A stretch of 64,000 nt of DNA from Elusimicrobiota bacterium (GTDB lineage: Bacteria; Elusimicrobiota; Elusimicrobia; UBA1565; UBA9628): positions 34,469-98,468 of the forward strand of contig JACPOW010000010.1 of assembly GCA_016191335.1 (NCBI GenBank). The letters are read 5' to 3'. This document shows, piece after piece, positions 1-64,000 of this stretch. The notes under the pieces were generated by a model. The model searched no databases. It saw nothing but the letters and a program-made list of their open reading frames with translations, and was not told where the DNA came from. How positions within the stretch are numbered: the first letter of the stretch is position 1; every line of letters starts with the position of its first letter. The translations under genes and the position numbers were made by a program.

Positions 1-924
1 CGGGGTAACATACGTCCATTGCAGATTCCCTGCCCCATCCGTAGTGAGGACTTGGCCAGCCAGTCCGTCGGCGGGAGGCAATTTGTAAGTGACCGCGGAA
101 GTGGCGTTCCCTGCCTGCAAAATGGTCGCATTAGGGCTAGCCGAGTTGTAGAGCTTCAACCCGCCCGTGGTAGCGCTAGCTTGTCCTGAGGTTACGACGC
201 CGTCGACATGCATTTTTGTCTCCGGCGAAGCCGCTCCGACCCCTACATTCCCGCCGCCGCTGAGCAAGATATTTTTGTTGGCTCCTGCTTCAAGATTCAG
301 ATTCCCCGCGGAAGGGTCTTGCGTCTTGATGAATGCGTCACCTGTCTCGAACGCGATCGTGTTCGGCACTCCGCCCGTCGCGGGATTCTCCCCGAGGATG
401 ATCGTGTGATTCCCGACTTTGAGTGACCCGGTGACTGTAGCGCCTGAAGCGATAAGGCCGGTGACGGCGATAGTCGTCACGTTGACCTGAGTGACATTGA
501 GGACCACCGGCTGGGCAGTCGTGGCCTCAAGAAGAGAGCCGGCCTTCGTTGCGTAAGACGCCGAGTCGCTTCTAAAGGAGTAGCCGACGCTGACGACTCG
601 CTGGCGAGGGAGCGTCTGCGCGCCGACCTGGACCTCGATGTAGCGGTCGCCGCCGTCGAACACGAAGAGCGGAATGCCGCCCGTCGTCGCGTCGCCGACC
701 AGGACGTTGAAAGCTCCGGTTGAGACATTCACGCTCCGGCTTTCCGCGAAGAGCTGGTTCCCTCCGCTGGCCGCGTCGAAGATTTTAAAGGTCATCACCC
801 GGCTGCCGTTGACGAGCGCGCCGGATTCAAGAAGCCGTCCCTGGAAATTCAGGACCTGAGGAACGCACCAGGCCGAAGGCGCCAAGCCGCCCAGCAGGCT
901 GATGGTCAAAATGAACTTTCTCAT
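1..924 (-). CDS. Secreted repeat protein, N-terminal part only (gene continues past window start). Signal peptide MRKFILTISLLGGLAPSAWC, then LNFQGRL motifs and Gly/Thr/Asn-rich beta-helix-like repeats.
   Basis: Own translation of the reverse complement. ATG at 924..922 gives MRKFILTISLLGGLAPSAWCVPQVLNFQGRLLESGALVNGS..., open to position 1. It is missing from the ORF track because it is truncated. Sits 11 nt downstream of the PorV-like gene on the same strand. Confidence 0.5.
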   Translation of the reverse strand, partial: MRKFILTISLLGGLAPSAWCVPQVLNFQGRLLESGALVNGSRVMTFKIFDAASGGNQLFAESRSVNVSTGAFNVLVGDATTGGIPLFVFDGGDRYIEVQVGAQTLPRQRVVSVGYSFRSDSASYATKAGSLLEATTAQPVVLNVTQVNVTTIAVTGLIASGATVTGSLKVGNHTIILGENPATGGVPNTIAFETGDAFIKTQDPSAGNLNLEAGANKNILLSGGGNVGVGAASPETKMHVDGVVTSGQASATTGGLKLYNSASPNATILQAGNATSAVTYKLPPADGLAGQVLTTDGAGNLQWTYVTP

Positions 925-935
925 GGGGATTCTCC

Positions 936-1826
936 TCAGAACCTCGTACCGAGAGTAAATCTGTGCGTCCGGCCTAATTCGCCCGAGGGCAGCACGGCGT
1001 AGTCAATATTCCATTTTTCGTTCCGGAAGCCCAGGCCCAGCGTCAGACCCCGCGCCGCGTCAAAGCCCGATCCGCCGGTGATCGACGTCTGCGTCGTAAA
1101 GCCCGCGCGCAGATAGAGGTTCTTGATAGTCTGGTGCTCGCCGCCGAACGAGGCGTCCGTACCCGCGCCGCGCGGCCCGTTAACGACCTCGACCGCCGCA
1201 GCGTGACCTCCCGCGAACTTGTAGGCCGCACCAGCGGCCAATCTCAGCGGCAGATCGTTGCGCTGGTCCTGAAACTTGAGACCGGGACCGAGATTGCGAA
1301 GAGCTGCGCCGACGCTCACCCGGTCGAACGCGCGCTTCGCCCCGATATCCACGGCCACGCCCTGCGCCTCGGTCGAGCCGATATGGCTGCGCAGGTACTT
1401 GACCGTGGCCCCTAGATCGGCGATCTCAAGTTTGCGGGCGTAGCCCAGGCTTAACGCTGCGTCCGAAGCGTCGTAGCCCGCCGTCTGGCGGCCGAGGCTG
1501 TCGCGGCCGTCGATCTTGCTTTGGCTTAAGTAGGTGAGCCCCGCTGCGAACGTGCCGTGGCTCGTCGGATGCGCGTAGGCCAGGAAGTCGAGGCGCGTGC
1601 TCTCGAACATCTCCGCGTGGCTGGCCGTGAACTCGCGTTTCTCGAGCTTGGAGAGCCCCGCCGGGTTCCAGTAGAGCGCGTTGGCGTCATCGGCCAGCGC
1701 CGTATAGGCCCCGCCCATACCCAGGCCGCGCGCGCCCACGCCGATGTTCAGGAATGAAGCTGTTTCGGCCGCCCAAGTGGCCTGGGAGGTGAGGACGAGC
1801 AGTCCGGCGAGCGCGAGTTTTCTCAT
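936..1826 (-). CDS. PorV/PorQ-family-like outer-membrane beta-barrel protein (T9SS-associated family)
   Basis: 296 aa with signal peptide. N-terminal motif NIGVGARGLGMGGAYTALADDANALYWNPAGL is characteristic of the PorV/PorQ/UPF0164 beta-barrel family. Alternating beta-strand pattern; C-terminal aromatic residue (F). Confidence 0.6.
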   Translation of the reverse strand: MRKLALAGLLVLTSQATWAAETASFLNIGVGARGLGMGGAYTALADDANALYWNPAGLSKLEKREFTASHAEMFESTRLDFLAYAHPTSHGTFAAGLTYLSQSKIDGRDSLGRQTAGYDASDAALSLGYARKLEIADLGATVKYLRSHIGSTEAQGVAVDIGAKRAFDRVSVGAALRNLGPGLKFQDQRNDLPLRLAAGAAYKFAGGHAAAVEVVNGPRGAGTDASFGGEHQTIKNLYLRAGFTTQTSITGGSGFDAARGLTLGLGFRNEKWNIDYAVLPSGELGRTHRFTLGTRF

Positions 1827-4800
1827 TTAGCGGATAACGCCGACTTTCCCGGTCTTGCGGATGTCTGACTGCCCGGCCTTCCTGGCCGTCATCACGAAGG
1901 TGTAGACACCCGAGCCGACGCCCGATGCACTCCAAATATGGTCGTAGGTATTCTGTACGCCTTTGCCGTTGCCGTCGTCGATCGCTCCCAAGAAGCGGAA
2001 GTCCGAGGACGAGTGAATCTTTCTACCCGAGAGGTCGTAGACGCGCACCTCGATCGAATCGACCGAGCCCGGCTGCATCCGGAAAGTAACGGCCGAGCCG
2101 TTCCGCGAAGGATTGGGGTAAGCGTAGCCGTCGCGCAGGCCGAAGTCGTCGAGGGCGGCCACGCCGATGCCGCCCAAGCCGCCCACTTGGTAGGCCGAAA
2201 AGTGATTCGTCTGGGCGTTGACGGTCTTGTTTTGCTTGTCCACCGTCGAGGGCATGACCTGCCAGTCCTTGAGCGTCGGGTTCCAGTAATAGACCTTGAG
2301 GTCGTCTTCCTTGATGCCCTGGGCAGCAATCAGATTGGCGTCGTAGGGTAACGTCAAGGTCACGGGTGTGCTGAAGGTCGTGCCCTCGGGGCCGTATTGG
2401 ACTTCTTCGGAAACGGCCGTGATCTTCATTTCCTTGCGCTTGGCGGTCTTCTGCTCCTTGTCCTGGTTCTCGTCGCCCTTGTCTACCGTGATCTCGAGGT
2501 CGGCGGCTAATGCGCCTTTGGGGACGTGGACGCCCGCGCCGTCGTCCCGCTCGATCTTTGCGCCGTCCTTGTGATCCACGACGCGCTTGGCCGCTTCGAT
2601 AGCCGGTGATGAGGCCGCCCCGCCGCTGGCAATGTGACCTGCGGTCGGCAAAGCGTAACGTACGATGCGGTCGCGGCCCGTGTCAGTGATCCAGATTGAG
2701 CCGTCGGGGGCCACGGCCGCGTCGATGGGCTGCGTGAGATAGCGCTTGGCATTCTTGTCGGTGTGGGACAACCCCGCCTTGCTTCCGAAAGCGAACAGAC
2801 CCTTGCCCTGCGGGTCGAACTTCTGGATCCGGTCGCGGTTAGGCTCGACGACGTAGAACGCTCCCAGGCGGTCCGAGGCCAGGCCCCGCGTACGCGAGAT
2901 TTCGCCCACGGCCGAGTCCGCGCTGCCGATGGTCTTGATCAGGCCGCCCGACCGGCTGAAGAGGTGGATAACCTCAAGCTCTTTGTCCGAGACCCACAGG
3001 CCTTCGGAGGTGAGCGCTATGCCGCGAATCTCGGACGTTGAGAGAAGCACGCTTTGGCCGAACTGGCGCTGGAAGATTCCCAAGGAATCGAACACCTGGA
3101 CGCGGCGGTTGCCCGAGTCGGCCACGTAGATGTCGCCGTTGCCGTCCACTGCTACGTCGAAGGGATGCCTCAGTTCTCCGGCGCCCGACCCGGATTTGGG
3201 CCGGCCCTGGCCGTCCGTCTTGCCGAGTTGGAGCAGAAGGGTCTGCCCGTTGGGGGAGAGCTTCACCACGCGGTCGAGATCCCTGTCGGCCACGTACAGG
3301 TTGCCGGCCGCATCCAGCGCCAAGCCCTGCGGGGTCTTGAAGGTCAGGCCGCCCGAATCCTCGTCCTCGTCGTCTTTGTCCTTCTTGCCATGCTCCTTCT
3401 TCTGCCCGCTATGCCCCGGTGCCTGGCCTGCCTCGCCGAGCAGGACTCCTTCAGGGCTGATCAGAAGGATCTTGTCGTTCTCCGTGCTCGCGACCCAGAT
3501 CGCTCCGTCCGAGCGAACCGCGATTCCCGTCGGCCCTTTGAGCGTCGATACGATTGCGTCCGAATCCTTGCGACCGATCGCGAAGCTCCTGACCGGCACG
3601 CCCACGAAAACGGCCGCAGTCGCCGAGGCGGCGTTCCCGAAGGTATCGACCGCGCGCAAGCGCAAAGTCTGAGAGCCTGAAAGCGAAATCGTGTTCCATA
3701 TGGAGATAAGGCCCGAGAGGTTGCCCGCGCCGGAAGCAATCGTCGTAAAGCCGCCGGTCGCCGCCGTGCCGGGTGCGGATTCAAGAGTCCAATTCACGGC
3801 GCTGGCGTCCGAGACCGCGCCGCGCACGTTCACGGCTCCTCCGATAGCCTGCTCGACGCCGAGGCCCGAGGCGCCGGGATAATCCAGGCGAACGAGCGGC
3901 GGCATCGTGTCGGAGGACGGGCTCGTAACGATGACGGAGACGGTCTTCGCTGCTTCCTGATTGCCCGCACGGTCGCTGCTGCGGAATATGAGCGCGTGGC
4001 TGCCCGGGCTGAGGAAGAACGCCGTCGCGAAGACGGCTTCGGCCGCGCCGTCTACGGAGTAGCGGGTCTCAAGGACGCCGGCGCCGGAGTCCGAGGCGGT
4101 GAAGCTTACGATGTCGGTCGAAGCGATGATGAGGTTCGTGCTTCCGGCGGCAAGCCCGTTGATGAGCAAAGTGGTCAGCGGCGGCAGGCTGTCGATAAAG
4201 AAGGTCGAGGAGGCGGAGGCGGCGTTGCCCGCCAAATCGGACACGGATGCTGTGACCGTGTGCGTGCCCTGCGCGAAGGCGGCGCCGGGCGTGAAGCTCG
4301 CTGAGGAGGCGATGATCGTGGCCGAGGAGGTCAGGTCCTGGCCATCGAGGTCCAGACGCACGGAGGCAGGATCGACGCCTCGACCCAGGTCCGAGTAGGA
4401 GGCAACGAGCGTAGGCGTGGTCGTCGTGATCGTGCTGCCGTTAACGGGCGAGAGCGCCAGCGCAGGCGGCGTAGCGTCGAAGAGCAGTACATTGATCGAG
4501 ACGGTTCTTTCGGGTTCGGCGTTGCCCGCGCCGTCCACGCTATGGAAAGCAAGAGTGTGTGCGCCCGCAGCTAGGCTGAAGGTCGAGACGAATACGGTCT
4601 CGGTCGAGCCATCGAGCGCGTAGCGCGTTTCGAGGACGCCGACCCCGGAGTCGATCGCGGAGAAGCCCAGCGAATCGGTCGAGACAAGGAGCAAGCTCGT
4701 CGCGGAAGAAACCAGGCCATTCACAAAGAGTACCGTTGCCGGGGGCTGTCGATCTCCGCTGACATAAATGTAACCGAGCCCAAGGTCGATGTCCTGGGTC

Positions 4801-5033
4801 GAAGATACCCCGATGATCGCTTGGCCTCCCGACGTTTCTAGGGTTGTCCCGCCGGCCTCCGAATTAGCGCCGGTTTCGGTGAGAGCCGCCGCCTCCAACT
4901 CAAACTGGGCTGCGGCCTCGGGAGCCGTCAGGCATAAAGGTAGGAGCGCCAACAGCAGACTCCATGTGCAGGTGCGCGATTTGAATCCCATTGGCCCCGC
5001 AGAGAGGGTAGGCGAGACCGAGCGGAACCGCAA
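1827..5033 (-). CDS. Large cell-surface protein: signal peptide, Ig-like (Big) domains, NHL repeats, and a C-terminal T9SS type-A sorting domain (Por_Secre_tail-like)
   Basis: NHL-type repeats (IWVASTENDKILLISPEG, LYVADRDLDRVVKLSPNG, IYVADSGNRRVQVFDSLG). Repeated Ig-like segments. C-terminus YPNPSRNGSAVTFRMQ...VRVYDLSGRKI...GVYTFVMTARKAG...KVGVIR matches the T9SS CTD pattern. More canonical start is probably the in-frame ATG at 4991 (MGFKSRTCTWSLLLALLPLCLTAPEAAAQ). Confidence 0.75.
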   Translation of the reverse strand: MRFRSVSPTLSAGPMGFKSRTCTWSLLLALLPLCLTAPEAAAQFELEAAALTETGANSEAGGTTLETSGGQAIIGVSSTQDIDLGLGYIYVSGDRQPPATVLFVNGLVSSATSLLLVSTDSLGFSAIDSGVGVLETRYALDGSTETVFVSTFSLAAGAHTLAFHSVDGAGNAEPERTVSINVLLFDATPPALALSPVNGSTITTTTPTLVASYSDLGRGVDPASVRLDLDGQDLTSSATIIASSASFTPGAAFAQGTHTVTASVSDLAGNAASASSTFFIDSLPPLTTLLINGLAAGSTNLIIASTDIVSFTASDSGAGVLETRYSVDGAAEAVFATAFFLSPGSHALIFRSSDRAGNQEAAKTVSVIVTSPSSDTMPPLVRLDYPGASGLGVEQAIGGAVNVRGAVSDASAVNWTLESAPGTAATGGFTTIASGAGNLSGLISIWNTISLSGSQTLRLRAVDTFGNAASATAAVFVGVPVRSFAIGRKDSDAIVSTLKGPTGIAVRSDGAIWVASTENDKILLISPEGVLLGEAGQAPGHSGQKKEHGKKDKDDEDEDSGGLTFKTPQGLALDAAGNLYVADRDLDRVVKLSPNGQTLLLQLGKTDGQGRPKSGSGAGELRHPFDVAVDGNGDIYVADSGNRRVQVFDSLGIFQRQFGQSVLLSTSEIRGIALTSEGLWVSDKELEVIHLFSRSGGLIKTIGSADSAVGEISRTRGLASDRLGAFYVVEPNRDRIQKFDPQGKGLFAFGSKAGLSHTDKNAKRYLTQPIDAAVAPDGSIWITDTGRDRIVRYALPTAGHIASGGAASSPAIEAAKRVVDHKDGAKIERDDGAGVHVPKGALAADLEITVDKGDENQDKEQKTAKRKEMKITAVSEEVQYGPEGTTFSTPVTLTLPYDANLIAAQGIKEDDLKVYYWNPTLKDWQVMPSTVDKQNKTVNAQTNHFSAYQVGGLGGIGVAALDDFGLRDGYAYPNPSRNGSAVTFRMQPGSVDSIEVRVYDLSGRKIHSSSDFRFLGAIDDGNGKGVQNTYDHIWSASGVGSGVYTFVMTARKAGQSDIRKTGKVGVIR

Positions 5034-5087
5034 GACCCCCTTACGGCGGCCGGGATCATCGACGGAGAAATCAGCGCTTTGGTCCGA

Positions 5088-5105
5088 CCTTCACTTTTCC
5101 TTCAC
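5088..5105. promoter_or_regulatory. Direct repeat CCTTCAC-N4-CCTTCAC (11-bp periodicity) in the promoter region of the NHL/T9SS-cargo gene. Candidate OmpR-family response-regulator binding site.
   Basis: Read directly from the 5034-5192 intergenic region. Spacing matches OmpR/PhoB-type direct-repeat sites. The adjacent upstream gene is an OmpR-family regulator. Confidence 0.3.
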
Positions 5106-5192
5106 ATTTCTCCTGAGGGCAGTCATGGGTTGACTGCTGCGCTCAGGGCCAGAAGCGTGGACGAGGAGGGCAATATTTGCGCGTCATCAAGG

Positions 5193-6416
5193 TCAGCGCG
5201 TATCGCCGATGGACTTCGCACCAGTCTCAGTTCGTTGCGCGCGATCGGGATTGAATCTGTAGCCCTCGCTTCGGACCGACTCGACCAGATTACTGAAACG
5301 GCCGAGCTTGTGCTTGAGGTTGCTCACGTGCTTACGCAGTTTTTCGGAACCGAGCTCCGGCCACGCACTGTAAAGCTTTTTAAAGATGACCCTGTGGGGC
5401 ACCGGGTTCCCATTGGCGCTCATGAGCAAGGCAAAGAATGCGCTTTCCGTGGGCGTCAAATGGATGTCGGTGCCATCCGGAATTCCGAGACGATGTTTCT
5501 TCATATCCAAGCAGATTCCATTCACTCGGATGACTCCGCGCGCATCGGCTTGAAAGCGATGCCGCCAAAGCATGCGCCTGATGCGGGCTTGCAGTCGGAG
5601 CGGCGGCGTCGTTTTGACGAGGTAGTCATCCGCGCCGATCCCAAAACAGGCGGCTTCCTGCTTGATTCTCGGGTCTCCAGTCAGGATAAGAATCGGGAGG
5701 GAGAAGGTCCTTTCCTGCTCCCGAAGTCTTCGGCAGACTTCGCGGCCGTCGATTCCCGGCATGTTCAAGTCCAAGACGGCGAGATCCGGCATCTCGCTGG
5801 CCGCCAGGCGCAGCCCTTGGGCTCCTGTCGAGGCCCAAAGGATGCGGCAGTTCATGGCGCGCAGAACGACGCTTAACAGCTCGGAGGTTTCGGGCTCGTC
5901 GTCAACAACGAGAATCGTATGTTGATATTCGGGACCCGCTTCAGCATCCAAGGGCAAGCCAGTTGTGATGCCGTTGATCCTGCGTTTAGCTGAAGCGGCC
6001 ATCTGCATCGGAATCAGCGCTTCGATGTGCCTTAGAAGCGGCTTTTCGTCTAGAGACATCTCTCCAATCCGGGCTTTGTCCAAGAAGAAGTCGGCTCCGG
6101 TTTTCAACGCATTCCGCCGATCCTTAGGCGACGGGTTCTCACCCGAAACGATGATGACGGGAACCTTATTCGTGCCATGATGGCGTTTGAGGGCCTTTAA
6201 GGTGTCGTGCCCTGAAAGACCTTCGCCAAGGACCCAGTCGAGGAGAATCAGATCGGGCTTATTGTCGGCGCAAAGCCGGATCGCGTCCATGCCGCTGCTG
6301 ACATGGATAGAATCGAGGCCGTAGGCCTTGAGATGTTGCGAAAGAAAGCGCGAATAGAGAGGATCGTCATCAACGACTAAGATTCGAGGCAAGGGCCCTC
6401 CCCGGAATGGGCCCAT
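5193..6416 (-). CDS. Response regulator with two receiver (REC) domains and a C-terminal OmpR/PhoB-type winged-helix DNA-binding domain
   Basis: ILVVDDDPLY...DLILLDWVLGEGLSGHDTL (REC1); ILVVDDEPETSELL...DLAVLDLNMPGIDGREVCRRLR (REC2); C-terminal LTPTESAFFALLMSANGNPVPHRVIFKKLY...EGYRF (trans_reg_C). Confidence 0.8.
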   Translation of the reverse strand: MGPFRGGPLPRILVVDDDPLYSRFLSQHLKAYGLDSIHVSSGMDAIRLCADNKPDLILLDWVLGEGLSGHDTLKALKRHHGTNKVPVIIVSGENPSPKDRRNALKTGADFFLDKARIGEMSLDEKPLLRHIEALIPMQMAASAKRRINGITTGLPLDAEAGPEYQHTILVVDDEPETSELLSVVLRAMNCRILWASTGAQGLRLAASEMPDLAVLDLNMPGIDGREVCRRLREQERTFSLPILILTGDPRIKQEAACFGIGADDYLVKTTPPLRLQARIRRMLWRHRFQADARGVIRVNGICLDMKKHRLGIPDGTDIHLTPTESAFFALLMSANGNPVPHRVIFKKLYSAWPELGSEKLRKHVSNLKHKLGRFSNLVESVRSEGYRFNPDRAQRTETGAKSIGDTR

Positions 6417-6533
6417 TATAGCTATTGCGTGCGAAGAACGGACGGCGGCCTGTCGCTGTCATTCGGACTCACAGAGCAAGATGAAGACTCACGCCGCTTC
6501 CTTAGCGGTAAAGAAGTCTTGGACTCATTACAA

Positions 6534-8726
6534 CTAGCGCCGACGCGAGCGCAGGGCCGCGAGCGAGCGCGCCGCGGCGGCGTGGCCGGGGTCGAGGCGC
6601 AGGGCCTCGGAGAGGTGCTCCTCGGCGGCGGCCCAGTCCTTGCCCCAGGCCAGCACGGCGAGGTTATACCGCGTCTCCGCGAGCGGGTACAGGGCCAGGG
6701 CGCGCCGGTAATGCGCCTCGGCGCCGGCGGCGTCGCCCAGCTTCTCGTGGGCCACGCCGCTGTGGGTGGCGGACTCGGCGGCCTGGCGGCGCAGGCCGGA
6801 GACCACGGCGGGCAGGGCCCGGTAGCGCTCGGCGAGCTCGAGCTTCTCCGCGAACAGGCCGTCGGCGGCGGCGTAGGAAACGGCGGCCTCGGCCATGCGC
6901 CCGGTGCTCGCCTGGACGTAGCCGAGGAAGAGGGGGATGTCGGGGAACTGCCAGGAGGCGGCCCAGCCTTCCTGGAGGAGGGCCTCGGCCTCGCCGGAGC
7001 GGCGCTCGCGCTGGAGGGCGACCGCCTCGCGGAAGTCGGCGGCGGCGTAGCCCTCGATGAGGTCGCGCGTGAAGAAGTCGGGCGCGTCCTCGGCGCGGCG
7101 CGCGCCGCGGCGGACGAGCAGGTCGCGCGGCAGGCCGCCGGCGACGCCGGAGTACGCCTGCAGGAGGCCGCGGGGAGAGAGCCCCGGCGCGAGGGGCTCG
7201 GGAGGCTCGGCGTCCTGCGTCATCAGCACCGGGACGCCGGCGACGCCCAGCGCCTTCCAGCCCTCGGGGACGGCGAGGCTCGTGACGAGCAGCGCATGGT
7301 CGCGGCGGCGCCAGTCGGCCTGATACCACGGCGCGCCGGCCAGGCCCTGGGAGACGACGCGCAGGTCGGGGCGGCGCCCGGCGACGGTCTGGTAATGCCA
7401 CAGCGCGTACAGCGGGACGTCCTTCTTGGCGACGACGACGGAGCCGGAGGGCGCGGCGCGGAAGGCGTTGGCGGCGAAGTCGAGCGTGTGGAAGTGCGCG
7501 CGGCGGTCGAGGCGCTCGGGCACCGCGCGCGCCAGCGGCCAGGCCAGGACGGCCGCGACGGCTAAGGCGCGGCGATACTCGCCGAGGGAGGCGACGCCGC
7601 CGGCCAGCCAGAACAGGAGCACCGCGTCGGAGAGCAGGTAATGCGGGTCGATGATGGCGGCGGCGTGCGGGTTGGGCGGCATGTTGGCGAGGAACAGGAA
7701 GACGGGCCCGGCCCACCACCACGCGGCCAGGCGGCCGTAGAAGCGGGAGCGGTCGTGGCACAGGTCGGCGAACGCCCCGAGGGCGGCCAGCGCCAGGGCC
7801 GGCCCGAAGGCGTCCCACAGGTGCGCGCCCCACAGGCGCAGGTTGTCGGCGAACAGCTCGCCGACGCCGTAGTTGCGCGAGATGAGGTCGAGAGTGCCGC
7901 CGTAGCGCGTGCGCAGGAGGGAGTCGAGGAGGTTGGCCGGGGCGGCGGGGTGGTTCCAGTCGAGCAGCGGCCCCGTGGCCGAGCGCACGGGAAGGTACAG
8001 GTACACGGAGAGGCCCGCGAGGCCGGCGCCCACGCCCCAGGCGATCCGGCGCGCCGCGCCGTCGCCGCGCGCCCGCGCGAGGAAGGTGCCGGCGATGAGC
8101 GCGGCGGCGGGGAGGTTCGAGCCCGAGAGGGCGGAGACCGCGGGGAACAGGAACAGGGCCGCGCCGAGCCAGAGGCCGTCCTCGCCCCGGGCCGAGGGAC
8201 GGGAGGCGAGCGCCAGCCACACGAGGCCCGGAGCCAAGAGGATGAGGTCGAGACGGTTGGCGAGCAGAAGCCCGCACAGGTAGCAGAAAGCGGGCCACAG
8301 GCGCTCGGAGGGGTCCTCGGACAGGCGGCCGGCCAGCGCGATCAAGGCGACCGCGCTCAGGACCCACAGGGAGTACATCTCGGAGACCTGGGACACCGCC
8401 CAGAAGCCGGGGTTGAGGGCGAGGCACGCCGCGGCCGCGAGGCCCGCCCAGGCGCCTTTGCGCGGGCGGAGCGCGGCGAAGAGCAAAGCGCAGGCGGCGG
8501 CGCCGGCGACGGCGGAGAGGAGGTTGAGGCGGTAGGCGGGGTTGCCGAGCGGGACCAAGGACGCCAGGCGGCCGAGCAGGACGTACAGCGGGTAGCTCGT
8601 CGGGTGCGCGACGCCGAGCGTGGAGGCGGCCACGGTCATCTCCCCGGTGTCGCGCCACGGCGCCAGCACCGGGGGGAGCTTGGCCAGGTACAGCGCGAGG
8701 ACGCCGAGGAAGACGCCGAGGCTCAT
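6534..8726 (-). CDS. DUF2723 (GT-C fold, PMT/ArnT-like polytopic glycosyltransferase-like) membrane protein with C-terminal TPR repeats; paralog 2
   Basis: In-frame ATG at 8726 (MSLGVFLGVLALYLAKLPP...) overlaps the upstream stop as ATGA. The track ORF 6534..9104 has a spurious N-extension. Multiple TM helices, then TPR (AEAHYRRALALYPLAETRYNLAVLAWGKDWAAAEEHLSEALRLDP). Confidence 0.7.
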   Translation of the reverse strand: MSLGVFLGVLALYLAKLPPVLAPWRDTGEMTVAASTLGVAHPTSYPLYVLLGRLASLVPLGNPAYRLNLLSAVAGAAACALLFAALRPRKGAWAGLAAAACLALNPGFWAVSQVSEMYSLWVLSAVALIALAGRLSEDPSERLWPAFCYLCGLLLANRLDLILLAPGLVWLALASRPSARGEDGLWLGAALFLFPAVSALSGSNLPAAALIAGTFLARARGDGAARRIAWGVGAGLAGLSVYLYLPVRSATGPLLDWNHPAAPANLLDSLLRTRYGGTLDLISRNYGVGELFADNLRLWGAHLWDAFGPALALAALGAFADLCHDRSRFYGRLAAWWWAGPVFLFLANMPPNPHAAAIIDPHYLLSDAVLLFWLAGGVASLGEYRRALAVAAVLAWPLARAVPERLDRRAHFHTLDFAANAFRAAPSGSVVVAKKDVPLYALWHYQTVAGRRPDLRVVSQGLAGAPWYQADWRRRDHALLVTSLAVPEGWKALGVAGVPVLMTQDAEPPEPLAPGLSPRGLLQAYSGVAGGLPRDLLVRRGARRAEDAPDFFTRDLIEGYAAADFREAVALQRERRSGEAEALLQEGWAASWQFPDIPLFLGYVQASTGRMAEAAVSYAAADGLFAEKLELAERYRALPAVVSGLRRQAAESATHSGVAHEKLGDAAGAEAHYRRALALYPLAETRYNLAVLAWGKDWAAAEEHLSEALRLDPGHAAAARSLAALRSRRR

Positions 8727-10774
8727 CTCTTCCCCGTCGCCCGGAAGCGCGCCTGGGCGGCCCACGCGGCGGAGCGGCCGTCGGCGGGGTCGAGCTCGGC
8801 GGCCGAGGAGAAGGCGTCGGCCGCGTCGGCCCAGCGCGAGTCGGCCCACAGGCGCGCGCCGAGCGCGGACCAGGCCCGGGCGGAGCGCGGCTCGCGGCGG
8901 ATGGCCTCGCGGAAGGCGGCCTCCGCCTCCTTGGTCCTGCCCGCGCGCTCGAGGGCCACGCCGAGGTTCGCCAGCGGCTCCGCCTTTTGGGGCTCGAGCG
9001 CGGCGCCGGCGCGGTAGGCGCTCTCCGCCGCCGGCCAGTCGCGGCGCTCGACGGCGCGGAAGCCGGCCACGCCCAGCGCGTAGGCCGCGGTGGGCACGAC
9101 CCACAGCGCGTCGGGAGCGACGGAGGCCGACAGCTCGATCCAGCGCACGCCGGCCTCGGCGTCGCCGCGCGCGAGCGCCTCGACGCCGCGCTGATAGGGC
9201 ATGAACGCCGCCAAGGCGCGGTCGCGGTAGCGCGCGGCGGCCGCCTCATGGGTCCAGCGCACGGCGACGGCCTCGCGCAAGGCGGGGCCGTCGGGGAACG
9301 GGGCCTTGGGCGCGAGCGGCCGGCGCAGGAGTCCGGCCGGGGTCAAGGTCGCGTCGGGTAGGACTCCCTCGTTCAAGGTCGAGTACCACAGGCGGCCGGA
9401 GGCGAACCAGCGGCCCTCGACCTCGCGGCGGCGGGCTTCTTTCGCGTCCTTGGTCAACGAACGGAAGTCGGGGCCGTAGCCGCCGGGGAAGACGACGCCG
9501 CCGCGGTCGCGGAGTTCGATATCAGGACGCTGACCCGCGGCCACGGTCAAGAACGACAACGAATAGAAGGTGTCGTCCCCACCGTCCATTACCACGACCG
9601 CGTTCGGGGGAAGGCTCCTCAGGATGGAACGGCCATAGTCGTAGGTCAGAAAATCGTTTCGTCTCGATTCGGCCAACGCTTCGGGGATCATCGACAATGC
9701 GGCGATCGCCGCGGCCATGGCGGAGAACTTCGCCACGCGTGTCCCCAGCATGGCCAGCCCGGCGGCGAGGAACGGAACGGCACCGATCAATGGCAGCAGG
9801 AAGAAGCGCTCGAGGGCGCCGCTGGTCTGCGCGTCGAAGCCGGGGCGGCCGAGGAAAAGGAAGAAAGGCCCGGCGGCAAGGAGCCATACGGCAGGGACGC
9901 TGGCGCGCACGGCCAGTCCCGCGCGGGCGAAGGCCATGGCGCCGAAGGCGGCGAGCAGGAAGCCGCCGGGGCCGAAGGCGCGGACCGAGGCGCGCACGAA
10001 GCGCCAGAGCTGGGCGGCGAGCTCCGACGGGCCGAAGTCCCGGGCCCCGTCGACGGTCAGCGCGAAGGTGCCGTAGTCGCGGCGCAGGAGCAGGCGCCAC
10101 AGCGCCTGCGGCGTCGTCGCGTGGCCCCAGTCCACCGGCGGGGAGGCCGCCGCGCGCAGGGGGATGGCGAGGTGCAGGGCGAAGCCGGCGGCCGCGCCGA
10201 GCGTCGCGCAGGCCAGGGCTTTGGCCCAGCTTCCCTTCTTGCCGAGGCCGGCGAGGAGCAAGGCGGGCAGGACGAGCAGCAAGGTCTGGTGCACGCCGAG
10301 GCCCAGGCCGAAGACGAGGCCGAGGGCCGCGGCCGGCCCGGGCTGGAGCAGGCGCTCGCCCGCCGCCGCGACGACCCACAGCAGGCCCGCGGCGGCCAAG
10401 GCGAGCGGGGCGAAGGCCTCCGCCACCGCGCTCTGCTCGCGCCACAGCGGGGCGAGGCCGATGATCACCACCGCGCCCACGCGCGCGGCGCGTCCGGCGC
10501 CCCAGCGGCGCAGGGCGTCGCACAGCAGGGCCAAAGCCGCGGCGGCGCACAAGGCGGAGAGCAGGTTGGCGCGGTAGGCCCAGTTCCCGAGCGGCAGGGC
10601 CGTGCCCAGCGCCTTGGCGAGCACGGTCCAGGTGGCGTAGCCAGGCGCGTGCGGCACGCCCCACGACGCGGCCGCGGCGGCGAACTCCCCGGCGTCGCCG
10701 GTGGTGACCGACGGCGCGGCCTGGAAGACGCCGAGGGCCGCGAAGGCGAGGAAGACGACGACGGGCTCAAGCAT
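8723..10774 (-). CDS. DUF2723 (GT-C-like) membrane protein with C-terminal TPR repeats; paralog 1
   Basis: 683 aa. N-terminal hydrophobic polytopic region (YATWTVLAKALGTALPLGNWAYRANLLSAL...) parallels the downstream paralog. C-terminal TPRs (AESAYRAGAALEPQKAEPLANLGVALERAGRTKEAEAAFREAIRREP). Confidence 0.7.
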   Translation of the reverse strand: MLEPVVVFLAFAALGVFQAAPSVTTGDAGEFAAAAASWGVPHAPGYATWTVLAKALGTALPLGNWAYRANLLSALCAAAALALLCDALRRWGAGRAARVGAVVIIGLAPLWREQSAVAEAFAPLALAAAGLLWVVAAAGERLLQPGPAAALGLVFGLGLGVHQTLLLVLPALLLAGLGKKGSWAKALACATLGAAAGFALHLAIPLRAAASPPVDWGHATTPQALWRLLLRRDYGTFALTVDGARDFGPSELAAQLWRFVRASVRAFGPGGFLLAAFGAMAFARAGLAVRASVPAVWLLAAGPFFLFLGRPGFDAQTSGALERFFLLPLIGAVPFLAAGLAMLGTRVAKFSAMAAAIAALSMIPEALAESRRNDFLTYDYGRSILRSLPPNAVVVMDGGDDTFYSLSFLTVAAGQRPDIELRDRGGVVFPGGYGPDFRSLTKDAKEARRREVEGRWFASGRLWYSTLNEGVLPDATLTPAGLLRRPLAPKAPFPDGPALREAVAVRWTHEAAAARYRDRALAAFMPYQRGVEALARGDAEAGVRWIELSASVAPDALWVVPTAAYALGVAGFRAVERRDWPAAESAYRAGAALEPQKAEPLANLGVALERAGRTKEAEAAFREAIRREPRSARAWSALGARLWADSRWADAADAFSSAAELDPADGRSAAWAAQARFRATGKR

Positions 10775-12971
10775 GGCCGGAGCGCCTCCTCAGCGTCCAC
10801 TCGGCGAGGAACAGGAGGCCCGCCAGCGCCAGCCAGAACGGGGACAGGAACGGCCGCAGGCGGCGCACCGTCTCCTCGCGCGGGCTGGGCGGGGGGAGCA
10901 GGTCGAGCAGGGGCCCGGGGCGCGCGACGGACAGGTCCGCGAAGGTCCCGCCGCCGGCGGCGGCGGCTTTCGTCAGCCAGTTGCGGTCCATCGGCTCGTC
11001 CTGCACCGGCTCCCAGACGAAGCGGACCTCGTCCTCGCCCCACGGCCGGCCGCGCACGCGCGCCGAGGCGCGCACCTTGTGGGCGCCGGGCGAGAGGCCC
11101 AGCAGCTCGACGGCGTAGACGCCGGGCTCGGCGAGCCTCACCGGGGCCTCGACAGCCTTCCCGTCGGGCCCCGTCCAGACCACGCTCACGCGCGTGTCCG
11201 CCGCCGGCGCGGGGCCGAAGCCCTCGTCGAAGACGCGCAAGGACAGCTTCGCCGGCTCGCGCGGCGGCACGCGGTCGGGCAGCGGCGCGAACTTCACCTT
11301 GGACAGGTCGAGGCCGCCGGTCAGGTACTGCACCGCGCGCGTCCAGAACCGCGCGTAGAAGCCCGCCGCGTCCGGGTCCGCCGCGGCGCCGAGCTTCCAG
11401 CGCCACGACGAGTCGGTGGAGATCAGCATGACCTTGCCGCGGCCGAAGGAGCGCACGGCCGCCACGGGCAGGGGCTTGCCGTCGTCCGCGCTCTGGCCGG
11501 GGTGGTAGGCCAGCACGGTCGCGCCGGGGCGCGTCGAGGCGAACCGCGCCCACCCGTCGAGCGGCGGCAAGGCCGCCCAGGCGCGCTGAGACAGCTCCGC
11601 GGTCTCGTACAGGCGCACCAGCGGATGCTCGGGCGGGCCGGGCTTGGCGGCGAACAGGCCGGGGACGAAGTCCGGGGCTCGCGCGGAGAGGACGACGGGC
11701 AGGGCCTCCTCGAGCGGGGAGCCCTTGTAGCCGCCGGCGGAGAAGGCGTTGTCGCCGCCCTTGACGAGCAAGGCGCCGCCGCCCTGGACGAAGCGCTTGA
11801 GCGCGTCGAGGTACTGCGGCGGCAGGCGGAAGCGCGCGGCGGAGAAGTTCTCGAGGATGAACAGGTCGAACTGGGGCAAAGCGCGGCCGAAGATCTCGTC
11901 GACCGGGAACGGGATCAAGGACAGCTCGCTCTCCGACGCGGGGGAGGGGTTCTCCGGATTGCGCAGGATCACGAAGGAGACGAGCTCGTGGTTCGGGTCG
12001 GCCTTGAGGAACTCGCGCAGGGCGGCGTACTCCGGGCTGGGGCGGCCGGCGAGGTACATGATGCGGTACTTCTGGCGCACGGTCTCGACGCGGAACTCGC
12101 GCGTCCGCTCGCGCCCGCCGACGGACGCGACGAGGCGCAGGCGCGCGGTGCCCAGCGCGTCGGCCGGGGCGGCCAGCTCGACGGGGAAGGTCTCGAGGTC
12201 GGCGTTGACGCGGCGCTTGACCCGGCCCGCCTCGCGCCAGCCGCCGGGGGCGCTCTCGTCGGCGCGGGACAGGGCCACCGTCGCGTCGCGCCCGGCGAGG
12301 CCGGTGGCCTCCACGCTCGCGCTCACGGGGATGACGCCGTGCAGGAAGGCGAAGTCGGGGGCCTTCAGGTCGAGGAAGGCGGCGCCGGTCTCGCGCTTGA
12401 CGGGCCCGACGCCGAGGAGGTCCACGGGAGAGCCGAGCCCGGCGAGGAGGCGGCCGAGGTCCCCGCCGCCCTCGGCGATCCCGTCGGTGACGAGCCAGGT
12501 GCGAGCGGGGGGGCCCTCGGGAGGGACGGCGTCGGGGAGGCTTTGCTCGGGCTTGAAGGCGGTGCCCTCCGCGGCGGCGAGGGCGAGCTTGTCGAGGCCG
12601 CCCAGGGGACGCGCGCGGTCCGACACGACGGACACGGTGACGTCGGCGCGGGACTCGATGGAGGATCTGTTCTTCTGAAGCCAGGAAACGGCCTGGGCGA
12701 GACGGGACGGGGACGCGGGCGCTTTGCCCTTCATCGTGTGGCCGGCGTCGAGGAGGATGTGCAGGCGGGGCTTCGCGAGCTGGCCCTGGCGGGCGAGGAC
12801 CGAGGGGCGCAGGAAGGCGAGGGCGAGAGCGAGGGCGGAGAGCCCTCGGAGGACGAGCAGCGGGCGGCGGGCCGGGGAACGCCGGCAGTGGACATAGAAC
12901 GCGCCGGCGAGGACGGCCGTGAACAGCCAGGGGAAAAGGCCGGGGGCGAAATCCAACCCGTAAGAGCTCAT
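10767..12971 (-). CDS. BatA_N-type double-transmembrane protein with a GATase1/ThuA-like domain and a C-terminal TM anchor (Bat operon accessory protein)
   Basis: N-terminal two TM helices separated by an RR-rich loop (GLFPWLFTAVLAGAFYVHCRRSPARRPLLVLRGLSALALALAFL). Middle segment FDLFILENFSAARF...GGGALLVKGGDNAF is class-I glutamine-amidotransferase-like. C-terminal TM FLSPFWLALAGLLFLAEW. Start overlaps upstream stop (ATGA). Confidence 0.55.
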   Translation of the reverse strand: MSSYGLDFAPGLFPWLFTAVLAGAFYVHCRRSPARRPLLVLRGLSALALALAFLRPSVLARQGQLAKPRLHILLDAGHTMKGKAPASPSRLAQAVSWLQKNRSSIESRADVTVSVVSDRARPLGGLDKLALAAAEGTAFKPEQSLPDAVPPEGPPARTWLVTDGIAEGGGDLGRLLAGLGSPVDLLGVGPVKRETGAAFLDLKAPDFAFLHGVIPVSASVEATGLAGRDATVALSRADESAPGGWREAGRVKRRVNADLETFPVELAAPADALGTARLRLVASVGGRERTREFRVETVRQKYRIMYLAGRPSPEYAALREFLKADPNHELVSFVILRNPENPSPASESELSLIPFPVDEIFGRALPQFDLFILENFSAARFRLPPQYLDALKRFVQGGGALLVKGGDNAFSAGGYKGSPLEEALPVVLSARAPDFVPGLFAAKPGPPEHPLVRLYETAELSQRAWAALPPLDGWARFASTRPGATVLAYHPGQSADDGKPLPVAAVRSFGRGKVMLISTDSSWRWKLGAAADPDAAGFYARFWTRAVQYLTGGLDLSKVKFAPLPDRVPPREPAKLSLRVFDEGFGPAPAADTRVSVVWTGPDGKAVEAPVRLAEPGVYAVELLGLSPGAHKVRASARVRGRPWGEDEVRFVWEPVQDEPMDRNWLTKAAAAGGGTFADLSVARPGPLLDLLPPPSPREETVRRLRPFLSPFWLALAGLLFLAEWTLRRRSGHA

Positions 12972-15709
12972 GGCGCGGCCGCCTTGAGCTTGTCGAGGAT
13001 GGCGGCCTGGTGGACGGCGTCGGACTTGTAGGAACCCGTGAGGGAGTACATCACGACGTTGAGGGTCAGGCGGCGGGCGAGCTCGCGCTGGGGCTCGCCG
13101 CCGGGGACGCAGGCGCGCAGGGGCTTGCCGAGGGCGTCTTTCGCCCAGGCGCCGAGGGCGTCGTCGCGGGTGTAGAGGACGGCGACGCGGCCGCCCCAGT
13201 CGACGCCCTCGAGGGAGCCGTGGACGCGGACACGGCCCGCGGGGCCTCGGAGGAGGAAGAAGGTGCGGTAGATCACATGGTCGGGAGGGAGGGGCTTGAG
13301 CGAGGAGTCGGGGAGGATGCGGGGCAGTTCGCGGCGCAGCCAGCGGTCGAAGGAGCCGGGGGGGCCGCCGCCGGAGTCCTCCACCCAGAGGAAGCCGCCG
13401 CCGGAGATGAACTGGCGCAGACGGCGGAGCTCGTCGTCACGGAGTTCGGGCGGAGCCGAGGTGCCGGCCAGGTAAACGAAGGGGGAGGAGAAAAGGGCGG
13501 GGTCGCTCAGAGAAATCGTCCTGCGCGCGGGAGAGGTGCGCACGCTGGTGACCTCGCCGAGCCAGGCCGTGAGAAGATCGGGGGCGTCGGGGTAGGGGTC
13601 CCAGGTGTCTCCGAGCTGGAGCTGGGTCCACACAAAACGGTCCCCTTGTTGGGCTAGGGCACGCGATGGGAACGATGCCAGACAAATAAAAATAAATAAG
13701 GCCGTCGCCCCGCGCAACGGCAACGACAGGAGCATCTCGAAGACGAGCATCAGGACGGCCAGGCCGAGGAGCCAGGCGGACAGATCTTTTCCGTAAACGG
13801 AATCGAGGAACTCGTTCTCGAGGTTTTCCACGTCACTTGAGCGCCATGGTGGAGAACTCGCGGGAAGCAAGTCGCTCTCCCCGCGCGACGAATCCAGATT
13901 GGCGGCGAAGGTGACGGTGCGAACGCCATCCACGAACGTATATAAGCCAGGGACCGAAGCTTCCGGCAAAACGGCCCTTCGGCCGGAAACCGATAACGAA
14001 GTCCGACGGCCATCAGGCGAGATCACGCTGATCCGATCCGGCGCGGCTTCGCCGCGCGACCATTCGCGGATGATGGGGTCGCCCACCTTCACCTTCCGGG
14101 CTGCGTCGCGAGCCGAATCCGGAACGCTCAAGGCCAGACAGGCGCGGGCCCAGGGGATGAAGAACGGCTTCAATCCTAAATTCGTCCACGCCGCGTCGAG
14201 CGGCGTCGCCCACACGACCGCCCGTCCTCTTCCGACGCTTCCCGCCACGAGCACCGCCTCTCCCGAGACACCGCTCACCCACACCTCGGACCCGGGAGCG
14301 GGCTCGAGGAGGAACATACGGCGCACGCTCACCTTGGATAAATCCAAATCTCCCCAACCGGAAGTCGCTTCACCCTCGCGTATGACCTTTAACCCCGGCG
14401 CGGAGACCTCCACCGCCGTTCCGAGCCGCGCCGGAAGCCATGGGAATGCGGCGAGGTCGGCCTCGTTACCACGCACCCCCGGGATGAACACCACGCCGCC
14501 GCCGCGTCCGGCGAATGCCTCGAGCGCGGCCGAAAGCCCCGGCGCGGGTCGCGCCGCGTCGGCCATCATCACGGTCCCATATTTAGTCAGATCCGCTTCG
14601 TTCCAACGCGCGGCCTCCAGAAAATCCGCGTCGCGCCCCGCCAAGGTCTCCCGCCCGCCGCCGAACAGCTCCCGCAGGAACCACCCCGGCTTCCCCGCGC
14701 GGAAGAACTGCGGGTCGGAGTACAGCACCAGCACCCGCGGCGACGGCCGGTGCGCCATGGAGAAATACACCTGGTCGTCCTCGGCCAGGGCGCCCGGACG
14801 GGCGGCCACGCGGCCGGCCCAGGAGGGGGCGGCGCTGTCCTCGGCGGCGGGCAGGGCCAGAGCGGAGCGGGACTCGGCGCCGGCTGGGGCAGAGGCGGAG
14901 CCGGAGCCGGCGCGGCGGTCCCCGACCCACAGGTCGAGGGGCGTGGAGGCGGGGGCGCCGGCGGCGGCGAGGCGGACCTCGACGCGGGGGGCGCGCGCGC
15001 TCGAGTCGGGGGAGGGGCCGGCGGAGGAAAGCCAGGCGTTGGCCAGCGCGGGGAAGCGCAGGCCGATCACGGCGGCGCCCTCGGCGGGCGCGGGGGCCTT
15101 CTCGCGCAGGCCGTGCTCGGCCCCGTCGCCGAGGACGACGACGGCGCGCTTGCGCCCGCGCGGCGCCTCCTCCAGCGCCTTGCGCGCCGCGGCCAACGCG
15201 GCGGCGGCGTTCGTGCCGCGCCAGCCCGGGCGCGCGGCGGCCAAGGCCGCGTCGGCGGCGCGCGCGTCGCCCCAGGCGAGCGGGGCCTTGAGCGCCTCGT
15301 CGAAGGTCCCGACGGCCACGCGGTCGCCGGGCGCCAGGCGCTTGAGCAGGCGGCGCCCCGCCTCGCGGGCCGCGTCGAAGCGGACGGTGACGCCGTCGCG
15401 GGCGCGCGTGGAGTACGACGCGTCGAGCAGGAGCACGAGGTCGAGCCCCGCCGCGCCCGCCGCCGCGTCGCCGCGCCGCGCCGGGGCGGCGGCCGCCAGT
15501 ATCAGCGCCGCGAGCAGGACGCAGCGCGCGGCCATGAGCAGCAGCTCGCGCAGGCGCGCCTTGGGCCGCGCCCGCGCGTCCACGGCCTTGAGCAAGGTCA
15601 GGTCGGAGAACGGCACGCGCCGCGCGGCGCGCCGCGACATGAGATGGATGACGACGGGCAGGGCCGCCAGCGGCAAAGCCCACAGCGCCGCCGGGAAGCC
15701 GAACCTCAC
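12968..15709 (-). CDS. BatA-like protein: BatA_N double-TM segment + von Willebrand factor A domain, continuous in-frame with a C-terminal DUF4159-like domain (apparent fusion)
   Basis: Likely GTG start at 15709 overlapping the DUF58 stop (GTGA). N-terminus FGFPAALWALPLAALPVVIHLMSRRAARRVPFSDLTLLKA (BatA_N). vWA LDLVLLLDASYSTRARDG. Internal hydrophobic segment MLLSLPLRGATALFIFICLASFPSRALA. C-terminal GGGFLWVEDSGGG...DHVIYRTFF...RLTLNVVMYSLTGSYKSD resembles DUF4159. Confidence 0.55.
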   Translation of the reverse strand: MRFGFPAALWALPLAALPVVIHLMSRRAARRVPFSDLTLLKAVDARARPKARLRELLLMAARCVLLAALILAAAAPARRGDAAAGAAGLDLVLLLDASYSTRARDGVTVRFDAAREAGRRLLKRLAPGDRVAVGTFDEALKAPLAWGDARAADAALAAARPGWRGTNAAAALAAARKALEEAPRGRKRAVVVLGDGAEHGLREKAPAPAEGAAVIGLRFPALANAWLSSAGPSPDSSARAPRVEVRLAAAGAPASTPLDLWVGDRRAGSGSASAPAGAESRSALALPAAEDSAAPSWAGRVAARPGALAEDDQVYFSMAHRPSPRVLVLYSDPQFFRAGKPGWFLRELFGGGRETLAGRDADFLEAARWNEADLTKYGTVMMADAARPAPGLSAALEAFAGRGGGVVFIPGVRGNEADLAAFPWLPARLGTAVEVSAPGLKVIREGEATSGWGDLDLSKVSVRRMFLLEPAPGSEVWVSGVSGEAVLVAGSVGRGRAVVWATPLDAAWTNLGLKPFFIPWARACLALSVPDSARDAARKVKVGDPIIREWSRGEAAPDRISVISPDGRRTSLSVSGRRAVLPEASVPGLYTFVDGVRTVTFAANLDSSRGESDLLPASSPPWRSSDVENLENEFLDSVYGKDLSAWLLGLAVLMLVFEMLLSLPLRGATALFIFICLASFPSRALAQQGDRFVWTQLQLGDTWDPYPDAPDLLTAWLGEVTSVRTSPARRTISLSDPALFSSPFVYLAGTSAPPELRDDELRRLRQFISGGGFLWVEDSGGGPPGSFDRWLRRELPRILPDSSLKPLPPDHVIYRTFFLLRGPAGRVRVHGSLEGVDWGGRVAVLYTRDDALGAWAKDALGKPLRACVPGGEPQRELARRLTLNVVMYSLTGSYKSDAVHQAAILDKLKAAAP

Positions 15710-16564
15710 CGCGTGAGCAGGCGCCCCAGCGCCGCCTCCCAGTGGCCCGTCGTCTCCGCGACCGCGTAGGCCAGGCCCGCGCGGCGCAAGGCGCCGGCGT
15801 ACGCGTCGGCCTGACGCGCGAACGCGGCGCGGTAGGCCGGCGCCGCCTCCAGCGCGTCCACGAACAACGGCTCGCCGCCCTCGAGGCCCTCCATCAGGCA
15901 CGGCCCCTCGTACGGGAACTCGCGCTCATCGGGGTCGAGGGTCCGCAGGACCAGGACCTCATGGCGCCGCGCGACCAAGGCCCGCACCGCCTTGAGCGCG
16001 CCCGCCGTATCGCCCATCAGGTCGCTGATCAGCACCACCATCCCGCGCCGCGGCAGTTCCTCGGCGGCGGCCTCGATGGCGCGGGCGAGGTCCGTCTCGC
16101 CCTGAGCCGAGGCCAAAGTCAGCGCCTCGTCGAACGCCCCGAGCTGGGCCGCGCCCGCTCGAGGGGGAAGGGCGAGCCTGGCCTCGGTGCCGAAGGTGAC
16201 GAGCCCGGCCTCGTCGCCCTGCGCCAGCGCCAGCCACGCCACGGCGGCCGCCGCGCGCCGCCCCAGGTCGAGCTTGGATTGGCGCCCCGCGCCCGCGTAG
16301 GCCATCGAGCCGGAGGCATCGAGCAGGACGAAGACGGGGATGCGGTCCTCGGAGCGGAACTCGCGCACGTAGAAGCGGTCGAGGCGCGCGTACGCCTTCC
16401 AGTCGATGCTCCGCGACTCGTCGCCGTAGGAGTACGGCCTGTGCTGGGCGAAGTCGCGTGAGTGCCCGCGCGCGAGCGAGCGGTGCTTGCCCGGCGCGCC
16501 GGACAGGCCGGAGGCGCGCCGCGGGAACAGCCCTAGGCCCTTGAGGCGGGCCTGCGACTCGGGA

Positions 16565-16578
<14 letters not shown>
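15706..16578 (-). CDS. DUF58 family protein (MoxR-associated vWA-like)
   Basis: GHSRDFAQHRPYSYGDESRSIDWKAYARLDRFYVREF...VFVLLDASGSMAYAGAGRQSKL is typical DUF58. Overlaps the MoxR gene by 14 nt. Confidence 0.75.
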
Positions 16579-17557
<979 letters not shown>

Positions 17558-17566
17558 GAGGGTAAT

Positions 17567-18634
17567 CTACCTGTTTTTGCGCTTCAGGCTCCAGGTCACC
17601 AGCCCCGCCGCGGCCAGCGCCGCCAAGGCGGCGAACACCCCGAGCACGAGCTTGCGCGACGGCCCCTGCTTCTCGATCGGTATCTTCGGCGTGGAGGCCA
17701 GCAATCCCGGCACCGCCGTCGGCCCCGCCTTGAGCGCCGCCAAGGCCCCGACCATCAGCTCGTCGGCGGCCGGCCCGCGCCCGAACAATTGATAGCCCCA
17801 GTAGCCCCACGGCAGGTATCCCACCGAGAGCTTCTCCGCCGGCCCGCTCGCGGCCCACGAGTACACCGCGACGGGGCCCGCCGCCGTGGCCGCCGCCTTC
17901 ACCGGCGCGATCTTGTCCGCCGCCACGCCCGCCGAGGTGGCCGTCAGCTCGCGCACGATGGCCGCCTGCTCCCCGGGCTTGGTCGCGTCCGCCTCGGCCA
18001 GCTTCTGGAACAGCACCTCGGAGCCCGCGCCCTGGATGACGAGCACGAAGCCCTTCGCCGTCTCCGAGTCGAGCAGCGACCGCGACCGCCGCCCTCCGCC
18101 CAGCGCCAGCTCCAGCTGTCCGTCGAGGCTGCGCGCCACGCCCGCGCTCTGCACCGCGCCCTCGATGCGCCCGATCTGGATGGACCCCAGGAGAGAATTG
18201 ACCATCGCCTCCGGCGCCGCGCTCATCAGCACCGCCAGGTGCGGCGTGCCGCCCGCCCCGAACAAGGCGATGAGCACCCGGTCCTCGCCCGCCAGCTGGC
18301 CCTTGATCAACTGCGCCGTCAGGCCGTTGCGGAACACGCGCGTCTCCACGCGCCCGCTCGAGCGGTAATCCTTCCCGCTTCCCTCGCGCAGCCCGCCCAG
18401 GACGTCCTGCAGATAGCCGCGCGTCCCCGCGGGGTTGTCGAGCGGCGCCTTGGGCGCGCGCCGGACGATGAACGACGCCATCTCCGGACCCTTGAGCACG
18501 ATGACGGCGTTGCGCACCTTCCCTTCGCTCAGCACATCCTTCCAGCCGGGAGGCGCCTCCAAGGTGGGGGACGCGGCGTGAGACAGCGCGGCGCTGAAAG
18601 CCAGGAAAAGCGAGGCGTAGATGGTATTTCTCAT
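17567..18634 (-). CDS. Hypothetical exported protein with cleavable signal peptide and C-terminal TM anchor; first gene of the MoxR/Bat-like operon
   Basis: 355 aa. N-terminus MRNTIYASLFLAFSAALSHAASP. C-terminus LVLGVFAALAALAAAGLVTWSLKRKNR. Ends 9 nt before the MoxR start. Confidence 0.45.
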   Translation of the reverse strand: MRNTIYASLFLAFSAALSHAASPTLEAPPGWKDVLSEGKVRNAVIVLKGPEMASFIVRRAPKAPLDNPAGTRGYLQDVLGGLREGSGKDYRSSGRVETRVFRNGLTAQLIKGQLAGEDRVLIALFGAGGTPHLAVLMSAAPEAMVNSLLGSIQIGRIEGAVQSAGVARSLDGQLELALGGGRRSRSLLDSETAKGFVLVIQGAGSEVLFQKLAEADATKPGEQAAIVRELTATSAGVAADKIAPVKAAATAAGPVAVYSWAASGPAEKLSVGYLPWGYWGYQLFGRGPAADELMVGALAALKAGPTAVPGLLASTPKIPIEKQGPSRKLVLGVFAALAALAAAGLVTWSLKRKNR

Positions 18635-18707
18635 CGTGGGAATGAGTTTATCAACATCCGGGGGGAGCGGGGAACCTGTTCTTTTCCGATTTCGATCCTC
18701 TCGAGGA

Positions 18708-18737
18708 GGGTTTTGAGCACAATCGTGCTCAAAACCC
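18708..18737. promoter_or_regulatory. Perfect 13-bp inverted repeat GGGTTTTGAGCAC-AATC-GTGCTCAAAACCC between the ceramidase-like gene and the Bat-like operon
   Basis: Read directly. Lies about 75 nt upstream of the 18634 start codon and 13 nt downstream of the 18750 stop. No T-tract follows on either strand, so it is more operator-like than terminator-like. Confidence 0.35.
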
Positions 18738-18749
18738 CCGAGGGAGGAG

Positions 18750-19454
18750 TCAGCGACGCCCGACCGACCTGGTCGCCGGCACGGCCGCGATGACGAAGAA
18801 CGAGGCGACTCCGGCGGACAGGTGCTTGAGGGTGTGGCCGCTCAACACAAAGGAAGAGAACACCTGACGGTCGTAGGTCTCGAGGACCTTCGCAAGAACA
18901 TAAAAAGCGACGGCGACCATCAACAGGCGCCCATCGAGGAACTTCCGCGGGAACAGGAACAGGATCAACGGCATGAGCACCAACGGCAAGAATTGCACCA
19001 GGATGTAGGCCCTGAGATCGCCGGTCTCGCGCCAATACAAAGCGCTCGCGATGCCTAAAGCAACCAGCACCGGCAAGGTCTTGAAGGTCGTGACCCGTTC
19101 CTCCAACAACATCGCGAAAAGACCCATGAACGCGACCGTCATGGGCAGGCGGTCCCACAGAAGCGTCGCGTCGGAGGGGGACCGGTGATAGTAGGCCGAG
19201 CCGAGGCTCACCAGGAGCACTCCCACGCATAAGGTCGTGTACGCCGGGCGGTTCGTCGAGACCGTTCGTCGCAGACCGTACAGGCCGACGACCAAGAACA
19301 GGACATTCGACATCACATCAAAGAAATTCGGCAGCCCCAGCCAGGACCGCGCGTCGGCGAAGGCATGATACGCCTGATCCTGGAGGATGGGCGCGTGGAA
19401 GAAGGTCGCGACCACGGCGGCCGCGGCGATGACGCCCAGAGCCCCGTGCCTCAT
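18750..19454 (-). CDS. Alkaline-ceramidase-like 7-TM membrane hydrolase (bacterial ceramidase family)
   Basis: True start MRHGALGVIAAAAVV... at 19454 (ATGA overlap with GNAT stop). The track ORF 18750..19709 is N-extended. Motif ILQDQAYHAFADARSWLGLPNFFDVMSNVLF and later YHRSPSD match the ceramidase/CREST family; multiple TM helices. Confidence 0.6.
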   Translation of the reverse strand: MRHGALGVIAAAAVVATFFHAPILQDQAYHAFADARSWLGLPNFFDVMSNVLFLVVGLYGLRRTVSTNRPAYTTLCVGVLLVSLGSAYYHRSPSDATLLWDRLPMTVAFMGLFAMLLEERVTTFKTLPVLVALGIASALYWRETGDLRAYILVQFLPLVLMPLILFLFPRKFLDGRLLMVAVAFYVLAKVLETYDRQVFSSFVLSGHTLKHLSAGVASFFVIAAVPATRSVGRR

Positions 19455-19921
19455 GCCAGCTTCAGGACGAACTCGTCGTACTTCTCGCCGGCGGCGTTGG
19501 AGAACTTGTCCTCGCCGATCACCGAAAACCCGTTCTTCTTCACGACCTGAAGGGACGCGGCGTTGTGCTTCGCCACCCGCGCGAACAAGGGGCGGAACTT
19601 GTATTCCTTCAGGAAGGTCTTCAGCGCCCTCGTGGCCACGCCCTGGCCCCAATGCTCGCGGGCGATCCAGTAGCCCACCTCGCGGTCGGGGCGCACGCGG
19701 ACGAAGCACACGAGGTAGCCGGCCACCGCGCCGTCGAGCAGGATCATCTTCTTCTCGACGCCCGCATCCTTCAATATCTTGCGCCAGTGCTTCACGAAGT
19801 CCGGGCGGCTGCGGGGCACGAACCCGGCCAGGCGGTTGGCCTCCGGATCCGATTGCATCTTGTACAGCGCGGGGATGTCGGCGGCTTTCGCGTCGCGGAG
19901 CGTCAGCGACCCTCGCGCCAC
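19451..19921 (-). CDS. GNAT-family N-acetyltransferase
   Basis: LTLRDAKAADIPALYKM...ILLDGAVAGYLVCF...WIAREHWGQGVATRALKTFL...ARVAKHNAASLQVVKKNGF is a GNAT fold with acetyl-CoA motif. Start set at GTG 19921; upstream ORF sequence is antisense-type junk. Start uncertain by a few codons. Confidence 0.6.
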   Translation of the reverse strand: MARGSLTLRDAKAADIPALYKMQSDPEANRLAGFVPRSRPDFVKHWRKILKDAGVEKKMILLDGAVAGYLVCFVRVRPDREVGYWIAREHWGQGVATRALKTFLKEYKFRPLFARVAKHNAASLQVVKKNGFSVIGEDKFSNAAGEKYDEFVLKLA

Positions 19922-21345
19922 TGCGGCTCCTGCTCGGTGTTGTACTGGCGCCGCGCGACCTTCGCCACCTCGGGCTTCAGGTAATCGAACGCGGCCTTCA
20001 TGTCCGCGCCTTTCTCCTTCAAGCCCTTGAGGAAGAAGTAGGTGAACAGGCCGTGGCCCTTCTCTTGATACGAGTTGCTGATCTGGTCGGCCGACGACGC
20101 GGCGATCACGGTGATCCCGGCCCCGGCCTCCGCGGTCTTCACAGAAACGAGGGGGCGCGCGCCTTTCGCCAGCACCGAGCGTCCGCCCGCGCCCGAGAAG
20201 CACGAGTCGAGCACGACGGTCACCTTCTTCGTCGGCAGCTTGCCGAGCGCGCTATACAGCTTCGCCAGCGGGTAGCCGGTCTCTTCCAGGTAGGTGGGAT
20301 CGCCGTCGTAGGGGACCAGGAAGGCGTCGCCGGTCGTCGCGTTGGGCGAGCCGTGGCCGGAGAAGTACACCAGGACCTCGTCGTCCTTCTCGACACGGTT
20401 GGGCAGCCACTTGTCGAAGTACTTGTCGAAGTCGCTTTTCGCGGCGGCATCATTGCTCAATACGACCACGTTCTCCTCGGGGTAGCCGAGGACCGCCGTG
20501 GCGTACTTGCCCATGAGGTTGGCGTCGCCCGCGGCGAAGTCCGCGATGGGGAGCTTGGTGCGATAGCGCTCGATGCCGATGATGACGGCATGTCCCTTTC
20601 TCTTACCGCGCGGCGAGGGCACCTGGTCCACATCCGACCAGCCGGCCACGGGGGGAGCGGGTTCCTCCACCACGGGGCGCGCCACGGGCGCCTGGGCGAT
20701 CGCGGCGGCGGGCCGGGCCTTGCCCAACTGCTCCCACGGGCGGTCCGCTTCCAGGACCTCGCCGAGCTTGCCGATGGCGTCGGTGAACGCGCCGCTCAGG
20801 GCCTGCTTGATGCCGTTGCCGGGGACGCCGCCGCCGCCGGCCGTGCCGATGCCGTGGCCGACGAGCTCGCCTTCCCACACGTCCACGTTGTTGGCGTCGC
20901 GCAAGGTCAGGGCGATGCGGATCTCGCCGTTCACGCGCACCATGAAGCCGGCGCCCCATTGGGCGTAGACCTTGGTGACCGTCGCTTTCAAAGTGGCTCC
21001 GGCGAGGTCCTTGCTCCGCGTCACGGGCCAGTTGACGCGTCCGAGCTCGGTGGCGAGGGCTTCGGTGACGGGTTCGGACCAGCGGACGCCGAGGGCGTAG
21101 CCGGTGGGGCCGCGGAATTCGCCGCCGCCGGATTCGTCGGAGACCTTGCCGAGCATGACGCGGGGGAGGCCGGCGGGGAGGCGGGCGCCGGGGGGGGTGG
21201 TGGGGAGGTAGGTGAAGGAGCCGGAGCCGGGGCGGGCGCCGGTCATGCTGGAGGACATGAGGCCGCCGCCGCCGGGTTGCTGGGCGGCGCAGGCGGGGAG
21301 GAGGAGGGGGGCGAGGGCGAGGATAGCGTAGGTGAGGAGTTTCAT
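19903..21345 (-). CDS. Lipoprotein with C-terminal caspase (peptidase C14) domain and an uncharacterised N-terminal domain
   Basis: Signal peptide with lipobox LLLPAC. C-terminal HAVIIGIERY...VYFSGHGSP (catalytic His)...VVLDSCFSGAG (catalytic Cys) is the caspase His/Cys dyad. Confidence 0.75.
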   Translation of the reverse strand: MKLLTYAILALAPLLLPACAAQQPGGGGLMSSSMTGARPGSGSFTYLPTTPPGARLPAGLPRVMLGKVSDESGGGEFRGPTGYALGVRWSEPVTEALATELGRVNWPVTRSKDLAGATLKATVTKVYAQWGAGFMVRVNGEIRIALTLRDANNVDVWEGELVGHGIGTAGGGGVPGNGIKQALSGAFTDAIGKLGEVLEADRPWEQLGKARPAAAIAQAPVARPVVEEPAPPVAGWSDVDQVPSPRGKRKGHAVIIGIERYRTKLPIADFAAGDANLMGKYATAVLGYPEENVVVLSNDAAAKSDFDKYFDKWLPNRVEKDDEVLVYFSGHGSPNATTGDAFLVPYDGDPTYLEETGYPLAKLYSALGKLPTKKVTVVLDSCFSGAGGRSVLAKGARPLVSVKTAEAGAGITVIAASSADQISNSYQEKGHGLFTYFFLKGLKEKGADMKAAFDYLKPEVAKVARRQYNTEQEPQWREGR

Positions 21346-21467
21346 CTGGAGGCCTCTCTAGGAGCGGCGGCTAAGGCAATACTACGATATCGACAGTCGG
21401 AGTGTCCCCATCACGCTCGCAACCCTTCGCGCGCGGGATCGCATGGCTGGCGCGCCCGCAGGCCACC

Positions 21468-22055
21468 TTAGTCGAGCCAGTCATGAAACGTCTCATCACC
21501 ATAAGACTGCGCGAAGTGGCTCAGCTCATAGATTTTCGCCAGCCTATAACTGTGCGCACACCACTTTACCGCCAACGCCGAAAGGTCATTCCCGCAACTC
21601 AAAGCCTCGGGCCGCTCAGGACCGCCGCCAAGCAACATCCCCGCGGTCATGCTCAAATCCTGGCACAAAGACATGCTTTCGAGCGAAAACGGATAACGCC
21701 GAAGGTTCTTCATATATGGCCTCGGCTCGCTCGTCGTTTTGGTGACAGCGTCGAAACACTTATATTTGATTTCCGTTTCCGCGAGCAAGCTCGTCACCTC
21801 CGCTGACGAGTAGAGCCCCCCATAACCGTTCTGCTTGACGCCTTTCTTGTGGACGAGAGCATCCAGGTCAGCGAGATTCTTTTTGAGAAAGAATCCTTCG
21901 TTAGCCACGACCGCGCCGATCAGGCTGGACGAACCTTTGTCGGAGATATAGTGCTTCACCAGCTTCGCATTCGTGGAAGGCTGCGATTCCGCCGTCGAGG
22001 AATTGAACGCGACCGAAAAAAGCAACATTACGCATACCACGGAAACTTTCTGCAT
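21468..22055 (-). CDS. Hypothetical secreted Cys-containing protein encoded in a low-GC (about 50%) islet
   Basis: 195 aa. Signal peptide MQKVSVVCVMLLFSVAFNSSTA. Codon usage and GC differ clearly from neighbours. Conserved-looking Cys residues (KYKCFD, SLCQDL, LSCGND, KWCAHS). Confidence 0.45.
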   Translation of the reverse strand: MQKVSVVCVMLLFSVAFNSSTAESQPSTNAKLVKHYISDKGSSSLIGAVVANEGFFLKKNLADLDALVHKKGVKQNGYGGLYSSAEVTSLLAETEIKYKCFDAVTKTTSEPRPYMKNLRRYPFSLESMSLCQDLSMTAGMLLGGGPERPEALSCGNDLSALAVKWCAHSYRLAKIYELSHFAQSYGDETFHDWLD

Positions 22056-22157
22056 GACGCCTCCGATGAATCGACGATTCAGACGAACGGATCACGACGG
22101 CCGCATGTTTTTCGTGCTGACTGGCATTCGGCTGACCAGTCCAACATCAGCCTATCA

Positions 22158-23174
22158 CTATTCCGGAAAAGCCAGGACCAGCTTGCCGACGGTGTCGCCG
22201 GCCTCGAGCTCCCGGTGCGCGTCCGCGACGCGCTCGATAGGGAACTCCTTCACCGGCGCCTTCTTGAGCAGCCCCTTGTTCAGCCACCCCGCAATCGCAT
22301 CGAACCCATCGCGAGCCAGCTCCGCCTTATCCGTGAGGAACACCACATTGAACCCCATCACCGCACGGTTCGTCGCCGTCATCTCCAGGGGGGAGAACCG
22401 CGGGATCCGCAGCCAGTTCCAAGCGAGCGACAGCGAAGACGGCCGTTTGCCCCGCGGGAACATCTCCGCGAACCCGTAGATCACCAACCGCCCGCCCAGC
22501 CTGAGCCTCTTGAACCCCGGCCGCGGCGTCGTCACGCCGTTCGCGTCGAAGATGGCGTCGAACCCCTCGGGAGCCGCCTTGTCGATGTCCTTCCAGAGCG
22601 AAGGCCCGCGCACGACGACCGCATCAGCCCCATACGCGCGAGCGACCGCCGCCTTGGAAGCGGACCCCACGACCGCGATCGTCCTGCACCCCGCCAGCTT
22701 CGCCTGCTGAAGGAGCGCGGTGCCCACCCCGCCCGCGGCGGAGTGCACCAGCAAGGTCTCACCAGAAGCGACCTTGGCCACCTGATGAAGCGCGTGGTAC
22801 GCCGTGAAATGGACCGCGGGAACCCCCGCGCAATCGGCAAACGACCAATCCGGAGGCATCAACCGCAGACGCCCGGACATCACCACCTGAACCGAGGCGT
22901 AGCCCCCGAAGCGCGTGAACCCGAACACGCGATCCCCCGGCTTGAAGCCCCCGGCATGGTTGTCCACGACCCCCGCGAACTCAAACCCCGGAGTCAGAGG
23001 ATACTTGCCACGAGCCGCCTCATACCACCCCTCACGAACGATCGTATCGGCGTAGTTGATCCCCGCGGCGCGCACCCTTACCCGCACCTGCCCAGGGAGA
23101 GGAACCGGATCCGCTTCCTCGACGAGAGTCAGCGCCTCATGCCCGCCCGGACGCTTCACCACCACTCTCTTCAT
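22158..23174 (-). CDS. NADPH:quinone oxidoreductase / zinc-type alcohol dehydrogenase superfamily (MDR) protein
   Basis: GQVRVRVRAAGINYADTIVREG; GETLLVHSAAGGVGTALLQQAKLAGCRTIAVVGS (Rossmann GxGxxG); 338 aa. Confidence 0.85.
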   Translation of the reverse strand: MKRVVVKRPGGHEALTLVEEADPVPLPGQVRVRVRAAGINYADTIVREGWYEAARGKYPLTPGFEFAGVVDNHAGGFKPGDRVFGFTRFGGYASVQVVMSGRLRLMPPDWSFADCAGVPAVHFTAYHALHQVAKVASGETLLVHSAAGGVGTALLQQAKLAGCRTIAVVGSASKAAVARAYGADAVVVRGPSLWKDIDKAAPEGFDAIFDANGVTTPRPGFKRLRLGGRLVIYGFAEMFPRGKRPSSLSLAWNWLRIPRFSPLEMTATNRAVMGFNVVFLTDKAELARDGFDAIAGWLNKGLLKKAPVKEFPIERVADAHRELEAGDTVGKLVLAFPE

Positions 23175-23203
23175 GTCCCGGCATTAAAATATATAATCCC
23201 AAC

Positions 23204-23830
23204 ATGGGACAACAGGCAGGAATCAAGGAAATCCTCATCGCCGGCGGGCCGGTTCTTATATTCATGATCCTCCTGTCGATCTACTGCGTCGCCCTGATAT
23301 GGGAACGCTATAAGTTCTTCAAGAGAACCACCGGCGGAGCCGTCGAGTTCCTCGCCAAGATACGCGCCGCCGCCGAGAACGGCAAGCTCCCCGACGCCGC
23401 GGCCTTAGCCAAGAGCCACAAAGGCCTCGCGTCGGCGGTCGTCATGGCCACCTTGAGCGGACCCACGAACCGGGACGAGCGCAAACGCGCCGCGGAGCGG
23501 GCCTCCCAGCGCGCCGTCGCCGAGCTCGAGAAAGGAATTTCCACCTTGGGCACCATCGCCTCCGTCGCTCCCTTCATAGGCCTCTTCGGAACCGTGCTCG
23601 GCGTCATGCGCGCGTTCAAGGACCTGGCCAGCGCGGCGGGCGCCGGCCCCGGCCTGGTCGCCGTCGGTATTTCCGAGGCGCTGATCTGCACCGCCGCGGG
23701 TCTGCTCGTCGCCATCCCCGCCGTCGCCGCCTTCAACCACTTCAACCAGAAGATCTCCCAGTTCGAGAGCGAGCTGAGGTGGATGATCGACGAAGTGCTC
23801 GACGGCCTCGCCGAGAGGGCGCACCGCTAG
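23204..23830 (+). CDS. exbB: ExbB/TolQ/MotA-family proton channel
   Basis: GPVLIFMILLSIYCVALIWERY and LGTIASVAPFIGLFGTVLGVMRAF are ExbB/TolQ signatures. Followed by exbD and a TonB-like gene. Confidence 0.85.
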   Translation: MGQQAGIKEILIAGGPVLIFMILLSIYCVALIWERYKFFKRTTGGAVEFLAKIRAAAENGKLPDAAALAKSHKGLASAVVMATLSGPTNRDERKRAAERASQRAVAELEKGISTLGTIASVAPFIGLFGTVLGVMRAFKDLASAAGAGPGLVAVGISEALICTAAGLLVAIPAVAAFNHFNQKISQFESELRWMIDEVLDGLAERAHR

Positions 23831-23831
23831 G

Positions 23832-24251
23832 ATGCACGTCGAATCGAGCGGCCCCAAGCGCCGCCGCGTGTTCGCGGAAATGAACTTAGTGCCGTTGATC
23901 GATGTCTCACTGATCCTAGTGATCATCTTCATGGTTCTGACCCCCATCCTCGTCAATCACCAATTGACGGTGAAGCTGCCCAAGGCTTCCTCCGGGGCGC
24001 CCGCCGCCCAAGACTCGGCTATCACCATCCAGATCTCCAAGAACGGCGCCGTCACGATCGAAGGTGTGGCCGTGAAGTGGGAGAAGGTCGAGCGCGAGAT
24101 GACCTTGCGCTTGTCCAAAGCGTCGGGCAAGACCGTGCTCGTCCAGGCCGACCGCCTGACGCCCGTGGAGAAGGTCGTGATGGTGCTCGACTTCGCGAAG
24201 AAGCTCGGCGTGAGCAAGCTCGGCATCGGAGTCACCCCGGACGCGTCATGA
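23832..24251 (+). CDS. exbD: ExbD/TolR biopolymer transport protein
   Basis: MNLVPLIDVSLILVIIFMV TM helix, then periplasmic domain ITIQISKNGAVTIEG...VLVQADRLTPVEKVVMVLD. Confidence 0.85.
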   Translation: MHVESSGPKRRRVFAEMNLVPLIDVSLILVIIFMVLTPILVNHQLTVKLPKASSGAPAAQDSAITIQISKNGAVTIEGVAVKWEKVEREMTLRLSKASGKTVLVQADRLTPVEKVVMVLDFAKKLGVSKLGIGVTPDAS

Positions 24252-24952
24252 CCGGCGCGCTGAAGCCGTATCTCGCGCGGTCGACGGGCCTGCATGTGGC
24301 GTTCATGGTCGCGGCGGCGTTCTACGCGCCGAGCGCCCTGAAGAAGGCCGACAAGGTGTACATGATCGATTTCGTCGGCGGCCCCACGGCTCTCCAGTCC
24401 GCCGGCCCGACGGCCGCGGCCAAGACCGAGCCCGAGGCCGCGCCCGCGCGCCCCACTCAACAGGCGGAAGATCCGGATTCGTTCGCCACGAAGAAGCACC
24501 GCGCCATCGCGTTGCCGCGCCCGAGTCTTTTGTCCGGCTGGACCGACCGGAAGGCGCCGCCGAAGCCGTCGTTGTCGGGGGGGACGGAGCCGGCGATGAG
24601 CCAGGGAGCGGGGGCCGCGTCGGGGATGCCCGGCGACGCCGCGGGCATCTCGACCGACCTGCCCAATTTTCCCTATCCCTGGTACATCACCCAGGTGCGC
24701 CAGATGCTGTGGGTGTCGTGGAAGAAAAGGATGCCCGCCGCGTCGGGCGAGGGGACCGTGGTGTTCGCCATCGTGCGCAACGGGGCGTTCGTGGACCTGA
24801 GGATGGAGTCGAGCTCGGGAGACGCGGCGTTCGACGAGGCGGCGATGGAGGCGGTGCAGGCGGCGTCGCCGTTCCCGGCGCTGCCGAGCGATTTCGCGGA
24901 GCCGTTCTTGAAGATCCACCTGACCTTGAAGTCGGAGGCGTCATGGCGCTGA
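24248..24952 (+). CDS. TonB-family energy transducer (N-terminal TM, Pro/Ala-rich linker, TonB C-terminal domain)
   Basis: ATG at 24248 overlaps the exbD stop (ATGA). C-terminal NFPYPWYITQVRQMLWVSWKK...GTVVFAIVRNGAFVDLRMESSSGDAAFDEAAMEAVQAASPFPALP is a TonB_C fold. Confidence 0.7.
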   Translation: MTGALKPYLARSTGLHVAFMVAAAFYAPSALKKADKVYMIDFVGGPTALQSAGPTAAAKTEPEAAPARPTQQAEDPDSFATKKHRAIALPRPSLLSGWTDRKAPPKPSLSGGTEPAMSQGAGAASGMPGDAAGISTDLPNFPYPWYITQVRQMLWVSWKKRMPAASGEGTVVFAIVRNGAFVDLRMESSSGDAAFDEAAMEAVQAASPFPALPSDFAEPFLKIHLTLKSEASWR

Positions 24953-25326
24953 TCCGGGCTCTGATATTCGGCTTTCTGGCGTACGGGCTCCTCGTCGTGG
25001 GATACCCGGATTGGAAGGGGGAGATCTACCACATCGTGATGATCTCCGCGATCGCGGGCGGGGCGGTGGCGGTGTGGTTCCTGGACAAGATTTTGGACCT
25101 GGGCACCGGGACGGCGAAGGTCCTGCTTGAGCTGTCCTTCCCGATCGGGATCCTGCTGTTCGCCGGCTACACCATGCCGCAGAAGTCGGGCAAGCCCCCG
25201 CTGACGCAGTTCGCGCAGGGCGTGCGGCCCAACCGCGACACCGCGCGCAGGGGCTTCGACCGCCTGGGGGTCAACCCCAACGGCCCCGTGGCCTCGCGCG
25301 TCATCGGCCTGTTCCCGGCGCGCTGA
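24943..25326 (+). CDS. Small 2-TM membrane protein, hypothetical
   Basis: MALIRALIFGFLAYGLLVVGY... and SAIAGGAVAVWFL are hydrophobic helices. 8-nt overlap with the TonB stop. Confidence 0.4.
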   Translation: MALIRALIFGFLAYGLLVVGYPDWKGEIYHIVMISAIAGGAVAVWFLDKILDLGTGTAKVLLELSFPIGILLFAGYTMPQKSGKPPLTQFAQGVRPNRDTARRGFDRLGVNPNGPVASRVIGLFPAR

Positions 25327-25328
25327 GC

Positions 25329-25550
25329 TTAGCGCCGGCCCTTGTGCTTGCGCGCCGAGGGGCGCGGAGGCTTGGAGTCCCGGAGCGTGATGACGATGTT
25401 CCCGCTCGTGCGCCGGCGCAGCTCGTGCCACGCGTCGAACTGGTGGCGGGTCAGGCGGCCCTCGCGGATGGCCGCGACGATCTCCCGCCCGTCCACGGCG
25501 GCCTGACGCCGTCTGAGCTCCGGCTCGGTCACGGTCTTTCGGATCAACAT
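25329..25550 (-). CDS. Small basic hypothetical protein downstream of the histidine kinase
   Basis: 73-aa ORF. Plausible amino-acid composition, but no recognisable motifs. Confidence 0.25.
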   Translation of the reverse strand: MLIRKTVTEPELRRRQAAVDGREIVAAIREGRLTRHQFDAWHELRRRTSGNIVITLRDSKPPRPSARKHKGRR

Positions 25551-25560
25551 AAGCCCTCCC

Positions 25561-26862
25561 TTATGATCGTCCCGCTGTCTTGAGGTCCACCCAGAACCGG
25601 CTGCCCCGCCCGGGCGAGGAGTCCACGCCGCAGGACCCGCCCATGCGCTCCGCCGCGCGGCGCACGATGGCCAGGCCGATGCCGGTGCCGGGATACTCGT
25701 CCTCCGTGTGCAGGCGCTGGAACACCTCGAAGATCCGGCTCTGGTAGACCGGGGCCACGCCGATGCCGTCGTCCTCCACGATGAAGCGCACCCAGCCCTC
25801 GCGCGGCTCGGCGCGCACGCGGACCCAGGGCGGCACGCCCGCGGGCGTGAACTTCAGGGCGTTGGAGACGAGGTTGGAGAAGATCAAGGACAGCGGCCCG
25901 GGGTCGCCCATCACGACGGGCAGGGACGGCGCCACGTCGACGTGGGCCTTCGTCGCGCGGATGAGCGGGCCGAGCTCGGCGACCACCTGGGCGAGGACCG
26001 GCGAGGGGGCGACCGGGACCGGCGTTATCTCGTCGAGGGTCAGGCGGCTGAACTGGAGGAGGTCGGCGATGAGGTGGTCCATGCGCAGGGCGGCGGCCAT
26101 GATGCGGCCGGCGAAGCGCTTCGACTCGGGGTCGACGCGCTCCACGACGAACTCCGTGTAGCCGTGGATGTGGCGCAGGGGCGCGCGCAGGTCGTGGGCG
26201 ATCGAGTAGGCGAAGGAGTGGAGGTCCTTGACCGTCTGCTCGAGGCGGCAGGTGCGCTCGGCGACGAGGCGCTCCAGGTTCTCGCTGATGGCGCGCGCCT
26301 CCCTCTCGGAGTGCTCGGCGTGGCGGCGCAGGAGGCGCTCCCGGCGGCGGCCGTAGAAGCGGTCGAGGGCGACGGCGACCTGGTTGGCGGCGGTCTCGAG
26401 GAAGGCCCGGTCCTCGCCGTCGAAGGCGGCGGCGGCCTCGAGTTGGAGCACGCCGAAGGCCTGCTGGCCGCGAAGGGAGAGGGGGATGACGAAGGGCTCG
26501 ACGGGGGCTCCCGCCGCGACCGCCGGGCCGGGAAGGGGAGCGCGGTGACGCTCGAGGCCCGCCGTGGGCAGGCCGGTGACGCGCTCGAAGGCGGAGACGG
26601 CGCCGCGCTCGAGGGCGGCGAGGCGCTCGGGAAGGTCCGCCGCGGAGCGCCAGGCGAACAGGCGCGTGCGCGAGTCGCGGCTCTCGACCAGGACGGCGCT
26701 GCGCAGGGGGACGACCTCGGCGATGACGGCCAGCACGGCGGAGACCGTCGTCTCCACGCCCGTGATCGGGGACAGCAGCACCCACCCGATCTCGTACAGC
26801 GATTCGAGCCGCCGCGAGGCGGGCGGGAAGGTGCGCAGCGGAGGCTTGGCGTGCAGGGTCAC
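25561..26862 (-). CDS. Sensor histidine kinase with N-terminal GAF domain (cytoplasmic; no TM helices seen)
   Basis: GAF-like LESLYEIGWVLLSPI.... HisKA FAYSIAHDLRAPLRHIHGY. HATPase_c IFSNLVSNALKFTP...IVEDDGIGV...GTGIGLAIVRRAAERMGG. Start set at GTG 26862; the track start at 27015 would read through the tRNA-derived repeat and is rejected. Confidence 0.75.
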   Translation of the reverse strand: MTLHAKPPLRTFPPASRRLESLYEIGWVLLSPITGVETTVSAVLAVIAEVVPLRSAVLVESRDSRTRLFAWRSAADLPERLAALERGAVSAFERVTGLPTAGLERHRAPLPGPAVAAGAPVEPFVIPLSLRGQQAFGVLQLEAAAAFDGEDRAFLETAANQVAVALDRFYGRRRERLLRRHAEHSEREARAISENLERLVAERTCRLEQTVKDLHSFAYSIAHDLRAPLRHIHGYTEFVVERVDPESKRFAGRIMAAALRMDHLIADLLQFSRLTLDEITPVPVAPSPVLAQVVAELGPLIRATKAHVDVAPSLPVVMGDPGPLSLIFSNLVSNALKFTPAGVPPWVRVRAEPREGWVRFIVEDDGIGVAPVYQSRIFEVFQRLHTEDEYPGTGIGLAIVRRAAERMGGSCGVDSSPGRGSRFWVDLKTAGRS

Positions 26863-26962
26863 GGAAGGATTGTAGGATGGCCCGCGCCGGGATGGTGCTG
26901 TGGAGGTGTAAACATAAAGCGACGGTTGGCCGCATGTGCTAGAATCTTGCGTCGGGAACCCC

Positions 26963-27006
26963 TTTCTGGAGAGGTGGGTGAGCGGCTGAAACCGACGGTT
27001 TGCTAA
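26963..27006 (+). repeat. Left copy of a 44-bp direct repeat: 5 nt of upstream sequence plus the first 39 nt (to the anticodon loop) of tRNA-Ser(GCT). Putative att site of an integrated island.
   Basis: TTTCTGGAGAGGTGGGTGAGCGGCTGAAACCGACGGTTTGCTAA is identical at 26963-27006 and 30651-30694. The left copy diverges immediately after GCTAA. Confidence 0.6.
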
Positions 27007-27143
27007 TCCTAACACGCCTTTTTCGTCCCTCCGCAGTTCCGCTGCGTCCTACCGAGTGGAAATCAGTTTCTCGACGAGAAATCCCCCGATTTCTTAGCCG
27101 CCACCTTTTGCGAAGCGTTGCCGGGCTTTACCCGGTTTTGCCG

Positions 27144-27167
27144 AAAAGTGGTCACTTTTCTGGTCAC
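27144..27167. repeat. AAAAG-TGGTCAC-N5-TGGTCAC motif (two TGGTCAC boxes 12 bp apart) about 140 bp inside the left island end, just upstream of the TA promoter. A second copy sits at 30446-30464 near the right end.
   Basis: Left: AAAAGTGGTCACTTTTCTGGTCAC. Right: TGGTCACAAAAGTGGTCACTTT. Same orientation and spacing. Confidence 0.5.
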
Positions 27168-27193
27168 TTCTTTGAACTCCGAATCGCTCGACC

Positions 27194-27222
27194 TTGACAG
27201 TCGGCGTTATTACTATTATAAT
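27194..27222 (+). promoter_or_regulatory. Consensus sigma70 promoter TTGACA-N17-TATAAT driving the AbrB-type antitoxin and Doc toxin; SD GGAGG at 27236-27240
   Basis: TTGACA 27194-27199, 17-nt spacer, TATAAT 27217-27222, GGAGG, then ATG 27246. Confidence 0.5.
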
Positions 27223-27245
27223 AACACAGTACTAACGGAGGTCGT

Positions 27246-27473
27246 ATGTTCAAATTCCTTACCAAGGTTGGGAACAGCGAGGCGGTCGTCATCGACAAGG
27301 CCATTCTTTCGCTTCTCAAGATCACGAAGAACACCCCTTTGGAGATCACTACCGATGGGAAGAATCTCGTCATCTCGCCGGTCTCCGATCCCAAGAAAGC
27401 CCAAGAAGTGAAGAAGGCCTTCCAGTCCGTCAAGAAACGGTTTGGGCGCGCGTTAAAGAATCTGGCGAGTTAA
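27246..27473 (+). CDS. AbrB/MazE/SpoVT-fold antitoxin (cognate to Doc)
   Basis: 75 aa. MFKFLTKVGNSEAVVIDKAILSLLKITKNTPLEITTDGKNLVISPV is a swapped-hairpin AbrB-like fold. Stop TAA sits immediately before the Doc GTG start. Confidence 0.65.
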   Translation: MFKFLTKVGNSEAVVIDKAILSLLKITKNTPLEITTDGKNLVISPVSDPKKAQEVKKAFQSVKKRFGRALKNLAS

Positions 27474-27872
27474 GTGTCGCCGAGATTTTTGACGCTCTCC
27501 GAAATCCTCGGATTCCACGAAGAACTGATTCGTGATTTTGGGGGAAGTCCCGGCATCCGGGACCTGGGCCTGGCGGAATCAGCTGTCGCCATGCCTCAGG
27601 CCGGGGCAGGGGGCGAATTCTTTCATGTGTTCCCTTTTGAGATGGCGGCAGCCTACGCCTACCACATCGCCCAGAATCATCCGTTCGTGGATGGGAACAA
27701 ACGGACGGCGTTCGCGTCCGCCCTAACGTTTCTGGAGCTCAACGGATATCTAGTCATGGGAGGAGAGGACGCCCTGGAGGCTGCGACACGAAAAATCGCC
27801 TCCGGGAAACTCGACAAGAAGGGGTTCGCCGTACTCCTCGAAAAAACCTACAACGATCACAAGGGGACCTGA
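27474..27872 (+). CDS. doc: Doc (death-on-curing) / Fic-fold toxin
   Basis: GTG start. Fic/Doc motif HPFVDGNKRTAFASALTFLELNG (HxFx(D/N)GNKR). Confidence 0.85.
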   Translation: MSPRFLTLSEILGFHEELIRDFGGSPGIRDLGLAESAVAMPQAGAGGEFFHVFPFEMAAAYAYHIAQNHPFVDGNKRTAFASALTFLELNGYLVMGGEDALEAATRKIASGKLDKKGFAVLLEKTYNDHKGT

Positions 27873-27881
27873 AATTTTAAT

Positions 27882-28193
27882 GTGCCTGATAACCCCAAAG
27901 CAACAGACGGGGCCGACCAATCCCCGCCCGAACGCCTCTCCAAAAAAGAGTTCGCGAAGAAGATGCGTCGCGAAGCTTATTTGCGGATCAAGGAATTCCG
28001 CACGACTGATCCCCGTCAGATTGCCAGGATAGAAAATCCAAAGCAGAAAGACGCGATGCCTATCAGAAGTCCAAAGAGCGATGGGAGGCCGCACAGGCTG
28101 AACGCAAACGCACGCCGTAAACTTATCGAGGGAATACAGTGCGACAGGCTTTTCGGCATCGACTGGAATCTGCGTGTAGCGGCAAAGTGGTGA
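27882..28193 (+). CDS. Hypothetical small protein within the island
   Basis: 103-aa ORF, lower GC, no recognisable motifs. Confidence 0.3.
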   Translation: MPDNPKATDGADQSPPERLSKKEFAKKMRREAYLRIKEFRTTDPRQIARIENPKQKDAMPIRSPKSDGRPHRLNANARRKLIEGIQCDRLFGIDWNLRVAAKW

Positions 28194-28370
28194 CCGTTTG
28201 GCGAGAGGTAGTCGAGCTTCATCCAGTTGCTGAACGCGGGACTTGAATCTTAGAATCCAGCTCGCCAACGGGGCATCTGCAATAGCTACAACGGGTTAAT
28301 TGCAATGATTCTGGCGGGCTGTTTGCACCGCCAGACTCTGCACGTCACATCTGCATGTCTTCACGCCTCC

Positions 28371-30102
28371 TTATTTGAGGACCAGATTGGAAAGGCCGTT
28401 TTTCTCGAAGGCCTCGGCGTAGCGTTCCTCGTGAGCCCGCAGGTTCTTGAAGTATTCTTCGAGGGACATCTTCGAGACGGCTTCGCGGCCGAATTGACGC
28501 TCAAGGTCGCGCGCCGATAAGCGGGACTCGAGCTTCTCCCAGAAATTCTCCTCGTCATATTCCTCGATATGCGGCTCCAGGACCGGCTCCATGTCTTTCT
28601 CCACGTAGGCTTCCAGTCCCGCATCCTTGGCGCGCGAATACACGAGTTCGCTCACATCCCGATACTCCTTGACGATGTCCGCGGGGTCGCGCAGGGAGTT
28701 GGCCAGCCAGTCGCCCATGTAAACGAGATTGACGAGAGCTTTGTATTGCTTCGGGGTCAAGGCGATTTCCATGATTTTCTCCGCGGCCGGGCCGGCCGGC
28801 TCTCCTCGAAATAATTCGGCGCGCAATCTCGCGATCCCGTAGACCGGACGGCCGTCCCGGCTTTGCCGCTCCTCGCTGTTCTCGAAGTCCTTGAGCAGTT
28901 CGTCCAAGAGAGGCCGCGTGGCGGGATCGGCGACGGCTTGACGCGGGGTCAGGCCTCTCAAGGCCGGCACGGGCAGGTCCGGCCAGCGGCGGTAATGCTC
29001 GTCCAGGTGTTTGCCGATGATTTGAGCCTCGAGCTCCTTGGGAAGAACATCTTTTTCCGGCCCCTCCGTCTTCGCGACCGGCGCCTTCAAAGGGGTTCGT
29101 CGGGAGATTTTGAGGCGGACCAAGGAGCCCAGGCGCTCCTCCAGAAGCGCCGTCAAGGCGTCCATCCTTTCTTGGGACAGGCAAAAAGAAAAAAGCTCGG
29201 TCGAGGTGAGGGTCAGAGTGCCCCGGATGCTGACGCCGGCGCCGGCGTCCCGCGGCGCCGGCCCATCGTGGAGCCAGTTGAACACGAGCCCGCCCGGCTT
29301 GTCGTTGGATTCTCCCGCCTTTGAGAAGTCGGCCATGTCCTCCAGGCGGCGCCGAACCTCCGCGCCATCCGTCACGTCGAACACAGCGTCGGTGGGGGTG
29401 ACCAACTCCCGTGTCGAGGTGACCACGACCGGGCCGGGCTGTCGGGCGACCATCTCCTCGATAAAACAGTTGAGGTCGGCACCGGCAGCCTTCAAGTAGT
29501 CCGGCGCCGCGGCCTCCGGCTGACTTTCCCGCATCTCCGCGAGGCCGTCTCGGACGTAAGCGAGGATCTCGTCCTTGGCGCTTCGCGAGATGCCTATAAA
29601 TCATGTCCCAGGTGTGAAGCTGGCGGGAGGCGTTTTTACTGTTGACGGCGTACTCCTCACCGGTCACCAGGTCCTTCAAGCGCAAGGCGGCGCCGGGGTC
29701 GACGGCCGAGACTTCGAAGAAGGACTTCCAATTCTTCAGCCAACCGGTCAGAAGAGCGAGTTCTTCGGCGGGCAGGGACCGGCCGCGGGCGTCGAGGAAT
29801 AGATCGAGCAGAAAACGGCCTGAGGGCGGAAAGGGGAAATCATGGACGAAGTAGTCCATGAAATCCAAGAAGCGGCCATCCTTTTCCTCCGGCGCCCCCG
29901 CGATATTGGTTCCCCACCGCTCCTGCGCCTGAGCGATATATTTATGATTATGGTCGAGCGCCTGGACGAAATTCATGATTTTTCGCCGCAGGGACCCATC
30001 GACGTCGGGCAGCGCGCCCGAGGCTGACTCGGGGGGCAGGCAGCATTTTTTGTGTTTCCGGCCGCTCCCGCACGGGCAGGGAGCGTTGCGGGCGATGTCC
30101 AT
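28371..30102 (-). pseudogene. SEC-C motif domain protein disrupted by a single-nt frameshift near 29560-29580 (two overlapping ORFs, 28371..29534 and 28555..30102, each sensible only in part)
   Basis: N-terminus MDIARNAPCPCGSGRKHKKCC is a SEC-C metal-binding motif. The protein-like frame switches around ...WDMIYRHLAKRQ / ...SRSAKDEILAYVRDGLAEMRESQ. Removing one nt in GCGAAGCGCC would give continuous ...HLAKAKDEILAYV.... Confidence 0.5.
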
Positions 30103-30445
30103 AGGGCTATTTTAGCTCAATTCCGGCTACGTCAGTCGTCGCGTCGCCGGGCCGCGGCTGATTTTACCGACTCGGACGCGGGACGCAGGTGTTGAGCAGG
30201 CGGCGGGCGAGTTCGGCAGCACGCACCGGTTCACTCTTTCAACTCAGTTTTGATATCGACGAGACCTTGCTCATCGACCGCGTAGCGGTATCCACACGCC
30301 AACTCGCCGCGCGTCCCCGCCGGCCCGCATCAAGCTGCGAAGCTTTCAAAAGAAGAGCTGGCCGCGCTCTTGAGCGAACTGCCGGACAGTAATACCTTCA
30401 TATACAAACTTCTATAGGCAATTCTGTCCGCGTTCAATCTAGAAC

Positions 30446-30464
30446 TGGTCACAAAAGTGGTCAC
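30446..30464. repeat. Right-end copy of the paired TGGTCAC motif (TGGTCACAAAAGTGGTCAC), about 190 bp inside the right island boundary
   Basis: Same 12-bp box spacing and orientation as 27149-27167; shared AAAAGTGGTCACTTT core. Confidence 0.5.
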
Positions 30465-30655
30465 TTTGACCTGAAACCCCTTTTGCGATTTTTCGATGAA
30501 AATCAGAAATCGCCTTGGGCTGCAGCATATATTTTCTTTAGGGAACCGCAAAAGCCAACGGTTTAGCGAACCGTCCATCCGTCGAGAAATCGCAATCGCC
30601 TCGCTTTTCGGCCGGAAAAAAGTTACGATGTCGAAAGCAGTTTTTTCCAATTTCT

Positions 30656-30745
30656 GGAGAGGTGGGTGAGCGGCTGAAACCGACGGTTTGCTAAACCGTT
30701 GTACGGCGTAAAGCTGTACCGAGGGTTCGAATCCCTCCCTCTCCG
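30656..30745 (+). tRNA. tRNA-Ser (anticodon GCT), type II with long variable arm; 3-prime CCA not encoded
   Basis: Acceptor GGAGAGG/CCTCTCC with discriminator G. 3-bp D-stem. Anticodon stem ACGGT/ACCGT with loop TTGCTAA. Variable arm GTAC...GTAC. T-arm GAGGG-TTCGAAT-CCCTC. Confidence 0.9.
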
Positions 30746-30827
30746 TGCCTTTTTTAATAGACGTTAAGGATGCACGGGTCTTAGCGCAGCTGGCGGGGAC
30801 TCGTGCCGACTCCGAGTCCTTACATGA

Positions 30828-30866
30828 GGAGGCCGGGCCTCGGGAGAGGTCCGGCCTTCCTTTTTC
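30828..30866 (+). terminator. Rho-independent terminator (9-bp GC-rich stem, 14-nt loop, TTTTT) downstream of tRNA-Ser; overlaps the stop codon of the convergent minus-strand gene
   Basis: GGAGGCCGG...CCGGCCTTCC followed by TTTTT at 30861-30865. Confidence 0.45.
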
Positions 30867-32082
30867 AGAAGAGGAACATCGCCTTGACGCTGCCGCCGTC
30901 CCAGGCCTTGCCGGGCTTGTCGACGTCGAGGACGCCGCCCAAGGTGATCAGGCCGGCCGAGCCGAACTTGACCTCGAGGGAGGCGCCGAGCTTGGCCTCG
31001 CCCACGGACTCGTAGCGCTCGGAGGCGCCGCCGACCGGATGGCGGACCCGGTTCTCGCCCAGGGAGAAGGAGGGGGACAGCTCGCTCGTCAGGCGCGCGT
31101 TCAGGCTGCGGCGCCAGCGCAGGTAGGGCTGGATCTCCCAGCGCCGGTAGAGGGTCCCCGACGCCGGCATGCCAGGGATGTCGGTGCGCGCGGCGCGAAG
31201 AAGGAAGGCCGCGCCTGGCTCGAGCTCGTCGTCCGGCGACGGCCGCAGGCGCGCGGAGGCCGACGCCTCGTGCACCTTGCGACGGGCCTCCTCGGAGGTC
31301 CCCGTCCCGCCGGGAGCCACGGTGTTGATCTTCGCCTGCTCCTCATATGAGTAGCGCAATCTGGGGGCCCAGTTATCGTCCGAGCCGGCCTCGGCCCGGA
31401 CGCGCGTGCGGCGGTAGAAGAAGGAGCGCCTCTCGTCGGGCACCAGCCGCCGCGTCGCCTCGTCGAGGTCGCCGGAAAGCCGCAGGCTCCAAGCCCCGAG
31501 CGGCGCCTTGAAGGAGACCTCGTCCGTGTAGGGCTTCAGCGAGTAGCTCTGCGTGGTGCTGCCGCGCCCGTTGAGGTTCCAGTCCACGGCCGCCCGGCGC
31601 GCCCGCGCTTCCCAGCCCCCGCGCCGCCAGCGCACGCCGGCGCCGATGTCCGCGTCTTCCTTGCGATAAGTGGGCTCGCCGAACACTTCGGCCGACCAGC
31701 CCGCGCCCAGGTCGTGCTCGAATTCGATCCAGTGGTGTATCTCTTGCCGGTCTTTGTCGGAGAGCTCCACGAACCGGAATCGGAACTCAAGCTTGGGTGT
31801 CAGGCGTCGCGTGAACAAGAGGGTCTGGTCCAGGTAGAGGTCGCAGCAATCAAGGGACGCGCCGTTAACGCGGTAACCACCCGTGGACGCGGCCCACGCG
31901 TCATCCCACGCCCTCGACCAAGCGAAGCTGTTGAGGTCGAGAAAATACTCTGAGTCGAATAAAGGTTCCGTGTCGGTGCGATCCATCAGGGATCGTGTAA
32001 ATACCGCCTGACCCGGTATGGACATCAACATCAAAACGGCGGGAAATATAAACCGCTTCACGCCGTTATTATAGAATCTCAT
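30865..32082 (-). CDS. Hypothetical outer-membrane beta-barrel protein (signal peptide, amphipathic beta-strand pattern, C-terminal F)
   Basis: 405 aa. N-terminus KRFIFPAVLMLMSIPGQA. Alternating hydrophobic pattern throughout. C-terminus ...VKAMFLF is typical of OMPs. Confidence 0.45.
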   Translation of the reverse strand: MRFYNNGVKRFIFPAVLMLMSIPGQAVFTRSLMDRTDTEPLFDSEYFLDLNSFAWSRAWDDAWAASTGGYRVNGASLDCCDLYLDQTLLFTRRLTPKLEFRFRFVELSDKDRQEIHHWIEFEHDLGAGWSAEVFGEPTYRKEDADIGAGVRWRRGGWEARARRAAVDWNLNGRGSTTQSYSLKPYTDEVSFKAPLGAWSLRLSGDLDEATRRLVPDERRSFFYRRTRVRAEAGSDDNWAPRLRYSYEEQAKINTVAPGGTGTSEEARRKVHEASASARLRPSPDDELEPGAAFLLRAARTDIPGMPASGTLYRRWEIQPYLRWRRSLNARLTSELSPSFSLGENRVRHPVGGASERYESVGEAKLGASLEVKFGSAGLITLGGVLDVDKPGKAWDGGSVKAMFLF

Positions 32083-32084
32083 CG

Positions 32085-32420
32085 ATGACCGCCGCCGAAT
32101 TCTGGCCTTACTATGTGTCTCAGCATCTGAACCCGATCAATCGGCGTTTACACGCCGTGGGAACGACGTTGGGGATCGTTCTTGGCGCCGTGGCCCTCAT
32201 AACGAGTACTCCATTCGTTGCCGTTCTAGCCGTTGCCGTCGCGTATGGGTGCGCCTGGGCCGGTCACTTTTTTTACGAAAAGAATCGACCGGCGACTTTT
32301 ACTTATCCGTTGTTGTCGTTACGCGCCGACTTCCGCATGTATTGGCTGATCCTGCGCGGCGAGATGGACACCGAGATCCTTCTTCTTCTGAAAGACCTCA
32401 AGCGCCTGCGTCAGCCTTAA
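32085..32420 (+). CDS. DUF962 (Mpo1-like) membrane protein
   Basis: MTAAEFWPYYVSQHLNPINRRLHAVGTT...GHFFYEKNRPATFTYPLLSLRADFRMY is the DUF962 signature. Confidence 0.6.
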   Translation: MTAAEFWPYYVSQHLNPINRRLHAVGTTLGIVLGAVALITSTPFVAVLAVAVAYGCAWAGHFFYEKNRPATFTYPLLSLRADFRMYWLILRGEMDTEILLLLKDLKRLRQP

Positions 32421-34323
32421 AGAACGCTTCGAGGTCGTCCAACCCGTTCAGCTTCTTACACGGCGGCAGGGACCGCAAGAACGTCTTCCCGTACCCCTTC
32501 TTGAGCACCCGCGAGTCCAGGCACACCACCGCCCCGCGGTCCGTTCCGGTGCGGATGAGTCGCCCGAACCCCTGCCTGAACTTCATCACCGCCCGCGGCA
32601 GCGACCAGTCCTTGAAGTAATCCCGCCCGTTCTCCTCGAGCCAGCGCCTGCGCGCCTCCTCGAGCGCCGACGAGACGTTGGGGAACGGCAGCTTGACCAG
32701 AACCACGCACGACAGAGCCTCGCCCGGCACGTCGATGCCCTGCCAGAAGGTGTCCACGCCGAGGAGGACCGCGTCGCCGGCGTCCTCGAACTCGCGCACC
32801 AGGGCCTCGTGGCCGGAGGCGCCCTGCGCCCACACCGGGCGGCCGGGGATCTTCTTGCGCAGGAGGCCGTGGACGCGCTTGAGCAGCTTCCAGGAGGAGA
32901 ACAGGAGGAAGACCCCGCCCGGCACGCGCGCGACGATGTCGGCGCACATCTGCGTGACGGCGGCGGCGTGGGCCTCCTCGTCCTTGGGGTCGGGGACGCC
33001 CTCGACGGCCCAGAAGGCGGCCTGGGTGGAGTAGTCGTAGGGCGAGTCGAGGACCAGCTCGCGCGCCTCGGGCAGGCCGACGCGCGACTTGAAGTCCTTG
33101 AGGCCGTCGCCGATGGAGAGCGTGGCCGAGGTCAGTATGGCGGGGATGCCGCGGGAGAACAGGCCCTCGGCCAGGCGGCGGCCCACGTCGAGCGGGGCGG
33201 CGCGCAGCTCCGGGCCGGTGCGCGGCCAGGCCACCCAGCGGGCGGTCGCCGACGAGTCGGGCTTGAGCACGGCCATCAGGTCGTGGCCGAACTGCGCCAC
33301 GCGCGCGTGGAGCATGCGCATCTCGGTCTCGTCGGGGCGGCCCTCGGCGGCGGCCGCGGCCTCGGCCAGCGCCTTGTCGAGGGCGAGGAGCTCGGGCGGC
33401 GGGGCGTCGGGCGTATGCTCGAGCAGCTTGCCCTGGTTCTCCTCGTCGGGGGCGTTCAGGCCGCTGCCGCGGGCGAGGTCCTCTAAAAAGCGGCCGAGCC
33501 CGGAGGCCGCCTCGTCGGCCAGGGCCGACAGCGACTCGTCGGCGTACAGCTTGGCGGCGACGCGCACCTCCTCGGTCAGGGCCACGGCGCGGCCGAGGCC
33601 CGCGGCCACGCCGTAGCGCGCGGACGCCGCGTCCTCCAGGTTGTGCGCCTCGTCGAGGATCATCGCGTCGGAGGGGGGCAGGCGCGCGCCCGAGAGCAGG
33701 AGTGCGTGGTTGACGACGAGGATGTGGGCGCGGTCGGCGCGCTCCCGGTCGCGCCGCCACAGGCAGCGGTCCCAGTACGGGCCGCCGGGGCCCATGCAGA
33801 TGTCGGTGTCGCGCGCGACGCGGTCCCACAGGTTCTGCGGGATCAGCTCGGGCAGGTTCGAGCGGTGGCCGGTCTGCGCGTCGCGCGTCCACGCGTCGAG
33901 CCGGTCCAAGATGTCCTTGCCGGTCTCGGAGACGGTGTCGGGCCGCGCGCGCAGGCGCGCCAGGCGCTGGACGCACAGATAATTGTCCGCGCCCATGAGC
34001 ATCGCGTAGCGCAAGGGAAGGCCGAGGGCCTCCAGCGCCTTCGCGGCCGTGGGCAGCTCGTGGTTGAGGAGCTGCTCCTGAAGAGCGCGAGTATGCGTGG
34101 ACACGATCACGCGCCGGTCGCGCGTCACCGCCCACAGCGCCGCGGGCAGGAGGTACGCGAGGCTTTTCCCGACGCCGGTGCCCGCCTCCACGACGAGGTC
34201 CCCGCCGCGCTCGAGCGATTGCCACACCGCCCCGGCCATCGCTTCCTGGGGCGGGCGGGGCTCGTAGCCGGAACGGGCGCGCGCCAAAGCGCCTTCAGGC
34301 CCGAACAACGCGGCGAGGTCCAT
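32398..34323 (-). CDS. DinG/Rad3-family ATP-dependent DNA helicase (DEAH box)
   Basis: VVEAGTGVGKSLAYLLPA (Walker A); ILDEAHNLED (DEAH); C-terminal helicase motifs GAVVCLDSRVLKKGYG. Convergently overlaps the DUF962 gene by 23 nt. Confidence 0.8.
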   Translation of the reverse strand: MDLAALFGPEGALARARSGYEPRPPQEAMAGAVWQSLERGGDLVVEAGTGVGKSLAYLLPAALWAVTRDRRVIVSTHTRALQEQLLNHELPTAAKALEALGLPLRYAMLMGADNYLCVQRLARLRARPDTVSETGKDILDRLDAWTRDAQTGHRSNLPELIPQNLWDRVARDTDICMGPGGPYWDRCLWRRDRERADRAHILVVNHALLLSGARLPPSDAMILDEAHNLEDAASARYGVAAGLGRAVALTEEVRVAAKLYADESLSALADEAASGLGRFLEDLARGSGLNAPDEENQGKLLEHTPDAPPPELLALDKALAEAAAAAEGRPDETEMRMLHARVAQFGHDLMAVLKPDSSATARWVAWPRTGPELRAAPLDVGRRLAEGLFSRGIPAILTSATLSIGDGLKDFKSRVGLPEARELVLDSPYDYSTQAAFWAVEGVPDPKDEEAHAAAVTQMCADIVARVPGGVFLLFSSWKLLKRVHGLLRKKIPGRPVWAQGASGHEALVREFEDAGDAVLLGVDTFWQGIDVPGEALSCVVLVKLPFPNVSSALEEARRRWLEENGRDYFKDWSLPRAVMKFRQGFGRLIRTGTDRGAVVCLDSRVLKKGYGKTFLRSLPPCKKLNGLDDLEAFFKADAGA

Positions 34324-34349
34324 GCGCCATTGTAGTATTTCGCCCCGTT

Positions 34350-34420
34350 GGGGTCAGACCTCCCGTTGTTGCGAACTTGGGGTCTGACCCCGACAACGCA
34401 ACAGCGGGAGGTCTGACCCC
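34350..34420. repeat. REP/MITE-like palindromic element, copy A: 24-nt arm GGGGTCAGACCTCCCGTTGTTGCG, inner palindrome GGGGTCTGACCCC, inverted arm CGCAACAGCGGGAGGTCTGACCCC. Lies 3 nt after the giant-gene stop.
   Basis: Read directly. Near-identical to the element at 46877-46984. Confidence 0.6.
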
Positions 34421-34422
34421 GC

Positions 34423-37400
34423 TTATCGCGAGGCGAGGCGGCGGACGAGGGGGGACTCGCCGGGCATGTTGGGGACGAGGTCCTTGAGGGCCTGCTCGGC
34501 GGCGCGGCGGGCGGCGAGGGCGGCGGAAAGGGAGGCCTGGGCGGCGGCGAGCTCGGCGTCGAAGGCGTCGGCCTTGGCCTCGGGGCGGGCCTCGAGCCTC
34601 TTGAGCTCCTCTTCGTAGAGGCGCAGGCGCGCGTCCTGGCCCTCGGCGCCGAGCTCGAGGAGGTAGCTCATCACGACGCGGTCGGTGGCCGCGCGGCGCG
34701 GGTCGGCGGAGAGGGTGCCGCCGTCCTCGCGGGCGCCGAGGCCGAGCTCGGCCAGGGCGGCGAGGAAGGCGGCGCGGCCGGTCTCGGTGCGGACATAGGC
34801 CTCGGCGTAATTGCCGGCGCGGCCGCGCACGGTCTCGAGCGTCTCGCGGCGGGCGCCGCCGCGGAAGGCGGAGAGGGCCTCGGCGCGGGAGGCCTCGCGG
34901 TCCTCCTGGGCCCAGCGAGCCTCGCGCATCAAAGCGCCGGAGCCGAAGATGAGGTTCAGGCGGCCGTCCACCGTGCTCGGGTCCTTGGAGTACTCGCCCT
35001 CGCCGGGGTTGAGGGCGCCGTCGTTGTCCACGACCGCGGGGAACTGGCTCGGGTCGAAGTAGCGCTGGACCGGGTCCGGGAGTATTCCGAGGACGTCGAT
35101 GGCGTGGAGTAGGGTCCCGCCGGGGCCGCGGCGGACGGACGCCCCGCCCTCGCCGCGGCGCGCGTAGACGCCGCCGAGGTAGCCGTGCTGGTTCGGATCG
35201 CGCCCGGTGATCAGCTCGATCGGGATCTGCACGACCCCGCGAGGAAGCTCGAAGAGGAGGTCGGGCCACTGGCCGGGGGAGTAGGCCCATCGCCGGGCCG
35301 CGGCGGCGGCGCGGCGCGCGGAGGAGAGGCGGGCCTCCTCGAGCTCGCGGCCGAGGGTCACGGAGAAGCCGGTCTCCGGGTCGATCCAGCGCTTGGGCTT
35401 GGCCGTGGGGGCGTACTCCGCGTCGGTGTCCTTCCACACGCGGCCGGAGGCGTCCTCCACCCACCAGCCGCCGGCCTTGCGCGACAGGGACTCCTTGTCG
35501 TTGAAGACGCGGCGCACGCGGCCCTGCGCGTCGGTCTCGAGGGCCAGGGGCGCCTCGCCGAGCCAGGTCGCGGCGGTCCCGCCGAGCGCGATGGTCCTCG
35601 AGCCCACGCGGGCGGCGACGACCGTGCCGTCCTCGCCCAGGCCGACCGACAGGTCCGCGGTCTTGTGGAAGGTCCACTTGTGAGCGGGGTCCTTCGGGTC
35701 GCGGGCGGCGTCGGCGGCCTTCTTCATCTCGTCCTCGTCGAGGTACACGGCGGCGACCTCGCCGCCCTCGTCGAGGGCGAAGCCCCACGAGGAGAGCTTG
35801 AGCTTGAGCCAGCCGGCGCGGCGCGCGGACAGCGCCTGGGCCTTGGCCTCGGCGGCCAGGGCCAGCAGGCCGGCGCGGCCGAGCTCGGCGCGGCGGTAGG
35901 AGGCGGAGGCGCCCGAGGACTCCAGCGCCTCGAGCGAGGGATAGGCGGAGGGGTCGGGGGCGGGGCCGTCGACGCGCACGAGCGAGATCAGCTCCGACGG
36001 CGCACGAAGCCGTGCCGCGGGGACGGGGACGGCCTTGCGCAGGCCGGTGCGCGGGTCGGGGCGGGCCTCGAACCACAGCACGCGCCCCTCGCCCTCGAGG
36101 CGGCGCAGGTCGCCCAAGGTCAAGGACGAGCCGGCGGCGCCGCCGTCGAGCACGACCTCGGTGCTCGTCAGGGCCCGGTCGAGGGCCGCGCGGCGGGCGG
36201 CCTCGGCGCGGCGGGAGCGCGCCTGCGCGAGGCGCTCGCGGGCGGCGTCGTCGCCCTCGACGACCTCCGACCACCCCTGGCTCAGGGCCTCGTCGGCGGT
36301 CGCCGGCGCGCGGCCCACCCAGAGCTCGGGGGCGACGAAGCGCCGGCCGGCGAGGTCGCTGACGCGCCCCGCGGCCTCGAACTTGCGGACGTCCGCCGGG
36401 GAGGACCAGGTGACGCCGTCCTTGCTCCGCAGGGCGACGAGCGCGGGCAGGGCGTCCGTGCGGCCGATCCAGCGCGCCTTCATGCCGCGCAGGAAGGCGA
36501 CGGTCTCCGAGGCGGGGGCGATCTCGCGCGTCTCGGAGGGGTCGAAGCGCAGGGCGAGCAGGCGGGATTCGCCGAGGGCGATCGCCGCCTCGAGGGTCAG
36601 GATACCGCGGCCGTACTGCAGGCGGTCGCGGCGCCGGGCGAGGCTGGCGCGCACGCCGAACAGGCCGTCGAGGGAGCGCGTCCAGGCGGCGTCGGCGGCC
36701 GCCTCGGGCAGCTCGAGCGTGCGGGCCAGCTCCGCGTCGAAGGCGTCGAGGGCGGAGACGTAGGCGTCGAGCGCCTTGTCCTTGAGCAGATGGTCGGTCG
36801 GCGAGCCGGAGCGCGACAGCCAGGCGGCCTGCGCCTCGCGGCGCAGGCGGGAGACCGTCGCGTCGAGCTCGATCAAGCGGCGCACGGGCTTGTCGAGGGC
36901 GGGCGGCGCCTTGACGGCGGACCAGTAGACCAAGGAGAGCTCGGCGTTCAAGGCGCCCTCGGTCGCGAGCACCGAGCCCTCGGCCTCGGCCGCGGCGCCG
37001 GCCTCCTGGCGCAGGAAGCCCATCAGGCCGGTCCACGACGAGCCGCGCGAGGGATCCGCGGCCTGCATCTCGGCGAGTATGCGCTCCAAGGTCCCCTCGA
37101 TGAGGCGGCGGCGGCCCTGCAGGTCCACCTTCATCAGGCGCTCGAGGCGCTCGGCGGGGTCGTAGTCGTTGCTCTTGACCGCCGCCTCGTCGCGGGCGGC
37201 GATCCGGTAGCGCTCGACGAGCACGCGCAGCTCGGCGCGGATGGACTCCGGCGCGCCGGCGAGGAGCTCGTCGTTGCGGCGCTCGAAGTCGGCGTCGAGC
37301 AGACGGTCGGCCCACCAGGCGAGCAGGCGGGCGCGGGCGGTGCGCTCGGCGGGCTCCAGGGGATCGCGCCCGCCGTCGGCGGAGCGGGGGCGGGCGTAGA

Positions 37401-40400
37401 CGGAGGGCGTGACGCCGAGGGCGGAGAGCTCGGCGGTGAGGCGGGCGAAGTCCTCGGCCAGGGCCTGGGTGCCGGCGACGAACTCGAACTGCGCGCGGGA
37501 GGTCTCGGCCTGGGCGTCGGCGATCTCGGAGACCGGGGAGAGCTTCAGGCGCACGCGCTCGACGGCGCCGAGCAGGTTGCGGCGGGCGGCGAGCTCGCGC
37601 AGCCGGAGCGCCGCGACGAGGCGCGTCTTCTCGGCGACGGAGGCCATCAGCGTATGAAGGAGGAGGGACAGGCTCTGCAGGCGCCGGGAATCCTCGAGCT
37701 CGCGGCGCAGGGCGTCGTCGATGACCTCGACCAGGCCGGCGCGCACGCGCTCGGGGTCCGGCGCCTCGAGGAAGGCGCCCTGCACCCACGAGCCGCGGAA
37801 CAGGCCGATCGCGGCCAGCGGCGTGAAGCCGCGCGAGCTCATCTTCTCGGCGAGGAGGTCGGCGCGCAGCTGGGGCAGGCGGTCGCGTCCGGCGAGCTCC
37901 TCGGGAAGGCCCTGGGTGAACAAGGTCTTCTTGAGGAGGTCGAGGTCGAAGGCCTCGGCGTCGGCGACCTCGCGCGCCGCGGCGGAGGCGAGGTCTCCGT
38001 CGGCCGACGCGGGGAGCAGAGCGAGCAGGGCTTCGGGGGGCGTGCCGGGGGGAAGGCGCAGGAACGCCGCAGTCTCGGCGAGGTCGCGGGCCACGCGCGC
38101 GCGCGCCTCGGAGCCGATGCCCACGCCCTCGGACCAGCGCATCAGCGCCGCGTCGAAGCGCAGGCGCGCGAGCGCCATGTCGGCGCGGGCGCGGGCGGCG
38201 GCGGCCCCGGAGCGGCGGACCTCGTCGGCGCGCTCCTCGCGGAGCTTGGCCAGGGCCAGCATCGCCTCGGGCGGGGTGGACGGGCTGCGCAGGCGCGCCT
38301 CCATCCAGCCCTCGACGAAGCTCCGGCCGACGGGCTCCCCGCCCAAGGTCTGGCGGTGGTCGTAGAAGCGGATCGAGCCCATCGCGTCGAGCGGGGGCCC
38401 CGCCTCGAAGGCGCCCAGGTCGCGGGAGTCGAACTTCGGGGGTGTCTGGCGCAGGGCGGCCTCGCGCAGTCGGTCCTGGAGCTCGGCGTACGAGCCCGGG
38501 ACGCTCGCGGCCTCCTCGGCCTGCGCGCCGCCCCAGACGGCGATCTGCGCGCGGACCATCGCCTCCTGGCGCTCGAGCTCGAGCGCCTGCGCGCGGGAGG
38601 CGGCGTCGCCGCGGCCGGCGAGCGCGGCGCGCGCGGCGCGGATGCTGGACAGCTCCGAGGAGAGGGCGGAGCGCATCGCGGGCAGGGCCTCGTCGAACGC
38701 CTCGAGGGCGCGCTCGGCGGCCAAGGTCCGCTCGCGGGCGATGGCGACGATCTCCGGGGAGGGCAGGCCGTCGCCGGACAGCGCCGCGATCAGGCGGCCG
38801 AGCGAGCGGCCGACCATCGAGATCGGGTCGAGGCGCAGGCGGTCCACGCGCAGGCCCTTGTCCACCGCGGCCTCGACCGAGCGCGCGATCTTCAGCCGCG
38901 ACTCGAGCGCGTCGCGCGACGCCGCGGCGGGATTCAGCGCCGCGGAGCGGGCCGCGAGCGAGGCCAACGCGGTCTCCGCGTCCACGGTGAGCAGGAGCCG
39001 GGAGTCGAGCGGGCGGCCGAGCAGGTGGTTGGCGGCGACCTGGGACTCGCGCAAGCGCGCCGTCAGGTCGGACAGCTTGGCCCGGGCGGCCCTCAACTTT
39101 TCCGCGGCCCCGGGGCTGCCGTCCTGGGCGGCCATGAGGGCGGGGATCAATTCTCCTTCGTAGAGAGCGATCTGTTTGGCGGCATAGGAGGCCTCGAGCA
39201 GCGCCCGCGTCAGGTTGAGCGCCATGTCGGCGGCGGCCTTGTCCTGGAGGCGCGTGTACATGTCCGCCTCGGCGCCGCGGCGCCCCGCGTCGAGCTGGCG
39301 CAATTCCTCGGGGGCGAGCTCGATGCCGACGACGGGGAGCACCGCGAGGCCGGTGAGGCCGAAGGCGGGGATGAGGGCGACGCCCGCCGCCGTGATGTTC
39401 GCGCCGACCGAGAGGTCCACGTCCACCTTGCGGATGCGGCGGTCGGAGGCCTCGAGCAGCTCCCGGGCGGCCTGCGAGCGGCGGGCGAGGGCCTCCCAGG
39501 AGGCCGACTGGGCCACCGCCTGGTCGAAGGCCGCGTTCATGTCCTTGGGCTCGGCGCGCGTCTCGCCGGCGGGGCTCAGCGGCTGGCCCGCGGAGTCGAG
39601 GGAGGCCCAGGCGTCCTGGAGGGAACCCTCGATGCCGAAGGTCAGAGCGTCGGTCGCCGCGTCGAGCCAGCGGCGCGCGCGGGCGCGCAGCTCGGGCGCG
39701 CCTATGAGGGCGTTGCGGTACAGGCGGATGCCGTCGGAGAGCTCCAGGCGCGCCGCGGAGGCCGCCTCCTCGGCGCCGCGGGCGCGCTCGTTCCAACCGC
39801 GCGCGGAGATGCGCTCGGAGCGGGCGCGCAGGCGCGTGGACTTCAGGCGGGCGGCCATCTCGAGCAGGCTCGCCTGGGACTGGAGAATGAAGGACTCGTT
39901 GACCTTGCCCTTGGTCGGGTCGTAGATCGGCAGGCGCACGGTCACCGCGACGCCGAGGGCCTGGCTCGACATCAGGTCGGGGAGCTGGGCGCCGACGCCG
40001 ATGGTGAACTTCTCGATCCAGGGGATCCAGTCGAGCACCGCGAGCGAGGCCTCAGGCACCTTCATCGAGGTGCGCGCGCGGGAGAACAGCGCACCGAGAC
40101 GCTCGGGGGACGCCAGCGCGCGGGAGACCAGGCGCAGGACGCGGTCCAGGTCGTTGGGGTTGACGCCGTCGAAGGGCAGCGGCTCCTCGGGGCCGCGGCC
40201 GGTCAGGGCCGAGTAGCGCAAGGTCGCGCGGCGCAGGGCGTCCGTCGCCTCGATGACCCGGACCTCGGCCTCGGCGCGCAGGACCTGGTCGTCGGCGTGC
40301 GCCGCGAGGAACACCGCGAGGTGGCGGCGCCACTTGGCGAGCGCGATCTCCGCCAGGGCCGACTGCCAGGCCTTCGCGGTGTCGAGCAGTTGTTCCTCGA

Positions 40401-43400
40401 GATCGAGGCCGAGGGCGAACAGCGCGGCGCTGCGCGCCTCGACGAGCTCGCGCTGGCTCTTGCTCAAGGTCATCTCGGTCTGGGTGCCGACCTGGAAGCC
40501 GCCGCCTGTGGCGCGCTCCGCGGTGCCCGGGCCGACGGGGCCGGAGACGAAGCCGACCATCGCGCGCTGGCGGATGTTGTCGAGGAAGGCGCCGGACTTC
40601 TGCAAAGTCGCGACCTCGCGGGAGAGGCGGCCGATCTCGAGGACGATCAGGCGGCGGCCCGCGTCGGCGTCGAAGGCGCGGGCGAGCTCGGCCAGGGCCG
40701 GGTTGTTGGCCTCGTCGCGGGCGAAGAAGTCGGAGAGCGCGGCGTCGAACTCGGCCATCGTCTTGCCGCCGCGCAGGTCCTCGGCCGCCGCGCCGGTCAC
40801 CGAGCGCCACAGCTCGCCCAAGGTGTAGGTGGACTCGAAGGAGACGGCGAGGCGGTCGTTGAGGCCGATGTAGCGGCTGCCGTAGGACAGCGCCAGCTCG
40901 GAGTTCTCGCCGGTGCGCTTGCGGACCTCGGCGAAGTAGGCGGCGCCCGAGCCGGCGAGCTTGCCCTGGGCGTTGATGGTCCAGCCGAGGTCCGGGATCT
41001 CGTAGGAGAGGCGGCCGTTGAAGGAGTCGATGCGCTCGCCGCGCTCGGCGCCGCCGCCGACGGAGAGCCGCGTCTCCCGGCCGCCGACGTCGAAGGTGAA
41101 GCCCTTGAGGATGGTCGCGCCCAGCGCCTGCTGGGTCAGCGGATCGGTGCCGCCGGTCTTCGAGTAATAGAACTCGAGGTTGAAGGTGTCTTTCTGGTCG
41201 AGGGCGGCGGCGAGGTCCACGCCGACGCCGAGCTTGGAGCGCGTGTACTCCCGGTCCTGGCCCCGGCCCTCGATCAGGAAGCTCTGGTCGAGCGTGGGGT
41301 CGTAGCCGGTGAAGTCGAGGTTGACCTCCTGGAGGAAACGGCGCGGGTCCTTGGCGAACAGCGCGGTCTGCTCGGCGCTCAGCGAAAGCACCTTGTTGAA
41401 CTTGATCTTGGACTTGAGGTTGCCGCCGTAGTAGGACGGCTTGCCGCCGGAATCGTTGGCGGCGAAGTCCGCGAAGCCGGCCGCGCCGAAATACACCTTG
41501 CCGTCGGCGACCATCAGGGCGAAATCGTCGAAGACCATCATGCGGGCCTCGCGCGCCTGCGAGCCGACCGTCAGGTCCGGGGGGATGTCCTGGATGAACT
41601 TGTGGAAGGTGACGTCGAGGTAGTTGACCATGCGGTCGCTGTCGAGCGACTCGACGCGCACGGTCACGCCCTGGTCGCCGAACGGGGCGTTGCCGGCCGA
41701 CGGGGGGCTGGCGAAGCGGTAGCCGACGACGCTGACGTTCTGGCCCCACAGCTTGAGCGCGTTGCCGAAGGTGACCTGCTGCGCGGTCTCCAGGCCCCCG
41801 GGGGTGGAGAACTCGCTCTGATAGACGAGGTAGAAGCCGTCGGTGCCCTCGCCGACCTCGACCATCTTGGTGCCGGGCAGGAGCTGGGAGAGGGCGCGCG
41901 GGTCCTTCAGGATCTGCTCGCGGATGGCGACGAGGTCGCGGGCGGCCGCGTCGGCGGAGAGCGCGCCGAAGAGCTGGGAGAGGAAGCGCTCGAACTGGGA
42001 CTTGGGTATCACCATCGTCTGCGGGCCGCCCCGGTTCTCGGCGAGCCAGGCGGGGCCGGTGCGGCCGACGGCGGTCACGCGGGAGGCGAGCTCCGGGGAG
42101 AGGCGGCCGAGGTCCCCGACGGGCTCGAGCTCGCGATCGAGGGCGACGCGCTCCGCGCCGAGCGCCTTGAGCGTGTCGGCGACGGCTTTCGCGGCCCCGT
42201 CGCGGGCGCGCTCGGCGCGGCGGGCCTCGATGTTCGTCTCGAGGACGCCGCGCGTTTTATCCTGAATAGCCGAGATGTTCTGGGCGACGCGGGAGAGGGC
42301 GGACTCGTTGGGGTTGTCGAGCTGCTGGAGCCAGCCGACGACCGTCGTACGCTGTTCCTGGATCCCCTTGCGCGACTTCGCGAGCGCGTCGCGGAACTCG
42401 AGGGCGGCCTTGCGCTCGGCGTCGAGGGCTTCGTCGCCGGAGGAGTACACCTCGCCGAGCGTGTCGTAGTAGGTCTGCACGCGGCCGACGGTGCCGACGC
42501 CTTCCTGGCTCCACTGGGTCTTCTGGCCGAAGAGGTCGGCGCCTTCGCGGGCGACGACGGACAACGAGTCGAAGGCGGAGACCTTGCGGGCCAGGACGGC
42601 CTCGCCGCCGGTGAGGTCGCCGCCGACCCAGGCGAGGTCGGCGTCGAGGTCGGAGAGGCCGGCGTTCAGGCCGGCGGCGGCGCGGGCGAGGAAGGCTTCG
42701 AAGACCGGGATGCGGTCCTTGAGGTACGCGTCGGAGGTCGAGACGAGGGCGTCGGCGAAGAGGAAGCGGGCGAGGCTCTCCGCGTAGGAATCCCCGTTGA
42801 CGGAAGCGGTGGTGGGGACGAGGCGCTTGATGGCTTCCAAACCAAGAAGGGCGATCTTCTGGTTTTGGGAGACGTCGAGAGGGGGCTGGGTGCCGGTGGG
42901 GATGCCGGAGCCGCCGCCGACGCCCAGCTCGGTTCCGCCTGAAGCGGCGAGGGCCGCGTCGGCGACCGCCTTTATGGCCGACGCCATGTTCTGGAGCGTC
43001 CGGGCGTCGGCCATAGAAGTAAGGCGCGGGCCGGTGGAGGGGGATTCGGGGTCGAGATCGGTGGGGAGCTTATACTTAACGGCGAACGAATGTTGATTCG
43101 ACGTGAGACCGTCGAGCTGCGACAGAATATTGTTAACGGCAACGGCGGTGGCGTTCATTTTGACGGCCCTTCCACGGCGTTCCTCGCGGTAAACGGCGGC
43201 GCGACGGACCAGCGAATAGGGAACGGATTCGCCGTAAAGATCCTCCATCTCGGTGTTCGCGGGATCTTTACGGCGTCTCATGGAGTCTTGATAATCGACG
43301 ACGATCTTTTTGTAGTCCTCGTATTGCTTGCGCACGGAGGCGATGCCGGCGCGGGCTGCGCCCGCGTCGTAGGCCTTGGCACCGTTGGATGCGAGACCCC

Positions 43401-45963
43401 AGGGTAAAGCTTTGCGTAACCCATCGGATATCTTCACGTACAGGTTCTTTTTTTCCTTATAAAGGGTGGCGTAACCGTCCTCATCGCCGTTCGGATCGCT
43501 CTGAGCGATCCGATCTCGCTGAAACGGGATCAAGGTCTTATCGAGAAGGTCCTGCAATTCGACGAGCATGGGCTTCATGGTCTCGTTCAGCAATGAACGT
43601 TTCCTATCGATGAGTGCCTGCCCCTGCGCGGCGGGCGCGCCGGCGTTGATGTAGGCTTCATCCGCCGATATGTCGTCGAGCATCGTCTGCATTCCCGCGA
43701 CCGAGCGTTCGAAGGCGGCCTTGGCCTTCGGCAGCACGTCGCGGACGGGCTTCTCCAAGGCCTTCGCGGTCGCCTTGGCCTCGAGCCGGCGGATCGTCAG
43801 GTCGCCGAGGAAGGGGATGAGGCGAGACAAATCGATTTTTCTTGTCTTCGCATCGAACCCGGCGTCGGTGTCGGGGAAGGTCACGGCGTCGAGGCGGTCG
43901 AGGAGGTCGGGCAGGGCGGTGCGAAGGTCCTCCGCGCTCTTTCCTTTAAGACGCGGCAGGGCGGCGCCGGGGGCGCCCTTCTCGATCAGGGCCGAGAGCT
44001 CGTCGGCGGAGGCGGCGAGGGAGTCGCTGGCCGAGCCCAGGCGCTCCTCGAGGGCGAGCTGCTCGGCGCGCCAGGCGACGAGGGACTCCAGGCGCGTGCC
44101 GCCGAAGTCGTCGGCGACGCGGGTGGTCCCGCTCGGGTCCATCGCGCGGGTGACGGCGGCGAGCAAGGTCGCGTGCTCGTCGCGCTGGCCGCGCCAGAAG
44201 GCGCGGCGGCGCTCGAGCAAAGCGCGGGTCTGGGCGAGGGTCGGGTTCGACACGGCCTCCGACGGCACGCCCGGGACCGCGATGACGAGCACGCCGGCGA
44301 ACTCGACCGGGGCGGAGCCGATGCGCGAGTCGGCCTCGGCGAGCTTGGCGCGGTAGCCGGCGACCTCGGCCGACTTGGCCTGGAGGTAGTCGAGGGAGAG
44401 GTCGGAGACGCCGGAGGGGTTCGACGAGCCGTGCTGCAGGCCCGCGACCAAGGTCGGGAGCAGGGCCAGGCGGCGGTCGTACTCGGCCGGCGCGTCGGCG
44501 CTGCGGCCGCGGTCGCGCGCGTCGATCGAGCTCAGCAGGCCCGACACCTCCGCGCGGAAGCGCGCCACCGCGGCCGACAGGCCGCCCAGGCGGACGGCGA
44601 GCGAGGCGAAGTCGTCGCGCTTCTTCGCGTCGTCGGCGGCCTGCGCCTCGGCCTCCTTCTTCCACTCCTCGGTCCGGCCGGCTTGCTGGCCCGCGCCGGC
44701 GGCGCCGCCCGCGTTGTCGGCGCGGCGCTTCTCGATGAGCTTGAGCTTGTCGTCGACGAGCGCCTCCATCTTGCCCAGCGCCGCGTCGGCCGAGTTCAGG
44801 AGGTTGAGGCTGTAGGAGAGGTCCATCACCATCGCCAGGCGCGCGAAGTTCTTGCGGAACTCGAGGGTGTCGCGGCCGTCGCGCCGCTCGCGCAGGGCCG
44901 CCGAGCGGGAGCGGTCGGCGACGGCGAGCATCGCCTCCGCGGCGTCGCGCAGGGCGATGTTGCCCTGCAGCTCCGCGTTCAGCGCCTCGACGCGGGCCAG
45001 GCGCGCGGCGACGGCGGCCTCCGCCGGGGTGCCCGCGAGGTCCGGCTTGACCGCCGGCGAGCCCGACGGCGAGGCCGCGATGTCGTCGAACATGCGGCGC
45101 AGGGCCTCGAGCGAGGCCCACTTCGACTCGCGGGAGTCCTCGGCGCCGGATCCCGTCTGGCCCTCGGGGAGCAGGGGGGCGACGCGATCGAGCAGGCGGT
45201 CGAGGCGCGCGATCTCGTCCGCGTCGGCGGCGCCGCCGGCCAGGTCCCCGCTCTGGCCCAGGCGCTCGCGCAGCTCGCGCTCGGAGAGGGCGGCGGAGAG
45301 CGGCGGGAGCTTGACGGGGTTCAGCGCGGCCGGCTGCGGGATGGCCCGGACGGCCCGGGGCTCGCCGAAGTCGGGCAGCGCGAGGGCCGCGACGCGGGCG
45401 GCGGCCTGGTCGTGGGCGGCGAGCGCCGCGCGCGGGTCCGGCGCCGAGGCGAGGCTCAGGCCGAGGGCGCGCGCGAGCTTGGGCAGGGCCGCGCGCGCCG
45501 CGCTCGCCGAGGCCCCATGACGGCGCGCCCACTCCCGCGCCGCCGCGCGGCCTTCCGCGGGGGCGGCGTCGACCGCGGCGGCGACCGCCCGGCGCAGGGC
45601 GTCCTCGCCGGGCTCGCCCTGGAGGAGCGCGGCCAGCGCGTCGAAGGCGGCCTGCGGGCCGGCCGGGGCGACGAGGCGGGGCGTCGCGGCGGGCACCAAG
45701 GACAGGACCGCCGGCGCGGGCGCCCAGCCGGAGGCGGTCACGGCGTCGCGCAGGGCCTCGGCGGGAGGAAGGGGGGAGGGAAGCGCGGCGGAGACGGCCC
45801 GGACCTTCGGGGCGACGGCGGCGAGGGCGGGGGAGGCGCCCTGGAGGACGAGCGCCAAGGAGAGGGCGCACGCCGTGAGCCGGCGCGTCGCCCCGGGACG
45901 GGATTCTCGGCGAGAGGGGTATCCCATTGGGCCTAAGCATAGGCTCCAAAGACCTACATCCAC
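34423..45963 (-). CDS. Giant (3,846 aa) secreted, Ala/Arg/Glu/Leu-rich, predominantly alpha-helical protein. Contains a central amphipathic beta-rich segment and at least two TolC/OEP-like strand+helical-hairpin repeats, with kilobase N- and C-terminal extensions.
   Basis: GTG at 45963, or more likely ATG at 45927 (MGYPSRRESRPGATRRLTACALSLALVLQGASPALAAV, signal peptide). Single open frame of 11.5 kb with diverse composition. TolC-like motifs GVAVTVRLPIYDPTKGKVNESFILQSQASLLEMAARLKSTRLRARSE and LSVGANITAAGVALIPAFGLTGLAVLPVVGIELAPEELRQLDAGRRGAEADMYTRL. Beta-rich segment around TFNLEFYYSKTG / LSYEIPDLGWTINAQGKLAG / LAVSFESTYTLGE. The opposite-strand and alternate-frame ORFs are low-complexity G/A/R/P junk. 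Confidence 0.7.
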   Translation of the reverse strand: MDVGLWSLCLGPMGYPSRRESRPGATRRLTACALSLALVLQGASPALAAVAPKVRAVSAALPSPLPPAEALRDAVTASGWAPAPAVLSLVPAATPRLVAPAGPQAAFDALAALLQGEPGEDALRRAVAAAVDAAPAEGRAAAREWARRHGASASAARAALPKLARALGLSLASAPDPRAALAAHDQAAARVAALALPDFGEPRAVRAIPQPAALNPVKLPPLSAALSERELRERLGQSGDLAGGAADADEIARLDRLLDRVAPLLPEGQTGSGAEDSRESKWASLEALRRMFDDIAASPSGSPAVKPDLAGTPAEAAVAARLARVEALNAELQGNIALRDAAEAMLAVADRSRSAALRERRDGRDTLEFRKNFARLAMVMDLSYSLNLLNSADAALGKMEALVDDKLKLIEKRRADNAGGAAGAGQQAGRTEEWKKEAEAQAADDAKKRDDFASLAVRLGGLSAAVARFRAEVSGLLSSIDARDRGRSADAPAEYDRRLALLPTLVAGLQHGSSNPSGVSDLSLDYLQAKSAEVAGYRAKLAEADSRIGSAPVEFAGVLVIAVPGVPSEAVSNPTLAQTRALLERRRAFWRGQRDEHATLLAAVTRAMDPSGTTRVADDFGGTRLESLVAWRAEQLALEERLGSASDSLAASADELSALIEKGAPGAALPRLKGKSAEDLRTALPDLLDRLDAVTFPDTDAGFDAKTRKIDLSRLIPFLGDLTIRRLEAKATAKALEKPVRDVLPKAKAAFERSVAGMQTMLDDISADEAYINAGAPAAQGQALIDRKRSLLNETMKPMLVELQDLLDKTLIPFQRDRIAQSDPNGDEDGYATLYKEKKNLYVKISDGLRKALPWGLASNGAKAYDAGAARAGIASVRKQYEDYKKIVVDYQDSMRRRKDPANTEMEDLYGESVPYSLVRRAAVYREERRGRAVKMNATAVAVNNILSQLDGLTSNQHSFAVKYKLPTDLDPESPSTGPRLTSMADARTLQNMASAIKAVADAALAASGGTELGVGGGSGIPTGTQPPLDVSQNQKIALLGLEAIKRLVPTTASVNGDSYAESLARFLFADALVSTSDAYLKDRIPVFEAFLARAAAGLNAGLSDLDADLAWVGGDLTGGEAVLARKVSAFDSLSVVAREGADLFGQKTQWSQEGVGTVGRVQTYYDTLGEVYSSGDEALDAERKAALEFRDALAKSRKGIQEQRTTVVGWLQQLDNPNESALSRVAQNISAIQDKTRGVLETNIEARRAERARDGAAKAVADTLKALGAERVALDRELEPVGDLGRLSPELASRVTAVGRTGPAWLAENRGGPQTMVIPKSQFERFLSQLFGALSADAAARDLVAIREQILKDPRALSQLLPGTKMVEVGEGTDGFYLVYQSEFSTPGGLETAQQVTFGNALKLWGQNVSVVGYRFASPPSAGNAPFGDQGVTVRVESLDSDRMVNYLDVTFHKFIQDIPPDLTVGSQAREARMMVFDDFALMVADGKVYFGAAGFADFAANDSGGKPSYYGGNLKSKIKFNKVLSLSAEQTALFAKDPRRFLQEVNLDFTGYDPTLDQSFLIEGRGQDREYTRSKLGVGVDLAAALDQKDTFNLEFYYSKTGGTDPLTQQALGATILKGFTFDVGGRETRLSVGGGAERGERIDSFNGRLSYEIPDLGWTINAQGKLAGSGAAYFAEVRKRTGENSELALSYGSRYIGLNDRLAVSFESTYTLGELWRSVTGAAAEDLRGGKTMAEFDAALSDFFARDEANNPALAELARAFDADAGRRLIVLEIGRLSREVATLQKSGAFLDNIRQRAMVGFVSGPVGPGTAERATGGGFQVGTQTEMTLSKSQRELVEARSAALFALGLDLEEQLLDTAKAWQSALAEIALAKWRRHLAVFLAAHADDQVLRAEAEVRVIEATDALRRATLRYSALTGRGPEEPLPFDGVNPNDLDRVLRLVSRALASPERLGALFSRARTSMKVPEASLAVLDWIPWIEKFTIGVGAQLPDLMSSQALGVAVTVRLPIYDPTKGKVNESFILQSQASLLEMAARLKSTRLRARSERISARGWNERARGAEEAASAARLELSDGIRLYRNALIGAPELRARARRWLDAATDALTFGIEGSLQDAWASLDSAGQPLSPAGETRAEPKDMNAAFDQAVAQSASWEALARRSQAARELLEASDRRIRKVDVDLSVGANITAAGVALIPAFGLTGLAVLPVVGIELAPEELRQLDAGRRGAEADMYTRLQDKAAADMALNLTRALLEASYAAKQIALYEGELIPALMAAQDGSPGAAEKLRAARAKLSDLTARLRESQVAANHLLGRPLDSRLLLTVDAETALASLAARSAALNPAAASRDALESRLKIARSVEAAVDKGLRVDRLRLDPISMVGRSLGRLIAALSGDGLPSPEIVAIARERTLAAERALEAFDEALPAMRSALSSELSSIRAARAALAGRGDAASRAQALELERQEAMVRAQIAVWGGAQAEEAASVPGSYAELQDRLREAALRQTPPKFDSRDLGAFEAGPPLDAMGSIRFYDHRQTLGGEPVGRSFVEGWMEARLRSPSTPPEAMLALAKLREERADEVRRSGAAAARARADMALARLRFDAALMRWSEGVGIGSEARARVARDLAETAAFLRLPPGTPPEALLALLPASADGDLASAAAREVADAEAFDLDLLKKTLFTQGLPEELAGRDRLPQLRADLLAEKMSSRGFTPLAAIGLFRGSWVQGAFLEAPDPERVRAGLVEVIDDALRRELEDSRRLQSLSLLLHTLMASVAEKTRLVAALRLRELAARRNLLGAVERVRLKLSPVSEIADAQAETSRAQFEFVAGTQALAEDFARLTAELSALGVTPSVYARPRSADGGRDPLEPAERTARARLLAWWADRLLDADFERRNDELLAGAPESIRAELRVLVERYRIAARDEAAVKSNDYDPAERLERLMKVDLQGRRRLIEGTLERILAEMQAADPSRGSSWTGLMGFLRQEAGAAAEAEGSVLATEGALNAELSLVYWSAVKAPPALDKPVRRLIELDATVSRLRREAQAAWLSRSGSPTDHLLKDKALDAYVSALDAFDAELARTLELPEAAADAAWTRSLDGLFGVRASLARRRDRLQYGRGILTLEAAIALGESRLLALRFDPSETREIAPASETVAFLRGMKARWIGRTDALPALVALRSKDGVTWSSPADVRKFEAAGRVSDLAGRRFVAPELWVGRAPATADEALSQGWSEVVEGDDAARERLAQARSRRAEAARRAALDRALTSTEVVLDGGAAGSSLTLGDLRRLEGEGRVLWFEARPDPRTGLRKAVPVPAARLRAPSELISLVRVDGPAPDPSAYPSLEALESSGASASYRRAELGRAGLLALAAEAKAQALSARRAGWLKLKLSSWGFALDEGGEVAAVYLDEDEMKKAADAARDPKDPAHKWTFHKTADLSVGLGEDGTVVAARVGSRTIALGGTAATWLGEAPLALETDAQGRVRRVFNDKESLSRKAGGWWVEDASGRVWKDTDAEYAPTAKPKRWIDPETGFSVTLGRELEEARLSSARRAAAAARRWAYSPGQWPDLLFELPRGVVQIPIELITGRDPNQHGYLGGVYARRGEGGASVRRGPGGTLLHAIDVLGILPDPVQRYFDPSQFPAVVDNDGALNPGEGEYSKDPSTVDGRLNLIFGSGALMREARWAQEDREASRAEALSAFRGGARRETLETVRGRAGNYAEAYVRTETGRAAFLAALAELGLGAREDGGTLSADPRRAATDRVVMSYLLELGAEGQDARLRLYEEELKRLEARPEAKADAFDAELAAAQASLSAALAARRAAEQALKDLVPNMPGESPLVRRLASR

Positions 45964-45979
45964 AAGGAGCCTGGGACCT

Positions 45980-46009
45980 ATCCTAGCATGGGCCGTTCGG
46001 CCCAGTCAA
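45980..46009 (-). promoter_or_regulatory. Candidate promoter of the giant gene: TTGACT-N18-TAGGAT on the minus strand, with a GGGCCG-NN-CGGCCC inverted repeat in the spacer
   Basis: Reverse complement of 45980-46009; only sigma70-like hexamers within the 272-bp upstream gap. Confidence 0.2.
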
Positions 46010-46235
46010 GTGCCTGATGTTAAGTCCTCGTTCTCCGTCGGCGACTTAACCTTTAAAGCCTGGCACCATGTGTCGAAGGTGTTACTATCCCCGGACTTAT
46101 CCACCTATTCACACGGGCCCTTCTCCCGTCTCGGAACGGCGCTCCGGAGGGGGCGCGCGCGGCGGCGCGGGCCGGAGGTCCTACGACGGCTTTCCGGTTC
46201 AAGTCCCGCCCGTAATAATGCTAAACTCCGGCCCG

Positions 46236-46571
46236 ATGGAAACCCCTTCCGCCTCCGACTCGGTCGAGCGCCTCTGGAAGACGGCGCGCTACCTGCCGCA
46301 GACCGTGCGTCTGCTGGGGACGCGCTACCGGACGCTCTTCCTCGCCCACGCCCAGCGCTGCCGCCCGCGCGGGGACGCGGCCGTCGTGGCCGACGCCCTC
46401 GCGTTCGCGGATTTCCTCTCCAAGCAGGAGCGCGTCGGGCTGCTCGCCCCGGAGAGGACCGCGCTGCGCCGCGACGAGCGCGCCCTGCGCCGCCGCTTCC
46501 GCCTGCGCCGCGACGGCGACGCCGTCGAGGCGATCGAGAAGTGGAAGATCCTGCAGTGGCTCAGGCTCTGA
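46236..46571 (+). CDS. Hypothetical small protein (about 111 aa), translationally coupled to clpS
   Basis: METPSASDSVERLWKTARYLPQTVRLLGTRYRTLFLAHAQR.... Stop TGA 46569-46571, 1 nt before the clpS ATG. Alternative start at 46218. Confidence 0.4.
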   Translation: METPSASDSVERLWKTARYLPQTVRLLGTRYRTLFLAHAQRCRPRGDAAVVADALAFADFLSKQERVGLLAPERTALRRDERALRRRFRLRRDGDAVEAIEKWKILQWLRL

Positions 46572-46572
46572 G

Positions 46573-46869
46573 ATGCCCGTCGCGACGCGGAAAGGTTCCG
46601 CGCAGATAAAAAAAGTCGAGGAGCCCGCCGACACCGAGCGGGACCACGGCTGGAACGTCGTCCTCTTCAACTGCGACTGCCACACGTTCGACCAGGTGGA
46701 GGGGATACTCCTCAAGGCCGTGCGCTGCTCCCTCTCCCAGGCCCGCGCCTTCTCCTGGGAGGTGCACTCGAAGGGCTCCGCCGTCGTCTACCAGGGCGCC
46801 CTCGAGCGCTGCGAGGCCGTCGCCGACGTCATCGCCTCCATCGGCCTCCAGGTCAAGATCTCCCAATAA
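46573..46869 (+). CDS. clpS: ATP-dependent Clp protease adaptor ClpS
   Basis: HGWNVVLFNCDCHTFDQVEGILLKAV is the ClpS core motif; 98 aa. No clpA immediately downstream. Confidence 0.8.
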   Translation: MPVATRKGSAQIKKVEEPADTERDHGWNVVLFNCDCHTFDQVEGILLKAVRCSLSQARAFSWEVHSKGSAVVYQGALERCEAVADVIASIGLQVKISQ

Positions 46870-46876
46870 AGGCGCC

Positions 46877-46984
46877 GGGGTCAGACCTCCCGTTGTTGCG
46901 TTGTTCCATCTGGAAATTCGGATTCGAACAACGCAACAACGGGAGGTCTGACCCCATCTCAGCGACAGCGGGAGGTCCGACCCG
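46877..46984. repeat. REP/MITE-like palindromic element, copy B: perfect 27-nt inverted arms (GGGGTCAGACCTCCCGTTGTTGCGTTG / CAACGCAACAACGGGAGGTCTGACCCC) around a 25-nt loop containing TTCCA-TC-TGGAA, then a third partial arm CAGCGGGAGGTCCGACCCG followed by TTTTTT (terminator-like) after clpS
   Basis: Read directly. Same family as 34350-34420. Confidence 0.6.
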
Positions 46985-47005
46985 TTTTTTGCTAGATTAT
47001 AGGGA

Positions 47006-48013
47006 ATGAAGGCGAGCGAGGCGTCGTTGAAGCTGCCGCACCGGCCGCTGGGCAAGACCGGGCTGTCGATCTCCGAGATCGGGTTCGGGGGCTGGGGCAT
47101 CGGCAAGTCCATGTGGGGGCCGACGGACGACCATGAGTCCATGTCCGCCCTGCACGCCGCCCTCGACGCGGGCCTCGACTACTTCGACACGGCGTACGCC
47201 TACGGCCACGGCCACTCCGAGCGGCTGATCGCGCGCCTCTTCAAGGAAGCGGGACGCCGCGCCGTCGTCTCCACCAAGGTGCCGCCGAAGAACATGGAGT
47301 GGCCCGGCCATCCGCGCGCGAAGCTGGCGCTGGTGTTCCCTCCGGACTGGGTGCGCCTCAGCGTCGAGCGCTCCCTGCGCAACCTCGCCACGGACTCCCT
47401 CGACATCTACCAGTTCCACGTCTGGCACGATTCCTGGCTGAAGGACCCGATGTGGCCCGCCCTCGCCTCGGAGATGGAGAAGCTCAAGGCCGAGGGGAAG
47501 GTCCGCTCCTGGGGCGTCTCGATCAACAACGACGACCCCGAGTCCGCGATCGAGCTCGTCTCGACCGGCCTCGTCGGCGTCGTGCAGGTCCTCTTCAACA
47601 TGTTCGACCAGCGCGCGGCCGACAGGCTCCTGCCCCTGTGCCGGGAAAAGGGCGTCGGCGTGATCGTCCGCTGCCCGTTCGACGAGGGCAGCCTGACCGG
47701 GATGCTGACGCCGGAGACCCGCTTCGCGCCCGAGGACTTCCGCTCGCATTACTTCGGGGGGGAGCGACTGGCGGAGACCTGCCGGCGCGCCGACCAGCTC
47801 GCGCGCGTCGTCATCGGCCCCAAGGCGGAGACGCTCGCGGCGGCCGCGCTCAAGTACTGCCTGAGCTTCGACTCGGTCACGACCGTGATCCCGGGCATGC
47901 GCCGCGTCTCCCACGTCACCTTCAACGCCCGGGCCTGCGACGGCCGGTACTTCGACGCGGCCGAGCTCGCCGCCATCGCCAAGCACCGCTGGGTCCGCGA
48001 CTTCTACCTTTAG
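47006..48013 (+). CDS. Aldo/keto reductase family oxidoreductase
   Basis: LGKTGLSISEIGFGGWGIG, LDYFDTAYAYGHGHSERLI, and the AKR catalytic tetrad context; 335 aa. Confidence 0.85.
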   Translation: MKASEASLKLPHRPLGKTGLSISEIGFGGWGIGKSMWGPTDDHESMSALHAALDAGLDYFDTAYAYGHGHSERLIARLFKEAGRRAVVSTKVPPKNMEWPGHPRAKLALVFPPDWVRLSVERSLRNLATDSLDIYQFHVWHDSWLKDPMWPALASEMEKLKAEGKVRSWGVSINNDDPESAIELVSTGLVGVVQVLFNMFDQRAADRLLPLCREKGVGVIVRCPFDEGSLTGMLTPETRFAPEDFRSHYFGGERLAETCRRADQLARVVIGPKAETLAAAALKYCLSFDSVTTVIPGMRRVSHVTFNARACDGRYFDAAELAAIAKHRWVRDFYL

Positions 48014-48016
48014 TTA

Positions 48017-48048
48017 GCCTTGAATTTGTAACACGTTCCCGGTACTCT
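48017..48048 (+). promoter_or_regulatory. Promoter-like element GCCTTGAATTTGTAACA (-35 TTGAAT) + 17 nt + TACTCT upstream of the TPR gene. The 17-mer is repeated exactly at 61047-61063.
   Basis: Exact 17-nt identity between two 5-prime regions, with matching hexamer spacing. Confidence 0.35.
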
Positions 48049-48052
48049 CCTC

Positions 48053-50980
48053 TTGTTGAAGCCCTCACTTTGGATCGCGACGGCCGCCGCGGCCCTCGCC
48101 TTGATCGCGCCGCCCGTGCTGGCGGCGGACAAAGGCGCGGCCCGCCGTCTGCTGATCGAGGGCGACGCGCTGTACCGGCGCGGAGACTTCAAGGACGCGA
48201 TGCGCTCCGTCAACGAGGCGCTGCTGGCCGACGCGCGCAACGGAGACGCCTACGAGCTGCGCGCGCGGCTGTGGCACGCGGCCGGCGACCTGACGCGGCA
48301 GAAGGCGGACGCGACGAAGGCGCTCGAGCTTCTCGGCGTCGGGACCGGCTCGCTGGCGGTCGACGAGCTCGTCGCGCAGGGCGGGGCGCAGCTGCTGCTC
48401 GGCCGCGTCGACAAGGCCCTGGAGAGCTTCAACGCCGCGCTGAAGGCCGACCAGAAGACGCCGAAGGCGCTGTACGCCCGCTCCCGGGTGTGGCGCGAGA
48501 AGGCGGACTGGGCGAAGTGCCTGGCCGATCTGAACGACGCGCTCAAGCTCGAGCCCAAGACGGCGCTGTGGCTGTTCTCCCGGGGACGCACCTGGTACGA
48601 CAAGGGCGACGACGCGAAGGCGGTGGCGGACCTGACCGCGGCCCTGCGCTCCAACAAGAATTTCACGATGGCGTTCGCGCTCGTCGGCTCGGCGATGGCC
48701 CGCCAGGGCGACCTCAAGCGCGCGGCGAAGGCCTACGACCGCGCGATCGCGATCGACCCCGAATACTCCTACGCGTACCTCGGCCGGGCCGCGCTGAAGC
48801 TGCGCAAGGGCGACGAGCCCGGCGCGCTGAAGGATTTCGAGGAGGCCGTCCGGGCCGACGCGCAGGACTACGCGCCCTACTTCAACCGCGGCGAGCTGCA
48901 CTGGCGCGGCGGGCGCCGCGAGCAGGCGCTCTCCGACTACCATAACGCGATGACCTCGGCGAAGCTCACGCCCGAGGCCGCGGTCGCGATCGGCGACCGC
49001 TACCAGTCGCTGCAGCTCTGGAAGGACGCCGTCGCCGCCTACGGGCGCGCCTTCGACCTCGGCTCCGGCGTCCCGGCGCTGACCCGCCGCGCGCGCGTCT
49101 TCGAGGCGGACAAGGACCTCAAGAAGGCGCTCGCCGACCTCGACGCGGCCGTCAAGCTCGAGCCGGAGAACGCCCAGGTGATCGCCGCGCGCGGGGGCCT
49201 GCTCGCGCGCATGGGCCAGGACGGGCCCGCGCTGCAGGACCTCACCCGCGCCGTGCGGCTCGACCCGGTCGACCCCGAGATCCTGGTCGCCCGCGCGAGC
49301 TTTTACGCCCGCGTCGACAAGCCGTCCCTGGCCCTCGAGGACTTCACCAAGGCGATCGCGTCCGACGGCAAGCACGCCGAGGCCTACAACGGCCGCGGCG
49401 CGCTGTACGCCAACTCCCTCAAGGAGCCCGAGAAGGCCCTGCAGGACGTGATGAAGGCCGTCGCGCTCAAGCCGCGCGAGCCCGGCTACCACTACAACCT
49501 CGGCTCCCTGCGCCTGCGCAACCGCCTGTACCTGAAGGCGATCGACTCGTTCAACACCGCGCTGGCGCTGAAGGGGCCCGCGGCGAGGATACTCGAGCGC
49601 CGCGCCGACGCCGAGTTCCAGATCGGGGACCACTCCGGCGCCATGCGCGACATCGAGGCCGCCCTCGAGAAGGACCCGCGCAACGCCTCGATCTACGACA
49701 CGCTGGGCCACATCCGGCTGCGCCAGCGCGACTACGAGCAGGCCGTGCGCGACCTCAGCCAGGCGCTGCAGCTCGACGCCAAGCTCGCGGGCGCCTACCA
49801 GCACCGCGGCCTCGCCTACGCCTCGCTCGGCCAGATGAAGGCGGCCCAGGCCGACTTCAGGAAGTCCCTGGAGCTCGAGCCCCGCTCCAAGGACACCTGG
49901 ACCTACCTCTGCCAGGCGCGCCGCCTCGCCAAGGACCCGCGGGAGGCGCTCAAGGCCTGCGAGCGCGCCATCGAGATCGACAGCCAGCACGGCCCCGCCT
50001 ACCTGCAGCGCGCGCTCGCCAAGTTCGCGCTGAAGCAGTACCCGCGCGTGATCGAGGACATCGACACCGCCTGGGCGCTCGGCACGCGCCGCGCCGAGGG
50101 CCTGATCGCGAAATCCATCTCCCACGCCGCCGCGCGCCAGTACAAGGAGGCGCACCGCACCTACCTCCAGGCGGTCGGCATGGACCCCTACGTCCGCAGC
50201 CCCTACATCGGGTTCTCGGCCGGGCACCCGGAGGGGGACGACTTCCTCTCCGCGATCGTCGACCTCGACGCCCAGATGATCAAGGACCTCGGCGACCCGT
50301 ACGTGTTCATCCTGCGCGCCGACTCCCTCCACAACTCCGAGCAGTTCGACAAGGCCGTGCTCGAGTACACGAAGGCGATGGAGATCGACGGCTCGATCGC
50401 CGACGCCTACGTGGGCCGCGGCGTCGCGCTGACCGCGCAGGACGCCCTCGAGGCGGCCCAGCAGGACCTGGTGCGCGCCCTCGAGCTCGAGCCCAACGAC
50501 GCGGGCGCGCGCGTGAAGCTGGCGATCGTGCTGACGATGCGCCGCAACTACCGCGCCGCCATCGGCGAACTGGGGAAAGCCCTGCAGGCGGACCCCAAGA
50601 ACGCCGAGGCCTACCTGCGCGCCGGCAACGTCCACTACTTCCTCAAGGATTACCCGAAGGCCCTCGAGAACTACGCGCTGGCGGTGAAGAGCGACCCGCT
50701 CGACCCGAACGCGCTCAACGGCCTCGGCCTCGGCTACTTCGCGCTGAAGCGCCAGGACGAGGCGCTCGAGGCCTTCTCGCGCGCGATCGCGACGAACTCG
50801 CTGATCGACCGCTTCTACCGCAACCGCGCCTCGGTGTGGACCGCCTCGCAGAAGTTCGGCAACGCCGCGGGCGATTTCAAGACCGCGAGCATGGTCAACA
50901 CCGACCCCACCGTCATCGACGAGTACAAGCGGCTCATAGAGGAAAGCGAGAGCCGCTCCGCCAAGGGCAAGTCGTCGTAG
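48053..50980 (+). CDS. Exported tetratricopeptide-repeat protein (about 25 TPR units, 975 aa)
   Basis: TTG start. Signal peptide KPSLWIATAAAALALIAPPVLAA. Continuous TPR periodicity (AxxYxxRGxAyxxxGdyxxAxxDyxxAlxLdP motifs repeated throughout). Confidence 0.7.
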   Translation: MLKPSLWIATAAAALALIAPPVLAADKGAARRLLIEGDALYRRGDFKDAMRSVNEALLADARNGDAYELRARLWHAAGDLTRQKADATKALELLGVGTGSLAVDELVAQGGAQLLLGRVDKALESFNAALKADQKTPKALYARSRVWREKADWAKCLADLNDALKLEPKTALWLFSRGRTWYDKGDDAKAVADLTAALRSNKNFTMAFALVGSAMARQGDLKRAAKAYDRAIAIDPEYSYAYLGRAALKLRKGDEPGALKDFEEAVRADAQDYAPYFNRGELHWRGGRREQALSDYHNAMTSAKLTPEAAVAIGDRYQSLQLWKDAVAAYGRAFDLGSGVPALTRRARVFEADKDLKKALADLDAAVKLEPENAQVIAARGGLLARMGQDGPALQDLTRAVRLDPVDPEILVARASFYARVDKPSLALEDFTKAIASDGKHAEAYNGRGALYANSLKEPEKALQDVMKAVALKPREPGYHYNLGSLRLRNRLYLKAIDSFNTALALKGPAARILERRADAEFQIGDHSGAMRDIEAALEKDPRNASIYDTLGHIRLRQRDYEQAVRDLSQALQLDAKLAGAYQHRGLAYASLGQMKAAQADFRKSLELEPRSKDTWTYLCQARRLAKDPREALKACERAIEIDSQHGPAYLQRALAKFALKQYPRVIEDIDTAWALGTRRAEGLIAKSISHAAARQYKEAHRTYLQAVGMDPYVRSPYIGFSAGHPEGDDFLSAIVDLDAQMIKDLGDPYVFILRADSLHNSEQFDKAVLEYTKAMEIDGSIADAYVGRGVALTAQDALEAAQQDLVRALELEPNDAGARVKLAIVLTMRRNYRAAIGELGKALQADPKNAEAYLRAGNVHYFLKDYPKALENYALAVKSDPLDPNALNGLGLGYFALKRQDEALEAFSRAIATNSLIDRFYRNRASVWTASQKFGNAAGDFKTASMVNTDPTVIDEYKRLIEESESRSAKGKSS

Positions 50981-51028
50981 CCGCGTCACAAAAGCGGCGC
51001 AACTCCGACATTTGGTAATATCCCCGGA

Positions 51029-51898
51029 GTGCACGACATCTCCGAGCTGTTCGGCAAAGGGCGCCCGCTCTTCTCGTTCGAGTTCTTCCTGCCCAAGGCG
51101 CCGGAGGACATCGACAAGTTCATCGCCGACGTCAAGGAGCTCAAGGGCCTCGACCCCGACTACGTCTCCCTGACCTACGGCGCGGGCGGGTCCGGACGGG
51201 ACCGCACCGTCGAGGCCGCGGGCCGCATCCAGAACGAGACGGGCCTGACGACGGCGTGCCACCTGACCTGCATCGCGCACACGCGCGCCGAGATCACCGC
51301 CGTGCTCGGCCGGCTGGAGGCCCTCGGCATCCGCCACCTCGTCGCGCTGCGCGGGGACGCCCCGAAGGACCACCCGGTGGCGCCGCCCGGCGAGCGGGAC
51401 TTCGGCTATGCCTCCGACCTCGTCGCCTTCGTCCGGAAGCGGGGGGGCTTCAAGATGGCCGTCGCCGGCTACCCCGAGACCCACCCCGAGGCGAAGTCGC
51501 CCGAGGACGACGTCGCCCGCTTCGCCCGGAAATGCGGCGAGGGCGCGGACTGGGCGTTGACCCAGCTCTTCTTCGACAACAAGGACTACTTCTCCTTCGT
51601 CGCGCGCGCGCGCGCGGCCGGGGTGACCGCGCCGATCGTGCCCGGCATCATGCCGGTCACCGCGTACTCCCAGCTCAAGCGGTTCCAGTCGATGTGCGGC
51701 GCGAAGATCCCGCACGAGCTCGAGGAGCGCATGGCCAGGGTCCAGGCCGACGCGCCGGCGGTCCTGCGCGAGGGCGTCGAGTGGGGCGCGCGGCAGTGCC
51801 GCGAGCTGCTCGACGGCGGCGCGCCGGGCATCCACTTCTACACGCTCAACCGCTCGCACTCGACCTCCGAGATCCTGGCGCGGCTCCGGCGCCGATGA
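51029..51898 (+). CDS. metF: 5,10-methylenetetrahydrofolate reductase
   Basis: FSFEFFLPKAPE...VSLTYGAGGSGRDRTVEAAGRIQNETGLTTACHLTCIA...GIRHLVALRGD is the MetF signature. Confidence 0.85.
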   Translation: MHDISELFGKGRPLFSFEFFLPKAPEDIDKFIADVKELKGLDPDYVSLTYGAGGSGRDRTVEAAGRIQNETGLTTACHLTCIAHTRAEITAVLGRLEALGIRHLVALRGDAPKDHPVAPPGERDFGYASDLVAFVRKRGGFKMAVAGYPETHPEAKSPEDDVARFARKCGEGADWALTQLFFDNKDYFSFVARARAAGVTAPIVPGIMPVTAYSQLKRFQSMCGAKIPHELEERMARVQADAPAVLREGVEWGARQCRELLDGGAPGIHFYTLNRSHSTSEILARLRRR

Positions 51899-53574
51899 GC
51901 CGGGCCGGCCTCGCGGCGGCCGCGCTCCTGATCGCACAGGGCGCCGCCGCGCACGACTGGCCGGGCTACCCGTCCGAGGAGCCAGTCGGGCCGGTCTCGG
52001 AGATCCGCGTCGAGCGCGTCAACGTGTTCGACCCGACGGTCCCGGGCGAGGACTGGTGGCCCTTCCGGGCCGCCAACAAGATCCACTACCCGACGCGCGA
52101 GTCCGTCATCCGCCGCGAGCTCCTGTTCGCGCCCGGAGAGGTCTGGGACCCGCTGCTGGTCATCCAGTCCGAACGCAACCTGCGCGCGAACGGCTCCTTC
52201 CGGCGCGTGGACATCATCCCGGTCAAGCGGCCCGGCGGGGAGGTCGACGCGGTCGTGCGCACGCAGGACAGCTGGACCACGAACCCGCGCTTCGCGGCGG
52301 GCACCGAAGGCGGCGAGAGCTTCTTCGGCCTCGGCCTCGAGGAAGGCAACATCCTCGGCTACGGCAAGAGCCTCGCCTTCGACTACGGCCGCACCGGGAA
52401 CAAGACCGCGAGCTCCTACAGCTACGGCGACCCCCGCTTCATGGGCACCCGCATGGCGCTCAGCGGAACCTACTCGCGCGGCAACGTCGGGGACTCCGGC
52501 GCCGCGTCGCTGACGAGCCCCTTCTACTCGCTCGACTCCCCGCGCGCCTCGGCCGTCTCCTGGCGGCGCTCGGTGGCGGAGCAGACGATGTACCGGGACG
52601 GGGAGGAGTTCACCGAGTTCCGGGTGAAGCGCCGCGTCGTCCAGGGCTCGCTCGGCCGGCGGCTCGACGCGGACCAGATCTTCGTCCAGCGCGTCGAGGG
52701 CGGCTGGTACAGCGACCGCGCGCAGTACGAGAACATGGACGGGGTCGTCCCGGGGACCGTGCGCGGCACCTTGCCGGACAACCGCGAGCTGTCGGGCCCG
52801 ACGATCGGCTACTCGTGGGTCCAGCCCGACTACATCAAGGAGAGCTACATCGACCGGATGGAGCGCGTCGAGGACTTCAACCTCGGCAACGAGCTCTCCG
52901 CCCGGGCCGGCTTCATGTCCGCCAAGACGGGCTCCGACCGCGACCGCGTCATCTTCACCGCCTCGAACCAGCAGGGCGTGGGCTTCGCGCCGGGCCGCTT
53001 CGCGATCGGACGGGTGGCCCTGTCCGGACGGACCGTCGCCGGGCGGTGGGAGAACTCGCTGGCGAACGCCGACCTCAACTTCTTCTGGAAGACGAACTGG
53101 CGCGGGGACCACACCTTGATCGGACACCTCGAGGGCGCGTTCGGGAAGTTCCTCGACCGGGACAGCGCGGTCGCGCTCGGGGGCAGCACCGGCCTGCGCG
53201 GCTACAAGAACAACAGCTTCGTCGGCGGCCAGGCCGTGCTCGTGAACTTCGAGGACCGGTTCTTCTTCCCCGGGGAGTTCTTCCACCTCGTGCGCCTGGG
53301 CGCGGCCGTCTTCGTGGACAGCGGCGTCATCGGACGCGAGGGCGTCGACCTCACCTTGCGGGACATCAAGTCCGACGTCGGACTGGGCCTGCGCGCGGCC
53401 TCCACGCGCTCCCGCAGCGGCGGCGTGGGCCGCATCGACGTCGCCTACGCGCTCAACCGCGGCCCGGGCGGCGGCTCCCGCTGGGTCATCTCGATCAAGG
53501 GCGGGCAGGCCTTCAACCTGTTCAACAGCGCCGCCCGGGGCGTCGACCCCAGCCCGCCGTCGCGGCTGAATTAG
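51895..53574 (+). CDS. Omp85-family outer-membrane protein (single POTRA + BamA/TamA-type beta-barrel)
   Basis: ATG 51895 overlaps the metF stop (ATGA). POTRA-like VSEIRVERVNVFDPTVPGEDWWPFRAANKIHYPTRESVIRRELLFAPGEVWD. C-terminal barrel GLGLRAASTRSRSGGVGRIDVAYALNRGPGG...WVISIKGGQAF. Confidence 0.7.
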   Translation: MSRAGLAAAALLIAQGAAAHDWPGYPSEEPVGPVSEIRVERVNVFDPTVPGEDWWPFRAANKIHYPTRESVIRRELLFAPGEVWDPLLVIQSERNLRANGSFRRVDIIPVKRPGGEVDAVVRTQDSWTTNPRFAAGTEGGESFFGLGLEEGNILGYGKSLAFDYGRTGNKTASSYSYGDPRFMGTRMALSGTYSRGNVGDSGAASLTSPFYSLDSPRASAVSWRRSVAEQTMYRDGEEFTEFRVKRRVVQGSLGRRLDADQIFVQRVEGGWYSDRAQYENMDGVVPGTVRGTLPDNRELSGPTIGYSWVQPDYIKESYIDRMERVEDFNLGNELSARAGFMSAKTGSDRDRVIFTASNQQGVGFAPGRFAIGRVALSGRTVAGRWENSLANADLNFFWKTNWRGDHTLIGHLEGAFGKFLDRDSAVALGGSTGLRGYKNNSFVGGQAVLVNFEDRFFFPGEFFHLVRLGAAVFVDSGVIGREGVDLTLRDIKSDVGLGLRAASTRSRSGGVGRIDVAYALNRGPGGGSRWVISIKGGQAFNLFNSAARGVDPSPPSRLN

Positions 53575-53604
53575 CGTTGATTTTGCTACGATAAGGGTCC
53601 CCAT

Positions 53605-54468
53605 ATGAGGAATAAGCTGCTCCTCGCGGCCGTCTGCCTCGCCTCCACGGCCTGCGGCTCCATCGACCGCTACGCCGTGCGCACGACCGCCTCCATGCTC
53701 GAGCGCGGCCGCAAGGCCGCTTTGGAGGAGCCCGACTACCAGCTCGGCCGCGACGCCGTGGCCTCCCAGCTCAAGCTCATCGAGGCGATGCTCGTCACCG
53801 ACCCCGGCAACATCGCCCTGCGCCGCCTCGTCGCCGAGGGCTTCGGCGGATACGCCTTCCTGTTCGTCGAGGACGCCGAACCCGACCGGGCGAAGGGGCT
53901 GTACCTGCGCGGGCGCGACCACGCGCTGGCCGCACTCGGGCAGAAGTCCGTGTTCCGGGGCCTCAAGGACAAGAGCATCGAGGACTTCGAGAAGGCGCTG
54001 AAGTGGGCGAAGAAGGAGGACGTGCCCGACCTGTTCTGGGCCGGCTTCGGCTGGGGAGGCTTCGTCAACCTGTCCAAGGACGACTCCGCCGCGCTGGCCG
54101 ACCTTCCCAAGGTCGTCCTGCTGATGAAGCGCGTCTACGAGCTCGACCCGGCCTTCCACTTCGGCGGCGCCGACCTGTTCTTCGGCGTCTACTACGCCTC
54201 CCGGCCGCCGATGCTCGGCGGCGACACGGCCAAGGCCAAGACCCATTTCGAATGGGCGCACAAGATCACGCGCGGCAACTACCTGATGACGCACGTCCTC
54301 AACGCGCGCTGGTACGCGGTGGCGACCCAGGACCGCGAACTGTTCAAGCAGCTCCTGACCAAGGTCCTCGAGTCGCCCGCGGGCGCGCTGCCCGACGCCC
54401 GGCTCACCGACGAGGCCGCGAAGAAGAAGGCCGCTCAGCTACTGGAGAAGATCGATTATTTCTTTTAG
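53605..54468 (+). CDS. TatT-like lipoprotein (TPR-like T-component of TPAT-type TRAP transporters)
   Basis: Lipobox LLAAVCLASTAC. Mostly helical 287 aa. Sits immediately upstream of dctPQM, as in Treponema pallidum TatT-TatP. Confidence 0.5.
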   Translation: MRNKLLLAAVCLASTACGSIDRYAVRTTASMLERGRKAALEEPDYQLGRDAVASQLKLIEAMLVTDPGNIALRRLVAEGFGGYAFLFVEDAEPDRAKGLYLRGRDHALAALGQKSVFRGLKDKSIEDFEKALKWAKKEDVPDLFWAGFGWGGFVNLSKDDSAALADLPKVVLLMKRVYELDPAFHFGGADLFFGVYYASRPPMLGGDTAKAKTHFEWAHKITRGNYLMTHVLNARWYAVATQDRELFKQLLTKVLESPAGALPDARLTDEAAKKKAAQLLEKIDYFF

Positions 54469-54478
54469 ATCCCTGGCG

Positions 54479-55462
54479 TTGACCCTCGTCCTCGCGGCGC
54501 CCGCGGCGGCGCAGACCACCGCGATCAAGTTCGCGACGCTCGCGCCGGACGGCTCCACCTGGATGAAGGTCCTCACCGAGCTGTCGAAGGACCTCGAGAA
54601 GGAGACCGGCGGCAAGCTCAAGTTCAAGTTCTACGCCGGCGGCGTCTCCGGCGACGAGAAGGACGTGGTCAAGAAGATCCGCATCGGCCAGCTGCACGCC
54701 GCGGGCTTCACCGGCGTGGGCCTGGGAGACATCGCCCCCGAGACGCGCCTGCTCGACGCCCCCTGGCTGTTCCGCTCCCGCTCCGAGCTCGAGACCGTGC
54801 GCGCCAAGTTCTCCAAGGAGCTCAACGCCGCCGTCGAGAAGGGCGGCTTCGTCCTGCTCGGCTGGACCGACCTCGGCTCGGTGTACGTGTTCAGCAAGAA
54901 CCCCATCGGCTCTCCCGAGGACATGAAGAAGGAGAAGATGTGGGTGTGGGAAGGAGACCCCATCGCGCAGGCCGCCTACAAGGCGCTCGGCGTCAACCCC
55001 GTGCCGCTGTCCATCGTGGACGTCATGCAGTCGCTGCAGACGGGCATGATCAACGGCGTGTACGGTCCGCCGCTGGGCGTCGTCGCGCTGCAGTGGCACT
55101 CGAAGGTCAAGCACATCTACCCGGTGCCGATCGCGGAGTCCACGGGCGCGGTGCTCGTCTCCAAGAAGTTCTTCGACGCGCTGCCCGCCGACCAGAGGAA
55201 GACCCTGACCGACCTCTCGGCGAAGCACCTCAAGCATCTCAACGACCTCACCAACGCCGAGAACGACAAGGCCCTCGAGGCGCTGAAGAAGCAGGGCCTG
55301 GACCTCGCCGAGGACCCCGGCCCCGCGACACGCCGCCGGTACGAGGAGCTCGGCGCCGGCGCGCGCAAGGAGCTCGCCGGCAAGCTGTTCTCCGCGGAGC
55401 TGATCGGGAAGTTCGAGAAGGAGCTCGCCGCCCTCCGTGCGCGATCAGCTAAGAAGAGCTGA
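54479..55462 (+). CDS. dctP: TRAP transporter substrate-binding protein (DctP family)
   Basis: KFATLAPDGSTWMKVLTELSKDLEKETGGKLKFKFYAGGVSG...GVYGPPLGVVALQWHSKVKH is a DctP fold. Start codon uncertain: TTG at 54479, signal peptide short. Confidence 0.75.
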   Translation: MTLVLAAPAAAQTTAIKFATLAPDGSTWMKVLTELSKDLEKETGGKLKFKFYAGGVSGDEKDVVKKIRIGQLHAAGFTGVGLGDIAPETRLLDAPWLFRSRSELETVRAKFSKELNAAVEKGGFVLLGWTDLGSVYVFSKNPIGSPEDMKKEKMWVWEGDPIAQAAYKALGVNPVPLSIVDVMQSLQTGMINGVYGPPLGVVALQWHSKVKHIYPVPIAESTGAVLVSKKFFDALPADQRKTLTDLSAKHLKHLNDLTNAENDKALEALKKQGLDLAEDPGPATRRRYEELGAGARKELAGKLFSAELIGKFEKELAALRARSAKKS

Positions 55463-55934
55463 GGCGAGCCTCGTGGCCGTCGAGGGCGCCATCCTGGTGG
55501 CGTTACTCGCGGTCATGGTGACCCTGGCCTTCATGCAGGTCATCCTCCGCCATTTCGGCCTCGGCCTTCTCTGGGGGGAAACGGTCCTCAAGCATCTGGT
55601 CCTCTGGACCGGCTTCCTCGGCGCCGCGCTCGCCGCCGCGCACGAGAAGCACTTCGCCTGGGAGGCCGCCCACGTCGGCGCGCCCGAGCGCTGGAAGCCC
55701 TGGCTGCGCCTGACGGCGAACCTGGGGGGAGCGGCGATCACCGCGCTCCTGCTCCGGGCCTCGTGGACCTATTTCACCGACGACCGGGCCAACCCGAGCG
55801 AGATCATGACGGTGGGCGGCGTCGTCGTGCAGTCCTGGGTCGCGGCGGCGGGCATACCCGCCGGCTTCGCCTTGGTCCTGGCCCACCTGCTGTTCAAGAG
55901 CGCCGACGCCGCGGCGGAGGCGGCGGGGCGATGA
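55437..55934 (+). CDS. dctQ: TRAP transporter small permease (DctQ-like)
   Basis: 4-TM 165-aa protein positioned between dctP and dctM; LKHLVLWTGFLGAALAAAHEKHFAWEA. Confidence 0.65.
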   Translation: MRDQLRRAEASLVAVEGAILVALLAVMVTLAFMQVILRHFGLGLLWGETVLKHLVLWTGFLGAALAAAHEKHFAWEAAHVGAPERWKPWLRLTANLGGAAITALLLRASWTYFTDDRANPSEIMTVGGVVVQSWVAAAGIPAGFALVLAHLLFKSADAAAEAAGR

Positions 55935-57202
55935 CCGCGCTCGCGCTGGCCGGCTTCGTCGCGTTCGCGCTGGCCGGCGTCCCCGTGTTCGCGCTGATGG
56001 GCGCGCTGGCGCTGTGGCTGTTCAACGGCGCCGGGATCCAGTCGTCGGCGGTCATCATCGAGCTCTCGCGGCTGGCCTCGCTGCCGTCCCTGATCGCCGT
56101 GCCGCTGTTCACCTTCGCCGGCTACCTGCTGGCCGAGTCCAAGGCACCCCAACGCCTAGTGGCGTTGGCTGAGAGCATGTTCGGCTGGCTGCCCGGCGGC
56201 GTCGCCGTCGCCGGGCTGTGCGCGTGCGCGCTGTTCACCGCGTTCACCGGCGCCTCGGGCGTGACCATCATCGCCCTCGGCGGCCTCATCTTCCCGCTGC
56301 TGCGCCGGCAGGGCTATCCCGAGAGCTTCTCGCTGGGCTTGATCACGACGACGGGAAGCCTAGGGCTCATGTTCCCGCCGAGCCTGCCGATCATCCTCTA
56401 CGCCCTGGTCGGCAAGATCTCCATCGACAAGCTGTTCGCCGCGGCCGCCGTCCCCGGCCTGCTGCTGCTCGCGGCGCTGTCCGTCTACGCCTTCGTCGTG
56501 GCGAAGCGGGAGAAGGTCAAGCCCATCGCGTTTTCATGGAAGAATTTCCAAGCGGCCGCGAAAGCGGCTGCTTGGGAAATACCGCTGCCGCTCATCGTGA
56601 TCGGCGGCATCTACGGCGGCTTCTTCACCGCGTCGGAGGCGGCCGCCGTCATGGCCTTCTACGTGATGGTCGCCGAGGTCCTGATCTACAAGGACGTGCC
56701 GTGGGAGAAGCTCCCCGGGATCGCCCGCGAGAGCATGATCCTCGTCGGCGCGATCCTGATCGTCCTCGGCTGCGCGCTGGGGCTGACGAGCTACATGATC
56801 GACGCGGACATCCCGGGGCGCATCTTCGCGTTCCTCCACGAGCACGTGAAGAGCCCGTGGGGCTTCCTCGCCCTGCTCAACGTCTTCCTGCTCATCGTGA
56901 ACATGGTGGAGATCTTCTCGGCCATCGTCATCGTCGTGCCGATCATCGCGCCGGTCGCCACGCAGTACGGGATCGACCCGGTGCATCTCGGCGCGCTGTT
57001 CCTTCTCAATCTGGAGATCGGCTACATGACGCCGCCGCTCGGCCTGAACCTGTTCCTGTCCTCCCGGCGTTTCGACAAGCCGCTGCCGGTCCTCTACCGC
57101 GCCGTCCTTCCCTTCTGGATCCTGCTTGTCGGGGCCCTGATGGTCGTCACCTATTGGCCGGCCCTGAGCCTGTGGCTGCCCCGTCTCCTAAAACTCCAAT
57201 GA
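55931..57202 (+). CDS. dctM: TRAP transporter large permease (DctM)
   Basis: ATG 55931 overlaps the dctQ stop (ATGA). 423-aa polytopic protein; GLMFPPSLPIILYALVG, MTPPLGLNLFL. Confidence 0.85.
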   Translation: MTALALAGFVAFALAGVPVFALMGALALWLFNGAGIQSSAVIIELSRLASLPSLIAVPLFTFAGYLLAESKAPQRLVALAESMFGWLPGGVAVAGLCACALFTAFTGASGVTIIALGGLIFPLLRRQGYPESFSLGLITTTGSLGLMFPPSLPIILYALVGKISIDKLFAAAAVPGLLLLAALSVYAFVVAKREKVKPIAFSWKNFQAAAKAAAWEIPLPLIVIGGIYGGFFTASEAAAVMAFYVMVAEVLIYKDVPWEKLPGIARESMILVGAILIVLGCALGLTSYMIDADIPGRIFAFLHEHVKSPWGFLALLNVFLLIVNMVEIFSAIVIVVPIIAPVATQYGIDPVHLGALFLLNLEIGYMTPPLGLNLFLSSRRFDKPLPVLYRAVLPFWILLVGALMVVTYWPALSLWLPRLLKLQ

Positions 57203-58086
57203 ACCCCAAACCCACCCGAGAACTGCTCCCCGAACAGAGGACCGCCCTGCTCAAGAAGATCCGCGAGTCGCACGCCTACCTCAAGGCGTACGCCGACATG
57301 GACTTCATGGGCCGCAAGGACCTGCGCGCCGTCCGCCTCCAGCTCGAGCTCCTGAAGCCGGAGCTCATCCTGCGGGAGCACAAGATCCGCTCCACCATCG
57401 TCGTGTTCGGCTCCGCCCGCATCCTGTCGGGGGAGGAGGCGAGCCGCGCCTTGCAGGCCGCGAAGGAGACGCTCTCCGAGCGCCCGCGCGACGTCGAGCT
57501 CAAGCGCCTCGTCGCCGTCGCCGAGAAGAAGGTCGAGCTGTCCCACTGGTACGAGGAGGCGCGGCGCTTCTCGACCTTGCTCTCCAAGGCCCAGCAGGCG
57601 GGCCAGGACCTGGAGCACGTGATCGTCACGGGAGGCGGCCCCGGCATCATGGAGGCCGCCAACCGCGGCGCGTGGGAGTGCGGGGCGAAAAGCATCGGCC
57701 TCAACATCACCTTGCCGCACGAGCAGGACCCGAACCCGTACATCACGCCGGAGCTGTGCTTCCAGTTCCACTACTTCTCCCTGCGCAAGATGCACTTCCT
57801 GATGCGCGCCAAGGCGCTGGTCGCGTTCCCGGGCGGCTTCGGCACCCTCGACGAGCTCTTCGAGACCTTGACCCTCGTGCAGACGGGCAAGAAGCGCGCC
57901 CTGCCCATCGTCCTCGTCGGCAAGACCTTCTGGAAGCGGCTCGTGGACTTCGACTACCTCGCCGAGCAGGGCATGACGAACTGGGCCGACAACAAGCTCT
58001 TCAAGATGGTGGACACGGCCGAGGAAGGCTGGGACCACATCCGCAAGTTCTGGAAGTCCCACAAGGAGACGCTCGCGGCCTCATGA
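57199..58086 (+). CDS. LOG-family protein (TIGR00730 Rossmann-fold nucleotide-binding / cytokinin riboside 5-prime-monophosphate phosphoribohydrolase-like)
   Basis: ATG 57199 overlaps the dctM stop (ATGA). VIVTGGGPGIMEAANRGA...LVAFPGGFGTLDELFETLTLVQTGK is the LOG core. Confidence 0.8.
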   Translation: MNPKPTRELLPEQRTALLKKIRESHAYLKAYADMDFMGRKDLRAVRLQLELLKPELILREHKIRSTIVVFGSARILSGEEASRALQAAKETLSERPRDVELKRLVAVAEKKVELSHWYEEARRFSTLLSKAQQAGQDLEHVIVTGGGPGIMEAANRGAWECGAKSIGLNITLPHEQDPNPYITPELCFQFHYFSLRKMHFLMRAKALVAFPGGFGTLDELFETLTLVQTGKKRALPIVLVGKTFWKRLVDFDYLAEQGMTNWADNKLFKMVDTAEEGWDHIRKFWKSHKETLAAS

Positions 58087-59072
58087 TCGCGGGCGCCGCC
58101 CTCGCCGTGCTGCTCGCCGCGCCCGCAAGCGCGCTGTCGCCGTTCGTCGAGCAGCTCCGCAAGGCCGAGGCGCGCGACGCCGCCGACCCGGAGAGGGTGG
58201 AGTACGCGACGCGCGCCCTGCGCGCCTGGATGCCCGAGGACGGCCGCCCGCTGCTCGCCCACGCCCACTTCGCGCGCGCGGAGGGGGAGTCGGCCTTGTT
58301 CGACGACGCGGCCGCGGAGGAGGACCTCACGAAGGCGCTCGAAATCGACCCCCGCAACGAGCGCGCGATCCTCATGCGCGCCCGCGCGCGCGCGGCCCTC
58401 GGCCGCGGCGCCGAGGCCGAGCGCGACGCCCTCGAGTTCCTCTCCACGCGGCACGACGACCCCGAGGGCTGGCTCGCGCTCGGAGAGGCCCGCCTCGCCC
58501 AAGGCCCGGCGAAGTCCGACCGCGAGGCCCGCGCCGCCTTCGCCAAGGCGGCGAAGTTCCTCGGCTCCGAGGACCCGCGGCCGAGCCTCGGCGAGGGCCG
58601 CGCCTTCCTGTCGGCGCGCCGCCACCAGGAGGCCCTGGCCGCCCTGTCCGCCGCCGCCGAGCGCCCGCAGAAGCGCCGGGCCGAGATCCTGACCTGGCGC
58701 TCGCGCGCCTACTCCGCGCTCGGCGACTGGGAGGCCGCGCAGCGCGACCTGACCCGGGCCCTGCCGGACCTGGAGCGGACCCTCGACGAGCGCCGCCGCG
58801 CGGGCGCGGCCCCGCGGGGGCTCAACGCCGCCCGCGTGACCTTGGCCGACGCCTATTTCCGCCGCGGCCTCGCCAACGAGGCGCTCAAGGCCAAGGACCC
58901 GGCCCTGGCCGACCACCGCGCGGCCTGCGACCTCGGCCTGCGCCCGGCCTGCGCCCGCGTCGCGGCCCTCGAGAAGCCCGAGCCGAAGGCCGCGCCCGCG
59001 CCCAAGGCGAAGAAGGCCCCGCGCAAGAAGAACCCCAAGGGCGACGCCGGCGAGCGCATCTATGCGAACTAG
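58083..59072 (+). CDS. Exported TPR-like protein with Lys/Pro/Ala-rich C-terminal tail
   Basis: ATG 58083 overlaps the LOG stop (ATGA). Signal peptide MIAGAALAVLLAAPASA. TPR-like ALEIDPRNERAILMRARARAALGRGAEAERD. Confidence 0.5.
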   Translation: MIAGAALAVLLAAPASALSPFVEQLRKAEARDAADPERVEYATRALRAWMPEDGRPLLAHAHFARAEGESALFDDAAAEEDLTKALEIDPRNERAILMRARARAALGRGAEAERDALEFLSTRHDDPEGWLALGEARLAQGPAKSDREARAAFAKAAKFLGSEDPRPSLGEGRAFLSARRHQEALAALSAAAERPQKRRAEILTWRSRAYSALGDWEAAQRDLTRALPDLERTLDERRRAGAAPRGLNAARVTLADAYFRRGLANEALKAKDPALADHRAACDLGLRPACARVAALEKPEPKAAPAPKAKKAPRKKNPKGDAGERIYAN

Positions 59073-60255
59073 TCTCCTCGCCCTGCTCTTAGCCCTGGCG
59101 CCCGTGTCGGCCCACGCGGGCGGGGCGAAGACGTCCCCGGCGGCCGAGGCGCAGCTCGACGCGGGGCTGACCGCGCTGTACAGCCTCGACTACGCCGAGG
59201 CCCGCCGCGCCTCGCGCAAGCTCATCGAGCTCGAGCCCGACAACCCCTTCGGCTACCTGTTCGAGGCCGGCGCCATCTGGTGGCAGGCCTCCCAGGAGTA
59301 CGGCCTGTTCAAGGACACCCCGACGCTCCAGGGACTCTTCGAGCAGGACATCGAGGCCGGCGTGCGCAAGGCCGAGGCGTACATCGACTCCAAGGACAAG
59401 CAGACCCGGGCCGACGGCTATTTCGTCTCGGGCATGACCCTCGGCACGCGCGGCCAGTGGAACCTCATGAAGGGGAAGTGGCTCGACGCCTACTTCGACG
59501 GGAAGAAGGCGATGAAGCACCTCAAGAAGTGCGTCAAGATCGACGACGAGTACGAGGACGTCTACCTCGGCCTAGGCGTCTTCGACTACCAGGCCGCGCA
59601 CCTCCAGGGCATCGCCAAGCTGGGCGTGCTGTTCGGCCTGCGCGGCGACGAGAAGCGGGGCCTGGAGCGCATCCAGCGCGCGGTGGACAAGGCCGGCTTC
59701 GCGCGGCGGCAGGCGGCGCAGATGCTGACCTCGATCTACCTCCTCGACCTGCACGACGACGCGCGCGCCCTGCCCCTGATCGAGGGCCTGCGCAAGGATT
59801 TTCCGGGAAGCCCCTACTTCCTCTTCCTCGAGGCGCTGGTCCGCCACCGCCTCGGCGACTGGGACGGCTCGCTGGCCGTCGGCCGGGAGCTGCACAAGAT
59901 CGTCGCCGCCGACCCGAAGGCCTTCCGCCACAAGTGGCTGACCTTGGCGTGCGGCCTGTCGGGCTCCGACTGCCTCGCCAAGGGGGAGATGGAGCGGACC
60001 TTGGCCTGGCTCGACCACGCGGTCGAGACGACGGCGAAGGAAAAGCCGGGCACCTTCCGGTCCTTGCTCCACCTCCTGCGCGGCGTGACGCTCGACGTGC
60101 TCGGCCGGCGCGACGAGGCGGTGAAGGACTATCAGCGCGCCGAGTTCCTGCCGCCGCTCGGGGAATCCCGGGAGATCGCCCGCGCCTGCCTGGCCGCGCC
60201 GTGCGACCGCGCCGAGGTGCTCAAGCGCCTGCGCGCGATGTCTAAGGAAGAGTAG
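59062..60255 (+). CDS. Exported helical-repeat (TPR-like) protein, hypothetical
   Basis: Signal peptide MRTSLLALLLALAPVSAHA. 397 aa. 11-nt overlap with the upstream gene. Confidence 0.45.
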   Translation: MRTSLLALLLALAPVSAHAGGAKTSPAAEAQLDAGLTALYSLDYAEARRASRKLIELEPDNPFGYLFEAGAIWWQASQEYGLFKDTPTLQGLFEQDIEAGVRKAEAYIDSKDKQTRADGYFVSGMTLGTRGQWNLMKGKWLDAYFDGKKAMKHLKKCVKIDDEYEDVYLGLGVFDYQAAHLQGIAKLGVLFGLRGDEKRGLERIQRAVDKAGFARRQAAQMLTSIYLLDLHDDARALPLIEGLRKDFPGSPYFLFLEALVRHRLGDWDGSLAVGRELHKIVAADPKAFRHKWLTLACGLSGSDCLAKGEMERTLAWLDHAVETTAKEKPGTFRSLLHLLRGVTLDVLGRRDEAVKDYQRAEFLPPLGESREIARACLAAPCDRAEVLKRLRAMSKEE

Positions 60256-60982
60256 GGGGGGCTTCGCCGCCGCCGAGGCCGCGCAGCTCCGCGATCTCGC
60301 GGCGCAGCGAAGCGCTCACGGCGGAGGCGCGCCGGATCGTCATCGTCATCCGCTCCCGCTCCGAGCGCCAGCGGTCGCGCTCGGTCTGCTGCTCGCGGGA
60401 CAGCTGCTCGGCCCGCGTGAGCGCCGCCTCGAGCCGGCGGGTCAGGCCCTGGATGTCGCCCTGGGCGCGGGCCTCGCGCGCGCCGGCCTCGGCGGCGGCG
60501 CGGTCGAGCGCGGCGTGGACCGAGCGCAGGTCCCGGCGCAGCGCGTCCTCCACCTCGCGGCGCGTCAGCTCGCTCTGCTCCACGGCCTCCTCGGCCTTGC
60601 GGCGCAGGGAGTTCAGGCGCACGAACTCCGCCTGCTGGATCGAGAGCCGTCCGTTCATCGCGGCCGCCTCCGCGGCGGCGGCCTGCTTGGCCTTCATCGC
60701 GTCAGCCTCGGCCTTCTGGACCCGCTCGGCCAGGGCCGGGTCGGGACGGGCCCCTTCGGAGCGGGCCAGCAGCTCCGCGCGCTCGCGCTCGAGCTCCCGC
60801 ACCCGCGCGTGGGCCGCCTCGAGCTCGCGGGCCTTGTCCTCCAGGGCGCGCCGCGCGGCGTCCAGCGCCGCGCTCAGGCCGGAGGGGTCCGCCGCGGGGC
60901 CGGGGGCCCCGCTCTCCCGGCGCAAGGCGGCCAGGGCCAGGGCCGCTCCCTGAAGGCTCCGCCGGGCTTCGTCGATTCCCAT
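60242..60982 (-). CDS. Coiled-coil protein (Ala/Arg/Glu-rich, 246 aa)
   Basis: Heptad-like ELEAAHARVRELERERAELLARSEG.... Convergent 14-nt overlap with the 59062..60255 gene. Confidence 0.45.
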   Translation of the reverse strand: MGIDEARRSLQGAALALAALRRESGAPGPAADPSGLSAALDAARRALEDKARELEAAHARVRELERERAELLARSEGARPDPALAERVQKAEADAMKAKQAAAAEAAAMNGRLSIQQAEFVRLNSLRRKAEEAVEQSELTRREVEDALRRDLRSVHAALDRAAAEAGAREARAQGDIQGLTRRLEAALTRAEQLSREQQTERDRWRSERERMTMTIRRASAVSASLRREIAELRGLGGGEAPPTLP

Positions 60983-61046
60983 CCCCGAAGCATAGCCCTT
61001 CGGGCGGGGAAGGTGTTTACGATTCTGTTTCGCCTCCTTAAATAAC

Positions 61047-61078
61047 GCCTTGAATTTGTAACAGAAGGGCTCTATCCT
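61047..61078 (+). promoter_or_regulatory. Second copy of GCCTTGAATTTGTAACA (-35 TTGAAT) + 17 nt + TATCCT, followed by SD AGGGGGAA and ATG 61087
   Basis: Exact 17-nt identity with 48017-48033. Confidence 0.35.
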
Positions 61079-61086
61079 TAGGGGGA

Positions 61087-61767
61087 ATGAGCGCGGACGA
61101 CAAGAACATGGATTGGCTGGGGAACCTGACCTGGCAAGGCTATCCCCGTCTCGCCCCGGTGCGGGACATGTCCGCCGTCCCGGACGCGCCGGACGCCCCG
61201 CGCCCCCGCAAGGGGAACGACGTGCGGGTCGAGACCTTGGCCCGGGAGAACGAGGCCCTGCGCGCCAAGCTCGACGCCATGGCCGGGCTCGCCGCCGAGT
61301 TCGAACGCCGCCTCTCCGAGGCCGCCTCCGCCTACGAGGGCGCCGCGCTGGAGTCGGATTCCGCGCGCCGCTCGACCGAGCTCGAGAACGCCCGCCTGGC
61401 CGGAGAGCTGGAGAGCGCCCGCGCCGAGCTCGCCCGCCGCGAATCCCGCGAGCACATCCGGGAATCCGACCTCGCGCTCGAGCGCGAACGCCGCGCCGAC
61501 GCGGAGAAGGCTCTCGTCGAGGCCCGGCGCCGCGTCAACGACCTGGAGGCCGATCTGGCCGCCGTCCGCAGCAAGGCGGGGGAGCTGTCCGGCAGCGTCG
61601 GCGAGCTGCGCCGCCAGGCCTCGGCGTCGCACGAGCGCCTCATGCAGGCCAAGACCCTCACCGACCAGGACGTTCAGATCCTGCGCGCCGAGATGCGGGA
61701 GTTCCTCGCCAAATTCCACCGGATCCAAGAGACGTTCGCCGAGAACCAGCCCGGAGAGAACCGATGA
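61087..61767 (+). CDS. Coiled-coil protein (226 aa)
   Basis: ETLARENEALRAKLDAMAGLAAEFERRLSEA...; heptad periodicity. Confidence 0.45.
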   Translation: MSADDKNMDWLGNLTWQGYPRLAPVRDMSAVPDAPDAPRPRKGNDVRVETLARENEALRAKLDAMAGLAAEFERRLSEAASAYEGAALESDSARRSTELENARLAGELESARAELARRESREHIRESDLALERERRADAEKALVEARRRVNDLEADLAAVRSKAGELSGSVGELRRQASASHERLMQAKTLTDQDVQILRAEMREFLAKFHRIQETFAENQPGENR

Positions 61768-62813
61768 AATACTGGACCTACATGAAGGGCGAGGTGCCCG
61801 GCAGCTACGAGCCCGAGGCCCTGGCCGCCCTTCCCGGCTTCACGATGACCACCCTCGTCTGCCCCGGAGAGGGGGAGATCGCCGAGAAGAACTGGCGCCG
61901 CGCCGGCGAGTTCGAGGACATCGTCCGCGCCCTCGACGCGCACCAGGCCATGACCCCGCCCTTCGCGCCCCTGGGAGCGCCCCCGACCTCCAACGACGTG
62001 GACGCCCTCCTCGACGGCGCGAGCACCCGCCTGTTCTCCCACGTCGCCGACCTCATGAAGGAGCTCGAGACGCGCCGCGACGAGAAGTCGCTCGTGACCT
62101 CCCTCCAGCGCCAGATCTCCGCCCTCAAGGCCGAGCTCGCCGCCGCCCGCGAGACCGCCACCATGCTCGAGATCCGCATCCCGCGCATCGCCGAGCTCGA
62201 GGAGGCCCTCAGCAAGAACCAGGCCGCCCTGGCCCAGGCCCAGGCCAACCTCGCCGCCCGCGAAGGCCAGCTCAGCGAGATCCGCATGGCCGCGGAGAAG
62301 ATGCGCGGCGAGCTCGACACGGCCAAGCGCCGCGCCCAGCAGTCGGAGGGGGACCTCGCGATCCGCAACCGCCTGGTCGACAAGCTCTCCAAGGAGCTCT
62401 CCGACAAGGAGCTCTCCTTGGCCAAGGCCCTCGGCGTGATCCGCCGCCTCGAGGAGGACCTCAACCGCCTTTGCCCGTCCCCGGAGCTGCTGCGGGCCGC
62501 CGCCGCCGAGCCCACGCCCGCGCCCCGTCCCGCTCCCGTCCGGGCCGCCCCACCGCCGCCGCCTCCGCCGCCCCCGGCCCCGGCCGCGCCCGAGGCCCCC
62601 GCTCCCGAGGTCGTCGAGCCCGTCGTCCGCCGCGTGCTCTCCGTCCCCGAGTTCAAGACGCCCGTCCCGCCGCCGCCCATCGGGACCTTCACCAACGACG
62701 ACCCGCCTCCCGCCCCGCCCTACCTCGAGCCCCAGCATCCGGCCGAGCAGCCCAAGGCCCAGGAGGCTCTCATGGGCTTCCTCCGGCGCGTCTTCCCCGG
62801 CCAGAACCACTAG
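61764..62813 (+). CDS. Coiled-coil protein with Pro-rich C-terminal region (PPPPPPPPP)
   Basis: ATG 61764 overlaps the upstream stop (ATGA). MKYWTYMKGEVPGSYEPEAL...; central coiled coil; PAPRPAPVRAAPPPPPPPPPAPAAPEAP. Confidence 0.45.
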   Translation: MKYWTYMKGEVPGSYEPEALAALPGFTMTTLVCPGEGEIAEKNWRRAGEFEDIVRALDAHQAMTPPFAPLGAPPTSNDVDALLDGASTRLFSHVADLMKELETRRDEKSLVTSLQRQISALKAELAAARETATMLEIRIPRIAELEEALSKNQAALAQAQANLAAREGQLSEIRMAAEKMRGELDTAKRRAQQSEGDLAIRNRLVDKLSKELSDKELSLAKALGVIRRLEEDLNRLCPSPELLRAAAAEPTPAPRPAPVRAAPPPPPPPPPAPAAPEAPAPEVVEPVVRRVLSVPEFKTPVPPPPIGTFTNDDPPPAPPYLEPQHPAEQPKAQEALMGFLRRVFPGQNH

Positions 62814-62907
62814 GCCGCCGGGCGTTCCCGCCCGTCCCCGACGGATGACCATCCGCCGGCCCCGCCCGCATCACCCTCGCCTCTGAACTGGCAGTCGAAC
62901 GATTCGA

Positions 62908-62937
62908 TTGACAACTTTCGGAGCCTCATGTTATAAT
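62908..62937 (+). promoter_or_regulatory. Sigma70 promoter of groESL: TTGACA-N18-TATAAT
   Basis: TTGACA 62908-62913; TATAAT 62932-62937. Confidence 0.6.
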
Positions 62938-62963
62938 TAGCACTAGATGGCGGCGAGTGCCAG
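62937..62963 (+). promoter_or_regulatory. CIRCE-like inverted repeat (HrcA operator) TTAGCACTA-N9-GAGTGCCAG; degenerate right arm (consensus GAGTGCTAA)
   Basis: Immediately after the -10 hexamer and upstream of groES; 9-nt spacer as in CIRCE. Confidence 0.45.
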
Positions 62964-63013
62964 TAAACTCCTCGCCGGAATTTAAGACGGTAAGATACCC
63001 GGAGGTAATTCAG

Positions 63014-63325
63014 ATGGCCGAAGCGACTCTCTCGAAAGTGAAGATCCAGCCCCTCGGCGACCGCGTGCTCGTCAAGCCCGTGGAAGCGAAGGAGACGAAG
63101 CGCGGCGGGATCATCATCCCGGACTCCGCGAAGGAAAAGCCGCAGGAAGGCATGATCGCGGCGTGCGGCAAGGGCAAGACGACCGAAGACGGCAAGGTGA
63201 TCGCGCTCGACGTCAAGGTCGGCGACAAGATCCTGTACGGCAAGTACTCGGGCTCCGAGATCAAGCTGGACGATGAGGATTATCTCATCATGCACCAGGA
63301 CGACATCCTGGGCATCCTGAAGTAA
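63014..63325 (+). CDS. groES: Co-chaperonin GroES
   Basis: [54 protein letters not shown]...; SD GGAGG at 63001-63005. The track ORF is N-extended. Confidence 0.9.
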
Positions 63326-63342
63326 AGCACCCCCATATATAG

Positions 63343-64000
<658 letters not shown>

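What the first reader, a model, noticed from the sequence alone, without database searches (positions are those of the whole stretch)
6534..18634. Twelve-kb, seven-gene MoxR-DUF58-vWA (Bat-like) operon with non-canonical downstream members and serial 4-nt start/stop overlaps
The order is: exported hypothetical, MoxR ATPase, DUF58, a BatA_N+vWA protein fused in-frame to a DUF4159-like domain, a second BatA_N double-TM protein with a GATase1/ThuA-like domain, then two tandem DUF2723(GT-C glycosyltransferase-like)+TPR paralogs. Junctions are ATGA or GTGA overlaps at 8723-8726, 12968-12971 and 15706-15709, or short overlaps. Classical Bat operons (Bacteroides, Leptospira) have BatA-E with vWA/TPR proteins. 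Here the TPR function is supplied by polytopic PMT/ArnT-like proteins. That suggests a MoxR/vWA chaperone module coupled to glycosylation or membrane remodelling of an envelope substrate, which to my knowledge is not described.
Basis: partly seen in the sequence, partly recalled or inferred. Interest (0 to 1): 0.55.

Follow-up and report, generated by a model that had tools for sequence, protein, structure and literature searches.

The report
MoxR/vWA envelope operon with TMEM260-like glycosyltransferases
This is a real seven-gene operon from an uncultured Elusimicrobiota bacterium, in which a widespread but poorly understood MoxR ATPase/vWA membrane module is followed by two enzymes of the family of the human protein O-mannosyltransferase TMEM260; the pairing is conserved across that phylum and I found no description of it.

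Summary
Seven minus-strand genes lie at 6534-18634, with the stated domains and junctions.

The first four conserved genes are not unusual. MoxR, DUF58, BatA_N+vWA+DUF4159 and a double-TM GATase1-like protein form the same four-gene operon found in Rhizobium and Paracoccus. That is the RL3499-RL3502 type, which has been linked to envelope integrity.

The new part is the downstream pair. Both are TMEM260-family GT-C enzymes. Five of the six functionally important human residues I compared are conserved: D52, H67, R264, Y267 and the catalytic base D441. The C-terminal TPR belongs to that family and does not replace BatC.

The linkage is conserved across Elusimicrobiota:
- Of 63 informative species loci, 42 have one or two such genes directly after gene 5, and 10 more have them within 10 kb.
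- Deeper lineages (26-69% GC) carry up to three copies.
- It is absent from the Rhizobium and Paracoccus loci examined. TMEM260-like genes of Roizmanbacteria and Zixibacteria have no such module nearby.

The topology suggests a periplasm-facing complex driven by cytoplasmic MoxR/DUF58 and coupled to protein O-glycosylation. The substrate and the sugar are unknown.

Verdict: a new variant of a known kind, of moderate interest.

The parts
17567..18634 (-). g1: exported, C-terminally membrane-anchored protein (355 aa) made of two tandem PsbP/DcrB-like alpha/beta domains. It is a lineage-specific first gene of the operon.
   Evidence: No Pfam or NCBIfam family. It has an N-terminal signal-peptide-like segment and a C-terminal TM helix with a KRKNR tail. 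The AF2 model has pLDDT 83. Foldseek against the PDB gives CyanoP/PsbP and M. tuberculosis Apa as top hits (E about 1e-4, target-normalised TM about 0.5). All 88 homologs found are from Elusimicrobia. It is present upstream of MoxR in 25 of 48 loci that include MoxR.
16565..17557 (-). g2: MoxR-type AAA+ ATPase (330 aa), cytoplasmic
   Evidence: AAA_3 1.8e-61 and AAA_lid_2 1.5e-17. Walker A GVPGLAKT and Walker B VLADE are visible in the translation. No TM segment.
15706..16578 (-). g3: DUF58 protein (290 aa), vWA-like with an intact DxSxS motif (DASGS), cytoplasmic
   Evidence: DUF58 3.5e-48 and VWA_2 5.2e-12. Sequence. No TM segment.
12968..15709 (-). g4: BatA_N double-TM hairpin, vWA (MIDAS DASYS), beta-sandwich/GATase1-like ectodomain, TM3, a signal-peptide-like TM4 and DUF4159 (913 aa)
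   Evidence: Pfam and TIGR02226 4e-15. The TM1-TM2 loop carries 10 K/R residues, so it is predicted cytoplasmic and the ectodomain periplasmic. It has the same architecture as the Rhizobium 937-aa 'DUF4159 domain-containing protein'. In deep Elusimicrobia lineages it is split into two genes.
13649..13705 (-). Fusion joint inside g4: the hydrophobic segment ATALFIFICLASFPSRALA|QQ, equivalent to the N-terminal signal peptide of stand-alone DUF4159 proteins
   Evidence: It aligns with the N-terminus of the separate DUF4159 ORF of L088 (MKINRVIINCLALAALLLTASARFCLC|QQEDNF). L088:2864-3613 is a 249-aa DUF4159 protein.
10767..12971 (-). g5: paralog of g4 (734 aa) with a double-TM N-terminus, a vWA-like domain with degenerate MIDAS (DAGHT), a beta-sandwich, a GATase1-like domain lacking a conserved Cys, a second beta-sandwich and a C-terminal TM
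   Evidence: GATase1_like 8.2e-08. hhalign against g4 gives 97.7% probability. The AF2 model has pLDDT 84 and shows these domains. A profile search of the PDB hits GATase1-like proteins 2gk3, 3soz and 3rht, and weakly BatB 3ibs. There is no invariant Cys among 41 homologs. Distant orthologs keep DxSxS.
8723..10774 (-). g6: TMEM260-family GT-C glycosyltransferase with C-terminal TPR (683 aa)
   Evidence: PF11028 4e-15 (56.5 bits against a cut-off of 24.2) plus TPR. It is 29% identical to g7. The residues equivalent to human D52, H67, R264, Y267 and D441 are present.
6534..8726 (-). g7: second TMEM260-family GT-C glycosyltransferase with C-terminal TPR (730 aa)
   Evidence: PF11028 1.1e-21. phmmer against human TMEM260 (PDB 9rql) gives E 1.7e-23. 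D26, H41, R272, Y275 and D436 match human D52, H67, R264, Y267 and D441.
18708..18737 (.). Perfect 13-bp hairpin between the upstream ceramidase-like gene and g1. It may be a terminator of the upstream gene. Whether it belongs to the operon is uncertain.
   Evidence: Sequence. It is unique in the window. It is not conserved in the 88%-identical relative L002.

Best explanation
This is a conserved Elusimicrobiota operon. It joins the widespread four-gene MoxR/vWA envelope module (MoxR ATPase, DUF58, BatA_N-vWA-DUF4159 protein, and its GATase1-like paralog; the RL3499-RL3502 type) to two TMEM260-family GT-C glycosyltransferases.

Proposed mechanism:
- g4, g5 and g1 are inner-membrane-anchored proteins whose large domains face the periplasm.
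- MoxR and DUF58 stay in the cytoplasm. They act on the complex through the conserved, positively charged cytoplasmic loop of the BatA_N hairpin, using ATP to assemble or remodel it.
- g6 and g7 transfer a sugar from a polyprenyl-phosphate donor to Ser/Thr of extended polypeptide segments in the periplasm. Their TPR domains capture the acceptor.
- The most likely acceptors are the periplasmic domains of the operon's own proteins or of clients held by them.

Shown: gene content, domain identities, conservation of functional residues, conserved linkage, and paralogy of g4 and g5.

Inferred: topology, the MoxR contact site, protein (rather than lipid or glycan) acceptors, and the identity of the acceptors and the sugar.
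For: Operon structure:
- Junctions overlap or nearly touch.
- Terminator-like sites are no more frequent than chance (8 found, 7.5 expected), and no sigma-70-like promoter site was found in 5000-20000.
- The 88% relative L002 has the same seven genes but a different downstream flank, which sets the operon end at g7.

The four-gene core is ancient:
- The same four genes and architectures occur in Rhizobium leguminosarum pSK03 and Paracoccus.
- RL3499 is reported as important for membrane integrity and cell morphology (PMC3893208; Vanderlinde 2011, cited).

Linkage to the glycosyltransferases:
- 42 of 63 informative Elusimicrobiota species loci have TMEM260-like genes directly after g5, and 10 more have them within 10 kb on the same strand.
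- The linkage persists in lineages with 26-69% GC and only about 160-300 bits of g5 similarity, with up to three copies.

The glycosyltransferases look active and protein-directed:
- E 1.7e-23 to human TMEM260.
- The equivalents of D52, H67, R264 and D441 are kept in 119 of 121 linked orthologs and in g6 and g7; the Y267 equivalent is kept in 110 of the 121, the rest having F, H or S.
- D441 is the acceptor-activating base and the TPR is the peptide-binding part in the human enzyme.

Topology:
- K/R-rich TM1-TM2 loops and K/R-rich C-terminal tails.
- A signal-peptide-like joint precedes DUF4159.
- The BatA-like protein BB0173 has a periplasmic vWA domain by experiment (PMC5700661).
Against: - No transcript, protein or glycan data exist for this organism.
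- The core works without any GT-C in Alphaproteobacteria, so the module does not need a glycosyltransferase.
- 11 of 63 Elusimicrobiota loci show no glycosyltransferase nearby. Some Elusimicrobia carry close g7 relatives with no module within 10 kb (L097, L103, L104).
- No IPT-type acceptor sequon occurs in g1-g7.
- R355 of human TMEM260 is not matched in the alignment.
- How a cytoplasmic ATPase would act on periplasmic vWA domains is unexplained.
Confidence: 0.55

Rival explanations
1. The neighbourhood reflects no mechanistic coupling. The TMEM260-like genes are independent envelope-biogenesis enzymes that sit in, or are co-transcribed with, the MoxR operon in this phylum. They neither act on nor need the MoxR/vWA proteins.
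For: - The core exists without glycosyltransferases in Rhizobium and Paracoccus.
- In 10 Elusimicrobiota loci the glycosyltransferases are separated from g5 by 0.8-8 kb of other genes.
- 11 loci show none.
- Close g7 relatives occur with no module nearby (L097, L103, L104).
Against: - Adjacency on the same strand survives divergence down to 36% g5 identity and a GC span of 26-76%.
- In this window the start and stop codons overlap, which suggests translational coupling.
- The copy number changes (1-3) but the position directly after g5 is kept.
Confidence: 0.25
2. The GT-C enzymes modify a non-protein acceptor in the periplasm (lipid A/LPS, a cell-wall glycan or another lipid-linked glycan). 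The MoxR/vWA module assists that envelope remodelling, as ArnT-type enzymes do for lipid A.
For: - g7 has a weak PMT_2 hit, a family that also covers ArnT-like enzymes (1.5e-05, just below the cut-off).
- The Rhizobium operon phenotype is envelope integrity.
- No recognisable IPT sequon occurs in the operon proteins.
Against: - The luminal Asp that deprotonates the peptide Ser/Thr in human TMEM260 (D441) is conserved in the operon-linked Elusimicrobiota proteins; R264 and the peptide-binding TPR are kept too, and Y267 in most.
- The best family match is PF11028, well above threshold.
Confidence: 0.12
3. It is a classical Bat (Bacteroides aerotolerance) operon whose role is oxygen tolerance, with the TPR proteins replaced by TPR-bearing membrane proteins.
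For: - BatA_N and vWA domains sit next to MoxR and DUF58.
- There is a weak NCBIfam hit to Leptospira BatB (0.0014, far below the cut-off).
Against: - Pfam reported no BatD family and no SH3 domain for any of g1-g7, and no stand-alone TPR protein lies inside the operon.
- The DUF4159 and GATase1-like genes match the RL3499-RL3502 type instead.
- The TPR is native to TMEM260-family enzymes.
- By my recollection of PMC3557215 (listed but not read), Leptospira bat mutants showed no oxidative-stress phenotype.
Confidence: 0.05

Closest known systems
RL3499-RL3502 operon of Rhizobium leguminosarum (Vanderlinde et al. 2011, J Bacteriol 193:2684; cited in PMC3893208 and PMC5700661)
   Same: Same four genes in the same order with the same architectures: MoxR (AAA_3), DUF58, a BatA_N...DUF4159 protein of about 930 aa, and a GATase1-like membrane protein of about 700 aa. 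g5 is 28-35% identical to alphaproteobacterial homologs.
   Different: The Rhizobium and Paracoccus operons stop after the fourth gene, with no TMEM260-like gene and no g1. Pfam reports no VWA_2 hit for the Rhizobium gene-3 protein, whereas g4 has a clear vWA with MIDAS.
Human TMEM260 protein O-mannosyltransferase (PDB 9rql/9rqm/9rqn; PMC10214176; bioRxiv 10.64898/2026.03.17.711096)
   Same: A GT-C transmembrane core, a luminal/periplasmic domain and a C-terminal TPR. The sequence match is E 1.7e-23. D52, H67, R264, Y267 and the catalytic base D441 are conserved in both g6 and g7.
   Different: These are bacterial, occur in two divergent copies (29% identity) and lie in an operon with a MoxR/vWA module. 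R355 is not matched. No IPT-type sequon is found in the neighbouring proteins. The donor would be an undecaprenyl-type rather than a dolichyl carrier, which is an inference. The sugar is unknown.
Bacteroides fragilis BatI operon and spirochaete Bat loci (Tang 1999; PMC3557215; PMC5700661)
   Same: MoxR and DUF58 are followed by membrane proteins with the BatA_N double-TM domain and vWA domains. The vWA faces the periplasm in BB0173.
   Different: Pfam found no BatD family, no SH3 domain and no stand-alone TPR (BatC-like) protein among g1-g7. DUF4159 and GATase1-like domains are present instead.
OST48/Wbp1 subunit of eukaryotic oligosaccharyltransferase (GIFT domain; PMC7226087)
   Same: Among the 50 PDB matches listed for the g5 model, chain G of human OST-A/OST-B (6s7o, 6s7t) has the highest TM-scores (target-normalised 0.38-0.41, about 430 columns). 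Both proteins have an alpha/beta GATase1/GIFT-like domain, then a beta-sandwich, then a single C-terminal TM helix. Both are partnered with a GT-C enzyme.
   Different: The similarity is at fold level only (rmsd about 10 A) and no sequence signal was found. I identified chain G as OST48 from its length (410-411 residues) and my own knowledge, not from a tool. g5 homologs also occur without any GT-C partner.

Membership tests
MoxR AAA+ ATPase | AAA_3 ATPase core with Walker A/B motifs and an AAA lid domain | tested here: met
   AAA_3 206 bits (cut-off 27) and AAA_lid_2 63.5 bits. GVPGLAKT and VLADE motifs are in the translation.
MoxR AAA+ ATPase | Encoded next to a vWA-domain partner | tested here: met
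   DUF58/VWA_2 (g3) and a vWA protein (g4) lie immediately downstream.
RL3499-RL3502-type four-gene operon | Gene order MoxR, DUF58, BatA_N...DUF4159 protein, double-TM GATase1-like protein | tested here: met
   g2-g5 match Rhizobium L084 gene for gene. The order is the same in all Elusimicrobiota loci that cover it, although MoxR is displaced by a ~5-kb insertion in one (L001/L037).
RL3499-RL3502-type four-gene operon | Loss causes envelope and morphology defects | not testable with these tools
   This needs genetics. It is known only for R. leguminosarum.
Classical Bat operon (BatA-E) | BatA: N-terminal double-TM BatA_N domain plus vWA | tested here: met
   g4 has BatA 50.6 bits and VWA_2 50.1 bits.
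Classical Bat operon (BatA-E) | Stand-alone TPR protein (BatC), BatD, and SH3+TPR protein (BatE) | tested here: not met
   Pfam scans of g1-g7 reported no BatD family and no SH3 domain, and the operon contains no stand-alone TPR protein. TPR occurs only as the C-terminus of the GT-C enzymes.
TMEM260 family (PF11028, GT-C O-mannosyltransferase) | Match to the family model above the gathering score | tested here: met
   g7 scores 77.9 bits and g6 56.5 bits against a cut-off of 24.2. g7 against human TMEM260 gives E 1.7e-23.
TMEM260 family (PF11028, GT-C O-mannosyltransferase) | Functional residues D52, H67, R264, Y267 and catalytic base D441 (human numbering) | tested here: met
   g7 has D26, H41, R272, Y275 and D436, and g6 has the equivalents. 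D52, H67, R264 and D441 equivalents are conserved in 119 of 121 operon-linked orthologs; the Y267 equivalent in 110, the rest having F, H or S.
TMEM260 family (PF11028, GT-C O-mannosyltransferase) | R355 in TMH10 contacting the mannose | tested here: inconclusive
   In the phmmer alignment R355 faces a Pro of g7 (IIDPHYLL) in a low-confidence stretch.
TMEM260 family (PF11028, GT-C O-mannosyltransferase) | C-terminal TPR domain on the non-cytoplasmic side | tested here: met
   TPR hits at g6 574-665 and g7 650-715. The sidedness is inferred from the human enzyme.
TMEM260 family (PF11028, GT-C O-mannosyltransferase) | Transfers mannose from polyprenyl-phosphate-mannose to Ser/Thr of IPT domains | not testable with these tools
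   This needs biochemistry. No IPT-type sequon occurs in g1-g7.
Class I glutamine amidotransferase (the name NCBI gives g5 homologs) | Catalytic Cys-His-Glu triad | tested here: not met
   No Cys is among the invariant or nearly invariant columns of 41 g5 homologs. Only the fold-level family GATase1_like is matched.
OST48/Wbp1-like (GIFT domain) accessory subunit | GIFT alpha/beta domain, then a beta-sandwich, then a single TM, associated with a GT-C catalytic subunit | tested here: inconclusive

The most novel reading that the evidence does not exclude
g4 and g5 are bacterial counterparts of the OST48/Wbp1-type accessory subunits. Together with the TMEM260-like GT-C enzymes, the PsbP-like g1 and the MoxR/DUF58 motor, they form a multi-subunit, ATP-assisted protein O-glycosylation machine in the inner membrane. 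By extension, the broadly conserved RL3499-type and Bat-type operons, whose function has been unclear since 1999, would be platforms that handle lipid-linked sugars or glycoprotein clients in the envelope.
Probability: 0.12. Interest if true: 0.8.

Novelty: new variant of a known kind. Interest (0 to 1): 0.5.

Why it matters
Two poorly understood systems meet here.

- MoxR/vWA membrane operons (Bat, RL3499-RL3502) are widespread, and in Rhizobium the operon affects envelope integrity. No molecular mechanism for them was described in the papers I read.
- I found no functional study of a bacterial TMEM260 homolog in the papers searched. The human enzyme was recognised only in 2023, and its structure and catalytic residues were reported in 2026.

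A phylum-wide operon that joins the two gives each a concrete, testable partner. One can ask which periplasmic proteins are O-glycosylated, and whether the vWA/GATase1-like proteins are substrates or scaffolds. It also shows that NCBI's name 'glutamine amidotransferase' for g5 homologs is probably wrong.

Tried and rejected
- An exact look-up of the window's g5 found no contig on record.
- tblastn of g7 against plasmids found nothing.
- Vanderlinde 2011 (PMC3133104) is not held, so its content is cited second-hand.
- A regex for the TMEM260 acceptor sequon (P-x5-P-x3-G-P-x2-[GA]-G-G-x2-[ST]) and two relaxed forms found nothing in g1-g7.
- The promoter scan found no sigma-70-like site, and terminator-like sites were at chance level.
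- Rfam found only one tRNA, far from the operon.
- The hairpin upstream of g1 is unique in the window and not conserved in a close relative, so I do not count it as a regulatory element.
- A search seeded from an Elusimicrobiales g5 homolog found only MAG proteins and no cultured organism.
- I considered that g6 and g7 are a recent tandem duplication and rejected it. They are 29% identical, and both types recur across the phylum.
- I considered g5 to be an amidotransferase enzyme and rejected it, because there is no conserved Cys.

Full report
**What is there**

The region 6534-18634 carries seven minus-strand genes. Choosing starts that avoid long overlaps gives:
- g1 17567-18634
- g2 16565-17557
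- g3 15706-16578
- g4 12968-15709 (GTG start)
- g5 10767-12971
- g6 8723-10774
- g7 6534-8726

Third-position GC of 0.85-0.96 marks these frames as coding. Terminator-like sites inside the region are no more frequent than in shuffled sequence (8 against 7.5). The best protein matches are all from Elusimicrobia MAGs (93-50% identity), so the window comes from an uncultured member of that phylum.

**Domains**

- g2 is a MoxR ATPase (AAA_3 1.8e-61).
- g3 is a DUF58 protein (3.5e-48).
- g4 has BatA_N (2.7e-13; TIGR02226 4e-15), VWA_2 (4.7e-13) and DUF4159 (1.2e-34).
- g5 has GATase1_like (8.2e-08).
- g6 and g7 match PF11028, the former DUF2723 now named 'TMEM260-like' (4e-15 and 1.1e-21), and have C-terminal TPRs.
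- g1 matches nothing.

The one gap is BatA_N in g5, which no library reports. However, profiles built from orthologs show that g4 residues 57-603 and g5 residues 37-636 are homologous (hhalign probability 97.7%, E 2.5e-12). g5 is thus a paralog of the BatA-like protein. Its MIDAS motif is degenerate here (DAGHT) but is an intact DxSxS in most of the deeper-branching orthologs examined.

**The first four conserved genes are a known, widespread operon**

tblastn of g5 against plasmids and chromids found 28-35% identical homologs in Rhizobium, Sinorhizobium, Paracoccus, Azospirillum, Methylobacterium and Gemmatirosa.

In R. leguminosarum pSK03 the annotated neighbours are 'MoxR family ATPase', 'DUF58 domain-containing protein', a 937-aa 'DUF4159 domain-containing protein' and a 689-aa hypothetical protein. 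Then the operon ends. Pfam gives these the same architecture as g2-g5. Paracoccus is the same and is followed by fabZ-lpxA.

This is the RL3499-RL3502 type of operon. RL3499 is reported to matter for membrane integrity and cell morphology (PMC3893208; Vanderlinde et al. 2011 as cited in PMC5700661). I could not read the 2011 paper itself. So the BatA_N+vWA+DUF4159 fusion and the GATase1-like protein are the canonical members of this operon type, not oddities.

In deep Elusimicrobia lineages g4 is two genes: a 665-aa BatA_N+vWA protein ending in a TM helix, and a 249-aa DUF4159 protein with its own signal peptide. The g4 segment ATALFIFICLASFPSRALA|QQ aligns with that signal peptide.

**The downstream pair**

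g7 matches human TMEM260, whose structure is now solved (9rql/9rqm/9rqn), with E 1.7e-23. The 2026 structure paper names these functional residues (bioRxiv 10.64898/2026.03.17.711096):
- D52 and H67 in the first luminal loop
- R264 and Y267
- R355
- D441, the base that activates the acceptor Ser/Thr
It also shows that the TPR domain binds the acceptor peptide.

In g7 the equivalents are D26, H41, R272, Y275 and D436, and g6 has the same set. Among 121 operon-linked orthologs, 119 keep the equivalents of D52, H67, R264 and D441, and 110 keep the Y267 equivalent. Only R355 is not matched, and it falls in a poorly aligned stretch.

g6 and g7 are 29% identical, so they are old paralogs that both look active. 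TMEM260 itself is a GT-C core plus a C-terminal TPR (PMC10214176). The TPR of g6/g7 is therefore native to the enzyme family and does not stand in for BatC.

**Is the linkage conserved?**

A scan of one genome per GTDB species with a g5 alignment returned 80 loci, all from Elusimicrobia MAGs, at 36-85% identity. I searched their six-frame ORFs with the window's proteins.
- The order g2-g3-g4-g5 is the same wherever the contig covers it; in one locus (L037) a ~5-kb insertion separates MoxR from DUF58.
- Of 63 loci with at least 2.5 kb after g5, 42 have TMEM260-like genes directly after g5 (26 with two, 16 with one).
- 10 more have them within 10 kb on the same strand.
- 11 show none.

A second scan, of metagenome contigs, was seeded with more distant TMEM260-like proteins.
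- It found the same arrangement in lineages with 26-69% GC, often with a split g4 and three tandem glycosyltransferases. In five of these loci the three are followed by a DUF4175 protein, preceded in four of them by a 557-aa protein of unknown function.
- Wherever a source gives a name, these contigs are Elusimicrobia or Elusimicrobiales.
- About 45 loci with still more distant TMEM260-like genes have no MoxR, DUF58, g4 or g5 homolog in their flanks. Two of these could be named and are Roizmanbacteria and Zixibacteria.
- Three Elusimicrobia also carry a close g7 relative with no module within 10 kb (L097, L103, L104).

The linkage is therefore common and old within Elusimicrobiota, is not universal there, and was not seen outside the phylum in what I could sample.

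**Topology and the other proteins**

Hydropathy and charge counts give the following.
- g4 has a 34-residue TM1-TM2 loop with 10 K/R residues.
- g5 has a C-terminal TM helix followed by RRRSGHA.
- g1 has a signal-peptide-like N-terminus and a C-terminal TM helix followed by KRKNR.
- g2 and g3 have no TM segment.

With the signal-peptide-like joint before DUF4159 and the experimentally periplasmic vWA of BatA-like BB0173 (PMC5700661), this puts the bulk of g1, g4 and g5 in the periplasm. That is the side where GT-C active sites and the TMEM260 TPR lie.

AF2 models:
- g1 (pLDDT 83) folds as two tandem PsbP/DcrB-like domains. The top PDB matches are CyanoP, PsbP and the M. tuberculosis protein Apa.
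- g5 (pLDDT 84) shows a vWA-like domain, a beta-sandwich, a GATase1-like domain, a second beta-sandwich and a C-terminal helix.

No Cys is conserved among 41 g5 homologs. The NCBI name 'glutamine amidotransferase' is therefore probably a misnomer.

**Most likely mechanism**

I favour an inner-membrane, periplasm-facing complex of g4, g5 and g1. Cytoplasmic MoxR/DUF58 would assemble or remodel it through the BatA_N hairpin loop. In Elusimicrobiota this complex would be coupled to O-glycosylation of periplasmic polypeptides by g6/g7, which draw on a polyprenyl-phosphate sugar.

The gene content, residue conservation and linkage are shown. The topology, the contact point, and the nature of the acceptor and the sugar are inferred. 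I put this at 0.55.

The main rival (0.25) is that the glycosyltransferases are merely co-located envelope enzymes. The glycosyltransferase-free operons in Alphaproteobacteria and the unlinked copies in some Elusimicrobia support that view. A non-protein acceptor (0.12) is made less likely by the conserved D441 equivalent and the TPR. A classical Bat aerotolerance role (0.05) fails the membership test for BatC, BatD and BatE.

**Novelty**

The held literature mentions DUF2723 once and DUF4159 once, neither time in this context. No paper listed for MoxR, DUF58 and BatA, or among the ten shown for Elusimicrobia with MoxR or glycosyltransferase, describes the pairing. I rate it a new variant of a known kind: a known operon type with a conserved, previously unremarked glycosyltransferase extension. 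Its interest is moderate because all carriers found are uncultured.

Noticed in passing
window 34423-45963 (-): A giant ORF of 3846 aa with third-position GC 0.95 and no Pfam match at E<=1e-4. It could be a very large orphan surface or secreted protein.
   Followed up: no
window 18708-18737: A perfect 13-bp-stem hairpin (GGGTTTTGAGCAC-aatc-GTGCTCAAAACCC) between the ceramidase-like gene and g1. It is unique in the window and absent from the 88%-identical relative.
   Followed up: partly
window 6001-18000 against its flanks: The operon is 70-76% GC while the DNA on both sides is 61-65%. Other stretches of the window (34-40 kb, 44-46 kb) are also about 75% GC. The cause was not examined.
   Followed up: no
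window 18750-19452 (-) and 19903-21345 (-): A ceramidase-family membrane protein and a caspase-like Peptidase_C14 protein lie just upstream of the operon. The same pair precedes the operon in relative L002.
   Followed up: no
window 1827-5033 (-) and 936-1826 (-): A 1068-aa protein with NHL repeats, a bacterial Ig-like domain and a ZU5 domain lies next to a PorV/UPF0164-like outer-membrane protein.
   Followed up: no
L087, L088, L091, L109, L116 (for example L088:12202-17137): In five Elusimicrobia loci (26-57% GC) carrying three TMEM260-like genes, the operon continues with a DUF4175 protein of about 1089 aa that has a bacterial Ig domain; in four of them a conserved 557-aa protein with no Pfam family precedes it. 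Neither has a homolog in the window.
   Followed up: partly
L001/L037 (GCA_016209035), 770-6230: In this 50%-identical relative, MoxR is separated from DUF58 by about 5 kb of inserted genes, including a Fic/AlbA-type protein and a nitroreductase. The two TMEM260-like genes lie 8 kb downstream, beyond opposite-strand TPR proteins.
   Followed up: no
L004 (CALRXP010000149.1): This record is titled 'Candidatus Endomicrobium trichonymphae', yet it carries a g5 homolog 82% identical to this high-GC window. The MAG label looks doubtful.
   Followed up: no
window 48053-50980 (+) and 51256-53574 (+): A 975-aa protein made almost wholly of TPR repeats is followed by a 772-aa protein with no Pfam match. 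A TAtT-DctP-DctM TRAP-T transporter follows at 53605-57202.
   Followed up: no

Follow-up and report, generated by a model that had tools for sequence, protein, structure and literature searches.

Organization of the tRNA-Ser(GCT) locus

The analysed window, a 64-kb stretch of DNA from an uncultured bacterium of the phylum Elusimicrobiota, contains a single tRNA gene according to ARAGORN: a tRNA-Ser(GCT) at 30655-30746, which Rfam RF00005 matches at 30656-30745 with 58.6 bits. Upstream of this gene lies an island of 3,644 nt with 57.4% G+C (68.5-69.1% in its flanks), enclosed by two copies of an exact 44-nt direct repeat, TTTCTGGAGAGGTGGGTGAGCGGCTGAAACCGACGGTTTGCTAA. The features of the locus are as follows:

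26937-26945, + strand: predicted native tRNA-Ser promoter, extended -10 TGCTAGAAT, orphaned ahead of the 5' fragment (consensus and match to the empty site)
26963-27006, + strand: left repeat copy, candidate attL core, 5-nt leader plus native tRNA nt 1-39 (exact repeat; truncated fragment)
27007-27193, + strand: left arm of the putative element (P' arm, family 1), alignable with the arms of related islands
27194-27222, + strand: perfect sigma-70-type promoter of the toxin-antitoxin operon, TTGACA, 17 nt, TATAAT (12/12 consensus matches)
27246-27473, + strand: MazE/AbrB-fold antitoxin, Doc partner, 75 aa (Pfam PF04014, 3.3e-06, passing the cut-off)
27474-27872, + strand: Doc (death-on-curing) Fic-family toxin, 132 aa (Pfam PF02661, 8.1e-18)
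27882-28193, + strand: hypothetical ORF, 103 aa (frameshifted counterpart in the L005 island)
28371-30102, - strand: cargo gene for a SEC-C-motif protein (PF02810, 2.2e-08, N-terminal part)
30443-30466, + strand: GGTCAC repeat copies of the right arm (P arm), CTGGTCAC-AAAA-GTGGTCAC (also in L005 at equal distance, -198)
30556-30591, + strand: inverted mimic of the anticodon arm, followed by CCGTCGAGAAATC at 30579-30591 (inverted repeat)
30616-30650, + strand: predicted element-borne promoter module AAAAAAGTTACGAT (-10 TACGAT, 30624-30629) plus leader, at the intact tRNA gene (comparative)
30651-30694, + strand: right repeat copy, candidate attR core, probably element-derived leader plus tRNA nt 1-39 (exact repeat)
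30656-30745, + strand: intact tRNA-Ser(GCT) with long variable arm (ARAGORN; Rfam RF00005)

The repeat lengthens to 47 nt if one mismatch is allowed, and it runs from position -5 of tRNA-Ser(GCT) to the last base of the anticodon loop (-5 to +39). With the start of the gene placed by Rfam, the right copy therefore consists of a 5-nt leader followed by gene nt 1-39. The left copy departs from the gene where the 3' strand of the anticodon stem begins, with T in place of A as the first base, and no tRNA was called there by ARAGORN or Rfam. No third copy of the 44-mer occurs in the 64-kb window at up to 3 mismatches, and none is expected from shuffled sequences. These results confirmed the preliminary description in three respects: both coordinates of the direct repeat are exact, its right copy opens an intact tRNA-Ser(GCT), and its left copy is a fragment that stops in the anticodon loop. 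A dispersed repeat, which had been named as an alternative, was also checked, and the 44-mer was present in only those two places of the window. The duplicated part had been described as the 5' half plus 5 nt of upstream DNA; this extent was borne out, but the 5 nt do not testify to exchanged upstream sequence, because the leader (TTTCT) is conserved before most copies, native and element-borne alike, and so is no evidence for an exchange reaching upstream of the gene.

Gene content of the island

The antitoxin gene stop and the toxin gene start abut at 27473/27474, downstream of the consensus promoter, the TATAAT box of which sits within an inverted repeat (GTTATTA...TAATAAC) that is a putative operator. 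The antitoxin matched NCBIfam TIGR02609 (doc_partner) at 1.6e-07, under the cut-off, and the toxin matched TIGR01550 (DOC_P1) with 58.5 bits (cut-off 38.65) and contains the motif HPFVDGNKRTA. By these features the pair is a predicted type II toxin-antitoxin system with a Doc (Fic) toxin, in agreement with the low-G+C island carrying a toxin-antitoxin pair that had been reported at first sight. The MazE/Doc cassette was found in four contexts, namely the window and the related loci L005, L014, and L015, the antitoxins of which are 96-97% identical in amino acids to that of the window. Its dS between hosts (0.27-0.62) is somewhat below that of host genes (0.36-0.87); being near host dS, it suggests that the cassette may be an old one that is inherited vertically and is not mobile at present.

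The 103-aa ORF had no match in Pfam and NCBIfam searches, and by tblastn it matched L005 in three frames. The SEC-C gene is apparently broken by a 1-nt frameshift near 29600, since its N- and C-terminal parts fall in different frames; an assembly error is possible. Neither integrase nor excisionase was found in the island or in the rest of the 64-kb window. Pfam analysis of the scanned island ORFs and visual inspection of six-frame translations revealed no integrase domain or motif, and tblastn at the permissive threshold of E<=10 with three integrases of related elements gave zero matches in the island and in the rest of the window, so the missing integrase noted earlier was corroborated.

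The empty site and related loci

An unoccupied site was identified in the related Elusimicrobiota contigs L036/L037, which contain the OM405 gene, an intact tRNA-Ser(GCT), a 127-aa flank gene, and TonB/ExbD/ExbB, and from which the island is absent; the window minus the island aligned colinearly with them. The preliminary description had anticipated an intact tRNA gene free of the island, which was found, and a histidine-kinase gene as its neighbour, which was not conserved: the latter gene is absent in L036, L014, and L002, and lies outside the conserved empty-site context.

Metagenomes were scanned for the 5' half with any base other than A after it, and 17 contigs matched. All the fragments in them keep the whole 39-nt 5' half intact, including 12 nt that the pattern left unconstrained, and no shorter or longer 5' fragment was seen in any locus. 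Every fragment ends at the identical anticodon-loop position, a right junction that is set by the search pattern in the 17 scan contigs and is independent only in L005. Islands between a fragment and an intact tRNA gene were also present in L005, L015, L027, and L031. That of L005 is of the same type as in the window with other cargo, while L015 contains the fragment, a minimal island of 957 nt with MazE/Doc only, and the GTTACGAT promoter with the intact tRNA gene. The order in L027 is GTTACGAT plus fragment, AbiEi/AbiEii, integrase, and GCTATGAT plus intact tRNA gene. A tandem array was found in L014/L031, starting with the flank gene, TGCTAGAAT plus a first fragment, MazE/Doc, and GTTACGAT plus a second fragment, and continuing with an element of 9.4 kb that has an integrase at its end, GCTATGAT plus the intact tRNA gene, and the OM405 gene. 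In L003, L027, and L031, a tyrosine integrase gene (Pfam PF00589, down to 1.6e-32) immediately precedes a 5' half and is codirectional with it; the 5'-half repeat bounds complete integrase elements in L027 and L031, the far end being unseen in L003. L019 and L024 contain C-terminal integrase matches just upstream of fragments.

The sequences preceding the 5' halves fall into distinct promoter modules. TGCTAGAAT was found ahead of five fragments and one intact gene, that of the empty site, and TGTGCTAGAAT...CCCTTTCT precedes the leftmost fragments in L005, L014, L025, and L026 as well as the tRNA gene of L036/L037. GTTACGAT, to which the window module AAAAAAGTTACGAT belongs, precedes seven intact genes and two displaced fragments (L014, L027), and not the empty-site gene. 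GCTATGAT was present at two intact genes, both adjoining an integrase, and at one fragment, and it adjoins L027-type integrases in two separate contigs. Both tRNA promoters of the window (TGCTAGAAT and AAAAAAGTTACGAT) are predicted ones. Because AAAAAAGTTACGAT occurs on displaced fragments and GCTATGAT beside integrases, promoter and 5' half travel with the elements. This comparison of sequences supports a model in which the restored gene owes its promoter and 5' part to the element and the native promoter is left with the fragment, and it upholds the earlier proposal to that effect: the empty-site tRNA gene has TGCTAGAAT, and the GTTACGAT and GCTATGAT modules accompany elements and are displaced in arrays. 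In view of the empty site and the arrays, the tRNA-Ser(GCT) gene of the window is probably chimeric, its 5' part (30656-30694) coming from the element and its 3' part (30695-30745) being native.

Attachment arms

The left arm contains TTTTCGTCC at 27025-27033, a palindrome-like TTTCTCGACGAGAAA at 27067-27081, and the direct repeats GTGGTCAC-TTTT-CTGGTCAC at 27146-27169; TGGTCACTT and TTCTCGACG are present again in the right arm. It aligns with arms of L005, L013, L014 (first fragment), L015, L023, and L025, which differ in cargo or hosts. In the right arm, the mimic at 30556-30575 is complementary at 19 of 20 positions to tRNA nucleotides 30682-30701. A stem, variable loop, and stem at about -100 recur in the P arms of L005, L013, L014 (second fragment), L015, L022, and L027 (first fragment), and in a less perfect version in L011 and L020. 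Motifs are thus common to the two arms of the window and to related islands, and they are putative binding sites for an integrase or accessory proteins. An integrase matching the family-1 (GGTCAC) arms was found in no locus.

Proposed integration mechanism

We consider it highly probable that 27007-30650 is an integrase-less member of a group of Elusimicrobiota tyrosine-recombinase integrative elements that insert with reversed polarity into the anticodon loop of tRNA-Ser(GCT). The attachment site of such an element would comprise tRNA nt 1-39 preceded by a short leader and a promoter, located between a right (P) and a left (P') arm. The crossover most likely would fall inside the anticodon loop (7 nt, TTGCTAA), the inverted repeat of the anticodon stem offering candidate core binding sites. 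On the left, recombination would strand a dead fragment (26937-27006) consisting of the promoter and 5' half of the native gene; on the right, the native 3' half would be fused to the promoter and 5' half of the element (30616-30745), and the tRNA would then depend on transcription signals supplied by the element. Re-use of the site would build arrays, older promoter-plus-5'-half units being shifted leftward as fragments. The window copy would have lost its own integrase, or never had one.

The locus exhibits a repeat at an intact tRNA gene, an unoccupied site in relatives, and deviant base composition and gene content, as expected of a tRNA island, and the window copy lacks the integrase gene next to the att site that is also expected. 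As in the reverse-orientation (5'-distal) class, the 5' part is duplicated and the island is upstream of the intact gene. Since relatives at the site encode an integrase and the window copy does not, the latter appears to be a remnant or satellite of the family and not an autonomous member; with neither integrase nor excisionase in the window, any activity of this copy is hypothetical. Neither a free attP nor a circular form was found, and viral contigs gave 0 matches. The absence of an integrase and the frameshifted SEC-C gene, together with arms that yet keep the shared motifs, point either to a decayed element or to one needing an integrase in trans. The preliminary description had called the element decayed or fixed, which is compatible with the missing integrase but is not the sole reading, because such arms may allow mobilization in trans.

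Alternative explanations

The window copy and the 957-nt cassette of L015 could be live integrase-less satellites moved in trans by the integrase of a related element, a possibility that we regard as rather unlikely. Both arms are complete, with motifs conserved over family-1 islands of different cargo and hosts, the same cassette is found in four different contexts, and integrase-bearing relatives occupy the same site; moreover, the left fragments of the window and L005 are identical to the tRNA gene at 44/44 positions despite divergence of the neighbouring non-coding DNA and of synonymous sites (dS about 0.4). However, no locus contains the cognate integrase for family-1 arms, neither attP nor an excised form was seen, the dS of MazE/Doc fits vertical descent, addiction modules should survive the decay of their element, and the SEC-C gene is frameshifted. 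More speculatively, and with somewhat less conviction still, the 5' side of tRNA-Ser(GCT) might be a cassette-accumulating locus in which integrase-less mini-elements, down to 957 nt for MazE/Doc between two att arms, are moved in trans by integrases of larger relatives and the tRNA promoter is swapped each time, with the conserved P-arm mimic as an extra integrase site; the perfect conservation of the dead fragments would then stem from their ongoing use as recombination sites.

It is very improbable that the island was inserted upstream of an untouched gene, the GTTACGAT promoter and tRNA being native and the left TGCTAGAAT-plus-5'-half unit a carried-in relic. The GTTACGAT module (-40 to -1) is 77-89% identical across the intact tRNA genes of L002, L003, L011, and L034, and in L002 and L034 this element-type promoter lacks a flanking left fragment, so that it seems native at first sight; under the integration model, those two loci require the extra assumption that attL was lost later. 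Against a native GTTACGAT promoter, the empty site has TGCTAGAAT ahead of the intact gene, the TGCTAGAAT unit of L014/L018 begins 43 nt past the stop of a conserved host flank gene, GTTACGAT units occur as displaced fragments (L014, L027), the P-arm motif CCGACGAGAAATCC is found in the upstream DNA of L002, and site-specific insertion requires that the DNA adjoining the right repeat on its left belong to the element. An origin of the repeat with no mobile element, in which the tRNA 5' part was duplicated locally or by unequal recombination and the intervening DNA was gathered otherwise, would suit an island with no integrase and a short repeat but is scarcely credible, as the fragment end base is identical in the window and, independently, in L005 with no other fragment lengths in any locus, integrase-bearing elements have homologous arms, the same repeat bounds complete integrase elements in L027 and L031, and the base composition of the island is foreign.

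Comparison with known systems

Sublocation classes, and canonical tRNA-targeting islands and prophages with a crossover in the anticodon loop, were reportedly described by Williams in 2002. Such islands resemble the Elusimicrobiota elements in having a tyrosine integrase adjoining att, tRNA-derived direct repeats, toxin-antitoxin and defence cargo, and an anticodon-loop junction with the stem as an inverted repeat around a 7-nt overlap. Their location is downstream of the gene, of which they bring the 3' part, so that the native promoter is kept; the Elusimicrobiota islands have the opposite polarity and replace the promoter. Zhao and Williams, also in 2002, are said to have reported a reverse-orientation integrative element of Mesorhizobium loti for which the 5' part of a tRNA-type gene is the site of recombination. 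That island is reportedly likewise upstream of the restored gene and must bring the 5' part and transcription signals, but it differs in phylum, target gene, and integrase; the Elusimicrobiota side adds a whole family at one site, tandem arrays, interchangeable promoter modules, and integrase-less toxin-antitoxin mini-islands.

The arrangement described here, in which an incoming island substitutes its own promoter and 5' half for those of the tRNA gene, is rare and already known, and it now comes from a new phylum. The less common polarity that the preliminary description had recognized is documented, recombination of this 5'-distal kind at tRNA genes being 'considerably less frequent' (PMC6563490). 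One such case is the element CalSub-E1 of Caldiarchaeum subterraneum, which recombines 5'-distally with a tRNA-Ser gene (PMC6563490); the hosts there are archaeal, with a different promoter architecture. Tyrosine-recombinase elements can also re-use a site and form arrays (PMC6563490).

Replacement of the 5' half hands expression of a tRNA to promoter DNA of a mobile element, of which very few cases are documented. The locus offers a natural series, from empty site through a 1-kb cassette and elements of 3-9 kb to tandem arrays, in which at least three promoter modules are interchangeable. This series lets one ask how such integrases choose polarity and what an element-borne tRNA promoter needs, and it bears on the build-up of toxin-antitoxin and defence genes beside a tRNA gene in a poorly studied phylum. 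Island finders restricted to 3' fragments downstream of tRNA genes would miss such islands.

The island pair also resembles Phd/Doc modules (Doc of phage P1) in its Doc/Fic toxin with the HxFxDGNKR motif, its small antitoxin gene in first place, and its strong promoter. It differs in that the antitoxin has a MazE/AbrB fold and not that of Phd, and in that a tRNA-integrating island carries the pair as its conserved core cargo.

The tRNA-Ser(GCT) repeat and the content of the island

The sequence TTTCTGGAGAGGTGGGTGAGCGGCTGAAACCGACGGTTTGCTAA (44 nt) was found in exactly two copies in the window, at 26963-27006 and 30651-30694. A search of the 64 kb allowing up to 3 mismatches revealed no third copy, none being expected by chance either, which ruled against a dispersed repeat. 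ARAGORN predicted one tRNA in the 64 kb, tRNA-Ser(GCT), and Rfam located it at 30656-30745; the right repeat therefore comprises a 5-nt leader (TTTCT) and nucleotides 1-39 of the gene, up to the last base of the anticodon loop. The left copy is not a tRNA, and its mismatch starts at the base right after the repeat. These analyses confirmed the preliminary description of an exact repeat whose right copy is the start of the tRNA gene and whose left copy is a fragment of it. The idea that the orphaned fragment forms a terminator or another structured RNA was discarded, as the fold of 26952-27045 was no stabler than those of shuffled sequences (z = +1.09). Antisense to the 3' half of the tRNA (30691-30745, minus strand), Rfam also returned a match to RF04351 (Plastid-psbl-rps4 3' UTR; 60.6 bits, under the gathering score of 68); this model probably overlaps a plastid tRNA-Ser, and the match is no feature of the locus.

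The 3,644 nt between the repeats show 57.4% G+C versus approximately 69% in the surroundings and carry a MazE/Doc toxin-antitoxin pair, bearing out the low GC content and the toxin-antitoxin genes initially noticed. The following features were identified:

Features of the island and its neighbours
25561-26868, minus strand: histidine kinase with GAF/HisKA/HATPase_c domains (Pfam), left neighbour of the island
27194-27222: consensus promoter TTGACA-17-TATAAT, in the island
27246-27473: MazE-fold antitoxin
27474-27872: Doc/Fic toxin
27882-28193: hypothetical ORF
28371-30102, opposite strand: SEC-C-motif gene, in two parts in different frames near 29600
30865-32082: OM405 gene (405 aa, without Pfam family), just downstream of the tRNA

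An inverted repeat (GTTATTA-N9-TAATAAC, 27209-27231) encloses the -10 element of the toxin-antitoxin promoter and could plausibly be the operator through which the antitoxin regulates its own operon. The reading frame of the SEC-C-motif gene changes by a one-base frameshift within ATGATTTATAGG (29590-29610), which is either genuine, making the gene a pseudogene, or due to an assembly error. Matches of OM405 in the genome collection were confined to Elusimicrobiota MAGs; among sequencing runs, SRR12113392 contains the proteins of the window.

Empty, single and tandem insertions at the tRNA site

Contigs of related Elusimicrobiota (numbered with L) were compared at this locus. The tRNA adjoins the OM405 gene in L002-L005 and L011, and the 39-nt 5' half is identical throughout. 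Two contigs reached via OM405 homologues, L036 and L037, contain the OM405 gene, an intact tRNA, a gene for a 127-aa flanking protein and TonB/ExbD/ExbB genes, with no island; upstream of their tRNA lies TGTGCTAGAAT...CCCTTTCT. When window positions 26900-27006 were joined to 30695-30870, the resulting sequence was colinear with both contigs through promoter and tRNA, so the empty site whose search in relatives had been proposed does exist.

L005 shows a window-like arrangement with an identical 44-nt repeat, and its MazE and Doc proteins share 97% and 93% identity with those of the window; the rest of its cargo is unlike that of the window, and an additional MazE2/Doc2 pair lies left of the fragment. 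A metagenome scan using the 5' half followed by any non-A base as pattern returned 17 contigs. All fragments in them correspond to the complete 39-nt 5' half, including 12 nt left free by the pattern, and each is preceded by its own promoter module. In L015 the order is fragment, MazE/Doc (957 nt in all), and GTTACGAT with the intact tRNA. L014 and L018 contain an array: the gene of the 127-aa protein, 43 nt, TGCTAGAAT with a first fragment, MazE/Doc, GTTACGAT with a second fragment, and a larger element. The remainder of the L014 contig (L031/L032) revealed that this larger element spans 9.4 kb, codes for HicAB, GrpE, an Hsp70-like protein and others, and has a 356-aa tyrosine integrase at its end; next come the promoter GCTATGAT, the intact tRNA and finally the OM405 gene. 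L027 contains MazE2/Doc2, GTTACGAT with a fragment, AbiEi/AbiEii, a 370-aa integrase (PF00589, 1.6e-32) and GCTATGAT with the intact tRNA, and is a complete element of 2.95 kb. The tRNA site thus exists empty, with single insertions and with tandem insertions.

A divergent second MazE/Doc pair lies directly upstream of promoter and fragment in three contigs (L005 6227-6850, L025 719-1160 and L027 4606-5297), with 52-58% amino acid identity to the pair of the window; in L025 the Doc match is divided over two reading frames. This position suggests that the elements repeatedly carry MazE/Doc pairs as core cargo at their tRNA-proximal end. Variation extends to the 3' side of the tRNA, since approximately 1.4 kb coding for two apparently secreted proteins separates the OM405 gene from the tRNA 3' end in L003 (11265-12560) and L005 (1235-2634), and is absent from the window, L002 and L004. 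By OM405 protein, the window is closest to the Logan contigs L001, L029, L030 and L033, which all end in the tRNA T-arm and are therefore uninformative on the insertion site; these ends indicate that short-read unitig assemblies systematically break at the tRNA locus, where islands are invisible in them.

Origin of the tRNA promoter

The window, L002, L003, L005 and L011 share the 40 nt that precede the intact tRNA (AAAAAAGTTACGAT...TTTCT); in the window and L005, the left fragment has an extended -10 element, TGCTAGAAT, upstream instead. A reading based on L002, L003 and L011, in which GTTACGAT is the native promoter and which would contradict the initial model, was rejected on the basis of the arrays and the empty site. 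All distinct copies of the promoter modules were tallied:

Promoter modules upstream of fragments and of intact tRNA genes
TGCTAGAAT: fragments, 5; intact tRNA genes, 1 (empty site)
GTTACGAT: fragments, 2 (displaced in arrays); intact tRNA genes, 7
GCTATGAT: fragments, 1; intact tRNA genes, 2 (both adjoin an integrase)

From this tally and the empty site it follows that the present promoter of the window tRNA is element-borne, and that the native promoter is orphaned at 26937-26945. Together with the arrays, these results support the proposal that the element supplied the tRNA promoter and 5' half, and the comparative series of empty site, single insertions and arrays supports the initial interpretation as a whole. 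The promoter plus 5'-half unit belongs to the element, and tyrosine integrases lie at the tRNA-proximal end of elements. The island has the features of the reverse-orientation class of tRNA islands, a kind that is known but rare; what is new here is a member from a new phylum, and the locus gives a useful comparative series for such islands.

In L002 (11364-11880, also with a P-arm motif) and L034 (11311-11393), the element-type GTTACGAT precedes an intact tRNA without a 5' fragment or island; here the rest of the element was apparently lost, leaving its foreign promoter as the permanent one of the tRNA.

Integrases and state of the island

L003 codes for a 455-aa tyrosine integrase on the same strand as the tRNA, ending 173 nt upstream of it, and in L019 and L024 fragments are immediately preceded by integrase C-termini. 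In L004, the tRNA is preceded by an island of at least 8.6 kb that codes for TIR, AAA_13 and DUF5677 proteins and, at the end remote from the tRNA, an integrase; a search of this locus for a 5' fragment found none. The L004 island (11357-20272) directly abuts tRNA position +1 without the TTTCT leader or a recognisable promoter module; its TIR protein is of CAP12/Pycsar type, the AAA_13 protein is an ATPase, and an excisionase-like gene accompanies the integrase at the far end. The integrases of the related elements are generic Xer-like tyrosine recombinases, under all NCBIfam equivalog cut-offs.

In the window, inspection by eye of six-frame translations (27000-27250, 27870-28380, 29480-29700 and 30100-30655) revealed no integrase motif, and tblastn (E<=10) with the integrases of L003, L004 and L027 and the excisionase-like protein of L004 gave no match within the island, so the claim that no integrase remains stood up to the permissive search suggested for it. 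The island has the tested features of an autonomous integrative element except its own integrase, a defining one. Scanning metagenomes for relatives of the L003 integrase protein confirmed none, and a scan of viral contigs for a free attP with a 27-mer of the 5' half gave 0 hits.

The preliminary description regarded the element as decayed or fixed. Decay with a surviving addiction module fits an island without integrase and with an apparently broken SEC-C gene, and this part of the claim is favoured. A minority reading is that the copy is still movable by trans-mobilisation: neither arm is truncated, the MazE/Doc cassette is known from four different contexts, and the left fragments of the window (26963-27006) and L005 (6098-6141) are 44/44 identical to the tRNA, with the neighbouring non-coding DNA on either side diverged and approximately 77% DNA identity in the flanking genes. 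Independent insertions, gene conversion and selection acting on the att site are possible causes of this fragment identity. Between hosts, the synonymous divergence was 0.27-0.62 for MazE/Doc versus 0.36-0.87 for host genes, indicating that the cassette is no very recent arrival.

Attachment site and arms

Strand exchange would take place in the 7-nt anticodon loop (TTGCTAA), where the identity block ends on the right, with the anticodon stem providing putative inverted core sites and the arm motifs acting as candidate protein-binding sites. These motifs are TTTCTCGACGAGAAA at +61, with a half-site at -76, and GGTCAC direct repeats at +140 to +163 and -213 to -190. We infer three alignable families of the left (P') arm, family 1 comprising the window, L005, L013, L014 (first fragment), L015, L023 and L025. 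In the right (P) arm, approximately 100 nt before the tRNA, lies an inverted anticodon-arm mimic (30556-30575 versus 30682-30701, 19/20), which may be an extra integrase site. The mimic is also present at about -100 in L005, L013, L014, L015, L022 and L027, and less perfectly in L011 and L020; in these other P arms the stem halves are conserved and the 7-nt loop is variable.

Follow-up and report, generated by a model that had tools for sequence, protein, structure and literature searches.

The window, i.e. the whole 64,000-nucleotide stretch of Elusimicrobiota DNA that was analysed, carries on its minus strand a giant gene that is real, conserved and not a fusion artefact. Its product is a Sec-exported outer-membrane protein made up of a signal peptide, an N-terminal region, a 20-stranded barrel, an array of TolC/outer-membrane factor (OMF) repeats and a C-terminal region. 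The best explanation, held with slightly better than even confidence, is that of a single-chain TolC-like duct standing next to a barrel of porin type, its flanks (about 2,300 aa in all) lying in the periplasm, and operating as an exit duct and/or an envelope scaffold, this function being inferred. The features are listed below, the residues being numbered from the GTG at 45963.

34423..45927, minus strand: giant protein CDS read from the ATG taken as the probable start, 3,834 aa and stop codon (orthologue starts, intact frames, dN/dS)
45823..45927, minus strand: Sec-type signal peptide by sequence reading, aa 13-47, MGYPSRRESRPGATRRLTACALSLALVLQGASPALA followed by AV, with a hydrophobic segment at aa 32-50
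41833..45822, minus strand: N-terminal region, ~1,330 aa, Ala/Arg/Leu/Glu-rich, mostly alpha-helical as read from composition, no model
40822..41832, minus strand: 20-stranded porin-like beta-barrel, aa 1378-1714, the best-conserved region within the family
40072..40656, minus strand: TolC-type repeat 1, aa ~1770-1964 (AF2 secondary structure, outer-membrane-factor structure matches); hairpin aa 1797-1834, 52-aa helix, 29-aa helix, motif RYSALTGRGPEEPLPF
39517..40071, minus strand: TolC-type repeat 2, aa ~1965-2149 (AF2, consensus PF02321 match, hhalign); hairpin aa 1985-2014 including RLPIYDPTKG, then 66-aa and 36-aa helices
38917..39516, minus strand: TolC-type repeat 3, aa ~2150-2349 (AF2, PF02321 on homologue P0069, hydropathy); very hydrophobic hairpin aa 2177-2216, 60-aa and 31-aa helices, motif NHLLGRPLD
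38437..38916, minus strand: TolC-type repeat 4, aa ~2350-2509 (AF2, only partly inside the model; module A/B alignment); hairpin ~aa 2371-2395, then long helices (model numbering E1035-1039, H1064-1109, H1115-1137)
37897..38436, minus strand: inferred TolC-type repeat 5, aa ~2510-2689 (motif reading and spacing only, without model or direct profile match); hairpin aa 2530-2560 (SIRFYDHRQT...SFVEGWMEARLRS), helices, motif FLRLPPGTPPEAL
37411..37896, minus strand: inferred TolC-type repeat 6, aa ~2690-2851 (PF02321 matches in relatives, consensus, hhalign, without model); hairpin aa 2712-2737 (GFTPLAAIGLF...VQGAFLEAPDP), long helix, return helix ending LTAELSALG
34426..37410, minus strand: C-terminal region, ~1,000 aa (aa 2852-3846), first part helical by composition, fold unassigned

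A porin-like barrel separate from the TolC-type array

The AF2 model, which was built with a 27-sequence alignment and covers the barrel and the array up to part of repeat 4, displays 20 strands and then repeated units of a hairpin and a long helix (pLDDT 80.4 and pTM 0.65, as a monomer); with a 10-sequence alignment, the outcome was too poor for use (pLDDT 48.9). Regarding the beta-rich block located at aa 1450-1700 by an earlier note made from the DNA sequence alone, it is real but is not part of the TolC core, as it corresponds to this separate 20-stranded porin-like barrel. The domain satisfies what defines such a structure: the antiparallel barrel is closed, its strands are even in number and a hydrophobic dyad pattern faces the lipid. 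The alternation of strand hydrophobicity amounts to 2.4 in the barrel and 3.4 in the hairpins of the repeats, compared with 1.3 in helical controls. No POTRA, TPR or plug domain was detected in association with the barrel. Besides, relatives of the barrel domain alone were found in giant proteins of Omnitrophota, e.g. P0097 (6,932 aa) and P0095, the latter with SecA-like and M23 peptidase domains.

TolC-type repeats

Six TolC-type repeats are inferred between about aa 1770 and 2851, three being fully modelled, the fourth partly and the last two only inferred. They follow a common plan, in which a membrane beta-hairpin is succeeded by a descending helix (52-66 residues) and then by a return helix (~30 residues), after which short helices lead to the next hairpin. 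The hairpins start at aa 1797, 1985, 2177, 2371, 2530 and 2712, with a spacing of 159-194 aa, and the linkers between two-repeat modules (~52-63 residues) are not longer than those within modules, without any long one between pairs. The OMF structural repeat has been described as a pair of transmembrane strands with a long helix and two shorter ones, the latter arranged as a pseudo-continuous helix (PMC8277102 section 6.2), a description that fits the giant protein. The TolC/OEP-like core proposed in the earlier note is TolC-like, then, but is not one ordinary core; it comprises about six repeats, i.e. three protomer equivalents, over ~1,080 aa, where the two motifs singled out as TolC-like turned out to be hairpins 2 and 3.

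At the structural level, Foldseek searches with the AF2 model retrieved OprN-type, CusC, VceC, SilC and TolC chains at E 6e-6 to 1e-4, the outer-membrane-factor alignments covering ~430 columns, i.e. a whole protomer. At the profile level, PF02321 (gathering score of 22 bits) was matched by the homologue P0069 (28.7 bits, residues 2062-2202, mapping to repeat 3), labelled 'TolC family protein' at NCBI, and by the family consensus (24.2 bits, profile positions 40-182, mapping to repeat 2). It was further matched in 4 of 31 relatives over aa 1780-2480 and in 8 of 28 over aa 2480-3000, OEP being the one family that recurs across aa 1780-3000 of the relatives and giving no match in the two helical stretches taken as controls (aa 700-1340 and aa 3000-3846). 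In the region of repeat 6, all PF02321 matches fall in one register (OEP profile 87-177), after hairpin 6, and the family consensus matches there at E 0.011. The absence of any TolC or OEP hit by sensitive methods would have refuted the central claim of the earlier note; such hits were recovered by Foldseek and by PF02321 on P0069 and the consensus, the window protein alone remaining without any Pfam or NCBIfam match at E <= 1, scanned whole or (for Pfam) in segments. PDB sequence and profile searches with the giant-protein family returned nothing relevant.

Profile-profile comparisons added support of uneven weight. With hhalign, the family alignments gave nothing against the single E. coli TolC sequence (probability ~1%), a one-sequence template being too weak. 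Against an OEP profile of only four sequences (CusC, Citrobacter CusC, MdtP and TolC) and of weak discrimination, P was 0.0036 for module 1+2, 0.0014 for repeat 2 and 0.029 for repeat 6, as well as 0.053 for module 5+6, marginally better than controls (0.1-0.95). No canonical OEP was present in the local loci for building a fuller profile, and the matches listed in the CusC homologue search were all at least 79% identical. Within the array, hhalign aligned modules 1+2 (A) and 3+4 (B) in register (P 4e-4) and repeat 1 with repeat 3 at a probability of 73%. Internal-repeat detection gave nothing significant with 17 sequences and, with 55 sequences, only the match of module 1+2 to module 3+4.

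One chain or three

In canonical OMFs, 12 strands and 12 helices are supplied by three two-repeat protomers, and the six repeats of the giant protein would provide the same complement of 12 strands and 12 helices or pseudo-helices. Because this complement equals that of the OMF trimer, the spacing is even and no long linkers separate the pairs, it is proposed that a whole TolC-like channel-tunnel with pseudo-threefold symmetry is folded from one chain in the outer membrane, where it would adjoin the porin-like barrel of the same chain. A continuous sheet formed by the modelled hairpins, the closure of the barrel within one chain and the oligomeric state are all inferred without coordinate-level support. 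Two separate barrels in one chain are also unusual, and a plausible assembly route would be needed.

Alternatively, the giant protein could form a homotrimer as canonical outer-membrane factors do, each two-repeat module pairing with its counterparts in two further chains, which would give as many as three TolC-like channels of the ordinary 12-stranded kind, or one channel-forming module with the others degenerate. This is considered unlikely without being discarded, as the between-module linkers, no longer than the within-module ones, point to one continuous array rather than three independent units, as three adjacent trimeric channels on short linkers would presumably be sterically awkward, and as the pTM of the AF2 model was reached for a monomer.

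Flanking regions and their location

The flanks, previously put at ~1,800 aa N-terminal and ~1,200 aa C-terminal to the core, actually comprise ~1,330 aa before the barrel and ~1,000 aa after the last repeat. The kilobase coiled-coil extensions they were taken for are indeed helical by composition, but they are conserved helical domains and not generic coiled coil. The N-terminal region is conserved from ~aa 700 across both paralogue clades, and in relatives it yielded only non-specific coiled-coil Pfam matches and no OEP. For the C-terminal region, neither a Pfam family nor a PDB relative by sequence was found; it includes a block at ~aa 3559-3730 rich in invariant residues (PRG..P.E..TGRDPNQ.GY.G ... 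DPSQFP). Since the strands of each membrane element are even in number, both flanks (~2,300 aa) should, by inference, be periplasmic rather than surface-exposed. There, they may extend or scaffold the tunnel and might dock unlinked inner-membrane or cell-wall partners, the giant protein then acting as an exit duct and/or envelope-spanning scaffold whose cargo and partners are unidentified.

The same layout could serve a structural tether or spacer instead of a transport duct, the barrels being outer-membrane anchors and the ~2,300 aa flanks a stalk or lattice to the cell wall or inner membrane, with an OmpM- or SlpA-type function. Such a role is given only a small share of belief, as no SLH, OmpA-like, LysM or other wall-binding domain was detected in the window protein or in the flanks of its relatives, the TolC repeat geometry is kept in detail, including the 52-66-residue helices, and the OmpM1 match is generic for large barrels. 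Tethering and the favoured single-chain duct are nonetheless not mutually exclusive. Much harder to credit are flanks on the cell surface, a possibility already raised in the earlier note, where the barrels would anchor e.g. an adhesin or a coiled-coil fibre of great length: the large size, the helical composition and the giant surface proteins proposed in related phyla (bioRxiv 10.1101/2023.11.21.568195) would fit, but the 20-strand barrel and the hairpins are inferred to return both flanks to the periplasmic side where they started, and neither adhesin, Ig-like or carbohydrate-binding domains nor a passenger-type architecture were found.

Reading frame, conservation and export signal

As first noted, 34423..45963 is one uninterrupted open frame of ~11.5 kb, with 3,846 codons counted from GTG at 45963, the strand being corrected to minus. 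Translation probably begins at the ATG at 45927 (M13), giving 3,834 aa, because orthologues begin MGYPSRR or MGAPSRR. The family occurs in Elusimicrobiota genomes, some of which encode two paralogues; uninterrupted orthologous frames of ~3,570-4,030 aa are present in more than 20 genomes of the phylum and frames of roughly 4,800-5,650 aa in the paralogous clade. Conservation spans the whole frame (40-75% identity per 50-aa bin). A search of public assemblies for a protein identical to that of the window gave no record with either start, and no description of the giant-protein family or of a single-chain TolC was found in the literature. That the long frame might be an artefact, opened by chance in high-GC DNA or created when the assembly fused several genes, the latter having been named in the earlier note as a ground for refutation, can be set aside with near certainty: spurious long ORFs do exist in the high-GC DNA here (e.g. 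35185..42942 on the plus strand, 2,585 aa) and frames are shorter at three related loci (L011, 1,057 aa; L023, 2,320 aa; L024, 1,705 aa with runs of N), but more than 20 independent assemblies retain the full frame at 37-91% identity, dN/dS is 0.18-0.36, the confident AF2 model matches known folds, and fusion is effectively refuted by the intact orthologous frames.

Several other features reported earlier were found again. The signal peptide displays an Arg-rich n-region, a hydrophobic stretch LTACALSLALVLQGASPALA and an AxA site by sequence reading and hydropathy, and comparable N-termini or signal peptides exist in most full-length relatives. Ala, Arg, Leu and Glu prevail as claimed, outside aa 1400-1800, and the quoted motifs lie at aa 1593, 1652, 1705, 2010 and 2184. 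The GC content, said to match the host, is 0.66-0.78 for the giant gene, within the variable range of the window (0.60-0.78) but at its upper end. The other block of high GC (window 6.6-18.6 kb) contains large ORFs that have no relation to the giant-protein family. A lipoprotein was rejected, Cys32 having no preceding hydrophobic region and the N-terminus no lipobox in a valid position, and so was inner-membrane anchoring, as no further hydrophobic helix appears in the hydropathy of the giant protein.

Gene neighbourhood

The giant gene looks monocistronic, judging from sequence reading. Downstream of it lies a DinG-like helicase gene (ATG at 34323), and between the two stands a palindrome, which is probably either a transcription terminator or a REP element; on the upstream side, a small ORF and genes for an aldo/keto reductase and a TPR protein are divergent from the giant gene, and the intergenic region on this side is presumed to hold the promoter.

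34350..34420, no strand: REP-like palindrome, 71 nt, two 35-nt arms, 86% complementary, 2 nt past the stop codon
45928..46232, no strand: lower-GC intergenic region, by sequence reading, between the giant gene and the small plus-strand ORF (~46233-46571)

A related copy of the palindrome at 46877-46955 agrees with the flanking REP-like repeats initially described. Likewise, the reported lack of a neighbouring membrane-fusion or pump gene is confirmed in the window, where no membrane-fusion, adaptor, ABC, RND or MFS pump gene adjoins the giant gene, and no pump or adaptor gene occurs within ~10 kb in three related loci, save one unrelated MFS gene found in L056 at a distance of ~6 kb, so that linked partner genes are seen in no clade. 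As the tolC gene of E. coli likewise lies apart from its partner genes, this missing linkage does not exclude a partnership with an adaptor or inner-membrane transporter, the transport function being inferred only.

Significance

In the textbook view, TolC-type exit ducts are obligate homotrimers, with assembly and gating accounted for by three identical protomers. At its most ambitious, a reading put forward tentatively and at somewhat less than even chances, the giant protein would be the first natural single-chain TolC, i.e. a triplicated OMF module whose six repeats close into a pseudo-threefold 12-stranded channel-tunnel, joined covalently to a 20-stranded barrel and ~2,300 aa of periplasmic scaffold. 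Such an all-in-one envelope-spanning conduit would be a core envelope component of the Elusimicrobiota lineages carrying it and could stand in for separate adaptors. If true, a natural six-repeat chain would show that a TolC-like channel can be built from one polypeptide, the broken threefold symmetry would allow asymmetric gates or docking sites, and a ready-made system would be available for BAM insertion of a TolC-like barrel beside a second barrel in the same chain. Were the flanks a periplasmic scaffold, the protein would also bear on the setting of the inter-membrane distance. The family also gives a fold and a testable role to a giant gene conserved in a phylum that is poorly known and mostly uncultured, and the shared barrel domain ties this gene to the giant proteins of Omnitrophota.

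Comparison with known systems

Among large monomeric barrels (Wzi, PgaA, BcsC, AlgE-type exopolysaccharide porins, Omp85/TpsB, OccK/OccAB), the barrel of the giant protein stands apart by an identity of only 5-13%, the lack of a Pfam match, its 20 strands against 16-18 in most large-barrel matches, and its position in the middle of the chain. The OmpM/SlpA-type attachment porins of Negativicutes and Deinococcus-Thermus similarly combine a barrel and a long periplasmic helical part in one protein, and a role in envelope spacing or tethering is plausible for both; the giant protein differs in having no SLH or wall-binding domain and TolC-type repeats instead of a simple coiled-coil stalk, as well as in its architecture and phylum. 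The giant proteins of Omnitrophota and related PVC-group phyla come from related phyla and are encoded by very large genes, and those of Omnitrophota include relatives of the barrel domain of the present family, but these relatives have the barrel only, without the TolC array. The giants covered by West-Roberts et al. (bioRxiv 10.1101/2023.11.21.568195), much larger with 10,000 aa and more, were interpreted as predatory cell-wall-degrading weapons, in a text that never mentions TolC and contains 'outer membrane' once, in the reference list.

Compared with canonical OMFs (TolC, OprM, OprN, CusC, VceC, MtrE, CmeC; PF02321), which are ~450-500 aa long, the giant protein reaches ~3,834 aa, has shorter equatorial segments and no lipobox, and falls, for the window protein, below Pfam detection. 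Ahead of the repeats it has a separate 20-stranded barrel, and ~1,330 and ~1,000 aa of conserved flanks are added. While two repeats per protomer are the rule in canonical OMFs, the giant protein departs from this criterion with about six in aa 1770-2851, an internal triplication that may replace the trimer.

The giant gene and its surroundings

The giant ORF lies in a single open frame in the ORF scan (window 34423..45963, minus strand, 3,846 codons from a GTG, from which residues are counted), and its start is almost certainly the ATG at 45927, predicting a protein of 3,834 aa, because orthologues open with MGYPSRR or MGAPSRR. As read from the sequence, the N-terminus is shaped like a Sec signal peptide (MGYPSRRESRPGATRRLTACALSLALVLQGASPALA, then AV). 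Hydropathy reveals no inner-membrane anchor in the protein; strong hydrophobicity recurs only in a beta-hairpin (aa 2196-2214) and, to a moderate degree, in a stretch at aa 548-566. Ala, Arg, Leu and Glu dominate the composition, aa ~1400-1800 excepted. The frame, the signal peptide and the composition all agree with what the earlier note had claimed, and every motif quoted there was located at its place in the protein. Overlapping alternative-frame ORFs of 2,585 and 1,833 aa (window 35185-42942, plus strand, and 34295-39796, minus strand, respectively) are read as by-products of high GC rather than genes.

The giant gene appears to be monocistronic; on its 5' side, a lower-GC intergenic region is followed by an apparent small divergent ORF (sequence reading). 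Its neighbours in the window encode a DinG-like helicase, an aldo/keto reductase and a TPR protein, and adaptor and pump genes are absent among them, as previously noted. A TPR protein of ~980 aa is encoded divergently upstream both in the window (48053-50980, plus strand) and in L056, an orthologous locus of 50% identity (L056:3615-6569), and a DinG-like helicase downstream in both, an order that may represent conserved synteny. Two REP-like palindromes were located:

34350-34420, 71-nt palindrome, 2 nt past the stop codon of the giant gene
46877-46955, related copy, on the far side of the small divergent ORF, ~0.9 kb 5' of the giant gene start

Both copies contain the 16-mers GGGGTCAGACCTCCCG and CGGGAGGTCTGACCCC and, given the second copy, the REP-like repeats suspected at the outset are real. 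Elsewhere, a second high-GC block (window 6,600-18,700, minus strand, GC 0.70-0.76) holds large ORFs of 861, 683, 734, 977, 290, 330 and 355 aa without kinship to the giant family, of which the one at 16565-17557 has a start resembling an AAA ATPase by eye. The sole RNA gene detected in the window is a tRNA-Ser (anticodon GCT, 30655-30746, plus strand).

A restricted family of giant proteins

When 1.84 billion representative proteins were searched exhaustively with HMMER, only 107 matches came back, none of them an ordinary-sized TolC; those above 3,000 aa range from ~3,200 to 6,900 aa and the remainder are mostly fragments. Searching with the core region retrieved Elusimicrobia MAG fragments only, and scanning one genome per species gave 53 loci, 51 labelled Elusimicrobia or Elusimicrobiota and two from unclassified 'bacterium' MAGs. 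Among the loci, a 5.2-kb contig labelled Candidatus Endomicrobium trichonymphae (L042), whose fragment shares 92% identity with the window protein, looks like a mis-binned contig, since the remaining close relatives all come from high-GC Elusimicrobiota MAGs.

Regarding the possibility, raised in the earlier note, of an artefactual fusion of several genes, orthologues hold an uninterrupted frame of ~3,570-4,030 aa wherever contigs permit. The 16 orthologues compared are 40-75% identical to the window protein in nearly all 50-aa bins along the chain, and dN/dS against four relatives is 0.18-0.36. The frame is interrupted in the orthologous loci L011 (CP096137.1, a complete genome; 1,057 aa), L023 (2,320 aa) and L024 (1,705 aa, in a sequence containing runs of N), where frameshifts from sequencing or assembly, or pseudogenes, are the probable explanation. 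By sequence comparison, the giant gene is real and not a fusion.

In a paralogous clade (L026, L029, L030, L031, L033 and L050), frames are roughly 4,800-5,650 aa long, the added length being N-terminal, and this form coexists with the ~3,850-aa one in several MAGs. At L057 (L057:1-8781), another giant gene (>3,018 aa, no Pfam match) lies directly upstream of the paralogue, with a Y1 transposase gene in between. Across 15 relatives, invariant residues are unusually dense in a C-terminal block (window 34774-35289, aa ~3559-3730), with the patterns PRG..P.E..TGRDPNQ.GY.G, DPSQ.P and VRGR.G.Y; this block has no Pfam or PDB relative and is possibly a binding or catalytic domain that has yet to be described.

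A barrel followed by TolC-type repeats

Sequence methods on their own are nearly blind for the core: the window protein itself has no Pfam or NCBIfam match, no PDB relative was obtained by sequence or profile search, and hhalign against a single TolC sequence found nothing. Structure prediction was decisive for identifying the fold, which remains a modelled one. The AF2 model of aa 1340-2480, built on an alignment of 27 sequences (mean pLDDT 80.4, pTM 0.65), predicts a barrel, a few short helices and then a recurring unit, in the order beta-hairpin, descending helix, return helix and short helices up to the next hairpin, which matches the published definition of the outer-membrane-factor repeat (PMC8277102 section 6.2).

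aa 1378-1714, beta-barrel of 20 strands (AF2)
Repeat 1, hairpin aa 1797-1834, descending helix 52 aa, return helix 29 aa (AF2)
Repeat 2, hairpin aa 1985-2014, descending helix 66 aa, return helix 36 aa (AF2)
Repeat 3, hairpin aa 2177-2216, descending helix 60 aa, return helix 31 aa (AF2)
Repeat 4, hairpin from ~aa 2371-2374, both helices partly modelled (AF2)
Repeat 5, hairpin aa 2530-2560, helices ending FLRLPPGTPPEAL (motif reading and spacing only)
Repeat 6, hairpin aa 2712-2737, long helix and return helix ending LTAELSALG (Pfam support in relatives)

Foldseek on the model likewise gave two groups, the outer-membrane-factor chains aligning over ~430 columns, i.e. the whole protomer, and hydrophobicity alternation in the predicted strands is 2.4 and 3.4 vs. 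1.3 in helical controls. Repeats 5 and 6, beyond the modelled region, are inferred to be further units of the same grammar; hairpins start at aa 1797, 1985, 2177, 2371, 2530 and 2712 (spacing 159-194 aa), and no hairpin-like element was read past aa 2851. In hhalign, module 1+2 matches module 3+4 in register (P 4e-4; probability 73% for repeat 1 vs. repeat 3), which fits duplication of a two-repeat unit, module 5+6 being too diverged for this comparison.

Within the family, the TolC/OEP assignment first made by eye gained profile support. PF02321 (OEP, cut-off 22 bits) scores 28.7 bits on the distant member P0069, named 'TolC family protein' at NCBI, at the equivalent of repeat 3 (the LSVGANITAAGVALIPAFGL segment of the earlier note), and 24.2 bits on a 48-relative consensus at repeat 2 (its RLPIYDPTKG segment). 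OEP is the sole recurrent Pfam family for aa 1780-2480 (4/31 relatives) and aa 2480-3000 (8/28 relatives), the matches listed for the latter all falling at one place and register behind the hairpin at aa 2712-2737. It is absent from the helix-rich control regions aa 700-1340 (28 relatives) and aa 3000-3846 (15 relatives).

Proposed architecture and alternatives

While the Sec signal, the two kinds of outer-membrane element and the TolC-type helices have been demonstrated, their assembly is a well-motivated inference, not a result. With six repeats, one chain would contribute 12 strands and 12 helices, as many as a whole TolC trimer has, and could form a pseudo-threefold TolC-like duct next to the porin-like barrel. 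The rival readings are a conventional trimer of giant chains and a mainly structural tether, the latter being compatible with the duct. A single-chain barrel, made of one continuous repeat array closing on itself, is favoured, because in the AF2 model the linkers between repeat pairs are no longer than those within pairs. Both flanks should be periplasmic, as inferred from every membrane element being even-stranded. No linked partner genes were found in the window or three related loci; E. coli tolC is likewise unlinked, and this absence is therefore not evidence against a duct role.

Comparison with known systems

Literature searches found no published description of the giant protein, and TolC is absent from the text of a giant-gene survey of related phyla (bioRxiv 10.1101/2023.11.21.568195). 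For the barrel domain by itself, related sequences occur in giant proteins of Omnitrophota MAGs, namely P0097 (6,932 aa), P0095 (2,503 aa), P0101 and P0105; P0095 has an odd architecture, with a SecA-like N-terminus (SecA_DEAD, P-loop_SecA), an M23 peptidase, a weak LysM match and the barrel. The giant protein is distantly homologous to the TolC/outer-membrane-factor family and, by inference, works like it, but departs from it in the defining size and repeat number, the trimeric state not being established; a second barrel and ~2,300 aa of conserved flanking protein come in addition.
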